Below, one piece after another: positions 1 through 64,000 of a stretch of 64,000 nt of DNA (its first letter is position 1; every line of letters starts with the position of its first letter). The translations under genes were made by a program, and so were the position numbers. Origin of the DNA: Phoronis australis. Lineage: Eukaryota; Animalia; Phoronida. The DNA lies in contig NMRA01000463.1 in the NCBI GenBank assembly GCA_002633005.1, positions 186,001 to 250,000 of the forward strand, given 5' to 3'. The notes beneath the pieces are model-generated. The model searched no databases. It was not told where the DNA came from and worked only from the letters and a program-made list of their open reading frames with translations.

Positions 1-3000
1 ATTCGGTACGTAAATAGTATTCAGGTCTACACAACTCAGTAAAATGAAGCCACCGGGATGGAGAAAATGGTACAATGTTTTCATAAACAACATTTTACTG
101 AATCACCTCCATTGTGAACCAACGTGTTCCCCTTGTTATTTGTTATTGGTCCACAATATATGTTATTCCAATCTTTAATACGTCTGCCTCTGCCTTACAA
201 TGAAGAATGGAGCGTTTAAGAAGCGCATAAATAGTCTACTGTGAGATTACATAATCGCAGATGCGTGATATGGTTTCTTTTTGTAACGGAACAGCGTAAT
301 TACGGTTGAATTAATTAGCTAATAGGTGACAGACTATATACGAGTCGCGTGCTAAGCAAGTCCATTGTAGTACTGTTCCATGTCCTCTGGCTTGAGTTGT
401 TGAATGTGGCTGGTGAACCACTTGAATCCGTGTAGACTATATTATTGACCGTGTGGCGATATGCACTTTGTAGGCACGATCAGAGCTATGTTTATACCGT
501 TTCCATAATTATCCATTCCACTATTTACCGTATCGGGCATGGTTATGGCCAACTTTGTTGTTAAACTAACTAACTAATTGCACAACGATATTGTAAATAA
601 ATTATTATGGTTGTCTGCTATTGTTAGTATGATATTGCTATTGGTGCTGTAATTGAAACACAGTGATATCGACGCAGCACAATTTGGATAAGGAAATAAA
701 AAATAATTCACAAACTGGTGTTTTGATTCACACACTGTTGGTACTATTCTGGACGATGGTAGTTCTTAGTTACATTTCGAAGATCCATCTCACGTTAATC
801 ATGCGTAGTTTAGGTGTACATGTACATGACTGTACAGAACAATTCATGTTGAGATCATATAGCACTTTATTATTGGTCTGTGGATTTAATTCTATGAAAC
901 TACAGATATTAACTCCGTCAAAGTGCATATGTTGCTGAAAGTAGAAAGTCTGTACAGTTTGATTTTTGACTATTCACCAATGCGTTATGAATTTGCCCAA
1001 AAGAGCTCGTCTTTTTACCAAGATCTGAAAAAAAGAAATATGGATAGTAAACTACAGGGACCAATAACATGATCACATTTTATTCCAAGGTGAGATCTCA
1101 AAAACGTTGCTATGGTTTTATTTTCTAAGATATCATTTCGTTTCTGTTTTTTTAAACTTTTGACTTTTTCCATGAAAATTACAAATGCCGTATTTGATAG
1201 AGGGGGCAGTTTGAAAGCAATTCCTAACAGCGAATTGTAAAACAGTGTATAAATCATAATATATGAGTGCCTCATATAAAATCAATTAATCGTTTCTGAG
1301 ACATGTCGTTCCGAACTTGGCCAATTTTTTACATTTTTCTAGGGTCTTACATATCATCAAGAACGGATGGCAACAACCGATCCGTTCTTAGTCTGTCGTC
1401 ATCCGATCGGTCACGAAAATCTCCGATTCCATTTGACGACGACTCTCGGACATTTTTGCAGAACATTAATGTCGTATTTACAGTCTGAGAAATTTTTGCG
1501 CTAACGAGATGTGGTTGGTTAAATATGGTGATCAGCACGAAATTAAAAACATACCCTGGCTAAAATTACCACCAGTTCCAAGGCGGTTAATAGGCCGTAT
1601 TATGTGCATAATTAGCCAAATCGTTGGCCTTAAAAATCTCACCTGCAATCTGTCAAAAATACATCGATGTTTGCCCAAGTATGCGTTACAGATGTTAGAT
1701 TGTTATCGGATTGTTCAGTGTAAACAGTTGAGAAATTCGGAGAAATGTGGCCTGCTATTTTCACAAACGATACACTTCCGGACAAAACAGCGTGAGCAAC
1801 AATGATTCGCTGTTCACTCGCGCGTGGACGTGAATACCGTGACTGTCTATGACTGAAATAGAGAACTCGACAGAAGTTTCACAGGTTTACATCTGGCATG
1901 TTTACTATGAGATATAACTTGATGGTCAGTTTTCTTAAGATCCAAACTAAAAAGACCTACTTGTTCAGGAAAAATCAAAGCCAAAAATATCGATTGTAGT
2001 TTATTTACAATCAAATCTTGTTACACATTATGTCGTTGATCCAAAAAGGCGGATTTGCAGCCTAGAAAAACGCATTTGGAATCTCTGTTGTTGGATACGG
2101 CACACGTCTTGAAGTTTTAAGCTGTAACCAAACATAAAACTCGTGTTTTTGTGATTGTATTACAAATTTCCAATTCTTACAGTTGTCTTTCAGACATTAG
2201 CTGAAATTAACTATAAAGGCTAGTGTCTTACTCAACATTAGATTGCTTAACATAGTCCGCCATTTATAGAGCGGGATTAATCTCGACCAGCACAAGAGAG
2301 AGTTAGAGTTCGACCAAGGCGGTGATCAGTGCGAAGGCTGGCCTCAGAAAATCACTTTTCATTACGATAATACCCCTTTAAAAATTAAACAACCTGAGAT
2401 AAAAACACCAAAACACACGTACAGGCTTGCTCGAAGTTCTACTGTGCTTTTGTCTTATCGTTTAGTTGATGGTTCATTTTTATCGACAAGCACTCATTAT
2501 CTAGGTCACTCTAGACTTAAACACACTCTTATTTCAAAAGAAACATATCCACGTTCTTTAATCATTTGCGTGAATTGGAATTGGTCACAACCAATCGCCA
2601 GACGTCGCCCTGGTGGCCATACTACCTTGGCGACTGTCACCCACCGAGTCAAGCAACTAACGGGCAGGTTCTCTAACAAATGACATCTTGTCACTTGAGG
2701 GTAAAATTGTCGATCAAGATTTTTATAATATTCCATCTTCATCGACAATTATATTCGCATGTTATGGTGAAAAACGGACATAACTTGCTACTTTTTTCCA
2801 AGTCTAACAACCGTGTTTAATTTGAGATACGAAGAAGACGATGCTGGTTTTACAAAAAGCATGAATACGTTTTGGTCATACGCGTGGCTTTATTGATTGA
2901 TTGATAAGGTGTGTCTCAATATATCGACCAGTAACTCGCCTGAACTCCTGTCGATAACGGGCATCTGTATAGTAATTCATTTCGCCGCTAGGGTCGCTTG

Positions 3001-6000
3001 TTTCTTGTCGTTACATCACTTGCGACTGTGAGTTTCAATTTATTGTTGTCTGTTCTTCGAAAGTTAAGAATTCATTTTAAATGAACTGAGTGAGGTCCAT
3101 ACACAAGCCGACACCGATTTATTAAAACATCTGTTCAGCGATATAATTCAAAGTTTGAAACCGAAAATGTCTGCCTGAGAGTCTCAAGTCTCTTTTTAAG
3201 AAACACGCCCCAGAATAAGTTCACTAAAGTAACGCAAGGTATGTTTCACTCACCCAGAAAAACCGTAGTGTTTGCACACACACGGTTTGGCAATTTGTTT
3301 TCTTTTGATAAATGTCGACTAAAAAGGTTCAAAACACTAATCGGAGAAAGAGATGTTTGGCGATTGAGTAATTTACCACCCACCGTGGCTCTCGCCTTTC
3401 TAACACTGATGCTAATCAGCTGCGTAAGGCACACCAATAGACAATCATGAATGAATGCTGATTTTTTTAGTGTCGCGTAACGTATAATTCGAAAAATCTA
3501 TCCAATGAACATGTGCTTTCAATTTTACCACACATCTGTTTTTGTGTGACTCCAAATGGTTAGCACCTGGTTTTAACCGACGCTACACTTTATCACCTAC
3601 AATCAATGGACCTCAATCCTTTATTGGCTCTATACTTACACCCTATTATCAAATGTTGATGGACATAGTATAACTTTCCTGATATCAGAGCCAGCTCAGG
3701 GGTCTGTGCAGGCATAGATTGCTGGAGAAACAAATTAAAAACACAGTTGCCTGGCGTTAGTCGGACATAAAGCTTGTGTTTCACAAAATAAGGATGTCGT
3801 GTTCTTTTGAAATGCATTGCCCTGCCAAAATTAATGGCTCAAAATCTTGGATCAAACCACGCCATCGTTCTGGAAATGCTCATAATGTCGTTAATTAGTA
3901 TTATTGCCGACATGATTGAATTACGTAAAAACCAGCTTTCGGCTGCAGAGCACATGCGCATGTCCTCTGTTAATTCGTATTGTTTTAATTGCCTCCCTTG
4001 TCGGCTATTCATTATTTCAACCATCAAGCATTGTCCGATATGTAATCGATTACATTATATTTACTATAATTTCTTAACATTGACCCGATTTGCTTTCACA
4101 AAACAGCAAAAAGGTGTTATAGAGAGGCAGTCGTCACCCAGTTGGATTATTCCGGATAAACCCCACGGATAAAATATTAAAATCATTGATACGTGTAACA
4201 GTTGGACGCCAAAATTTCTTAGATGCGTGCGGGGTGTTTGAGCATTCATTCGGGGCACGAACTCATATAACCTTATTGTTGTAACAAAACATTTTATGGC
4301 TGTGACATTTTCTTTGACTATTTTCCAAAACATTTCGCTTTTCGTGACCGTGGAGTAGTCGTATGGATCAAACAAATGAATGTACTATGAGCGTGAATCA
4401 TTTAGGCAGACCACACAGAGTAGAGTCAGAAAGAAAATATTTATGAAACTTGGGAATCCCCACAAAATCGCACTGTGGAGTTGAACTCATTTAGCAAACA
4501 TTAGGAAAATTAGCCAAAACAATGTCGTGCGTATTTCGACGTACGTCCCATGATTATTTTTTTAATAACCATTGTTAGGTGATTGACAGCCGACAGCTTT
4601 TTGGACAGAGTAATTATAATGGACATGCTTATACATCACGGAACAGAAAATCCACTAAAATCTTTTACGGCTCCTAGATTTATACCCACTGAGTTTAAAT
4701 CGTTATTTTTTTCAAACGAAAACAATTTCATACATGTACACTGTACCTACTGACTTCGTCGGCAGTGAATGTGTAAACATTTTGCGAACACTTCGCTGCT
4801 GACACCTATCGGATATATGCAAAAATAAGCTGGATGTGTGTGGAGACCACCGGTGACCATACTTCACGTTATTCTAGAGTAAGCCTAGATAAACGTTCGA
4901 TTACATTATCATAATGAACTGCTAAAAACACGAGTTCGTGAAAATAAACTATGCACTATACTGTGCACACATATACATATCTTGCGGGGTCCACGAAACT
5001 TAGTAACTTAGAATCGTCCATTTTGAGCATTCACACAAATCACTTTAATGGGTACACAACATAAGAAGGTGGCATTATAGCGGAAATTTTCGCAAATATA
5101 GGCAACCGAGCCTCATTTTACATGCGCGCGTGTGCAATTCGTGTGCAGCGGGATCGGAAGAGACATCCCCGCCATCTTTATGGTGGTTGAACCTACAGAA
5201 GGCTCGGGGTTCTGTTTCTGAAAAAAAAAAACGTACGGTGATGATGAGTTTCGTGTCCATTACAAACGGGTTGCCCACTTCGAATCCACTCGCTATGTAT
5301 ATGGTTATGCATAGGCGCAATTAGGAAGGCCCTGGCCCAATACCCCTTAAGAAACACGACCACGTGAAAAAGCGCCTTCAGCAAGCAAGGATTTACGCGG
5401 AAACTTTCCTTCACTTATGAAGAGATAGATCCTCTAGTTTTTATCCTAATTTTGTAGCTGCACCTTGTCACGCATTATGAACACTCGGGCGAGCTGTTTG
5501 GATTGTTGATGTAATTAAATAATGTACTAAGAATAAGATAAAGTTGGTGTTATAATCAACCAACACTCAACAGGCTGACTAAGTTTATTTTCATGAACGA
5601 TTATCTATGTTCATGTATTTATTGAAACAATTGAAATCGACGCATACTCTTCACACAAAGGCCATATCCATTTCCAAAACAATTAGACATGTACAAGTAA
5701 ACGGATACCGTAGTTTGTTTAAGACTACGCCATTAAGGGATTATGCTGAACGTAACTAAATATCGTGCTTTTGTCTATGGATACTTTGGTCTCATAAAGC
5801 GAAGTCTTGTCCAACGCCACCAGTCTCGGAGAGTCGTTTTCTTACATCGGCACTAAAACTCTACTACGTGATGCACGTGCTAAGAGTGCTGGGAGGCGGC
5901 ATTGAAAACCTCAACTCTGCAAACATAATTTCACTCACAAGCACACTATTTTATTAAATAAGCGATGAACCCTGCGTAATCACGAGATCCCAGTGTTACT

Positions 6001-8618
6001 TGCCAGTGTTCACTTGTTTCATGTTCATTTTTGGACATTTAGTACCAAGGGGCCCGTTTCAAGAAAACTGGCTTACTGTAGGTAGAGACAAATCTTAAAT
6101 TTCAGACAATTTTAAGATAAAACTTCATTTTGTCTTTAGTCTGTTCCAAGAACGTGATGTTAAGTTTGGCGTTTGCTTTTGATTTAACTTTTGTCTTGAG
6201 TTCGACTAACTTACAGTATGTGGAAATTTCAAAGCTTGGTAAATGAGGCAAATCTCAGACTTAAGTCAAGAATGCACTTAAGCCAGATTCTTGGAACGGA
6301 CATTCAAAATGAAAAATGTATGCCAAAAGTTACAACGTCAGCAAGTTTATGTCATTGATACGCGTCAACATAAACAACCAGAGGTGATAGCAGTCTAAAG
6401 TTTACAAAATCGTTTACTCAATATAACACGGAAAAGGGTTCGCGAGAACAAGGAATAGCGTCGTAAATTCTGTTTTTGGCATAGAGTGATTAAACTTGTG
6501 GTCCTAGGTGTAACATTATTGCAACTGTACATGTATATGCAATTCCAGGATTTTGTTTTAACATCATTTGTGGGATGTACGAGACCAGCAACTAACAGGC
6601 AAAATGAAGGTAGTAATAACAGTAAATGTACGGTTTATCTAACTTCACATTTATTGTAATACCAACAGCTGCACCGATTAGAACCAGTGTTAACTCTCAA
6701 ACTTGTGCAAGAGGGTTTACGCCACCAACAGGTTATATTCCATCTGTTTTACTTTGGAAGTTTCAGAGAGCTGTTTTATCACTTCAAAACAATCGTGGCG
6801 ACTTTATGATTTGAAAACGAAAGTGATAGTGACAATAAGAGTGATATCGGTAATCACAGTATTGATAAATAACAAAACAGCAATTGTAAGAATAGTTAAT
6901 GTATCACCGATGATAATGAAATCCTTACTAATTTATATATAGTTCACGGTTACTATTCTAGTAACTTGCTATGTAAATAGTTTCAGCGTATCGAAAATGT
7001 TCAAAATTTCTTAGCAGCAATGTAGTAATGTTGTTTGGGAGTTGATACCTTTTGTTCAGATTACAGTGTATGCTTGATGATATGACATGGAAAACTGTAA
7101 ACAAGAAAATGAAAGTATTTACACGTACTACACTTCCTGAATTCAATGGTGGCTATAATGGGATAAAAATGTCTTACCGTATAGCCCTGCAATTAGGCGC
7201 ATGTGCCTATATAGGGACCACTGCGTTTTTTATCAGGGTTTATTTACTCAAATGTCCCGCACATAGGCGCGTGTACTTAAGTTTTGCAATTAGGCACAGA
7301 TGGTGCTCCGGTTATAGGCGCACCTTGAATAATTTTATAAAATACTCTGAAAATATATTTTTAAGCTCATTATATTAGCTACATGTTCAAGAACAGAAGG
7401 ACTTACGTATGAAGGTTCCTTTTCCAATTGAATTAATTATTGGATTTCCATTCTCCGCAATTGCACCTTTTTGCAACGGAGTACTATATAAGGATTCCAT
7501 ATTTTCATATAGGTTAGGTTATAAATAACACAGTGTATGTCCACTGCTAAATCAATTAATAAGCAGTGTGTGACTGCTGCGAAAGGAATTAGAGAAAAAA
7601 TGTCTATTAATACACGTTTTCCTTCTCTTAAAATCTCCCATCACATGGCCAGGTTACTTTTAGTTGCCCCTGCCTTCCAAAGGGGGCGTCACCAACTTGG
7701 CATTCTAAAAGGATTAAGATAAGGATTTCCTACATGTAGCTACACAGTCCGTCAACAATGTAATTGATTACCAGGAAGTGTAATCACGCCTGCCACACAA
7801 AATTCCTGCAACAAATGCCTGTCTTCTAATGGGTTATAAAGGAGACATTTTAGAGCGGCATGAAATGCGAAAGCTGTTGGCTGGGAAGCGTCTTAAAATT
7901 CACCCCAATTAGTTTCAGGTTTCTAGGTCTATCTAAAACCTGTCGTTTTGTTAGGGCCTCTGTTTTTGGACAGGGTACCTAGATTGAAGTACGGTTGTAT
8001 TTCAGTCTAGGTACACTCGTACGACCATCGGTCTATGTATGTGCTCAAATTCAACTGCTGACTCCGTATGAAATCATAAAATTGCAATTAGACGGGAAAT
8101 GTTTTCGAACACACCAACAGATCATTGTTGTACATGTATAGACTGCAATAGGAAAACTTCCTCAGTGTTTCTGCTGTCTGATTTTTAAACGTTTAAGATG
8201 TGGAATGCAGGTCTAAAGATATTGGTGAACGTGTCCGAAAGCAGACGACTTCAGTGTTAACCTTACTTTTATTCCGCGATGTATTGGTTTTCTCAAGTCG
8301 GCCTAAGTAGAATTTTTCTGGAACTTGAACAACTCTAGTTTAAAGTTTTGGCTTTTAAATAAATAAGTGTTGCATCAAATTTTGTTCTTCAACGATTTAT
8401 TTTCATTCCTCCCGTGTTTTTTTCGAAACACTACACTACGTAAATTGGGGGGAGGGGGTAATCGAAATTAAATAGTCTATATCAAATCAAAAATATTCAA
8501 ACTTTGAAAAACTAGGCAAGTCCATTTCATAAACATGACCCATATTATTGGCAAACACGATTGCCAATTTTACAGCGTATCATGTAATTAATCATGGATC
8601 AAAGTGATGTTATTTCAG

Positions 8619-8787
8619 GAAGCAGTGGAACAAAAACAAAGGAGGGAATTGGCCGATTGTTCTGCCAAATATGTGAAGTACCGATATCCAAAACACACCC
8701 ATAACAAGGCACTTTTTGTTTACACACTGAACAGTGCCCAAGATGACGCAGTCAACCGGCTGGAAGGCTTACAAATTAAAGGAATAG
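8619..8787 (+). pseudogene. Paralog 1 linker exon (EAVEQKQRRELADCSAKY...)
   Basis: tttcag|GAA acceptor and G|gtgac donor; aligns with exon 26378-26552 (ELAD..AKY). Confidence 0.7.
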
Positions 8788-9181
8788 GTGACATTGATAT
8801 CTATTATACATTGTTGCCAACTAGACAGGAGTTCATGGCAGACCATTTAATACTGAAGCGTTCGTTATCAAATACCAATAGTCCTTCGACAGTATCATAT
8901 ACATGTAATTTGTTAAACTCTTATGTTCTTTAAATTGAATGCTTCGTTTGGAATTTCGACTAAGAATACAGCAATAAAGAAGAGGAGTAAGACAACATCA
9001 AAATTGAGTAAGAACACGACAATTGCAGTTATTGCTTTACTTTGACAATGACAACGTTATCGTTATGGTTATCAGGTACATGTACATGTAAGTACAGTCT
9101 ACAAATATGAATTTTAACTGATATTTGGAAAACATTTACACTCTAATCTTAGATCATGGCTCCTTCTAATACTTTTTTAAG

Positions 9182-9424
9182 GTACACGCAATCCCTCGGA
9201 GCCATCTGACCTCGTGACAAGTGGTCAGCAACGCCAACCTGGGAAAGACTGCAACACGATGTACGCTACATTCGTTGCTTCACTCACGGCATACTCAGAA
9301 GCAGTTGCCAAAATCATGTGGTCAGATGGATCAACTGGTACTGGTTAGCTTGTTGGTGTTGGTGAGAGGAAGTTCTTGATTACAAACCAGCACGTAACAG
9401 AAGAATCAATGGTTGCTACCCCAG
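9182..9424 (+). pseudogene. Paralog 1 protease exon carrying catalytic His and the premature TAG
   Basis: Translates ...YATFVASLTAYSEAVAKIMWSDGSTGTG*LVGVGERKFLITNQHV...; donor G|gtaaaa; absent from the ORF track because of the stop. Confidence 0.8.
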
Positions 9425-9603
9425 GTAAAAGTCGAACACTTTACCTTGATAACTTTGATTTTGACACCACGGCATATATTTGCACCTCACTAATATAAAG
9501 TAATGGATGTTTAAAGGATCGTGTCATTTGTGAAAATCTCATTTTCGATCAGCCAACATGATTCATTTCATTACCAAATCTCCAACTCCCCTTTTATTCA
9601 CAG

Positions 9604-9917
9604 CGGAAGCAAAATTCAGACAAGATCAACGATGGGCTCAATTCTATCTCGACTGCCCTCCGCGTCCCGGCTGCAAAGAACTCACAGTGAAATTCAAACC
9701 TCATTTTCTTGCCAACACGGACCTTGACGTCGCAGTTCTAGAGTTAGACCTGGAATCACAGCAGTCATCCGGAGTCCTGGCTTTGCCAGAACCGATCAAA
9801 CGATTTAGAAAGTTAGACCACCACAAAAAGATCCAATTTTTCGGCCATCCCGCAGGAGACCTGAAAGTTTTCGACCCCCAGTGCACCATTGTTCCAGAAT
9901 CGGAAATAGAAAGGATT
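9604..9917 (+). pseudogene. Paralog 1 protease exon carrying catalytic Asp
   Basis: cacag acceptor, ATT|gtgagt donor; RWAQFYLD...DLDVAVLELD...FFGHPAGDLKVFDPQC. Confidence 0.85.
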
Positions 9918-11355
9918 GTGAGTAATATTGTTTTTTCCTGATTTCAAAAGCGCATATTCTTGATAAAAGTAAGTCATATTCGATCGGCAATACATTGTTC
10001 AAATAGTAACTTCTGTTTTCATCCCATAAGTTGAGTGCATCATGGCCATTTGGCATTGTTTTCTGTATTGTCCTCCAGGGACTACTTTCAACAGTTCCCC
10101 CATACTTGGTGACATGGAAAGTACAAGGGGTACTGAGATCAATGTCCATTCGACATCACTGGGTTGCTTGATCTCTTCAAAGTTTCTCAAAATAGTTTAA
10201 AGTGATGAAGTTAAAGCTGTATAATTAACAGTCAACATGGAATCAGGCCACACACCTAACATCTGATACTAAACTGGTAATAATACAAATCTTGTATTTT
10301 AAATTTAGTTGCTAAAATATTTCCATCTGCAACTCAAGGCGGCACCAGTTCCGAGTCTTCGGTAAATACATGTACAATGAAACAAAAAAGCAACGGCAAT
10401 TATACATTGAACTTGTAACATCTTTAAAAGTAATTAAATAACTAGAATATGTGCCTCGAACGAGCCCTCCATTTGGCGAAGTGGGCAAAAAGGTCCACCT
10501 GAGAGAACCGAAAAGTCCGAGCAAAGGCGCCAATGCACAATTCATAGCTCTGAACGTCGTATCCCGTCCTTTTTTAACCCCAAGGTTTTTGGTAGTATCA
10601 GTAAAAATTCGAGCCCCCTATATTTTAGGCTGGGTGCGTGCGTGGTCCGTACATGTAAGTGCTGACACATGATTTTATTGTAAATGTGTTTGACTATTAT
10701 ACAGTGCTGTAGTGCAGTAGGTATCACCTTGAGCACTGATTGTAACTTACAGTGCGTAAGCGCTACGTTCAAATGCCAAAAGGTGGTTGGCTGCGCCTGC
10801 GTGCGCTTATGCTCCACTACAGCACTGCTGTTATACTTTATTTTTTGCAATAATCATATTCCTTGGTCATTTCGGTATGCATCAATAAGTGACAACGATA
10901 TTAAAACATACATGTATCTGTCATTGTAATACTTCAAGTTCTTCTGTAAGACTAAGGGTGTGTAGTATTTCAATTGTGTCAGGTGATGGTGACAGCCACC
11001 CTGTTTACCAGAGTGAGTGCAATCACCATGTTTACCACTGGCGCCGTGCTTGCACCAAATTCAAATTTCTCGTTATGCCAAAAGAGCCACTTGAGGTTAT
11101 ACAATATCTTTCTAAACAATAATGTGACGGTTCATGCAACACATTTACCATCGAGTGTCGAGCTGTCCAGCAAATTTATTAACTTAGGTTCATGACCACC
11201 CACAGGACGCAAAATAACTGGGTTCCAGCTTAACAGTATGCTGCAGCTGACGTACTGGCTCCAGATAGGCCTAATACCAACCGAGTACATGTGTAAGTGA
11301 ACCTGTTCTTTAAAGAAGAAAACCTGATACACTGCTTTCTTTCACACTTTTCCAG

Positions 11356-11685
11356 TGTCCGGAGCTCTTGCAGTGGTCCTTTGAGACTTATGGCGAGAAC
11401 CGTTATCCAAAATTGCTGGATGAGGGCCGCGTACATTACAACACAAGTGAGGACTTTGGAAAAGGCACGTCAGGATGCCCGGGATTCATCATTGCCGAAG
11501 ACTACGAGGCGTCACTGGCTGTTATCCATGCATTTGCTTTTCCCGACAAACTCGTCTCGGTTGAAGGAATTCCGAACACGTGTCACTTTGAACAGGGAAT
11601 CCGCATTGAATGCGTGTACGATTGGCTGAAGGAGGTAGATCCAGAGATCTGCTCAGAAATCTTTCCTGACGGTAGGCCCTACTAG
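11356..11685 (+). pseudogene. Paralog 1 terminal protease exon carrying catalytic Ser
   Basis: ttttccag acceptor; YNTSEDFGKGTSGCPGF...HAFAFP...FEQGIRIE; ends in TAG at 11685. Confidence 0.85.
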
Positions 11686-12599
11686 TTAGTCTGCGTTCTG
11701 ATGAGTTATAAGGCACTGCATTGATGCTGAAGCTGTCTACAAGAGTTTTAAAATTGTATCAATCAACAGGGCCTGGATGTATTCCTCGACCGATGTGATC
11801 AACGGGTTTGGAAGTGAAGGACTTTGCGTTGTTCGGGTATCACGTTTCTTTTTTCAATGCAATATACATGTTCATTATTACATTCCAATGGAATCAGTCT
11901 ATATATTTGTATTATTAGATGACAACTGACTCTCTTTTTCCTATTATTTTTCAATCTCAAACCATAGCGGCTAAAGTGCTTTTGTCCTGAACTCCTCGTT
12001 TTGGAGCTATGCTAAACATGAGTGTGATAAAACACATCATTGTAAGAGAGTTTCCTCGATTTGTTTATTACTCGGGAAAATCATGTTCAGTTATGGCATG
12101 AATGTGTCGAAACTTTTTTCATGTTGAAAAGAGTAAAACTTTTTTTCCGCTCTTTGTCTACATATATAAAGATGTTTATGTATATGTTGAATTTTAATTC
12201 TATTTTGAGTGCAGTGCTGAAGTAATGGCATACATTTTTCTCAAATTCATACCTGTGGTACAGGTGTTGCAGTTTTTAGTGGATACCACTCCGCTTGTAA
12301 GTATGTAACTGTGCTTGCGAACGTTCTCGGTTAATAAACAATGTTTGTTTAATGCACTTAGTTTTTCTCTAAAGGAAAGCTGACCAAGCAACCAGCAGTT
12401 TGATGATCAGTCAACAGTACGATTCAACTCAAAAATCTCTTCTCACGTGACCAGCAGCAGCGCATTTATTTGAGGTCCACACGGAACGTTAATGCCGTAG
12501 TACTGTCACATCGTCAAAGTACCTCGCTTTTTGACCAACGTCAAACAAAACACGTGACAAGCACAATGTTGGTGTTAAAGCACTTGTAAATTCCGTACG

Positions 12600-13600
12600 A
12601 ACAAAAAACTGTTACCCTTTGTTTCTGGATTTCGTAGCGGCACCCGCTATTTCCTCTTCCAACAAAAGCTAAACCGGGGCGCTATTAGGAATTGCAACGT
12701 CTTATCACACTTGCTACAACATAGACCCAGATGACCCGGCCCGTGTCTCGTTCGAATGTCCCGTTTTTTTCATTCTCAAGTGTTGGCAACTTTGCCTAAT
12801 AATACTGGACTTAATCCGTGGAGACATTACGCCCAGTTTCTGACAACAACTCTGGGTGTAACTTCCGATGCTTGACGATCTAATTCTCCGTCGAGACGGA
12901 ACTAACGTACACCATGCTCTGTTCTAATGCTGTTTTGTGTCACCCAAACATCGTGAGAAAAGTTCATTTAACTAGAAATTGAGAAACATTTGAAGTAAAG
13001 CAACTGTGACTGATCATCCACCGAGGTATCTTGGCTACAATTAGATTTTCACTGTCATTAGGGTGCCCAACTCCTAGCCACAGGTTACATCAAACGCTGT
13101 TTGTCCAAAATAGTTCACCTCGCTACAAGAATGACACTGTCCATTCTGATAGCTTATTGCCCCTTTAAAACCCAACATTTGAGAAATTGTCAATCTTTTT
13201 AAACTTTTAAACCGAAGGTGTCACTCATCCTTGACACAATGGCTTCTTTAGGCCTAATGTTTCAATTTTAATCGGCAAACTATCCAGCTCTTCAGTAATG
13301 ACTACACAAAATTGTTCTGCTAGATTTGTGAAAAGCGTTAAAACCCCTAGGAAGTGGTGTTTCTTCAGCAGACCTCAACGAAATGCAGCTTTTCCATTGA
13401 AGCACCAGGACTATTTTTCGATTCAACTGCAGTCTAAGCGATCAGGTATCCTAATTTTCTAGCTGCTTCCCCTCGAAAAGGATGGACGCATATCTCGAAG
13501 CGTTGCCTTTCTAAAAGAATTCAATTACAGTAATAAACCAGGAAACTGGAAGATCTCCAGCAATGAACACAAACAATGCACTACGCATCGAGTAATTTTG
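12600..13600 (-). mobile_element. Possible highly degraded LINE reverse-transcriptase remnant
   Basis: Only scattered weak motif echoes on the minus strand (KNSPG, NIRP); no continuous ORF; boundaries approximate. Confidence 0.2.
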
Positions 13601-14382
13601 CCGCGTCGTCCACGATACATTGAAATTACTTTTGGAGATGTCAAAGGAGTAGATAAAATTTACCACGTCATTGTCTCTCAGAAATGTGGAAAAACAAAGT
13701 GTCAAATGGAGTGGAGTAAGAAATCTCCCGGATACTGCAGAATGGTGGTACAATGTTTTTTCTTACATCTATGCATTCACCGAAGATGTTTCTCTGAGAT
13801 AGTTTCAGTTTAGGCTGGTTCATAGAATTATAGGCTGTAATGAATTTTTATACAAGATTAGCGTAACTCATAGCTCACTGTGCACTTTTTGCTTAAATGA
13901 AATTGAATCTATTGTCCATGTGTACTGGTCTAGTAACGTTACTCAGCAGTTTTGGACTATTGTAAATAACTGTCTCGAAGATGCTGTTGGACATAGTTTA
14001 GAACTGTCTATACATGTATAATCAGTTCTGTTTGGTGTTCAGGTGGAAGTAGTTTTTAGCCTCGGAAAGTACCAGATTTATAAACAAAGATTAAAGTGCA
14101 AATATCCCTGCCTTGATATGTTTAAAAAGGAAGTTGAATTGTACATTCCACTGAACGGTATCAATGGTGAATTTATAGAGCGCTGGCAAGGTCTTGACCT
14201 TGTTTGCTTATTCTGAATGAATCATAGCCTCTACTGTGTTTTTTTCTCCAATGTCAAATTACCTCTGCACTGTAAGTGAACACCTTAACTGTTCTGTGAC
14301 TAGAACAAAAAAAACAAAAAAAAAACAATGCACTACCTTAACATCTCAGCGGCATTGATTCTCCAAAAATGGGTTGGTTGTG

Positions 14383-14479
14383 CATGGGCGGCGCCGCCTA
14401 TAGACCATGAGCGGAGCAACACTAAAAACACTGAGGGGGGGGCTACAGCCCTTCAGTCCCCTATGGTGCGCCGCCCGGC
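14383..14479. mobile_element. Small GC-rich MITE-like element
   Basis: gggcggcgc near 14386 and gcgccgccc at 14468-14476 form an inverted repeat in AT-rich surroundings. Confidence 0.35.
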
Positions 14480-16069
14480 TTGTGCTGCTGAGACGCCAAA
14501 ACTCAGACCAACTTATTACTTTGGCTGACGAAAATATACCCACCTATGACAACGCCAAATAATGAGAAAACCTAACTGAGTTACCCCAGACAACAGCACG
14601 TTTACGAATACTTTCCGCTGTCATAATCTCTTAAATGGCGTTTAATTCGATGTACAAAACGTCTCTTGAAGCTCTACTTTCGTGTCCAAGGCGTAAAGCA
14701 CCTCTAATTTTATGCACGGTAGTTTTGAACCGATTCATTGAAATAACTCATTATGGAAGGTGCCCGTTATCAGATCCAAATTTTTCTGGTGTTGTTCTCG
14801 ATGTTTGCGGTTGGTTTCGTAGTTGGTTTGATGGTGCAGAACCCAAAGAAAATGTCTGAAAATGAGAAGTCATAGTTGTCTTCCTAACATAAGCATACAT
14901 TTGTGTATCTGTACATGTATTTGCAAACTTTCATGCTAGTCCGCCAGGTTACTCAGAAGACAACAAAGGCAAAGCTGTATTCGGGTCTCTCTGAAGTCGT
15001 CATCTGACTGTTCTCTTGTTAAAGGATAATGCCACACAAAAACAACCTATTTTGTGTTAATTCAGATCGAGCAGTTCCACTAGATAACAGCAAGTACGGC
15101 TCTTTTACCCGATACCTGACGGCAGACGGAGATGTTGAAATAAACCAATGACGTCAGCGGTTCGAACGCAGTGTGTTCGTTTACTGGTGTCAGCTTATTG
15201 GTTTAATTCAGCGTTTTACACCAATGAATCAACAAAATTCGATGTAAACTCCTTACAAATACATCGAGTTATTGAATGTTTTATTTCACTGTTACGGATT
15301 TATAGGTATTGGAACCTACCGTAGCCTGCAAAGTTCGGTGGGCCAATTTACCAAGGTCAGTCTCGAGAGTTTGGGGTCTGTTCGGTGATAAGTTCTAATT
15401 ATTCGTCCGTGAATTACAGACAGGAGAGTAAAGCAGCTGTGTGCTGTAATTTTATACTTGCAACTTTTTAGTTCTAAACACACAAAAACACATGTTATCC
15501 CGGCAAGTGGCTCGGGACCCGATCAGGCCCGAAGAATACGGACTGAAGACATCACGAACATAAACCAACCAAAGTTAGAAACTAAACTTCCAGTTACGAA
15601 AAGACTACACTAGTGCGCCAAAGAAATATTGTGCATGTGATTATATCGGGGAATTATACGCGAAACTGCAAATCTACTTACGAGCTCGTCGGGGGCTTCG
15701 AAGTCAGGTTACCCTTCCACAGCAAAACCGTCAGGGCAAAAGTTGTACAGTAACAATGATTCGAATAACGTATATGACTATCTAAATAAAGATTCCCCTA
15801 ACATCTGACCATAGGATATGCAATCGAAATATTGTTTCACAACAGCTTTCTGTCGGCATACACTAAATTAGCTTGCGATCACACTGCCAAGGTGCCCAGT
15901 AAGTTAATATATTCTATCTTTGTTTCAGTTTTTTTATAAGCAATTTTGGTTAGAGTGAGAATAATTCATTTTGAAACAGAGCGCACAATAATAAACGTCA
16001 ACCGTAGCAACTCTCAACCCCAACTTAGACGAGGGCTCATCCAACGAAGACTTCACAGGTCGATCGTTA

Positions 16070-16381
16070 GGCGTCACAAGCTATCAGTTCTAACCGGAAT
16101 ACACTGATCAAGAAATACAAGAGAGACGCTATGAACGTGCATAGACAACGGAACATATGGATAGTTCCGAAAACCGTTTGAATGACTGGTCATGGTGTCG
16201 GTGTGCTAACTGCACGGTAATGAAAACAACTGACGCTTGCGTTTGCTGCCACGAAATTCCGCAAGTAAAACGCCTTCTTGGAGAAACGCAGATGTGTGTC
16301 ACGGAGCATCCTGATTTTGTACAGCTTCTAAACAGAGGTGTGCTTACGACGTTTTTGGGACTAGGGAAAAACACTGGCTAA
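16070..16381 (+). pseudogene. KolX / P2X7 cytoplasmic-domain-like Cys-rich protein remnant
   Basis: YQF*PEY...RLNDWSWCRCANCTVMKTTDACVCCHEIPQV...CVTEHPDF matches the WCxCxxC...CxCCxE...CITxHxxF pattern; upstream in-frame stops. Confidence 0.75.
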
Positions 16382-16569
16382 AACATCCTACACCCAGAGG
16401 ACCAAACAGAAGCCTAACGGACAAGTCAGTCATCAAACAGGTTATATAAAGAGACATGTTCTCCTGCCTTGAATTAATTGTAAATGTTTATGTTTACATG
16501 GCCAGGTACAATTCTGCATAATCAAAAGCTGAGTAACAAACGATCCACATTGTTTGTCTACTGCCTACC

Positions 16570-16868
16570 GAACGCACTAGGCACAGCATCTGACTTCAGC
16601 TTCTGTCTCTTTTTCTGCCGTGGCATGATCTGTTTGGTAACCCGGCATTCGATAATCAGTGAAATCACTGCAGACGAAGTGCCGGCCAAAGACACGGAGA
16701 AGTTTAACAGCATCATATGCTTATTATTACGGCGTACTTTTCATTCTTCACTACCGCGAACCACTTCCGAAGCATCGTGTGCTCTCGAGGAAATCTAAAA
16801 CACGATATATCCGCTTTCGTCGTAGCTTCATAGTTTGCACAAGCGGGAACGATACACCACTCCATATT
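16570..16868 (-). pseudogene. THAP zinc-finger remnant (N-terminus of Kolobok transposase)
   Basis: MEWCIVPACAN...FRFP...RKW, then after frameshifts RHF and LKSDAVPS: the C2CH and AVP hallmarks of THAP. Confidence 0.75.
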
Positions 16869-18386
16869 GGCACTCACTTGGCAGAAAACCACTGACGTCG
16901 CTGCGTCGTTTCTCACCTTCCTCACTGGTTAACGCGGCCCCTCAAGGCGAAGTAAGATCGACCGTATACGAGATGATGTGAATATAGACCGATTAAGACG
17001 GTAAAAATATTAAGAAATCGAGTGGCATTTCCCTTTAATTTTCACAAAGATCCTGCAAGGGGTTTACGAGATACATACCTTGATGAAAAAGTGGCAGTTG
17101 AGGTCACCACAGCAGTGGAATATATCAGAAAATCTACACGTACTTCAGTCTTTTTCATACCAGCACATCTGATTTCCTAATTTTGATGTAAGTCTGTCTA
17201 AGCATGAAGAACGCAGAACTGAGCAAACGTTGAAAATGTAATTGCCACTACGGGGTACAGTCAGGTGGTCAGAAATCATCCAAAATTATCAAATTCATGG
17301 GAAAACACATTGACAATCCATTAATATACTGTGTGGTGACAAAGTGGGCAGCCGTGAACGCAAAGAAAAACGACATTGTCAATATAGAGCGCCACAAGAG
17401 TAAGTCTGGATCCTCTGAAACTCAATGTCAACCGTGAACCGTGACCTTCTCAGCTGCAAAACACCTGTTATTGGTTTTAATTAGAAGTTTTACAAAGGTA
17501 CCAAATGATATTTGAGTTAAATCATTGCCAAATTTGCATTTTTGGTGTTTGTACCTACCACTTTGCATTGGTCATAATTTACACAGTTTTCAACATAAGT
17601 GGTCAAAACGTCAACGTTTTTATCAGTCAAAGGTTGTTTGCAACATGATACCCAATTTAGCAGTATTAATTTTGATTATGGGGATATTTGGATAATTAAA
17701 TGAATATGGAAAACTTTTTTGAGAAGTGTTTTGCATCTTGTGTAAACCTTCCAGTGTATCGCATGAAACTGTCCCCAGTAGACTCAACTAAGCTCTCTAA
17801 GTCTACCGAGTATCTTTAGGCTTGTGAAGAAAACGATTGTCCTTCCTTGCGTTTTTCGAGTCTCATTACCAAGCAAGTTTTTGTCAAGCTGTGCTGTCAC
17901 CGCATACATGTAGGTCACCCTCAATTTAAATATTACATTAAATAGGTGAATAAATACATGTAAGTACAATTAACTTTGATATAATTCTAAAGAGAAGTCA
18001 ACTTCGAATTCTCAATACATTTTCATTGCAATTCTGGTTTAGAAGAAACACGGTTTTTGGGCTTCAGTTTCATTCGTACCTGTCGATTATGGCAGAAAAA
18101 GAATTTGCAGATGCTATTGTCTGAGAAGAGCACTCTATCAATAACAAACTTTTCAACATATAGACCTATTAAGACTCGCGGTGGTTCATTTCAATGCAAG
18201 AGTTCTGTTTAAATGCAAACCCGCATCTTCCGCACGTAACGCGTAGTTTTAATGGAAATTCTTAATAGTTATAAATGAGATACTACATTTTCGTGTGGGT
18301 ACGACAAGACGGGCTAGAGTGATGATTCAACAATAACATGCACTATCCAATCGCGCGGTACCTACTATACCGAAATTGGTTTAGTT

Positions 18387-18396
18387 GGAATTCCCC
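18387..18396 (-). promoter_or_regulatory. NF-kB consensus site (GGGGAATTCC)
   Basis: Matches GGGRNWYYCC; about 2.2 kb upstream of the first ankyrin exon. Motif match only. Confidence 0.3.
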
Positions 18397-18780
18397 AATC
18401 AGCTTTACCGTAAGCGTAAGTGTTAGCCTCCGTGAGTCGCCAGAATGTAGTAAAAATTTACAGTCACGCAAGACTTCGCGAGATACGGTCATGGATTGCA
18501 AGCAAAAAACGTGATCATAGCAGCTACCTTTGTGCGGAAAGTCAACGCAGTATCTAACGTAGGTTTACCAGCAAGAGCACAGTCTTACCCAATCACGGAA
18601 CAGGCAACACAGAATCTACCGTGGGTTTACCAGCTTGGGCACAGTTTCGATATGGAACAAGAGTTTCATGGCCTGAGTTCATTGGTGTATTGAAAACCAA
18701 TGGCTTGCAATTCGTCTGCTATGTTCAAAACAACCTTCCTGGATTTTTCCAGCAGCTAACCACGGACCAACACAAGAATT

Positions 18781-18786
18781 ATGGAG
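18781..18786 (+). CDS. Candidate initiator micro-exon (Met-Glu) of the ankyrin-protease gene
   Basis: ATG GAG|gtaaat is a phase-0 donor that would join in frame to 20624, giving MEETPLHGAAK. No transcript support. Confidence 0.3.
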
Positions 18787-18831
18787 GTAAATTCACAATA
18801 AATATTACGATGGCGAACCCGTCCCCTGGAT

Positions 18832-18841
18832 GGGATTTCCC
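18832..18841 (+). promoter_or_regulatory. NF-kB consensus site (GGGATTTCCC)
   Basis: Consensus match about 45 bp downstream of the candidate first donor. Motif match only. Confidence 0.3.
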
Positions 18842-20623
18842 ACAAAGGATTTAAGTCAGAGTACATATGTATCTACACAGTCCAAGTCATCTTTTTAATT
18901 TTATTAATGAACATGATTTCTATTTAAAGTGGAGTGTCAGTTATTTAAAAAGTAAATGATTTGTTTGGTTAATACCTGGGAGTAGTCCTAGGTTAATACA
19001 CAGGACAGGAACGCTGTTCAGGTGTTATTTGTGTCGAAGGGTATTTCCAATTGTGTCGTAACGATTAGTCAGTTAGTTATAGCCGATACTTGACCACGCA
19101 ACAATGGTTGTCACAATACCCATACACACTACTGAATAGTAGATATTTAAGGGGAGAAAAACACCGCTGCTAAGGAAATAGGCTAGACTCTGTGAATACA
19201 ACTCAATAAATGGGTCGCTGGACCACACGTTAATGCCCTCGTTGTGTTTGCATTGTACACCTATGACCTGTGCCTGTAAACATCTCCTTGCGACTCCTTA
19301 AAATAAATTCCGAGATCATAATTTGAGATCCCGACACTTCGGTTTTCATTTCTCAACAGGTTATAAAATATACTCATCAATATACACGTTCAGCGTCTGT
19401 TTCCTCGGGTTAAGAATGTTAAAATGTTCAAAGGAGTTTCCAAGGTTCTACGTTAACTGCTATTATGAACTCATCTGGGTGACAAAATATACAAATCCTC
19501 GGTTTCATACAGGTGTGCTTCAAAACTATTCTTAGTCGCAAGTTGTAGTAATCAACCTCTCAGTGTCGTTTAACAGCACCACTTAGTACACAACAGTCAA
19601 TCCATTTACAAGTGTCGTTTATACTGCCTTGGCTCACGCTTTATTCAAACACGTTCCATTCATTGTCCCAATGCATGTTTCACTCGACAAGTTTCTCTAT
19701 CCAATCACTGTGTGTGGACTCGCCAGATCACAAAATACAAAATTATTAAAATAATTCGAACGGACGCTCTAGAATTTCAAGGTGAACCACCCAAAATATA
19801 TTTTGCTTCATTGACGATCATGTAGTGCGTTTTATATAACGTGGATGTTTCAAGTCAAATCTGCACGCAGCTTTAAGGTTCTACAAATTCTTATTTATCA
19901 ACCGGTTTCGAGTCCAAATGTTACATCTGGTCTACCAGGGCTATTTATGGAGAATTTTTATTGTCTTAAGTACGACTGGCTTATCCGGTTCCACAAGAGA
20001 CAGGTGTGAGTCGGCATATGTCTCCAACTCGAAACCAAAGACAGAAATCCGTAGTATGCTGGGGAAAAAAGTCAACGCCAAAAATCATTTTTGGTTATGT
20101 GCTGTTTGAGAAACAGGTCCCTGAATTTCAGTCGCAGTTGGCACCAGTTATATAATTAATAAAATTACTCCATAGGCAATCCAAAACACTGAATAAGCTA
20201 TGGCTCATTTCCGTCATAAATACTTTTTACGCAATTAATGCTGCAAACTCACATTGTGGAAAAACTTAAAAACCGCAAGAAGTATCCCGAGTTAAAGCAA
20301 ATGTCTAAATCCATGGCCACGGGAATGTCCTTGGATGGCAAATTTTAGAAATCGAGGTTTCAACTGAATACAGTGGGGCCGAATTCTCGCTGAACCCTGC
20401 CAATCGACGACTCCTTTGTCGAGTGAGAATCGAAGCATGTACTATATGTAGGTCGAGTTCAATATCTGTCTCGCGGCAAGTACGTGCTTTTGTTGAAAAT
20501 GGTCTGCAAATTTTAGAGGAATCTCGTGAGATGGCCTAATTCTAGCCAGACTCTAGCATTATTCAACTCGAGCCTGATGGTAAAGCTACGACATCGTTAA
20601 ATTGTTTGAAACATGTCTTGCAG

Positions 20624-20719
20624 GAGACTCCCCTTCATGGTGCGGCAAAATTGGGTCATGTTGAAGAAGTGGAGTTTCTGGTATTGCAGGACCATTGTCA
20701 AATTTCTGCAGTTGATCAG
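20624..20719 (+). CDS. Ankyrin repeat exon 1
   Basis: ttgcag|ETPLHGAAKLGHVEEVEFLVLQDHCQISAVDQ|gtattt; 96 nt, phase 0-0. Confidence 0.9.
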
Positions 20720-23700
20720 GTATTTTTTTCGTATATCAATATCAAAATATCAAATAGTGAAACGTTCTTTGTATGCACCACTGTGTACGGTAGCGAAGAC
20801 TGCGACTTTCCTTAAAAAAGGTTATCGAATTCAGTTATCTCTGAAAATTGATCGAGACTCAGAGGCGAAACAGGCGTAGTCGAGCTACCCAATTGATTTA
20901 TTCTCTCTTTTGGTGTTATTTCATATTATATCAGCTTTGATGTACATGTAGGGCAGTCGACAGGTTATGATCAAACCTTGAGGCGCATACCAGAGTGCAG
21001 GTGCGTATAAACATTTGGGGCGTTGTGTCGAGTCAGTATACAGTTGAACCTATTTGATCTAGAATAACTACCGTTGTTAGTATGTGAGTAGATGCAAAAC
21101 AAGGTAACACCATGAACAGAGACGGGGGCGCCTACAGACTCTGCCGTAGTAGCTTCCAAGCGAAACCTAGCGGTAAGACATGAGAACGATGTAACCATGG
21201 TATCTGAGAAGCCGAAATTTTCTGGAGTTATTTTCAATTAATCTGTGGATGTAAAGCATAAAATTTATTTACTCAAATATCGGATATCATGCTAAACATA
21301 TTTACAACTTTTGCTATGTATTGTAACCACATTACCCGTCCCAATTTTTTCTCACAAATGTTGACACTATTGCGTTATATTAGCCACTCAAATTGTTATT
21401 TTACTGTGGTTGTTACTAAGCTACAGTATAATGACATAAAATAGAAACCGGCAATAGTCACTTGCAAGGGTCCTGGGTTTTGAAAATCAATTTGATGCTC
21501 ATTACCCAGTAGCGAAAACAGGTTCTCAAACCACGAGACCCAAACAGGTTCTTAAACCACGAGACCCAAACAGGTTTTCAATTCACGAGACCCAGACAGG
21601 TTCTCCAACCACGAGACTCAAACAGGTTCTCAAACAACGAGACCCAAACAGGTTCTCAAACCACGAGACCCAAACACGTTCTCAAACCACGAGACACAAA
21701 CAGGTTCTCAAACCACGAGACCCAAACAGGTTCTCAAACCACGATACCCCTGTAAATGGCCATTGCCCACACGTATCAAGTCGCCCAATTGCTCACATTT
21801 GGAAAATGTGCAGGTATATGAACGTACAGTGTATGCACTGAATTGTAGCAGCTTTATCACAGCTTACTGGTATAAACATTACACCTTCCATATCAATTCT
21901 GATGCAGTGGTAGTTGTCTTTACTCAACTCCCTGCAGTACAGCTGGGTTTCTTTCTCTATCTGAACGTTATTGGAACCACGGTAAAAGTATGAAATATGC
22001 GCAATGACTTGTGGGTATTATTTGCAAAACGAGTCATTTGAACGCTGTTTACATAGTTCTCCTTTTACCTCGCAAATTAGCAGTTAGTACTTCAGAAAAA
22101 CCTAAATTTACAGCTAAAGTCATATTCTCACAGTATCGAAATACACAGTGCTATCTTGTGCTCGTCTCTTGATTTTAGTAAGCATTTACAGTGTAGTTTG
22201 TCAACCGTAAACATGTGACTCAGTGTCTGCATCCACTCAACAACCAAAATTGTCGTTCATTTGTAAATCATTTGTTTTGCTAATTCGATATTTTCCGAGG
22301 ACATCATCAATTTCAAGCACTGAGTTTGGTTTATGTTCATGATCTTCCTATGCAATCAGTATCCTGTTTGTTACTGTACGCAGGATGGCCAGACTCCGCT
22401 CCTCCTGGCGGCTGTTAACGGACACACTGACGTCGTGACTGTTCTTTTACATCATGATGCAAGCATCTCAGCAACTGATAAGGTATTTGCAGTTTGTTAC
22501 TGATAATGAGATACTGCACAAACGTGGGGTTGACTTTTGCTGAATTTTGCGAATACACTGCGTAATCCGAAGGTTTTTCAGTTGAAATTTTCGAGTTTAC
22601 TTAACAAATGAAATTTTGGAGATTTCTTGGCTAAGTAGCTTTTGCACAGGAAGTGAGCTGAAATTTTGCGATACCCTCATTTGAAAATTCCTTATAATAA
22701 AAGGGGCTATTCTGACAAGCAGCTGTGCTTGACGTGAGAAATATTCTTTACTTCAGCACTCGCTCATACAAATCTATTAAATTCGGAGTGAGAAGGAACA
22801 TGATTGTTATGTGAAAGCTACATCTCCAAGGTCTTGCAAAAGGAGCAAAACTACAGACAGCAGTGGACTTCATAGCCAGTCGGAAATCATAACTGAACCA
22901 CCATACACGGAGAAATGCAGTGTTGTGTTCCTAAAATTATTAATACACTCTGTAGAAAAAAAAATCATTGATTTTTTACGCGCCCAAAAATTGCATGGAA
23001 CATTGCCGAGGCTATTCTGGGTCTCTTTTGCGAAAAAAACGTGCATTTGCGGTCATCTCGACAAATATTCTGGGCATCGGCTCATTCATGTATTCCACTT
23101 TAGATATCTGGATGTCCCGTTTTTTTAAAGCAGGCGTCCCGTTCGTTTGATTGCTAAAGTTGGCTACTGCGCATGTGTGTTTAATGTTCCGTTTGATATA
23201 CATGTAGGATGGCTTCACAGCATTACATCTTGCCTCGTATTGCGGCTGGATTACGACAGTGAAGACACTGCTCCTTAACAAGTCAAACGTGGCAGCTGTT
23301 GATAAGGTAATGTTCACACATGTATTCACGTGCTGTGTCATGACGTTTCCTGTCATTCTCCTAGAAAATACAAGTTTTCAGCGAGGTTAAGTCCGCAATT
23401 TCTGTCAACACGTGTTTTGAATTAGAAAACCAACCGTTATGTAATTCATCTCAAATTTTTGCTTAGCTGGTCCCAGAAGGAACTTTTGTTTGAAGTTTGT
23501 TATTTTTTAGTTTTCAAGCCAAACTTTGTCTGAAAGTACAACGCTGTTGATAAGGTATTATTTATGTACACGTGCTGTATCTTGAATAGAAATGACGGTT
23601 CCTCTCACTTTACCCGCAACTGCAAGTTTGCAGGGATGTTAAGTCAGCAAATCTGTCAAAACGATTTTTTCAAGCCAAACTTGGTCAGCAAATGCAAAAG

Positions 23701-24923
23701 ACTGTGAGTTTTTCCGAACCACATCTTAACTGGGGAAGGAACAAGGCAGTGTCATTTTTACGGTATTTTTCATTGATCTAAATCGAACCTAGTGTTATTA
23801 GAATATATGGCGGGTTTAATGCTGCTTGAATCGACGTGCATTTGAAAAAGAAGCTGTGACATCTAGTTGGCATAACTCCGCCGAGGATCAGATTAAATTT
23901 GAATTGCGTATGGATAAAATAAAGATGCTGCCTTATCATTAAAGTGCGCTGCATGAAAACCAGAGTCTCAAATGTTTTAACACATATCTAACCATATTTA
24001 CACGTCTGGTCTTCATTTTGATACTTTTTCTATGACGGAGTATGCTTTCTTACAGTACCAGCGATCAGCACTTCACCTAGCTGCTCTTGAGGGCCATGTT
24101 GCTATCGCTAAGCTTCTGGTACAATTTGGTGCTGCTGTGTCAGCGGTTGACAAGGTGAGACGTTGATCATCACACGAGAGCCTAAAATACACCCTGAGCC
24201 GACACATCTAGAAGGTGTGGTTACATTGGTTGAGGCAGTTAACATGATGAGATCACTAACATGTTTGTTATACCCAGTGATACGATTCTTAAAATAGCGT
24301 CTTTTGACACTGAACAGAACTTCCACTAGATGTCGCACCTTATGCTAGTACCTAACCAGCATTCATATAATCACATTATCGATTCTACAGTTGTCTTAAG
24401 TTGCTTCTCACCAACAAACATGTCAAAAAGAAGATCCTTTACACAACCTATGTTTAAATATTACATGTTTTTATAATTTGAATTCAGCCGAACCCTCATT
24501 TGTGACAAATATATGTTTGGAGTAACGTACTTTGAGTCGTCATTTTCTTGTAAAATTTGATTTGGTGCAGGCTTTATACTCGAAACGAGCTACACGTAGT
24601 TTCATTGTTGTATTTTATTAAAGCAAGTGGGTGTAAACCTGTATTAAAAGTTCGCATAGTACAGAAAATATTATGTTATATTATATGATATTACGTTGGC
24701 TGGTTGACAAGTCACGCTTCCAACAAAAAACTACAAAGGTGTAAACGTTTATTAAAAGTTCGCATAGTATGTGAAATATTACAATATGTGTTGCTTTCTC
24801 TGGTTGACCAGTCGTGCTTCCAAGAACAGATTACAGAGATATACCGGTACTTTCATGAACACTTCCATGCGTGCAGGCAGGGGGCAGGCAGGAGGCAGAC
24901 AGTCAGGCAGGCAGGCAGGCTGG

Positions 24924-24990
<67 letters not shown>

Positions 24991-24998
24991 ANNNNNNN

Positions 24999-25053
<55 letters not shown>

Positions 25054-28000
25054 TATATAAATATAATATTCATGCACCTATATTGACATGTGTCTAATAT
25101 CTTGCAGGATGGCGAAACACCATTACATCGAGCTTCACGGTTAACTCGTATACAAGTAGTGGAACTACTTATAAACCACCGAGCTGATGTGTTGGCTGTT
25201 AACAAGGTATTTGAATATTACAATGCTTCCGACAAGTAACCTTCTAAGATAAACTGGCTAGACTGTTTGCCGGAAGTCATTATCTATAAGTAATTAACTG
25301 CCTTATCAGCTATTATTTTACGTAATTCTCTGCTCTTAATGGGATTCTGTGAAGGTAAAATTCCGTTCCACTAAGTTAGCTTTTAATACAATCGTTATGT
25401 ATCATGGCATTGAAACGTCAGGGTCGTACATTTTGTATAACAGTATTTAGCATTTATTCTGTATCTTTATATTCTTTAGCTTTTATGCATATCCTTAGTG
25501 ATATGACAGTAAGAAAACGGTGTATCTCATGCCTAATCCAGGGAGAACGGTTAAAAGAAGGTTTCCCATTAGCTGTCACGTTGGTAGATAGGGTATTATT
25601 AAACAGTCAAATGTTGAAAGCCTTATCATTTACGCACCACCACCATGAGGAGACGTCGCACTGTAAGAAGGTAAATCCGTCGTCTCTGCAGATAATAAGA
25701 TGGGATATCAGACGTCTGTCAACCGTACTCATGTGATTTTTCGAAATCAGGTCAGATATCTGATTTGACTTGTGTTCGAAGAGAGTGTGGTGGGTATTTT
25801 AATCTCTATTGTAGGATGGGAAAACCCCCTACGAAGTATGTGGTCATGTGGAGTTTTGGGAACGACATTTCGTAATTGACGACGAAATAAAAGTCAACGC
25901 AACAAAGAATCTCATCCAGGTACACGCATTGAACTGAGTACATATTACTAAATGTATTTTGACTGAATTATAATTGTTTATTTTTTATTTTCTTGACCAG
26001 CTTTGCTACCAAACAAGGTCACTACACAACTTGTATCAAGTTGTCGAGCCAACTGAATTTGCTGTGTTTACGTCTTATGCAATAGGTGTTTACTTCCTTG
26101 CAAACCGATAGGCTCCAGCTGATTACAACCTTATTGTCGTTGCTGTCGAAAAAACTTCAGCTGTAATACAGGTATAAAGACCGACGCGATAACAAATAGC
26201 ATTGCCATAGCATTTCAGGAGGACCTTAACTGGAACTGAATTGGTCCACTATAATGTATAAAGCAGCACGTGAGGTTAGCTTCATTTGCTGTTGGAACGT
26301 AGAAGGATATTGATTTCAAAGTGTAGAGCCGAAACGGAGTACATGAAGGGTGTATGTTCAATTTATTTGGATTCCAGGAGGAACTAGAACGACTGAAGCA
26401 GGAAGCGAAGAGTGAATTGGCTGATGCGATAGCAAAGTATGCGAGATTTGTACCGCCTCAACAGGCCCAGACAGAGCATTCTGTATCGTTCACATGGGTG
26501 CCTGCACAAAGCAACGTCAAGGACGAGATAAAGGATATCCACATTGGAACTGGTGAGCACAACGTTAATTCCGTGTCGGTGATATGTGCAACTTAAGATG
26601 GCCACTTCATTACAGAGCCACTCAAAGCAGTGAACGTTCATAAGACCGTAAATCTGTATACATAAATTGGTACCAGTCACCTAAAACGAATGAAACTGAA
26701 ACTTCTTTCCTTGTTTTCTTTTGGTGATAAAAGATTATCGGAGTTCTTTTACGAGGTCTGTCTGATACCTCCGTAAAATCAAGACTCTGGCACTTGCCGT
26801 CTAAATACCGACCGATATCATTTTGATCAGTTAACCCTTGAAATAAGGAGTGCACTCAAATAGCTTGAAACAAAGTTAAGAAGCGTGCACGTTTGAAAGA
26901 AATGCGTGCGGATTCGCCTTCTTCAAGTTTTGTTGAAACTTTCAGTGTGAATGCGATGCTGTGAATGCATTAAAATAGAAAAACCCAAGGTTCCGATATT
27001 GTTTTGCATTATGTTAGTGCAGATTTTTCGTCATCTTGGTCAGTTAACAAAAGCGTACAATTAATAGTTAGTTACGTCCCCCAATTCTCATTCCTAGGAT
27101 CACTGGCAAGTTACTAAAAATTTCTAGCATTTGTGATTAATTCAGTTTTGATGGTCTCAAAAACTTTAAATTATCGAGCCCGAGTGTTTTATAGTCTCGA
27201 GTGTTTTCTCTTTCCCAGGTTTTCTCGAGATTTTACTCAAGAATTAGCTGTGGTCTCGGTTTCCTGAGTACTACTCGGAAAATTGACAATAACTCAGGAT
27301 TTCAAGATTTTTTGTTCAATACAGCCTGCTCATATCGGGTACCAGCTGTAGTGCACTCTCTCTCTGCGGAAAATCAACCTCATGACGGTTTAGACATTTT
27401 CTTGAATATATGGTATTTATTCAGTAAACGTTAATGTACAATGTGTACTTCAAAACTTTTGATCGATCCCGAAAAGGATGTCAAAGCATACAAGCCGAGG
27501 GAGAGCAACATCGTTCGAGTAGAATAGCCAGGGGCACTATTGCTCGCCCGAATTTTATACGTTCTGATATATCAGAAGTTTCAGTCTATATTTTATTATT
27601 ACACGACTACTGATTCTTCTTTCCTTCATCTCAAATGTCAGCTCAACTTTTTACTACCTTCTCCCATTAATAAACATCATCTACGCGCTTTTAAGTTAAG
27701 CAGTACCTGATTGGTCAGTTCGCAAATAACGGCGTGAATAAAATGAAATTAATTGTTGAACATTACAGTTCCGTCCACGTTTGCCCAACTGACGTCAGTC
27801 CTGAACGGTGGGCCACAGCGACAAGTTGACAAAGAAGCCGGGAAGACATATGCGACCTTTATCGATTCTCTCAACGCTTCGTCTTCAGCTGTGGCCAAAA
27901 TAGTTTGGTCGAATAGCTTAGCTGGAACGGGATGGCTTGTTGGTACAGGCCAAAGAAAGTTCTTGGTAACAAACTACCATATTATCTACGAGATGCCTCC

Positions 28001-29771
28001 AGCTAACCAAGGTAAACTCCAACGTCATGTTTCCAACCCAAAAAAATTCGCATGTTACGGTTGAAAGTTCAGCAGTAAAGACAAGTCTCACAATTGAGTT
28101 TGAGTAGTTATACAAAGCCCTGCCTCATGAGCTCTGAAACGATATTCTCGTCCGATCATCTAACCAACTGGTTTTGCTAATTTTCATCCTCAGGTTAACG
28201 CATCAGCAACCTATATTGTTTGACATGGAATTCTTTGTTGATTTTTTATTTGGTAAGTCGAAACGGTCAGCATTTGAGGCAAAGAATAGTTGAGAATACC
28301 CACCGCCATTAATTTGGTTTCATCGACTTCCTTACTCTGTCAGATAAAAAGCGATTTATCCGAATCCAAACGTGTCACTGTTCGCTATGTGTTGAAGTAA
28401 CCTTCGGTGCATCAATTGACCTGGCATAACGAGGCATATTTGCGAACCCAAAACAAAACATGTCTAAATCCTGATACCTACACTAAATAAAAATTATGAC
28501 CAATTTAATAAAGATATGCGTTTCTGTTTCTGTTTCTGTGGTGACGTCAGAGGGTAGGCACCGGGATAGTCTCTGGCCCTCCTCCTTCCAGTATCACACT
28601 TAATGTAAATTTGGAAATGCAACCAAGTTCGTGCTGGTTACACACTCTTCGATCTTTTCCCCTGATACGAGTTTTTGCTGCATCTCCGTATTGCCATCCT
28701 CGCTCTATGAGGCGCTTTGTTGCCCATCTCTCCTGCTGTTGTACAATCTGTAAGCGATTCATGTGGTTTTAATTAAAAACTGTTTTCGCGATGCTTTCAC
28801 AACCCTGTTTTTCCATTACCTAACGCGCCCAATTCTTGCATTAATAGCACACCAATGGGCCCGAAAACAACACCGATGGGCACAGTTCTATTTCGATCGC
28901 CCGTACCAACCGGGAGATAGCTCACTCAGCGTCGGGATCACTGACCCATTCCTGATAGACTCAGAACTTGATGTCGCTCTGCTGGAATTGGATCTGACCA
29001 ATGTAGAATCTAGCACGGTACAGAATTTACCTGCACCCATAACCCGATTCCGGATGTTGAAAGACGGCAATGAGACGCTCCACTTCATCGGTCATCCAGG
29101 AGGCAACCCAAAAGTGTTCGACGTCCAATGCAAAACTATACCTGCTGAACAAATTTTGAGAATGGTGAGTAGCCCTAAATACTGTCTTATGGCAATTGTT
29201 GCTGGTGACATTTGAAAAAAAAAAAATTGGCGGCATACATGTAGAAAGAAAATTCTAATCTAGTTCCGAAATGTCAGCCGCCCAAGGTTCCATTTTTTCG
29301 TGGGAGACCGATTTAGACATTTGCCACGGACTTCTACGTTTATATACTTTTAATAAAAAACCTTGACATGCTTCCGTAAAAGGTAAGTTGCCAAGCTGTA
29401 TTCCACTAATCAATTTACACTTTCAGCATCTGCACCTTCTGGAGTGGTCCTTCGAAAATTTCAACTCCGACAAATACCCTAAAGTCACCGACGAACGTCG
29501 GATACTCTACAACACCAGCGCAGACTTTGGACCAGGCACGTCTGGTTGCCCTGGATTTGTCATGGACGAAGATTACCTGGCGTCTCTCGCTGTCACTCAC
29601 GCATTCGCTTTCCCGGACGTCCCAAATCCTCCTCACGGAATGCCAGAGGAATACCACTTCGAACAAGGCATACGCATTGAGCACGTGTACGATTTAATAC
29701 GAAGCCTCGACGAAGACATATGCTCAGAAATATTCACACAGGGACGTCCATACCCAGTAGATCTCTACTGA
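20624..29771 (+). CDS. Ankyrin-repeat + FAM111-like serine protease (10 exons, at least 558 aa, 5' end unresolved)
   Basis: Exons 20624-20719, 22384-22482, 23208-23306, 24056-24154, 25108-25206, 25815-25919, 26378-26552, 27769-28011, 28848-29164 and 29427-29771 are all AG/GT, phase-compatible and sum to 1677 nt without an internal stop. His 27978, Asp 28970, Ser 29541. Confidence 0.88.
21450..21767. repeat. Intronic MITE-like element containing a 26-bp minisatellite (about 9 copies, 21519-21750)
   Basis: Unit caggttctcaaaccacgagacccaaa; flanked by imperfect inverted ends ggcaatagtcacttgcaaggg / cccctgtaaatggccattgcc. Confidence 0.8.
22384..22482 (+). CDS. Ankyrin repeat exon 2
   Basis: cgcag|DGQTPLLLAAVNGHTDVVTVLLHHDASISATDK|gtattt; 99 nt. 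Confidence 0.92.
23208..23306 (+). CDS. Ankyrin repeat exon 3
   Basis: tgtag|DGFTALHLASYCGWITTVKTLLLNKSNVAAVDK|gtaatg; 99 nt. Confidence 0.92.
24056..24154 (+). CDS. Ankyrin repeat exon 4
   Basis: ttacag|YQRSALHLAALEGHVAIAKLLVQFGAAVSAVDK|gtgaga; 99 nt. Confidence 0.92.
24872..25050. repeat. Compound microsatellite (GGCA)n followed by (AT)n, split by a short N run
   Basis: Directly visible. Confidence 0.97.
25108..25206 (+). CDS. Ankyrin repeat exon 5
   Basis: ttgcag|DGETPLHRASRLTRIQVVELLINHRADVLAVNK|gtattt; 99 nt. Confidence 0.92.
25815..25919 (+). CDS. Degenerate C-capping ankyrin exon
   Basis: ttgtag|DGKTPYEVCGHVEFWERHFVIDDEIKVNATKNLIQ|gtacac; 105 nt, phase 0-0. Confidence 0.85.
26378..26552 (+). 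CDS. Helical linker exon
   Basis: ttccag|EELERLKQEAKSELADAIAKYARF...|gtgagc; homologous to 8619-8787. Confidence 0.85.
26692..26703 (+). promoter_or_regulatory. Intronic ISRE/IRF-like motif GAAACTGAAACT
   Basis: Matches GAAANNGAAACT. Motif match only. Confidence 0.25.
27769..28011 (+). CDS. Protease exon with catalytic His
   Basis: ttacag acceptor; AVAKIVWSNSLAGTGWLVGTGQRKFLVTNYHII; G|gtaaac donor. Confidence 0.9.
28848..29164 (+). CDS. Protease exon with catalytic Asp
   Basis: aatag acceptor; DSELDVALLELD...FIGHPGGNPKVFDVQC; ATG|gtgagt donor. Confidence 0.9.
29427..29771 (+). CDS. Terminal protease exon with catalytic Ser
   Basis: tttcag acceptor; YNTSADFGPGTSGCPGF...THAFAFP...FEQGIRIEHVYDLI; TGA stop. 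Confidence 0.9.
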   Translation, partial: HLHLLEWSFENFNSDKYPKVTDERRILYNTSADFGPGTSGCPGFVMDEDYLASLAVTHAFAFPDVPNPPHGMPEEYHFEQGIRIEHVYDLIRSLDEDICSEIFTQGRPYPVDLY

Positions 29772-30699
29772 TTATGATCACCGGAACATATTTTCGAGTA
29801 GACAGAAGTATGCTACATGTATATTCCAGGCGACTGAGGCTGAAATGAATTGATTGCAACATGTGTGTACTTTGCGGTGAACAGTCCCTTTCAGGGACGT
29901 TATTGGAAATGTTTTTCACACAACTGCCTATTACTTTGACATGGCCAATGCGTGAACACATTCACTATACTGGACTTGGAGTTTTAAATGTTAACATGCT
30001 GATGTCTTTGATGACATTTGTATTTATAGGATACAGGCGTTACTGCGTGAAACAATTTGGGCGTGAACATTCATTTTTTGCACAAACATATGTTATTTGC
30101 ATTTGCAGTGTGAAAACTTGTTTTTTTAACACCCTCTGAACACAATGCGCGTGATCAATGGTATTGTCTGCTTGTCTCCAAGCCAAATTTCGTAGCAAAT
30201 TTAGTTATTGCAATTAATAGATAATTTTCACCTCGGGTTTTGCCTTTTCATAACTAACATTACAATCATTCTTGTCTTTAACGAGAACATCGCAATCCTA
30301 CATGTAACATTCGACCCCTTTTCTGAATTTTCACGTAAGCCGAATTGCACAACCTTCTAAGTTATTTACTCACACCTCTTCGTACGACCGTGTTTCATGT
30401 GTTTTCATTTGGATGTCATCGTCGTATTTCAGAATATAAACTGCTTTTGATTGATCGCTGCACATAGCAGCATGTTTTAAAATGTCTTTTTTGTAAACAG
30501 ACAGTTTTTCTGTACACATGTAATAACACTCATGTATTGAACATTCCAATTCTTTAATATATTTTATATTTTTTGTTTCATTTCTATTCCGATACTGATT
30601 CATCAACCAGCTTGCGCTCTTTGTTCGGGCATGGGTTAGTCACCCTTTTAAAAGTTATGATCTGATACATTTGCTAGACCCGAGATTGGCGTTTAACAT

Positions 30700-32160
30700 G
30701 GCTAAATTTCAAACTATTTTTTTCTATTTGGTGTACGTTAAAAATTACGATGGGTGTCGTGACTATTATCCAGGCCTCTAAATTTGTTAGAGATAAAGGT
30801 CTCTGGCGATTTAACAAATCCTTATTACGTGATGTAGAATACATTAGTAATGTGAAAGACATCATAGCTGAAACAGGTAAGGAAAATTTAACTCCTGATA
30901 ATGACTCCAATTTGTCAGAGGGTCAATCGACTATCGACGACTCTCTTCTTCTTGAGACGATTCTGTTGAATATTAGAAAGATTAGTATACTTTGTGTTAT
31001 TCAGCTTTCAAGAAAAAAAAGAAAATCATCGACATGAGAAGAATTTAGAGGAGCAATTAATTCTTAGGGAAAATATGTGCAACAATAATTCTGCTCCGCT
31101 CCTTGAAATTTATTCAGATTTGCAGAAAGATTACGAATAAGTTAGAAAGAACAAAGTGAAAGGCATGATGCTGTGATCTCGGGCAAAATTGATCGAGGAT
31201 TTTGAAAAACCGTCCAGATATTTTGGTAACTTAGAAAAACGCACTTACGTGAAAAGAATGTTTACAAATTTATAGACGACACTGGACAAATCTTGACAAA
31301 CCAAAAAGCTATACTGTGTGCAATCGAAAAATTCTATGCAAATTTATATGCAGCCAAAGCAAATGACTGTCTCCCATACATGTATGAATTTAAGAGGCAT
31401 TATCTGAGAAAACCTGCAGAGGTCGGCGGAGGCATGTTAAAATTCATGGATTTTGTCAATGGGGTTTTATTAAGGATACCAAACAATAAAATAAAAAGTT
31501 ATTTTAAAAATCAAAAAAATGTTTTTGTATGGATTACAGCACATCCAATATTCCCATGTATTCCAATAGGGAAATGGGTAGTAAGTGTGGAATTTCAAAA
31601 GGCTTTTATTAGAAAGTAGTTCCTAACTATTTAAAGTGAGATATTTTTTTCTACCAAAATAAGGTAAATTAANAGAAAGATTACGAATAAATTAGAAAGA
31701 TCAAAGTGAAAGGCATGATGCTGAGATCTCGGGCAAAATGGATCGAGGATTTTGAAAAACCGTCCAGATATTTTGGTAACTTAGAAAAACGCACTTACGT
31801 GAAAAAGAATGTTTACAAATTTATAGACGACACTGGACAAATCTTGACAAACCAAAAAGCTATACTGTGTGCAATCGAAAAATTCTATGCAAATTTATAT
31901 GCAGCCAAAGCAAATGACTGTCTCCCATATGAATTAACAGGCTTGCTGGCCCCTGAAGACATATCAGAACTAGTCGCCGACTTGAAAGAAAACTTAAAAG
32001 GACCAACAACATGTACAAAGGCCGCGACTGTATTTAAATGTATGAAAATGACAAAACTCCGGGGACTGATGATTTTCTTGTAAAGTTTTACAAATGTTTT
32101 TTGGAAAGAATTGTCGCCAGTTTTGATCAAATCTTTTAATTACCACTTTCATTCTGCTAG
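30700..32160 (+). mobile_element. Degraded Tx1/L1-clade non-LTR retrotransposon ORF2 fragment
   Basis: GLWRFNKSLL, KGMMLRSRAKWIEDFEKPSRYFGNLEKR, AIEKFYANLY and a frameshifted PG.D...FYKCFWKEL are typical of the endonuclease-to-RT linker. Confidence 0.85.
31394..31672. mobile_element. Left end of an element inserted at TTAA in the Tx1 remnant, truncated by an N
   Basis: One copy reads ...gaatTTAAgaggcattatctg where the duplicate reads ...gaaTTAAcaggc. A TTAA target and purine-purine start suggest Kolobok. Confidence 0.45.
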
Positions 32161-32793
32161 CTGGGAGGCTATATAACCTAGGGGCTGCCGCGACAGTGTG
32201 ACACAGGACCAGCCCGTAAATTTTTTGCAAATGTCTGAAATTACCTTTGTGTGAATACGGCATTCACGATTTGAAAGTTTTACTTCAACAAAAAAGCTTG
32301 CAACCCCATTCCTTTACCGTTCGCCAGTGTCTAATACCTTGTGATCCGAAAGTTAAAGTTCTATGAATAGACATTGATACCAATTCAACTTTTGACTCCC
32401 ATATTTCGGACATTTTCAAAAAAGCCTCACAGCAACACGTTATACGAAGAATTGGACACCACCTTACGATAAACGGCAGACTTGCCATTTTTCACTGCTT
32501 CATTCTTTCAAATTTCAACTACTGCTCCCTCTCATGACATTTTTGGTCGAAAGAAAATACACTCAAACTAGAAAAACTTCAACTCAGAGCCCTCCGTTTT
32601 GTTTACAATGACGACGTTATCACGCACGTTCAACTACTCTCACTAGCTAACAAACCACCTCTTCATCTACACAGAGTTCGACTAATTGCTGTAGAAGTAC
32701 CTAAAATTCTTTTTGACGAATCACTCCAAGACGCTTCTTTCACTTTTAAAGGAGGAAGAAAACAGTTACTCCTTTCGTTACAGCAAACTTTAA

Positions 32794-35700
32794 AGGAGCA
32801 TGCCACCCAAAAACAACCTAATTTGTATCAATTTAGATTGAGTAGTTCTACTCCATAACGACACGTACGGTTGCGTTACCTGACACCTGACGGCAGACGG
32901 AGATGTTGAAATTATCCAATGACGTCTTCGGTTTCACACGCAGTCTGTTCAACAGTTCACAACACGGGTTACTGGTGTCAGCTTATCGCTTGAAGTCATC
33001 GTATAACGCCAATAAATCATCAAACTTCGGTCTAAATCCCTTAAAAATACGACAAGTCCTATAAAAACGTGTTGTTTTATTTCGCTCTTACGGATTTATT
33101 GGTATTTGGACACACCGCAGCCTACAAAGTTCGGCAGGCCAATAAGGTCCGTAGCAGGAGTTTGGCCTGTTCGGAGATAATTTCGAAGTATTATCCGTGA
33201 GATACAGACAGGAGAACCTAGATCTGTGTTGTTTAGACTTGTGATTTTTTGAGTTCTAAACACAAAACGCTTGTTATCCTGGCCAGTGGCTCGGAGCCCG
33301 ATCAGGCCCGTCGCGGCCGGCCGGACCGGCCGGCCGCGACGGGGCAGTTAAATTTTGACGTCGACAATATATACGTGTCATTTGAAGTAGTAGCCCGTTG
33401 TAGGGGGCCACGACCAAAAATATGGTTACACATCACATGTTTAACCACAAAAAAAAACAAGTGAAAGAGTTACTTTTTCAGGTAAGCGACGCGTTGCGCG
33501 CTTTGGTTGTTTTTGTCCGCTTTAGGAGGCAAGTGGCGCTTTTTTCTTTCACGATTTCGCTGAGGTACGTTTCAGAAAATCGTACTGTAGGCCTAAGTCA
33601 TTTTTTCTGTGCCAGTTAATCTTGGTACACAGCAACTGAAAAAACGGATAAATCACGTCATTTTAAATGTCCATATCGCTCCGTTATGGCCACTTCGACT
33701 TGGATGGATTTTGGCTCATTCAAACACTCCATTATGCTCTATTTTTTGAAGTTCGTAAACGAAAACGCGTACCAGGATGTAAAGTTCGTGCCCTCCCCCT
33801 CGAGTTTTAGTTGCCAATTTTGACATGAAGATGATGGTGATATTTATGCGTTCCTTGACGAGAATTCCAGCAAGTCAAGTTTTGCCTAATTCAGCTTTTC
33901 ATTCATTTTTGTACCGTGTATGGTCGCTGGCAAAATACGATACCATCAAGATTTTAGTCTACAGTGTAGATGTTTCCTAACTCGGTTTTTGGCCATAACA
34001 CTAGTTATAGGAATCTGATTATGAGCGCGCAAGAGAAGATGGAACGTATTTGCGACGTTTCGTTTACTCAAAGTTAATGAGCCTAAACGTCAGAAAATAT
34101 TTGTTTTCTCTTTCTCGCTTATAATGATTTTCAAGGGTTTTCGTTATTCAATTTCGGCAAGGNNNNNNNNNNNNNNNNNNNNNNNNNNNNNNNNNNNNNN
34201 NNNNNNNNNNNNNNNNNNNNNNNNNNNNNNNNNNNNNNNNNNNNNNNNNNNNNNNNNNNNNNNNNNNNNNNNNNNNNNNNNNNNNNNNNNNNNNNNNNNN
34301 NNNNNNNNNNNNNNNNNNNNNNNNNNNNNNNNNNNNNNNNNNNNNNNNNNNNNNNNNNNNNNNNNNNNNNNNNNNNNNNNNNNNNNNNNNNNNNNNNNNN
34401 NNNNNNNNNNNNNNNNNNNNNNNNNNNNNNNNNNNNNNNNNNNNNNNNNNNNNNNNNNNNNNNNNNNNNNNNNNNNNNNNNNNNNNNNNNNNNNNNNNNN
34501 NNNNNNNNNNNNNNNNNNNNNNNNNNNNNNNNNNNNNNNNNNNNNNNNNNNNNNNNNNNNNNNNNNNNNNNNNNNNNNNNNNNNNNNNNNNNNNNNNNNN
34601 NGTGAGGCTCGTGGTCCGTTACAAATTCAGGCTGTCGGATCTTTCAATTGATAAATTGGAGACGTTAGAACTGTAGGTAAGGGCATTTTTCGCATGTAGT
34701 TCGATGGGCTGGGCGCTTACTTTAGCAAAGTCTGAAAACGCGTTGGGACACTTGTTGAGCCATGGGCGCTAATTAGGGCGAATAGCGGCAGAATTACATA
34801 CAGCAGCGTAGTTTAATGCACACAAATTACACGTCGTGCAAACCAGTCGGCCATCCCGTTTACCATCAACAATCCCAGTAGCCTTTGCGCACCCTAATTT
34901 CCGGACATGCGCAATCGTTAAATCGATTCGGTTGCAACTCCGCTATTACGCACTTATTTGCTCTCCGTTTTAACGTTGATCATCGTCTATACACCTCCAA
35001 AAATGGCACATCGTCTTTGCGCAAACTATATTGAGATTTAAGTCTCCCGAAAAAAGTTGACGATCGGATAGTGTTTAAAAGTCTAATTCTAAATTTCTCC
35101 AGTTAGTGCACAAATGAAGTAAAAGAAAGTAGTTCTGCTTGTCGCGTCTGCGGTTGGTATCATTATCTCGATTTATGACCCACAACGCGTGACTGGACAA
35201 AGCCTTTTCAAATTAGCCGGTGGGGCGTGAGACCCCTGAGGTCCCAATCGAGTCCTCCCGACAACTCCGCGTTATGGGATTGATTTGTTATCCCAGTGGC
35301 TCGGAAACTGATCAGAAATTACGAACAAAAACAATCCAAAGTTCACTGGACTGAACTAAACTACCAGTCAAGAAAATATTATACTAGTGAGCCAAAGTAA
35401 TGTGCACGTGGTTATGCTGGTGAATTAGCCACGAAACTGCAGATCTACTTACCCGTCGGGGGCTGCGAATTCAGGTTCCGCTTTGGCCACAGCACTGTCA
35501 GGGCAGAAGTTGTATATTGACAATCATTATTTGAGTAATGTAATTGTAAATAAAGATTCCCCTAACACCTGGCCGTGGGATGGAAATCGAGTTTTTTCTC
35601 AACAGTTTCTGACAGCAAAACACTAATTAGCATGAGCTCACACGGCCTCGGTGTCACGTCAATTAGTTTTATTGCACCTGGCCTAAAGCTGGTAACGCAG

Positions 35701-36424
35701 TGATTTATTCATTGCTGCATGGCTTCTCAAATCATTTGCACTTACGAACACTACAAAGACATTACAAATTGCATCTAATGAGACGGACTTTGTTTCAGTT
35801 TCATATAAGAATTGTTTAGGATGAGAATAATTCATTTTGAAACAGAACGCTCAGTAATAAGCGCCAACATGGCAACTCGCAATCCTGACTTAGGACGAGC
35901 TAGAGCTCATCAGTCCCGACTTCGCAGGTGGATCGTTAAGTTTTACAGGCAATCAATTCGAACAGGAATACAGTGATGAAGAGAGGCGCCGTGAACAAGC
36001 TCAGACAACGGAACGTATGGAGTTATTTTGTAAGCCGGTATTCGTCAGTCAGGCTGTCGACGTCTACAGGCCACAGTCACGGAGATGTTTCACGGCCTCA
36101 TACTTGCTATTTACAGCGCACGTTTCATTCTTCACTACCATGAACCACTGCCTAAGCATTTCGGACTCTCGAAGAATTAGAAAAACGATATACACGCTTT
36201 CCTCGCAGCTGCTTAGTTCGCCGGACAAGCGGGAACGATGCACCGCAACATAGCGGCATTCACTCTGCATATGAGCAACTGACGTCTCAAGCATCGTTTC
36301 TCACCTTCCTCACAGGTTAACGCGACACCTCTTGGCAAGGTAAGGTCCACCATATGAGAGGCGATGTGGATTAAAACCGATTAAGACGGCAAACAAGACT
36401 AATTAAATCGGGTGGCAATCTCTT
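32794..36424. mobile_element. Second copy (or two partial copies) of the Kolobok family seen at 15023-17034
   Basis: TTAA-aggagcatgccacc ... ggtggcaatctctt-TTAA. 32794-33310 resembles 15023-15530 and 35287-36424 resembles 15494-17034 with deletions. Interrupted by other sequence and an N gap. Confidence 0.75.
34163..34601. other. Assembly gap
   Basis: Run of N. Confidence 0.99.
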
Positions 36425-39099
36425 TTAAGATATTCATCAAGTTAAATCTGTCAAAAATGGTGAATTTTTTTCGCTTCGAGGCTGCTCGGGTCTGGAACAG
36501 TCTACCGAATGTGTTGCTCACTACAGAGTCTCACTATTTTCCGTGGACTGATTTGGATCTGGATCGGCCCTGAATGTTGCTGTTCTCTTTGTAGACACTC
36601 AAGGTTATGCTTCAGTTAGTGAATAACATGGTTTCTTTTATGATTTATCTAGATTGTAGCAATTACAGGTGTACATGTACGTATTATCGTTTATGCTCTT
36701 TTAGACCCTAGACTATATTTTAGCGACAACTTAACATTTATTTACAATTATATATCTGTGTTATTGGTCACCTTTATCTTAAGTTCCAATTTCTTAAAGT
36801 TTCTGTTAAGTTTAATGCCATAGAAATAGCCCAACTGGCTAATGTTAACCTGTTCTTCGAACGGCGTGAAATAAAGTTTCTATATTCTTGATTCTTGTCC
36901 GGTCTCGGTCCGCTCCGGGTCCAATCGGCTGCGGGCCCGAGTCCGGCAAAAGAATTTATAAAAAATTATTCGTCACATTTCGTCAGCAATTTCGATACAA
37001 TTGTCCGTATTTTGATTTTATTAACGTTAAGGCGCGCTGTGGATTATATTACCCCCGTGCGTAGGCTGGCAACATACACTACTCCAGTCGCACAGACTGC
37101 GTATACTAAGCCTGGGTTCCTGAATGAATTGTACTTTCGGGTTTGCGGTAGGTTCAAAATGGCGGTGGGTACTTCGGGTTCCAATGGTGGATGTAGTGGG
37201 GGGACAAGTGGGCCATGGCCTCCTTAAAATTCTCCCAGATTCAGTTTGGCAGTACTGGGGTGCGAATGTCTGACAGGCAAAATCCTTGCTAATACTCTGC
37301 CCTGGTCCCCCCACCTAACTCAAAATCCTGGATTCGCCCCTGGGTCCAAACCGTGACTGACGCGTTTATTTAAACTTTATTCGATGTTGGATTGTGTTTT
37401 AGTTATGGGGTAGGTACTTTTTGGATCCTTATAACATCCTCTAACCATGTAATAAGGGTTATCAACGTTTGCTTCTTGGACTTAAAAGTCTGCCGGGAAC
37501 GGGACGATTTTTAACGTTGGTAGGTCTTAGTTTTGATTCGATAGGGTTTTTTGTTGTTGGACTTTCAAAGTTGCTGAATCTACTGTCTTAATATATTGAC
37601 CTATCGCCAGGATTATGACTGCCGGCTTAACTCACCAATCAGAACACAGACGTCTTGACACACCTTCGTCTGCGTTTCCATGCCGCCATTTTAACCGACA
37701 AACAACGCCATTGCTGGTAAAGATTATTTTAGTCTATATAGCTCAGATAATTAGGTAGTGAGAATGGTGAAACGGTGTTGATGACGTGTGTAGTTCTGAC
37801 AGCCTTACGCAGGTCGAGAAGAACAGCCCGTATTTTTTGGACAATCCTTAAGCCGAAAAGTGTTGTCGACTGTGTAAACGATGGATCAAATTGTGTGGAC
37901 GGCGACACGATCAGGTAAACTTTGCAATGTTTGCTGGATTACTCGCAGGTTACAACAAATATGTTTTTTAAAAGATACGTACTTTTCAGTTTGGTGGCTA
38001 GTAGGCTTATCTGATTTTGACTTCGGAGTATCACTCGTCTGGGGCGCCTTTGTCCGGGCATCTGCTGGAACCCAGCATAAGTCTAGCGCCTCAGAAATTT
38101 GTTTTTAAGGAAAATTTTATTTTTTCATTTATTTCGACCAATAATTGACATCATTCTGTTTCGTAGCACAGGTACAGTTTATTATTCATATACCCGTAGG
38201 CTGACTTTCAACTGAACAACTCACCAAAATTGACAGATTCGATCGGCACAGCAGGGAGGGGCTGGCACAAGATAACTGAATTCAATGCCTCGAAAATGTT
38301 GAATTACTGTTTGATGAGAACATCTAGTATATACACTTCGACTGTAGAGTTAAGGAGAGCTCATTTTCTAGGAGTTCAAACCCGATACTTGGATTGATAA
38401 AGCTTTAAAAACAAGTTTAATTATTTTTGCAAATGGACACTTTTTGACACCACACCAGTCTTGTAAACTTTTGTTACCATACCACATCTTAGGGATCATG
38501 CTACGTTTAAAATTAAATGAAAACTACCTTTATGCAATGAAACTAGAAAAATATATGAAGTTCACCAGAAGGTTTGCCTAACTTAAATTCCTTTACGGTG
38601 CACTGAATTAGAGCAGATTCGATGCATTGATTTGACTTTTGGACAAAGCCATAGACCTACCAGAGCTAACTGCTTGTCGAGGATTAGATGAGTATGTACT
38701 TGAGCTATGAATCTGATTTTTTTATCAAAATGTTTCGATCGAATATTAAGAAAAGTATAAACATTGCTATCGACTCGACTTACTTTACTCAGAGAATCCC
38801 ATCAGTTGTGACGAACAGGTCTACTTTTCATTTGACGTAGAAAATAAATCTGAAACTAAATAAGGCGATCCAGATCCTCCCAAGGATACTATTATTTCAT
38901 GAAATGAAGAATATAAATTGGTAAATAAAACAACAAGAATGGATCAACTGAAATTTGAAATTTTCGGATGTAACAACTTCCTTTATCAACAAAAACAGAA
39001 ATAAAGTAAAATCAAACACAAAATGACAATTGACATATAAGATATGGTGTAATGAAAATGACACATTTCAGCGTAAAAAATTCAATGACATATTTTAAG

Positions 39100-39640
39100 A
39101 AGTTTTAAGGTCAATCCATGGGGTTCTATTGTATTAAGTTTGTCTATTCAATATTGTTCTCTTTTAAGTCTGTGAGGGGTACTGGGGTGTTGGAGTTTTT
39201 CTATTATTTGTAGAGAAAGATCTTGAATATTATGGTTTTTGGAATTAAAATGATTACCTATAGTATCAGAAATGTTTTTATGTATTATGTTAAATATATG
39301 ATTACGAAACCGAGTTTGTAGATTATGTTGAGTTTGTCCTACGTATTGGATAGAACATTTTTTACAAGTTATAAGGTAAATAATATTGTTGGTGGTGCAA
39401 TCAGAATAATGTTTTATTTCAAAGTTTTCATTGGTTTAGGAAGACTGGAAAAAAGTGCTATCGTTGATGAAGTTACACATTTTACACCTAGTTTTGTTAC
39501 ATTGTGTGTTGCCAATAGGTTTGTCAGTTTGGTTTATATTGTCGATATTAGCTTTAACTAAATAATTGTTTAGGTTTTTACATTTTCTCCAAGAAATTAT
39601 AGGTGGAAGAGGAACTAGGTTTTTCATTTGAGGGGAAATA
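39100..39640 (-). mobile_element. Penelope-like retroelement 3' remnant (GIY-YIG endonuclease)
   Basis: PPIISWRKCKNLNNYLV, CNKTRCKMC, YNL.CKKCSIQYVGQT...RFRNH, IGNHFN and LNTIEPHGL, with frameshifts and stops. Confidence 0.85.
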
Positions 39641-40372
39641 TGCAGCGAAATTCATCTTACGGCAGAAAACATATTGGCGAATATTCACTGATTTTGTTCG
39701 TTATGTCTTGAAATTTATGGCATCGTACAGAAATTCGTCGTTAAGGTACAGTATACATGCCCAGCTTTACACGAACATATCGCATCAGTGGCCTTGTCAG
39801 TTTTGAAGTGAAGGTGAACCCCGTGTGGGGCTCTTCGGAATTTCACTGGCTTCGAAATAATTTTCCTGGAACACTTATTTTTTGAATGTCGGCTTTAGAA
39901 ATTCCCAAATCATAAATGCACGACTCTTAGTTGAAAAGTATCGCCTGTTCTCTTTGTCGAAGCGTTTTCTGAAAATGGAAAAACACTCCACCAGGATCGT
40001 TGTTTAGCTACAGTGTATTTGCTTCTGACATCTTGTTTGTTTGTCAGATGTCACACGACATTTCGCAACGGGTCGGAGCTTGTGATAGGTCAATTGCAAA
40101 AAACAGGAAAAAGCCTGGCGAACTTACGGCCAGACTCGTTAACCCAGCATTTCAGCCTTTGTTCTGTGTTCGGGTCGAGTAGAGCTCGTGTAGACTGGGT
40201 TGAGGGGGTTGTTTGTCGTATGGTGTGGGGGTCGAGGAGGCTTTAGAAAATTCCGTCTTGGAGATATTTTTTTACACATTGAGTTGTCTTAAGCGGAACA
40301 TGATCCACTATCATTTAGAAGTTGTTTTCTAGGTCATTCATAATAATCGAAAATAAAAATGATGACAGCTGG

Positions 40373-40672
40373 CTACGATGCTGAACTCCTGATTTGCATA
40401 CAAAAACGCCAGTTGCAAAACATGTACCACCTATCAGAACACAAAATTTTATGCTTTAACTTTCGGTGGGTATTTATCAATGCATCATACATTTTACCAT
40501 TGAGACTAAAATAAACGTGTTTGTAGTTCAATCCTTCTCTCCACACATAGTCGAGTGCCTTCTGGAAATCGACAAAAAGGCAATGACACCGACTTCGGAG
40601 TTTATTAATATATTTTGGAACTAGAGTATTAAGGACATCTTTAACCTTATTCACAAAAAAATTACTTTTCAC
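40373..40672 (-). mobile_element. LINE reverse-transcriptase fragment
   Basis: CLFVDFQKALDYVWREGL resembles the FVDFxKAFDxV RT motif. Confidence 0.7.
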
Positions 40673-41865
40673 ATATGTCTACCAAAATACCTTGTGGTCA
40701 TTCTTGGGGGAACTTTAAACGCGAATTATATACGCTGTATCGTGTTGCGAGGAAAAGAAACACCTTCAAACCGCACGACTGCTTGGAAATTTGTTTACTG
40801 CATATGTGAGTTCAGAGGTTACAAGTTTGTAACTCAAATCGAATCTGCCGCCAGACACTGAGAAACTGGTTATGTACCAACAGTGTGTAAATGCACATAG
40901 GAATAGAAAGGTGCCGATGAAAACGAAGACAAAATGTAGTTTTGATCCTTTGGGAGTAGTAGTTTTGCATGTATACGACCTTTGAGAACGAATGCTTACG
41001 AATTGCCTCACGATTCTCACCCAACTTCCTTAATTTTACTGGAAATCACTGTTTCGATCTCGTGCTCAACCGACTCGACAAGGAATTGTTGTTCTATTCT
41101 AAAGTGGCCCACAATGCAACCGCCTGATCCACTTAATGCGTTGGCTCCGTCCCCATGGCCTAGTTGGACTCTATGTATTGCGAAGTGACTTGGCTGATGA
41201 AACTTTTTGTGATAATTAAGTTCATTACGCACTGTAAATTCATTTGACATTGCGCGTGAATGTTGAAACAATAAGCATGACTAAGGGATGCATAAGTTAT
41301 ATCCACCAAAAACAATTTTACACCGAATTATTAATCGAAGTTCTTGAGATATGAACTTGGAGAAAAGGTGCTTTTTCATGACACATAATTTTCAAGTTTT
41401 TATGCCCAATGAGTACCCCGGTATCATTATTTATTATCATAATAGGAAGACTTCCGCCTTCGTCATGAAATATAACATTTCTAAGGAGAATGTCCGCCCC
41501 ATTACCAAGTGTAGTTTTGTTTGTGAGTTTGTATGTTGATAGGTTTTGCGTTTCATTTTTCTGAGGGCGACTTTCTTTTCAGTAGAGGTGACAGATCAAC
41601 AGAGTAAAGGTTTCTTTGCTTGTGTGTTGCTCTTGCGATTGGTTAATTGACTCAGAGCTATTCATTTTGTTCATAGATTTTTTGACTGGTTGGAAGAAAG
41701 TCGGCAAGTAAAGTAACGTGTACACGTCCAGGTGAAGCTCAGTGAAAACCGTTCAACTCCTGCAAACCTGAGCAAAGCTGCTGATTACCCCGATTGCTGT
41801 AGGCTGACAAATTCATCAGTGCTCGCGAAGTGGCACAAATAGAAACTAAACGCTGATCGGTATTT

Positions 41866-41876
41866 GGGAACTTTCC
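41866..41876 (+). promoter_or_regulatory. NF-kB-like site GGGAACTTTCC
   Basis: About 50 bp upstream of ATG GAC CCA|gtaagt; IRF-like tracts at about 41542-41582. Confidence 0.35.
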
Positions 41877-41928
41877 GATTAAACATCACTGATCGAGCTC
41901 ACTACCGTCATAGGTACTACCTGCTACG

Positions 41929-41937
41929 ATGGACCCA
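41929..41937 (+). CDS. Candidate initiator micro-exon (Met-Asp-Pro) of an unidentified gene
   Basis: acgATGG Kozak-like context followed by a consensus gtaagt donor, phase 0. Confidence 0.35.
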
Positions 41938-44399
41938 GTAAGTGATTTTTCTTCTTCATTTTGACTTATTCTGATTAAAATGGCAGAGGCAAGAAAACCA
42001 TTTTCAATGACCCCCTTCTCCTGTTTTCAACTACCCCCCCTCTGTAGCCCTCTTCCGATGCTGCTACTACGGCACAATGGTACTTGAATGAAATTTCGTA
42101 ATTTTGGTGGTGTTAGTAAATTGTTGTAACAAGTTTATGTCATTGATTAATACATTTATCACACATACGTGTTTAAACATGCGTTTGATGAAAAATTATC
42201 AAATATCATGATATGATACAACTACTTGTCCACATCAGGTCATGAACTGATAAGTACAGTTATTACCTGCTAAAATCTACTTCGTAAGCAGATTGATTAA
42301 AGCCTGCGGTACATAAGCTACTGCAGTGGAATAAAGAAAGATGTATTTATAGCGCCAAATCAACGTACTAGTCTAGTGCTCTAAACAACGAAATACTTAA
42401 ATTGTATATCAGTTGACGCCGCTTCACTTTATACTTTGATCAAGTTGAAAACTAATGAAGAAAATAAGTTGAAAAACAAAGAAATGTACTGAATACACTT
42501 TACAGTATAAAAAATGACTCGACATCTATGAAATTCCAAGGAAGATATATTGCTGTGGTAATCAAAATTCATACTGCTTGTAAGCTATTGTTATCACTGT
42601 CAAGTCAAGTTATCGTGGATTATTGGGGTGGGTTATTTATCGAATATGCTACTAATCTCGTTTATTACATGTAGCTGCACGAGTTTTGGAAATTAAGATG
42701 TTGCAAGCCGGGTATTTCAATTGCGTCTTGTGCCTTTAGCGACACATTATCGCCGCCTCGCTCATCACCGATATGTTTGGCGATTGTTGCACCTTCAAAG
42801 TCACTTGGGTATGCGTGCTAGACATGAATAACCCTCGCTCAAATACTTTTACATATCACGAATCTCCTATAATAACCAGTTATCACCAGGTGCTATATGT
42901 AACATGTATGTATCAACTATACGTGTATACACATATCAATTAGAATAACAATATACATGTATGTGCATGTACAGGAAATGGGATTGTGTGCCACTTAAGA
43001 AAGAGAAGTGTTAACAATAGACAAATCAGCTAAACATTAACTTAGAACTGATCTCGTATGCTGCTTTTACAAATTCAACTGATACTGAAGGAAATTCCAC
43101 GAAGATTAAATTTTCGACTTCGTGTTGCTTTTCTACATCCACATGCACCTCAATGTAACGACTAGTTCTGTTAGTATCGAATATTTTAATGAAATATTAA
43201 TTCAAACACCGGTACACTAAACAAGCATACGTGGTTAAATTTCCTCATAATTAACGCTGACAAATTTCGTGATTGATGCCAATTTCATAAAATATATAGT
43301 TGCTGCTTTTTATTATGTTGTGGAAAACGTGGTTAATCGTTTTAATTAAGTTCAGGGCAAATAATAATGGCCGATGTAAGAACATGGTGAAACATTTCTC
43401 GGTGTAGGTACACTGCAGGTGGTGCGATATTTTGCACCGTCGGTAAATTACTTTTCACAATTCTTTTAACAATGTCAAAACTATTTAGCTTGTACATTTG
43501 TTGATATTAAAAATAACTGTCATTTTCAAGCATTTCTTGGGTGTTTTGAGAACATCATGTCTAATGACTTGCGTTTGATGTACTGTAAACATGTTAACTG
43601 AATAGAGGTTTTGAACCATCCATGAATTTCTCACTATTTTGAGAATGTGAATTGTTTGTTGGACTGAATGTTTACGTATAATTGTTACTTCTCACACCTC
43701 TCGTTTTCTGAAATGGGATAGTGAAAAACCCTGGTGCAGGACAATGCAGTTACGAAGAAACACGTGTGTCATGTGATGCTGCTCATACTCACTTTGCATG
43801 CGGATGGCAGTTAGTGTCTGACGCCAAATACCTATCTTATTAAGGGAGAGGCTTAAAGCTTGAATGAAAGTAGTCTCCTGTACATGTGCTCTTCTCTCAC
43901 GCCGGGTCTTCACCCTGCACAAGATTTCAACGCTATCATTGCCAAACGCATGTCCCGTGTCGTATGAGCGGTTACAGTAAGTACAGTTAATAAAAATACT
44001 TCCTCATCTGCTGGTTCACATTGTTACTTGGGGTTCTTGGTGGGAGGGGGTGTTCAATCTCACTCACAAAGCGCTGGTCATGTCGTTCTCTCTCACCATG
44101 AATATCATAAAGTACACGATACTAAGCCAATCGATCTTCTATTCGTCTTCAGTGTTCACCGAAAGTTATAACAAACTTTTGAGATTTGTATCTGCTACTG
44201 TAACTCGATCCGAGACGATACCAGAAACGTTATTAGTTTTCAGACACCTTCCCACGTACGGAACGTCTCCACAATATGTAGTTACTATAAATAGTACTTC
44301 ACTAATTCAACCAAGAAAACAGACTGGTATACAATGTATGTAGACTAAAACACTCTAGGAGGCGCTACTCGATTGTACAATTATCTGTCGACCAAGATG

Positions 44400-45300
44400 C
44401 CAAATAGAACAAATATCATTTGTTTTGCTACATCAGTGACGAAGGAGATCATGGAAAGCTGTATGATATTTTTTCTTCGCGGATTTCCAGTTCTGCTGGT
44501 GCAAAAATAAAAATCTATTATACGATTACAGAACTCAAAAATGTCAATTTTGATGTACTGATGAGTTACTAATACAACCCCCATCACGATCTCATACTTC
44601 AGAGAAGCAGGTTTTATTCTTATTAAGGGTGCCCATTACCCCTTGCTTGGTAAGTTTTCGAAGACCGTAATGGACTATGAATCCCACACATTGCCTACAG
44701 TGCATGCTGGTCCATTTTCAGACCTCCTGGAGAAATCCTTGTGTATGCGCCTGAAAAAGTCTTCTCAAACTATTAAACTCATACTAAAACAAATCAAGAT
44801 CTTCGAGATCACAACTGAAAAGAGGACGGGTTCGAGCAGAAGTGTCATATTATTGGACATACAAAGGGTCTAGCAATGCTTCTTGTACATGTACAACACA
44901 AAAGCGGCCGAGCATGGTGACAGTGCGTCAATGGATTTCAATGAAATTTGTAAATTCAGAAAAATAACAGGTACTGATATTTCCGATTGAAAACATAATA
45001 GTTTCATTGATATCCAAGTAACCCGCTTTCCCAACCACTGTTTAATCAATTGGATGTTGTTGAGACTTACCAGCTAAAGGTTTCACAATGTGTTTATTCC
45101 GTTCGTGCGGCGGTCTCAAAACAGCAGTTTCGTGAAGGTATGCTAGGTTTAGTGTTTGGTGAATGTCCACACTTCAAAAAATTGCATTCAAAGAAAACAA
45201 GAGCTACTGGAATAGAAAGTCCCTTTATTTTGCTTAGTACACATGTCTAAGATAGACATTTCTCAAAACTAGAAAATCATTCCTTTAAAAATCTCAGTAT
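44400..45300 (+). mobile_element. Possible very degraded LINE RT remnant
   Basis: Weak motif echoes only (e.g. SDLLEKSLCMRL); boundaries approximate. Confidence 0.2.
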
Positions 45301-47547
45301 TTTCATAGCATTAGAATCAATCATGCGACCCATCATAACCCGCTAACCGGATAGGCTTATTAGATGTGTGCACCTGCAGTCAGTAACTCGAAAGTTGTCA
45401 GGTTAGAGCTAATACAATATTCTGAGCTGATGTCTCGACCTGTTAACCTAGGCCAACAGTTGTGATAAATATGAAGTAACTTTTGAGAAATTGCACCAGC
45501 AGGGACTAACAAATCAAACTGGCGAAAAATTCCTTGCGACATGTGAAAGTCAGCGCCACGGTCAGTCTACCGCTTCGTTCTAGCTATGTGTTCTGGATAA
45601 CAGCACGTCGATTGTTGTCTGATTTTTGCATTTCCATTTATTTATTTATTTTGTACAGGGGACCTTTTTATTAGTGGACAATTACCTTTAGAAAGCCTCG
45701 TAATTGAAATCGAATTTTTAATCATTGCATTATAATAATTTAATGTAAATAAAGGAGTTTCTCTCTCGTACTGAAGGCCACATTTCCTCCCCGATCACAG
45801 TTTCGTAACGAAAATTGATCAAATGTAGGAGAAAGAAGATCCTCCATATTCTTTGCAGTGAAAGGAAGTGCATGTAATCTCGAACCCTAAAGTGCTAGTG
45901 GCAAACTTAAAACAAACATGGAGTGTTTCAGAAAATTTCGGACTCAAAAGTGAATCTTAAGTTTTTGTGATATTGTACTGTTGATCATATATTTTAGGTG
46001 ATATCTCTGAACTAAAGGTGTAGCCTCAATTCTCTTGTCAGTCAGAGTAAGGCCACCTCACAAAAATGCTGAAACTCGAGGGCCTCGTTTAACACTAAAT
46101 ATATAAGAGACAAGTTTTTTAATAGCAATTATGAAAGATCAGTCTTAGAATGTCTACACAGAGAATTTTATTTTCAAATATATTCCCATATAGCAGGCAG
46201 GTTAAGCAATATCTTGCCACTTGTGACTGGCCTGAAAAGTGGTCTAGGGGTTTTCTCCCCTGCTGGAAATTTAAATGTTCGTATGATTTTCAAGTTTCAT
46301 TTTCTTACTAACCTTACATGTGTCTTTATGACCATCAATGTCAAACTTTGTCACCAGTTTTACAAGTTTGATCTTTTGCCGTTCCAAAAGAGCAGGTTTA
46401 CTGACATGAAACAATGCAAAATATGCCTTTATAACCAAATAGGCCATGTCTCGGTAACCAAAGGTCATTGAGCTATGTATGAATTTTTGAGTAAATAGTG
46501 ATTTTTCATTTTCATATGGTTTTCATATGGAATCATCATTAACATTTATTAAAATGTCCACTGGTTTATTACCATAAGCACTTTAAAACAATTGTTGGAC
46601 TCTTGGACAAGGAGTTGAAGTATTTTTCAATAGGAATAATACGACAAAATATGTCACTCTTTAAAATTATACTATGGCTGGTCCTGCATGTGACAAGTGT
46701 TATATTTTAAGTCATATTAATGGTTACTTTAGTATTAAACCGATTTCTTCTACCACATTAATTGACATTTTCCTGTGGTCACGATGACGTTTACGTGAGA
46801 ACAATAAAATATTTGTAATTAATGGATCAGTTGATCGAGAGACTGTGTAGGGTTGAGGGGCAAGGACACTGTGGACAGTTGACTCTAATTAAAATCAAGG
46901 AAAATTTTGTCAAGGGTAGTCGCTAAAACGCCGTTTTACCTCACAATCTATGTTAAATTTTAACCTCTTCGTTGTTTTTGATAAAGTAAAATTTGATAAC
47001 TGTAATCGTCCATAGACAACGAACAGTCCAACAGAGTTGCAATTCTGTGGGGTGTACGTCAGCAGCCGGTTCTGTTCTGAGTCCACTGTTATTGATCGTG
47101 TGTGTGGATAATTTTGTGAAATACACCAACTAAGTTGTTAACATTCCTGGAGATGCAACCATCAAGTTGGCCAAGTTGACACTTCAATACCAAAAAATTT
47201 TCTGACAACTTTCCCATGCAATGTTTTTCTAATTTCAGCTTTCAAACTTGACGATTCAATTCTCTTCATTGCAAAAATCGGGAGAAGCCAGCCGAGGTCA
47301 TGGCCAGATCCGTTCGTCCTGCAAGTCAACGCCAGTTCTATGTTAAAAAAATCGAGCATGTGTAAAGTGAGAAGAGGGGAGTGTGGGTAGTAGGGGGCGT
47401 GAGTTGTGGGGGTCAAGGATTATTTGGAACAACCCATTATTCGGAGAACTTCGCCTACAGAATAGTGGGCTGTGACCCTTCAAGTCTTCTATGGTTTTTA
47501 GATATGCTTCCAATGAACTGAAGGTACACACTTTCCACAATATTAGT

Positions 47548-49875
47548 AACTAGAAAGATTATTGGACTCTGCGCGTGCGCATTACTGGAAATGTTTTGGG
47601 AAGTTACTGACTGCGACCCGTTCACAAATATGAAAAGGAATTCTTTAAAATTGTAGGAGACATTACATGTTGATATTTTGATGACCTTTCCCTAATTGAA
47701 CTCTTCCAGTGCATTGAGAACCCCGATCAGGGAATAATTGTAAACTCTATTTAAAGTGTGGTTAATGCTAAGAATCACATATGTTTTACTTTAAGAACTT
47801 CAGAATACAAGATGAATGAATTGGTCAAACTTTCAGAAGAAAAATACACCTAATGATCCCACGGATGCACCAAATGACTTGGAAATTTAGAATTCAAACT
47901 CAATCGCATTTACTAAACAGTTATGTATTATTGAGGTCTTTAACTCAATGACCTTAGACCTTTTTTTCTGATTGGTTAGGCCTATTGCGTTGTAAAGTAG
48001 GGTGTTCAATGGGCATGTTGACTTAAACCAGTGTGCTGAAATTAAAAAGAATTCCTTGAAAAACGTAAGATATAACATTTTGAAGGTTAGATGACCATTG
48101 CACTAATTGGGCGGTTCATTCTAAGCGTCTTTTGGAGAATAATTACAAAGCCCATGAAATACGTGTTTAATGCTGAGAATCACAGTTGTCTAACAGTTGA
48201 CCCATCAGAATACTTGTTGATTGAAAAGGTCAAATTTTCATAAGAAAAATGCACCTAATGACGCCATATTTGTATGTACTAAATGACCTGACATTTTGGA
48301 TTCTGAATTGAATTAGACTTACCAATTCGACCTGTGAATTTGAAGTGTCTAGCTAAAAATCACCTCATGACCTTTGACCTGTTTGGATGACCCGATTACT
48401 TAGAAAAGTATTTTTTTAAATTGCCTTTTTGACTTATACCTGTGTACCGTATTTGAAAAGAATAGCTTTTAAAGTAAAGAAGGAGAAGCATTTTGAAAAT
48501 AATATTACATTTGCACCAACTGACTTCTTCCGGGGCAATATAGATTATGATTATATAACAAATCATAATAAATATACTGTCAAAAGTCATATGCTGAATT
48601 AAAAGACTGTACCTGCACCCAATTTGGAGTGATTGAGCATCAAAGTTGGTGGGACGAAGAATACGAAGAATAAGAATACCTAAAGAGATTATTGTCACGG
48701 TGTGACAATAATGAACTCTGCGCGTGCGTATTACATGGATTGTTATGGGAAGTTATTTACAGTAACCCGTTTATCAATATGAGAAAGAATTCTTTAAAAT
48801 TGAAGGAGAAATTACATGTACATTTTTGATGATCTTTACACTAATTGGCCTCTTCCGGTGCATTATGAGCCCCGATGAGGGAAAAATTCTAAACTCAATT
48901 AAAAGTGTGTTTGATGCTAAGAACCACAGATGTTTTACTTTAAGCACTTCAGAATACAAGATGAATGAATTGGTCAAACTTCCAGAAGAAAAATGCACCC
49001 AATGACCCCATGGGTGCACCAAATGGCCTGAAAATTTAGAATTCAAACTCAATCGAATTAGTAAACAGATGTGTAATTTTGAAGTCTCTAGCTCAAAGTA
49101 TTAGTTTGCACTCTGATTCGTTAAGCCTATTGCGTAGTAAAGTAGGGTGTTCAATTAGCATGTTGACTTACACCAGTGTTGCTGAAATTGAAAAGAATTC
49201 CTTGAAAAATGTAGGAGATATAACATTTTGAACGTTAGATGACCTTTGCACTAAGTGACCCTGTACGGTGCATTATAATCATTTTTAGAGAATTATCGCA
49301 AAGCCCGTGAAAAGTGCCCTTAATGCTGAGAATCACAGTTGTTTAACGGTTGACACATCAGAATACTTGGTGAAAGAAAGAGACTAATTTTCGGAAGAAA
49401 AATGACCCCATGGTTGCACTAAATTACCCAAAACTTAATCTTTCGAATTGAATCAGACGTACCAATCAGACTTGCGAATTTGAAGTGTCTTGCTCAAAAT
49501 TTTAGACCTTTGACCTGTTTTATGTCATTGGATGATTCGATTACATAGAAAAGGAATTGTCATGTTCACTTATACCTGTGGACCGAATTTGAAAAAAGAC
49601 AGCTTTAAAACTGAAGGAGGGGTAGCGTTTTGAATATCATATGACCTTTGCACCAAACGACCTCTTCCGGTGCAATGTGGATTATGATTATATAACGAAT
49701 CAAAATTTATGTACTGCCAAAAATCACATGCAGAATTCAAAGAACATACCTGCACCCATTTTGAAGTTATTAAGCCTCGAATTTGGTCGGAAGAAGAATA
49801 AGAAGAATAAGAATAAGCATCAAATTGAAAAAACCCAGGAACAACAGTACTCTGCGCTTGCACGCGCAGAGTAAC
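47548..49875 (+). mobile_element. Two tandem diverged units (about 1.15 kb each) of a Helentron/HINE-like non-autonomous element
   Basis: 47566-48714 resembles 48715-49873. actctgcgcgtgc at 47566 and 48715 is the reverse complement of gcacgcgcagagt at 49860-49872. Each unit ends in a GAAGAATAA-like tract and a hairpin. Confidence 0.7.
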
Positions 49876-52800
49876 AATATGACGAATTTGGAAGGCTTAC
49901 AGAAAACTTCATGTTATTGGAATTTTTGTTTAATTGAAAACTTGCGCACTTAATCCATCAAGGTCGTAAATATTGGAGGGAAACCATAACTGTTTCCAAA
50001 TCATGCTTTTTTAGCTTTAAATTAGTTATTTCTCAAAATAAAGAAAATAACAGCAAATTCAAACTAATAACGACTGTATCTATAAACGGAAAAGGCACAA
50101 CATTCTCCTACCGTTTTTACACCCACGCTCTCTTAATGAACAAATTACTTCCAAAATTATACATGTCCTTGTAAATATGTATCTGTATTTACAGAGGGCC
50201 TCCCAAAACGTGAAATTCATTTTTTTAAACTAATGATCTGCTTGCGTCTGTCTTTGATATAATGAGACAAGGAGTGTGGAAAATTTTCAAATGTAGACTT
50301 ACTATGGTCTAAAGTTGATTGAAAAAACAAAGTACTGGCGTAAAGTTAATACAATATCAACCTCTTCAAAATTAGATCTAAAATACACGTTTAAAATGCT
50401 AGTCTTTACTAAGTCTGTGGCTTTTTAAGTTAATTACTTAACAAAGCTTGAACTTTAGACCACAGCACCTGGACAATTGAATAATCACAACACTTATGGT
50501 CAGAAATTTCAACAGCATTACAGGACAAACAACTATCATCTTTCACAGTCTTCATCTTCTTCAAGAGATAATTTGTGTATTTTTTCTATGCACATATTAA
50601 TATTTAAAAGTTTTAACATTGGAAAAGATTACAGGTCTGAATGGCGGAAAGGGAAATGTTTCCAATTTCATGGTCTGACTAAATATCCCTCAATCTGTGT
50701 TCTAAGTCAGGTTGTAGAATCGCTTGATATAAAAAGTGAGTTTTAGTGATCGTGTTTTAATCTGGCTGTTCTAAAAATCATCCATTGGATTTGTCCTGGA
50801 AGTGTTCATTCTATTAGGTAACTTACGTACCTTCATCAAAGCATAGTATTGTAACCAAATCAATAATTTGCATCTTTGTTTCAAATCTTACCAAGACAAA
50901 AACTAGTATGCGTTAGAAAAACAAAAAGACCGTCTGAATCAAGCAAAGCATAAATATGGGTAAAAATTTACGTACTGATACCAGCACCTGTAAACGACTG
51001 CCACGTGTACCTTGTCACATTGCTATTACACTAGATTGGCTAATACTGAGGATGCTCTTACTCCTCAGTGCTCCAAATTCAGGCCTAGTTTCAAAACACC
51101 TCACATCAAAATTTTCTGAGAACAGGTATTATAAATAGCATCTCCAAACTGTAAAATGTTATAACACCACAATACGTGCTGTTGCAATTCTCTCTAAAGC
51201 ATCATTGCTTGAAATGGACTGTGGAACGGGAAAAGCTTAGAAGATTGACTCTTCTGAATATTTGGCACCAATTCATTTCATTTTTGGCGCGCAAATTATC
51301 GAAAAACAGCATTTCAAGACGCTTAATTAACTGTCTGGATGATATTGGCAAAACACAGAGCAAAGGATCATCATACTGCAGGTGAGAAGAGGGAATTGAT
51401 TTGATTATCTCAGCCAATGGGAGTTAGTGGCGTTATAGAGCAGGCAATTATAGTTCTTTAACGGTGCCGGGTACGTAAAACAGGTTTATTTACACCACTC
51501 AAAGTGGTTCGCAGCCACTGAATCAGAAAAAAAACTGTTCACCACGTATTTTTACGATTTTCGAAGAGATTTTGAATTTCTGATGATGTCCAAGCATTTT
51601 TCTTGTAGTTTCAAATTTCTAGAAAACAATCTATCAACTGCTCGTCGCGTCGTCGATTTTCTTCCGCAAGGCGGAGCACGACTCTGTATTTGGTATGGCA
51701 AGCACTTCTCTTACATGGGAAATGCTACCTTTGGACTTTGATGTTAAAAAGCAGTCTTGATTTCAAGCAGCAGTCAATCCGACTTCGTTGAGCGCACGAG
51801 CGCATATACATGTACATGTATATTACTAGAGATAAAGAATTTGAACCTTCATTGGAACAAAAAAGTTTCTCTTTCGTCTGTGTTTGAAAAAATAATTCTG
51901 ACGATTTTTCTTGAATGTCTTGCAATGTTCAAAGTAAACTCTGACGTTAGAATCCCCAAGATGTTGATTCCTGGCGATATGTTTAAAATTTTTTTTTCGA
52001 TATTTTGCGTTCCATACATCTTTGAATTCCATCATTTTTTATTTTCTTTAGTTTGACATATTTATTCAGATCGAAATAAAACTTAATTCCCCAAAAAGGT
52101 GAAGTGAGACATAAGTTTCCAGAGCAATGTAACACGTAAAGTAGGCGCAGAAACCAATCCACACAGATGCATCTTTTCTATAGTTGCTTTGACATCCGAG
52201 AATATATGAAATTGATATAGAAGTTTGAGAGATGTTCTCAAAGATTCATTCGAGCTGCCAACTCTTGCTATCGTATGATCCGCGTATCGTTACACAATTA
52301 GTATTCCTGCAATTCATATACACCTTAGGTATTATATTCACACACACGAGGATGTCGTTGAATCACCCATACGACAACCTGTGGTTACAAAAAATATTCG
52401 AAATTGAATCTCTGAGGTGTCAAACTAAGAATAGTGTCATCAAACGCATTGTAATTGATCAGTCAGTTTATTATTAGACTTTATCCTATTATCAACAAAT
52501 GTATCAGTACAAATCGACTCCCTGATCCGCTTGGAGGAAGTGACATGACCTACGGTGTGGTTGGATATTTATTTAAGCCTTACCCAAGACGCCTAGCGCA
52601 CCATATTTCGAAAGATGTTGGCAGTTAAGCTACCTCGGTGGTTCCAGTTTGGTTTTGTAGCGGCAGTGCTTTTCACGGTCTCTATCGGTTTACCGCATGG
52701 ACAAAGTGGCATAGGTGATAGAAACATCGACAATGACCCTTCAGGACACTTGGAAAAGGTATATTAAACGACGACGTCAAATTTGAATTAATTATGGAAA

Positions 52801-55800
52801 AAAATGATAATTGGTTATTCCAGTTTGCGGAAGTCTCAAAAATGTCCATGGGTTCGGTTTAAATGTTTGTGTGTGCCTACAAGAATTGCATTCCATATAT
52901 GTGTTCAAGAGGAAGCTGCAAATTTAAAACACTGCCGTTGTTTTTTTAAGTTATCCTATTGCATTCGCATGATATAACCTAAAAAATTCCAGTTTGTCAC
53001 CACTTCATGCAAAAGTAATTCATATTAGCGTGAAGCGATGTGAAAAAATGTGCACCGCTTGGGGGAACTGTGCACTAACAACAGTATTGCAAAGTTTCAT
53101 TTTACATATAATGTTTTGAATTTTCTAAGTGACTACATGACGTCAGTACGTTGAAGCAAAACCTTGAAAACAAAGACTATTTGAATGCATTATTGCAGTT
53201 TAGAAATGGCAAACTAATACAATCATTGGAATCTCATCAACACCTTGTGTGAAAAGAGCTCACAATTATTTGTCTTTACATTAAAAATAAGAAAGAAAAT
53301 AATAAAAGGTCAATAAAAAGTCAGTGCTCTAAAGTATGTAATTGCTGACCGTGTGCTTCTTGAGAAAAGAGTTATTCTAAACATTCCAATCGACATTATA
53401 GTCTTTGGATTTCTTAGGGCGCCCTTGGATTTGATTCTCAATATGTATTCCGACAGTTTTAGTATTTTGAACGAGACCTAATACATTCCTTTTTAACACC
53501 GTACTGCAACTCCCAATGTTGTAGCGTTATTTGTAAGGTGTTACAAGCCCCACGGTTTTGCATACCACATAATCTCCGTATGGTGTTTAATGATCGTAGA
53601 GTAAAGCACCTGGCCTTCTGCAAAGAATGGAGTGTCCACTCTTGATTTAATTTGCCGGTTACTTCAACTCAACCGAAGTCACCTACATGTAGTTCGTCTG
53701 TATGCCGGAAGTCTTCAACGAAGTCATATGGTGTATCCGGTTTACCGGAGCGTGCCTAGTAATTTAGGAGCAGCCAAAGGGTTGAAGTTTTTCTTTATCT
53801 AAATTAGCTACAAAATGTACAAAACGGTGAAAACAATAAATATAGTTTGCGCTACATATTTCAAGTACAATTAAACGAAGACGTGTAGCAGTTTTTTTTA
53901 TTTTCCTCAGATAAATTAAGTTTTGAGAAAAGTTTTGACAAAACTTCGAAGTCAAGAATCTAGAATTATTAGTGAGCAGACAAAATCCATGCTGTAAAAA
54001 CTACACTAATAGTGAAAGTAGTCGAAATGGAACTATGATATTTACTGAGGCTTGCTTGGATAAAGAAGGGAACTGTTGCTGGTTAAGTGAAGTAGGTTTA
54101 GTCAGACGAGTGTGTTTCATCGCAGTAAGTCTAAGTACACTGTAGCTTCTCAAAAATGAAGAAACATGCTGGTAATATTTTTTAAATAAAAGGCCGGCAA
54201 GAGATCTTTTATTTATGCTGCTGCTGCAATTTGTAGCTAACTTAGCACAGGTATTAAACGGTCCGATTCAATTACTACTAGTTTAATATTAAAAAGTGGG
54301 TGTAATTTATTTAACCATTCCTTCACCGTAAATTTCTTTATGTCATTTTCATTATTTAAAAATCTGACTCTCTTTATCTGGTATCTTCTCTTCATTTATT
54401 TCATCGCTCTTAACCAAATATTTATCATCCATTGTTATTAATTATCTGAGTAGTCAAGTTCTTTTAATTGTATATTTGTTACGTGTATTTAATTATTCAT
54501 TTACTTCTTTATTGTATCTATCTTACTTTTTTATATTCTGTTGTCGAGGACCCTCTTGGAAGGCAGTGCTATCACTGAAGAGGCCACGGAACTTTTTACA
54601 ATAAATAAGTGAATAAATGGATTGAGTCAGATTAGACGCCAAATTTGGGAACTAAATGAGAGCAGAGTTTGCCAAATCTGTTATCGGTTATTCTTTGAAG
54701 TTGTTTGTGTAAATGAATTTCAGAAATTTGGCCTTTCACTTAGCCTGCCCGGGTACGGAAGTGTCGTAATTTTCAGAGCAAAATTGCTTGGTGTTGAATG
54801 AATTACTCTTAGCCCCCCCTGACCCACACATTCCATTATCCCTCAACCCAAAAAACCCCGTCAACGTAGTGATAGGGTTCCTAGTGGGCCAGGATACATG
54901 TATTAGCTTCAGACGAGTTCAAGCTTTTGTCCCACCAAAGTCGCCACCATTTCTTGTTCCAATATTACTCACACGCTAAGCCTAACATTTAGGGAACAAA
55001 ATTTGACCTTCATATATTTTACAAAGGCAAGTATGAAACGCAATATCTTTATTTTGCATTAACCTAAATGCAGTAAATGTCAAGACTCATCACTAGTCGT
55101 GAAACTTTTTGGAATAGATGGCAAACTTAATCCTGAAACATTGCCAACAAGCGGAAGAGGACAGATATAAACTGACAAAAGGATTTGAGCCTCTGTCATA
55201 ATGTACATGTACATGTAGAATTGTCGTGAAGAGTTGACAGGGACATCAGGGGTCTCACACTCCACTGATTTATACATTATTTTGAAAACGGTTTGCTCAG
55301 TAACACATTGTGTATCATTAAAGAGATAAGCATACCTGCAGCTGACGCAGCAACATTGGTGTAGACTAACAGTAGAACTGCGGTTTTCTAGTGACCCCAG
55401 GACGTTCGGAGTTGCACCATATGCCAACTCCGGACGGTCTCTCACTACTTTGTTATTTCTGATTACTTTCTTAGATTCCCAGGGTCGTGTGTAATCTTGG
55501 TGTTCTCTGTAGATTAGATATTCAGTCGTCTGCAAATAAATTACGTACTCCTGCGTTTACTTTACCTTCCGCAGATGTAACTAAGTTTTGAATAAGCTAA
55601 CAAACTTTACTGTTGTGAATCGTGATGTTCTATTCTAGAGGGACGGATCAAGCATCGAACACGAAGAACATGAAAGTCAAGTGTTCATCAGTAATGGCGA
55701 GGCGACATATATCTCGGTTAGTACTATGTAGAAGTTGATGCTCACTTGGGCTGTGTCGCACAGTACGCGAACGCTCGATGCAACAATTGCATTCAAAATT

Positions 55801-56520
55801 TATGTCTCTACATAAAGTGTTAAAGTTAAGAAAGGGTTTAGTGGTACATGTAGACAGACAAATCAGCAGTCGGGTAACAACGTGGACCGATGATACCACG
55901 AAGGTGCCCGACTTAATATACATCAGTACTAATTTCTGATCACCATTTCAGGAGTACCTAGTCCGAATTTGTAGTGAGCATTGATGACATTTTTCCCGCT
56001 GTTGAACACTATCGTTTACGTCTTGAAACAATTACTACATTTAGAAAAAGTATTATTTGATGGAATTTCTTAACCTGATGAACTGTGTAAACTCCAAACT
56101 TGGTGTTGGGCCTTCACTTTTGTGAATGAGATAACGTATGATTGATAACCGCCATCGGATTCTATTTACGCTAAAAGAAAGAAGATAATCGAAAACATAA
56201 GCAGCTCAATAAAATGGTCCAAAAATCTATCGGTGTTAGACAAAACTAGAAAAGCAAATTCACTTTTCACATTACCCACAGATTTTGTGGCCGACTGATT
56301 TGGCAACAATTCAACATACATGTATGATTGAGCGCCGTTACGCTTTTAATGTCGTGGATATTAAGTTAAATCTTCCGGCTTCATTTTAGCGAAAACTGCA
56401 TGAAGCAACATTGAACGCAGTGGACATGTAGTTAAGTCGATACGTAAGCCCGAAGAACGTTTGAACAACATAAATCCAAACATCTCCGTACTTATATGAA
56501 TTTAATGGGAATTTTAATTA

Positions 56521-57545
56521 TTACTTGGCGAAATAAATTTCGCCAAGTGTTGCTCTTCCATCCAGTTTGTTGAGCGATCTTGTTTTTTTGGTTGTTCGCA
56601 CTCTACAGGTCGCATTTTTTACCGACTTTTACAAAAGTTGTACACGACTTGTATCTCTGGAAGCCTATTGTTTTTCGTCATAATCAAATCCAAGATGGCG
56701 GATGTGGCGGCCATTTTGTTTTCATTTAAAGGTTCAAATACATCTAGAGGCTACATTTTTATGTCCAGGGCTGAGAATCGGCACACTTTTTGGACCGGAA
56801 GTGAGCTAAAAGTGTACCGGAAATTGTTTACCTCCTGTTAAAGATAACGGAAATATCGGCGATCGCGCATGCGCACTTCGATTTTGGCCAAAAAACGTTT
56901 TCTCCTGTAGAGGGCGCATTATATGGCCAATTCCTTCGAATTTTTGGAGGTGTTAGTTTCTTATGACATGCTATTAAACAAAGCTAAAACACCGGAAGTT
57001 GCTTTCAAGATGGCGGATCTGGCGCAAGTTGACCAATTTTCAGTCGTGCTGGAGTGCCATTTTAAACGCGAAGAGAAAAAGACGTGATATTTTGCATGTG
57101 GATTCTTTGAGGTATACTCTTTCAAATGACATGTAACATTTTTTTTCTCAGAGTTAAAGTTTTCGAGTTATTTGACTTTGAAATTAGTAAAAAACGCAAA
57201 ATTTCATTTATTCGAAAATTTTACGGAATTAGGCGATACCATCAGTTTAGATAGAGTTTTGAACGGGATTTCATAAAATGTTTTCCCATTTTTCGCTAGG
57301 ACGTCAACTTTTTGAATCATTCGAGATTTTCTAATAGCGCTGTTTCTTTGTTTAGCGCTCTTGCTGCATTGATGTTGGTTTAGTTTCAATTGAAAAAGAG
57401 TGTAGCTTATTTCTTGCGGATTTATGACATCTAAGTGCTTCATATGAATTTTATGATGTTGTTCAGCATCATCACCATCGTCATCATATTCGTTATCTTC
57501 GTCATCATCTCCGTCGTCGTCTTTTCAGTTAATTTCGCCAAGTGT
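56521..57545 (-). mobile_element. HINE-like non-autonomous element (second copy about 59482-60520)
   Basis: Hairpin acttggcgaaat-aa-atttcgccaagt at one end; the same aatttcgccaagt motif at the other end beside a (CAT/CGT)n-rich tract. Confidence 0.5.
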
Positions 57546-57990
57546 CGTTCAAGACTATAGCCTAATCTTACTGATGTCTGGCCTCTACGTTCGTCGTGCG
57601 AATGTTATCATTACATGATTTGTTCATCATCGCCACCATCGTCGTCATATTCGTCCTCTTCGTCATCATCTCTATCGTCGTCTTTTCTGTTAATTTCCCC
57701 AAGTGTCGCTCCTCGGAGCACTTTCATTTTTGATTGTGCACTACCATATAAAACAGAAACCGTACTGAGTGACACACGGCTCATACGTGTATATTATGGT
57801 ACTCACTCAATTCTGTCATGTGTAACAAGATAAGCATGACATACTTTAAAAAAGGATAAACACTGATAAATAACAAAGGAAAATACAAAAAGGGCTAAGG
57901 ATTGCGGTATGTTTATATTATGGTGATATCTTTCGACCCACGGATGTAATGTTCTGTTCAAAATTGGTGATTGCAAAGGAAAAATTCAAN

Positions 57991-59180
57991 TTTAGTTTGT
58001 GCCCGACTAAGAGATACGAAATTGAATTGAGGCTAGTGTTCAATTATTCACTTGCTCAGGTTGACTCTAATTAACACAGCCCTTTATAACATATTTTGAA
58101 TCAAACGTTTGCCCAAATAGTGCCCGCCTCCAAACAAGGACTTAGTGTTTAACCCTTCATTGCCTGCGGGCTAATCACCAGTGTGCAGTGTTGTACCCTC
58201 TCTAATCGACCATAGTTGGCCCCTTGGCGGTGGAGCTTTGCAGTTAATATGTATGGCAATGACCGCATCTCCCTTGACAGAACGCTGCAAGTGCAAAAAG
58301 AACATGTGTGTTGGGAAACTGAGTTTGCGCTGCAATGCTGGGTCAAACTGTACAGAAATGTGCAGCTGTGACAACTGTAGTAACATCAGCTACACTGACT
58401 GCATAACATTGGATAGTTCTTTGACAAGTAACCCTAAATAGACCTCCAACCTCTACCCCGTTATTTCCTTTTTTTGTATTAAAAATTAATTTTATTTGTT
58501 GAGTAAGTCATGGAAAGTACATACTTTGATCATTGTCATGTATTTGTCTCATACTGCTTGATAAAAGCTGTCAGAATAATCTATTATTTTCATACAGTAT
58601 TTGTGCACATTCACAGAGATCATTCAACTATATTGTTTTTGTACTATAACATATTTCTGGTGTGTTATGCAGAGAAGCTGTATTTTACACTATTAGTCAA
58701 TGTTTTAATCATTGAGGCACAAAATTTGCCCAGTCTCAAGTGTTTTGTGTTATTTTTATTGCCTGACATTGCCAAAATAACTTCCTAGTAACATTCAGAC
58801 TTAGTTTGCATTTTTGCCACTAGGTATCTCTTTACGTTTTTTAAATTTCACTGTTTACAATTAATTTACAATGGTAAAATGTGTAATGTGAGTTTAATAT
58901 TGTTCAATACAATGGCACTGATGGAACCATATTACTTGTTTTACAAAAAAGTCACCAAAACTGTTGTTTTTACAAATATAAGTTTACTAAGCTCTTTGGT
59001 GATTATTATGTAACTTCAAACTCAAATTTCTCAAAAATGTGTAACTTTATGTGTGGGAACTTTTTAGATTTTGAAAACACTCTAATAAATGAATTTAAAA
59101 ACACCAAAATAAAATTGCCCCCCTAAAGTACTCACAAAAACCATTTTCTAGAGGCCCTACAAAATCTGGCCCACCGACTA
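57991..59180 (+). mobile_element. Academ-type DNA transposon 3' remnant
   Basis: PPNKD...LHCLRANHQCAV followed by CKCKKNMC...RC...CTEMCSCDNCSN (Cys8/CXC finger); ends ...ccgaCTA exactly where similarity to the upstream duplicate resumes. Confidence 0.65.
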
Positions 59181-61383
59181 TAAAATGGTCCAACAATCTA
59201 TCGGTGTTAGACAAAACTAGAAAAGCAAATTCACGTTTCACATTACCCACAGATTTTGTGGCCGACTGATTCGGCAACAATTCAACATATGATTGAGCGC
59301 TGTTACGCTTTTAAGAGTCGTGGATCTTAAGTTAAATCTTCCAGCTTCATTTTAGCGAAAACTCCATGAAGCAACTTTGAACGCAGTAGTAGTTAAGTCG
59401 ATACGTAAGCCCGAAGAACGTTTGAACAACATAAATCCAAATATCTCCGTACTTATATGAATTTTATGGGATTTTTTAATTATTACTTGGCGTGATGAAT
59501 TTCGCCAAGTGTTGCTCTTCCATCCAGTTTGTTGAGCGCTCTTGTTTTTTTTTGTTTGTTTGCACTCTACAGGTCGCATTTTTTTACCGATTTTTACAAA
59601 ATTTGTACACAACTTGTATCTCCGGAAGTACTGGAAGCCTGTTGTTTTTCGTCATGATTAGATCCAAGATGGTGGATGTGGCGGCCATTTTGTTTTCATT
59701 TAAAGGTCAAATGCTTCTATAGGCTACATTTTTTATGTCCAGGGCTGAGAATCGGCACAGTTATTGGACCGGAAGTGAGCTACAAGTGTACCAGAAATTG
59801 TTTAACTCATGTTAATGATAACGGAAATATTTGCGATCGCGCATGCGCACCTCGATTTTGGCCTAAAAACGTTTTCTCCTGTAGAGGGCGCATTATATGG
59901 CCAATTCCTTCGAGTTTTTGTAGGTGTTAGTTTCTTACGACATGCTAATAAACAAACCTAAAAAACCGGAAGTTGCTTTCAAGATGGCGGATCTGGCGCA
60001 TCTTGACCAATTTTCAGTCGTGCTGGAGTGCCATTTTAAACGGGAAGAGAAAAAGACGTGATTTGTCTTGCATGTGGATTCTTTGAGGTATACTTTTTCA
60101 AATGACATGTAACAGTTTTTTTTTCTCAGACTAGCCGTTTTCGAGTTATTTGACTTTGAAATTCTTATAAAAACGCAAAATTTCATTTTTCCGAAAAATT
60201 TACGGAATTGGGAGATACCATCAGTTTAGAAAGAGTTTTGAACGGGCTTTCCTAAGATGTTTTCCCATTTTTCGCTAGGACGTCAACTTTTTGAATCATT
60301 CGAGATATTCTAATAGCGCTTTGTTGAGCGCTCTTGCTGCATAGATGTTGTTTTAGCTTCAATTGAACAAGAGTGTAGCTTATTTCTTGCGGATTTATGA
60401 CATCCAAGTGCTTCATATGAATGTTATGATGTTGTTCAGCATCATCCCCATCGTCATCATATTCGTTATCTTCGTCATCATCTCCGTCGTCGTCTTTTCA
60501 GTTAATTTCGCCAAGTGTCGTTCAAGACTGTAGCCTATACTTACTGATGTCTGGCCTCTACGTTCGTCGTGCGAATGTTATCATTACTTGAATTGTTCAT
60601 CATCGACACCATCGTCGTCATATTCGTCCTCTTCGTCATCATCTCTATCGTCGCCTTTTCTGTTAATTTCTCCAAGTGTCGCTCCTCGGAGCACTTTCAT
60701 TTTTGATTGTGCACTACTATATAAAACATTACTGCATTGAGTGACACACGGCTCGTATATTACGGTACTCACTCAATTGTGTCATGTGTAACACGATAAG
60801 CATGACATACTTTAAAAAAGGATAAACACTGATAAAAAACAAAGGAAACTACAAGAAGGGCTAAGAATTGCGATATGTTTATATTTTAGTGATACCTTTT
60901 GATCCACGGATGTCATGTTCTGTTCAAAATTGGTGAATGCAAAGGAAAAATTCAACACTGACAGCTCAACAGTGGCGAAATGATCGTATAAAAATGTGTT
61001 CCCTATGCTAAATAAGCCTTCAGTGTACTGCCTTTTGCCATTTATGTCCGTAAGGTGACTCAAAATTCACCATGCGCCACTGATGGATTACGGAAAGTGA
61101 TTAATGCATCAATACTACTACCGCTAGCATCGCTACTGTGTCACCCAAAGATTCACTAGTCACCATACTACAATCTTACCACTACCATCACTGCTTTCAC
61201 TCATACACACAGTAACCAACACCAAAGAACGCTTCTTCCACCAACACTGTTGTTAGCCGTACTCACACTAACCACAGTGTTATAATATTCCTACTAGTTC
61301 ACTTCACTCGGACACCGTTGTTACTTTCGAGTTTCACTGTCGCTACTGCAACACTTTCGATTTCTCGTTATACAATTTTACAG

Positions 61384-61485
61384 AGGTTTGGACCAACTGG
61401 TAAACTAAACATGGATGAGATGGATCTAGATCCCGACGCTCATGCCGGTGACATCCTGGGTGAAGACGACGACAAAATAATTGAC
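61384..61485 (+). CDS. Candidate internal coding exon, acidic peptide, gene unidentified
   Basis: ttttacag|RFGPTGKLNMDEMDLDPDAHAGDILGEDDDKIID|gtaagg; 102 nt, phase 0-0, strong splice sites. Confidence 0.5.
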
Positions 61486-61686
61486 GTAAGGAAAATGCAT
61501 CGGGAGTAGTTATAGGGTGGTCGCTGCAATGTGTGAAGTAACTGAACTATCTGACCATGCCACTGCAGCCTTTAAGTCACTTGGAATTTAAGTATTTTGA
61601 GGTTGCTATGAATCCACTGCGAACGGTGAATAACAGTTTATGTATCAACTGCACGTGAAAGGAAACGTAGCCAATTTCGCAAACAC

Positions 61687-63736
61687 CTGTTGGTTCACAA
61701 AATTGCGTATTATGAACAACGAAAGTTCATTTTAAAAAATATTTCCGGAATATTTAAATGTCTCATAGGAGCCCTGTGTACGGATTGTGGGATATCCAGC
61801 GATCGAGGAATATGAAAAACACAAAATAACAAGAGGTCCAGTGCACCAATGAGTATCTTAGATCTTTTAGCCAATTTACTTAGTCGAAACACTAACTTTT
61901 TAGGCAATTGGTGTCCATAAGGTTTTTTTCAATCGCAAAAACTAGTTTTGGTTTACTACCATCACGGAAGTTTTATTCCAGACATGGACCTGTGTAGTAG
62001 CACCAATTATTCCAGCTGTTTCGTCGCAAAGCAATAATTTTAGACTATATTAGAGATTTGTTTTCTGCAAAAATGAGTTACAGTACATCATCAAGAATTT
62101 GGTTTACCGAATTCATCCACGCAATTGATTATCGACAACAGTCATCTTTTAATCATTTTTTGTGACCAAACAGAACACCAGCATTGGCATCCAAGTATGA
62201 GTCTCATAGAACGTCGGGAATGTAACATTTAAGTCCTCTGCTTTACTGGTTACCACAAATGTCGGCCCTGTGGGGCCGTACTCCCCAATTGCTCTACTGA
62301 TACTACAGACTATTGTTTAACCTATAACTCGCTGTAGTCTTTATGAGACCAGTGAAACGGTAAGGACTGCTCGTTCTTCGGAAGTCACCTTCGTCGCATT
62401 TTCATTGCCTCTGCATGAACAATGAGCCCAGCAAAACGTCTTGCGTTAAGTGTTCGTGACTGAGTCGCTTAAACGCGTCGTTAAACTATGAACTACCATG
62501 GTAGTCGCTTCTCATCTCATGGTATGGTAGATATTCCATTAAAACTGTTTTCTGCTTTTATTGTCCCGCAAAATGGAATGTCATCTCCTTTACAAACATG
62601 ACATAAACATGTAAATGTCTCTATTTAACAATCATGGCCTCCACATCTACACGTANNNNNNNNNNNNNNNNNNNNNNNNNNNNNNNNNNNNNNNNNNNNN
62701 NNNNNNNNNNNNNNNNNNNNNNNNNNNNNNNNNNNNNNNNNNNNNNNNNNNNNNNNNNNNNNNNNNNNCCTGTTGGTTCACAAAATTGCGTATTATGAAC
62801 AACGAAAGTTCATTTTAAAAAATATTTCCGGAATATTTAAATGTCTCATAGGAGCCCTGTGTACGGATTGTGGGATATCCAGCGATCGAGGAATATGAAA
62901 AACACAAAATAACAAGAGGTCCTGTGCACCAATGAGTATCTTAGATCTTTTAGCCAATTTACTTAGTCGAAACACTAACTTTTTAGGCAATTGGTGTCCA
63001 TAAGTTTTTTTCAATCGCAAAAACTAGTTTTGGTTTACTACCATCACGGAAGTTTTATTCCAGACAGGGAGCTGCGTAGTAGCACCAATTATTCCAGCTT
63101 TTTCGTCGCAAAGCAATAATTTTAGATTATATTAGAGATTTGTTTTCTGCAAAAATGAGTTACAGTACATCATCAAGAATTTGGTTTACCGAATTCATCC
63201 ACGCAATTGATTATCGACAACAGTCATCTTTTAATAATTTTTTGTGACCAAACAGAACACCAGCATTGGCATCCAAGTATGAGTCTCATAGAACGTCGGG
63301 AATGTAACATTTAAGTCCTCTGCTATACTGGTTACCACAAATGTCGGCCCTGTGGGGCCGTACTCCCCAATTGCTCTACTGATACTACAGACTATTGTTT
63401 AACCTATAACTCGCTGTAGTCTTTATGAGACCAGTGAAACGGTAAGGACTGCTCGTTCTTCGGAAGTCACCTTCGTCGCATTTTCATTGCCTCTGCATGA
63501 ACAATGAGCCCAGCAAAACGTCTTGCGTTAAGTGTTCGTGACTGAGTCGCTTAAACGCGTCGTTAAACTATGAACTACCATGGTAGTCGCTTCTCATCTC
63601 ATGGTATGGTAGATATTCCATTAAAACTGTTTTCTGCTTTTATTGTCCCGCAAAATGGAATGTCATCTCCTTTACAAACATGACATAAACATGTAAATGT
63701 CTCTATTTAACAATCATGGCCTCCACATCTACACGT
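61687..63736. repeat. About 970 bp near-identical duplication (61687-62655 vs 62769-63736) across an N gap
   Basis: Only a handful of differences; copies abut the gap at 62656-62768, typical of a contig-overlap artefact. Confidence 0.92.
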
Positions 63737-64000
63737 ACATGTACAGTACATATACGTCTCGCCAAAGCAGGGTAGAGATCACTAACGCTAGGAACTCGCT
63801 AAAAAGCAAGTCACAGCAAGATTACACGAGAAATTGCCTATATTTTAAATGAAAACTTGTGATGTGATTGTGGCTAGATTTCATCGAGGTCCTTGCGTAG
63901 GTCCAGGTCTTACTGAACTCTACCTAGATCTAAGACAAACACTACCTCAAACTTCCTATATTGCTGCTGTTGGGTGATTTTAACAGATAACAATTCATAG

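Follow-up and report, generated by a model that had tools for sequence, protein, structure and literature searches.

The 64,000 nucleotides of Phoronis australis DNA analysed here (the window) hold, on the forward strand at 20624–29771, ten exons whose spliced frame comprises 558 codons and a TGA stop. All ten exons described as phase-compatible in the earlier note are present, with AG acceptors, GT donors and no internal stop, and the two junctions it had named, 25919/26378 and 26552/27769, are exact in the sequence. Exons 1 to 5 (20624–20719, 22384–22482, 23208–23306, 24056–24154 and 25108–25206) each encode one ankyrin repeat, and all five repeats claimed for them score above the Pfam Ank gathering threshold of 21.1 bits (24.8, 37.5, 29.4, 33.7 and 34.2 bits, respectively). 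Exon 6 (25815–25919) opens with a half repeat, in agreement with the proposed cap, and runs into a linker helix; it has no Pfam match. The linker continues in exon 7 (26378–26552). The protease domain starts in exon 8 (27769–28011; catalytic His codon 27978–27980), continues through exon 9 (28848–29164; catalytic Asp codon 28970–28972), which reaches only E 0.2 against Pfam Trypsin_2, and ends with the stop codon in exon 10 (29427–29771; catalytic Ser codon 29541–29543).

The assembled ten-exon model has no start codon. A candidate exon of 34 bases on the same strand at 18753–18786, with an in-frame stop followed by ATG GAG and a phase-0 GT donor, could supply the ATG. A longer open frame to the 18786 donor was also considered; it ends in phase 1 and needs a bridging exon, for which six weak candidates were found, none of them convincing. 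Downstream of the gene, an exon scan within the window returned no further convincing coding exon. Within intron 4, two microsatellites flank an assembly gap of seven N (24992–24998), which separates ankyrin repeat 4 from repeat 5. This gap could conceal more ankyrin exons, whereas repeat 5, the linker and the protease lie in one gap-free stretch.

The exons were picked by eye, so their phase fit alone is no independent test of the model. An independent check came from a tandem paralog on the same strand at 8619–11685 (exons 8619–8787, 9182–9424, 9604–9917 and 11356–11685), which the earlier note did not contain and which is new in this analysis. The paralog corresponds to the last four exons of the gene and has intron positions and phases in common with it. 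The two copies are 48% identical, 27% between exon 7 and the first exon of the paralog, and the triad is kept. Identity at the three codon positions is 0.64/0.68/0.40, indicating selection on the protein. The paralog carries a premature TAG at 9346–9348, which may reflect a fixed pseudogene, a null allele or a base error, and no ankyrin or other convincing coding exon was found by exon scan in the 8.6 kb upstream of it within the window. In leave-one-out scoring of splice sites, all nine donors of the gene (9/9) fell within the top 0.3–8% of GT sites in the window. Among the acceptors, scored in the same way, that of exon 7 ranked in the top 0.5%, and those of exons 8 and 9 were weak (41% and 22%).

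The ankyrin and protease exons very probably belong to one transcript and one gene. RNA depth was read per bin from three runs chosen by species label. It is sparse and low there, and the bins with signal contain exons from both halves of the gene, all on one strand. In run X3, the 634-base bin of the candidate start exon has 222 read bases, exons 1 and 2 have 108 and 101, and exon 5 has 70 + 25 read bases against 72 + 27 exon bases. The depth arithmetic fits one read over exons 5–6 and one pair over exons 7–8. In the same three sparse runs, exons 3 and 4 have no coverage, no joint is listed for any predicted intron, and no read spans 25919/26378.

That missing read would also fit two adjoining genes, one for a small ankyrin protein (exons 1–6) and one for a FAM111-like protease on its own, translated from the in-frame ATG at 26354, an arrangement that we regard as quite improbable. 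An in-frame ATG lies 24 bases upstream of exon 7 and another 12 bases upstream of the matching exon of the paralog; such upstream ATGs occur at 3 of 12 other exons. Together with a paralog lacking ankyrin exons in the window, these ATGs make an ankyrin-free start possible, and one relative of the protease (P0002) has 270 residues and no additional domain. Against two genes, the sole upstream phase-0 donor of a known exon lies 458 bases from exon 7, which would leave only that distance for a 3′ end, a promoter and a start in a region where genes are spaced by kilobases. The exon 7 acceptor, with its high rank, makes this exon look internal, the opposing donor at 25919 is in the top 8%, and exon 6, if left unspliced, reaches a stop after five further codons. 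In addition, the helix pattern runs on unbroken across the exon 6/exon 7 junction. The absence of AATAAA or ATTAAA from intron 6 is uninformative because neither occurs 3′ of exon 10. The helical linker proposed in the earlier note was recovered over residues 2–22 of exon 7, but the rest of this exon was not confidently folded; a PDB search with the linker gave nothing under E 0.8.

All of the motifs reported for the protease (TNYH, ELDVA, GTSG, the IGHP motif, THAFAF and FEQG) were found. Consistent with the claim of an intact triad, the predicted catalytic residues His328, Asp380 and Ser483 fall in the triad columns of an alignment with relatives scoring above the Pfam Trypsin_2 threshold. 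In genomic order, exons 8–10 scored 107.5 bits as a single domain covering 253 of the 269 positions of a nine-relative profile; in each of the five alternative orders the match broke into pieces, and the best of 200 shuffles scored 3.9 bits. Exon 10 had seeded the search for relatives, so only exons 8 and 9 are independent in this test. The gene ends right after the protease domain.

The kinship to FAM111 that had been proposed is upheld by searches with profiles built from the relatives, in which no solved structure other than FAM111A (8S9L/8S9K) came under E 0.1. The two profiles gave E values of 2.7e-12 and 1.9e-14 for FAM111A and of 0.16 and 0.11 for the next matches, and the match extends over some 200 positions and takes in the C-terminal helix pair. 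P0002 alone reached FAM111A with E 0.0018, and a fold search with its AlphaFold model, a poor one (pLDDT 51), ranked FAM111A first to fifth (E 0.011). The kinship is transitive, running through relatives about 27–31% identical. An NCBIfam search gave nothing of use.

It is very improbable that the protease represents a separate Trypsin_2 lineage, NAL1-like or bacterial-derived for instance, that merely resembles FAM111A. Such an origin would fit the weak or absent direct scores of the window exons: for the exon-9 pair FAM111A was the sole match of any kind, yet weak (E 0.29), and it was not retrieved from the PDB with exon 9 or exon 10 singly or with the exon-10 pair. It would also fit the language-model look-alikes, which are mostly bacterial trypsin-like fragments, and the very long branch on which both window genes sit in a tree built from these two genes and seven of the nine relatives (leaving out two short fragments), without FAM111A or an outgroup. 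It is opposed by the extent and strength of the FAM111A profile match, under E 0.1 unaccompanied by NAL1, HtrA or any other protease. Moreover, the Nal1 Pfam models had no match at E up to 1 in 13 exons or nine relatives, no NAL1 structure appeared among PDB profile matches at E up to 10, and neither a PDZ match in Pfam nor an HtrA among the PDB profile matches pointed to HtrA/DegP. A secreted S1A trypsin was rejected, as there is no IVGG and the protease domain has only three cysteines (433, 485 and 543). Collectively, the comparisons support placing the predicted protease with FAM111A rather than with NAL1, HtrA or secreted trypsins.

The earlier note had seen no signal peptide or IVGG-type start; the sequence bears this out for a model whose true N-terminus is itself predicted, and the product is therefore probably intracellular. 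The peak 19-residue hydropathy, 1.5 in the model with the putative first exon, lies inside an ankyrin repeat.

Among the relatives, a clam protein (P0008, Mercenaria mercenaria LOC128549418) has Roc, COR-A and Trypsin_2 matches all above the Pfam cut-offs; this predicted joining of the same protease to Roc-COR is new in this analysis. Another relative, P0009, has a P-loop region ahead of the same protease, with weak Pfam matches only. Ankyrin repeats were found in none of the nine relatives, of which just three have a long N-terminal part. A profile search of proteins of 913–2605 residues gave two matches among 4085 candidates. The range expected for an ankyrin fusion, 300–900 residues, was covered by a two-sequence exon-10 profile alone (seven matches), so other ankyrin–FAM111 fusions may exist. 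Word-indexed protein searches with exon 10 alone and exon 9 alone gave no match, which is weak evidence, and none of 171 pattern matches in metagenome contigs was confirmed. From these domain orders, the FAM111 protease is best read as a swappable effector module, apparently joined to ankyrin repeats here, to Roc-COR in the clam and to two ubiquitin-like domains in vertebrates.

We propose, with a probability of roughly 55%, that the gene encodes a FAM111-type protease with an intact triad, very likely preceded in the same protein by five ankyrin repeats, and that the repeats switch on or aim the protease through an intracellular partner. The ankyrin, linker and protease exons follow one another in order and in phase with canonical splice sites, the protease is of FAM111A type by profile, and the presumed single transcript would yield an intracellular product. 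By analogy with FAM111A as treated in passages of PMC10920703, the protease may be weak as a monomer and become ordered by dimerisation via a helix ahead of the first strand. A helix-like segment that may correspond to the FAM111A helix with Val347/Val351 precedes the first protease strand here, at about residues 284–299. The ankyrin repeats might bind a multivalent host or pathogen protein and thereby bring protease domains together or onto a substrate; the linker helix would then couple the array to the protease. FAM111A acts against SV40 and poxvirus mutants, and a similar output here, cell-autonomous defence, is a tentative suggestion with the odds somewhat against it. Gating of the protease by a ligand or pathogen is possible, with circumstantial support from the Roc-COR-fused relative, and an immune role of the ankyrin protease is likewise possible.

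A single gene could also use its ankyrin repeats as a simple adaptor that takes the protease to its substrate or its place in the cell, the enzyme having a housekeeping or stress function in protein quality control, on chromatin or in the removal of DNA–protein obstacles, with no sensing and no immunity. We consider this unlikely. It would agree with the low, steady expression in the three RNA runs and with an array that is short and made of old exons (16–41% identical in protein), not a recently diversified receptor array. The other documented role of FAM111A, at replication forks, favours it as well (PMC9798293 and portions of PMC10920703). Speaking against an adaptor, Pfam, the sole basis for judging the PIP box, found neither a PIP box nor, at E up to 1, a ubiquitin-like domain among the exons of the gene. 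The locus was duplicated in tandem and one of the two copies was apparently lost, and N-terminal modules appear to have been swapped among the relatives, a combination more typical of conflict genes. Part of PMC8195603 proposes ankyrins as modules for recognising invaders, in line with a sensing function for the repeats.

Among the top-ranked open-access papers of the literature searches, none dealt with an ankyrin–FAM111 or Roc–FAM111 fusion; automated annotations may exist. PMC9798293 treats as open how FAM111A is switched on, what its substrates are and in which order its antiviral and replication roles arose. Invertebrate members with ankyrin repeats or Roc-COR in place of ubiquitin-like domains amount to a domain swap made by nature. 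Should their N-terminal module gate them, and should they dimerise as FAM111A does, a sensor-coupled effector protease would be the most likely ancestral role, and a little-studied arm of invertebrate immunity would become testable. More broadly, and doubtfully, FAM111-type proteases might form an ancient, interchangeable executioner unit in the cell-autonomous immunity of animals, in which invertebrate sensors such as ankyrin repeats or Roc-COR trigger dimerisation-gated cutting like that of caspases or bacterial defence trypsins; vertebrate FAM111A, which has ubiquitin-like domains and acts at replication forks, would be one derived case.

RNase L carries an array of nine ankyrin repeats before an enzyme that needs to dimerise, a nuclease with a pseudokinase, and its ligand is 2-5A. 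The predicted P. australis protein would resemble it in placing ankyrin repeats ahead of an enzyme, whereas the nuclease effector of RNase L has no homology to the protease. Bacterial defence systems (Hachiman, AVAST, Lamassu, DRT) likewise fuse a trypsin-like protease to another module, and oligomerisation-gated activation has been proposed for these proteases in PMC12799240, which mentions neither FAM111, animals nor ankyrin. The kinship is distant and at fold level only, and the locus has no nuclease partner and no operon; a bacterial defence RT-protease model matched the protease domains of the relatives weakly (E 1e-6 to 1e-3) and the single exons of the window not at all. Published invertebrate FAM111-like proteins without ubiquitin-like domains, including soft coral A0A7D9LSX1 and lancelet A0A6P4ZC58, also have a FAM111-type protease; compared by description only, they differ in that PMC9798293 names no N-terminal domain for them, and the word "ankyrin" is absent from its main text. 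The clam protein, itself uncharacterised, places the same C-terminal protease family after a signalling module, a Roc-COR GTPase there and ankyrin repeats here. Human FAM111A (8S9K, 8S9L; PMC10920703, PMC9798293) has in common with the window protease a C-terminal Trypsin_2/S1 domain, a His-Asp-Ser triad and perhaps an intracellular location, and in the alignment the equivalents of its His556, Phe560 and Glu573, from the region of the chymotrypsin-like S1 pocket (numbering as used in parts of PMC10920703), are kept. The human protein, however, has two ubiquitin-like domains and a PIP box, the latter reported as mammal-specific (PMC9798293), where the P. australis gene model has five ankyrin repeats and a linker. 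Its Phe537/Phe538 before the oxyanion glycine are replaced here by Gly-Pro, with an Asp six residues ahead of the Ser, in a protease split over three exons.

The window is gene-poor animal DNA of low GC content (~38%), and its main gene (20624–29771, + strand) comprises ten exons with AG/GT ends that splice in frame into 558 codons, as the earlier note had proposed in describing ten phase-compatible exons. Exons 1–5 each encode one ankyrin repeat, in phase 0 throughout, and all five passed the Pfam Ank cut-off, confirming the array of five repeats that had been claimed. Exon 6 opens with half an ankyrin repeat, exon 7 encodes a linker with a predicted helix over its first 22 residues, and exons 8–10 encode the protease, with His328, Asp380 and Ser483 (all on the + strand). 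When a six-frame translation of the window, comprising 2876 segments, was searched with a profile of exons 1–5, nothing else resembled an ankyrin repeat; the best of the remaining segments scored E = 0.73. Because an assembly gap (7 N) lies within intron 4, the repeat count is a minimum and repeats 1–4 are joined to the rest by scaffolding; from repeat 5 through the protease the gene is gap-free. GCAG and AT microsatellites (24873–25069) flank the gap, and intron 1 carries nine copies of a 26-base minisatellite (21516–21749). At 23543–23669 lies a decayed, 71% copy of 23295–23418, which spans the 3' end of exon 3 and the first part of its intron; this is a trace of exon-level tandem duplication within the array. 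The ten-exon model lacks a start codon. The best candidate for a start exon is a 34-base stretch (18753–18786) in which a stop codon in frame is followed by ATG GAG and a phase-0 donor. An open frame of ~75 codons (18552–18787, + strand), with a phase-1 end at the 18786 donor, overlaps this candidate, and no convincing bridging exon was found for it.

Single protease exons gave no matches in word-indexed protein searches or the PDB. In a search of 1.84 billion representative proteins, a two-sequence profile of exon 10, from the main gene and its tandem paralog, picked out seven, with E-values of 3e-9 to 5e-4 and 26–31% identity to the spliced main-gene protein. Pfam Trypsin_2 scored above cut-off in two of the seven and below it in three, and the remaining two, both short fragments, gave no match. 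Searched against the PDB, the profile of these relatives alone retrieved human FAM111A (8S9L, 8S9K; E = 2.7e-12; next match 0.16), as did the profile combining relatives and window exons (E = 1.9e-14). The exon-9 pair from the window matched FAM111A weakly as its sole PDB hit (E = 0.29), and the exon-10 pair did not match it. Against a profile built from nine relatives, exons 8-9-10 align as a single domain (positions 13–265 of 269, 107.5 bits); the five other exon orders broke up, and 200 shuffles scored at most 3.9 bits. In a fold search with the predicted structure of P0002, a 270-residue relative, FAM111A chains ranked 1–5 (best E = 0.011), the model itself being poor (pLDDT 51). Along the FAM111A profile alignment, the positions of His556, Phe560 and Glu573 are conserved, and those of Phe537/538 are Gly/Pro (numbering as in PMC10920703). 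The Pfam and PDB profile searches of exons and relatives gave no signal for a NAL1, HtrA or PDZ identity; a NAL1-type assignment of this protease was tested and rejected. The FAM111-like assignment in the earlier note is thus upheld transitively: the relatives' profiles and the P0002 model reach FAM111A, and the single exons and exon-10 pair do not. Kinship with FAM111 via the relatives is well supported by these alignments, and this is a real gene with a FAM111-like protease; judged by architecture, it is not a vertebrate-type FAM111A ortholog. In a nine-row tree without FAM111A, and omitting the fragments P0004 and P0005, both window genes lie on a long branch.

The tandem paralog (8619–11685, + strand) is the counterpart of exons 7–10, with identical intron positions and phases, 48% identity and an intact catalytic triad. 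It carries a single premature TAG (9346–9348) at a Trp position of the main gene. Identity between the two genes by codon position is 0.64/0.68/0.40 (351 codons), which shows long-lasting selection on the protein, so that the TAG would be recent, an allele or an error. Upstream of the paralog, the 8.6 kb within the window yielded neither an ankyrin exon nor any other convincing coding sequence. Elsewhere, two decayed copies (74–77%) of a repeat element occupy 15019–17038, 32790–33310 and 35307–36428, with heavy RNA read matches that come from other copies. A Cys-rich frame at 16181–16348 weakly matches a transposase (E = 0.02). Broken, partly duplicated frames at 30678–32083, without a useful Pfam match, look by eye like a LINE ORF2 remnant.

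Transcription was examined in three raw-read runs with the same species label (~18–19% of each run covered) and one contig set. RNA depth across the main gene was below 2, and in none of these data did a spliced joint of any predicted intron reach the listing threshold; bin depths were converted to bases per exon. In run X3, the exon-1 bin held 108 read bases against 96 exon bases and exon 2 held 101 against 99; exons 3–4 held none. Exon 5 held 70+25 against 72+27, with 51 in the adjoining bin, depths that fit one 150-base read spanning exons 5–6. In run X1, 19+184+101 bases fit one read pair spanning exons 7–8. For all of these reads the first mate maps to the minus strand, as would be expected of + strand RNA in most types of stranded library. 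Some intron bins showed noise, including 133 bases at 19474–20107 and the minisatellite bin. The bin with the exon 9 start was swamped by a short intron 8 repeat (28520–28750; one copy in the window), where both strands had high RNA depth and loose ends. By this arithmetic, both halves appear to be transcribed at a low level. No coverage crossed 25919/26378, the exon 6/exon 7 junction, in the three runs or the contig set.

Alternatively, the protease half might start separately, as a second gene. In both paralogs the linker exon is preceded by an ATG in frame, 24 bases away in the main gene and 12 in its tandem copy, a feature also seen in 3 of the 12 other exons. The intron between 25919 and 26378 is 458 bases long, and in leave-one-out scoring the exon 7 acceptor ranks in the top 0.5% and the exon 6 donor in the top 8% of window sites. 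Intron length, splice-site ranks, phase fit and a continuous helix together favour the exon 6–7 join, and we put the probability that ankyrin and protease exons form one gene at about 85%.

Among long proteins, a profile search found two relatives. Mercenaria LOC128549418 (P0008) has Roc, COR-A and Trypsin_2 domains, all above Pfam cut-off, with the FAM111-like protease at the C-terminus; in P0009 (1050 residues), a region with weak P-loop matches precedes the protease in the place of the P0008 Roc-COR. The N-terminal half of P0001, another relative, is of low complexity and has no Pfam domain. None of the nine relatives, six of which have at most 270 residues, contains ankyrin repeats. FAM111A-like proteases without ubiquitin-like domains were already reported from a soft coral and a lancelet in PMC9798293, which names no replacement domain. 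Among the papers listed by literature searches, none describes an ankyrin or Roc fusion to a FAM111 protease, or the Roco-protease architecture of P0008.

FAM111A is described as an intracellular, chymotrypsin-like enzyme whose oxyanion hole is ordered only upon dimerisation via the first protease-domain helix (PMC10920703). Its protease activity restricts SV40, whose large T antigen blocks FAM111A (PMC13640560), and is blocked by poxvirus SPI-1 (PMC11847056). In the main gene product, the ankyrin array may bind a protein partner, which would cluster the protease domains or else bring the protease to its substrate, with the linker helix connecting the action of the array to the protease. Varied N-terminal modules on one protease family, together with tandem duplication and loss, point to the FAM111-like protease as a putative effector module. 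RNase L offers a comparison for this ankyrin-protease gene. Ankyrin repeats in invertebrate conflict proteins have been proposed as invader-recognition modules (PMC8195603), and fused trypsin-like proteases are used in a similar way in bacterial defence systems (PMC12799240).
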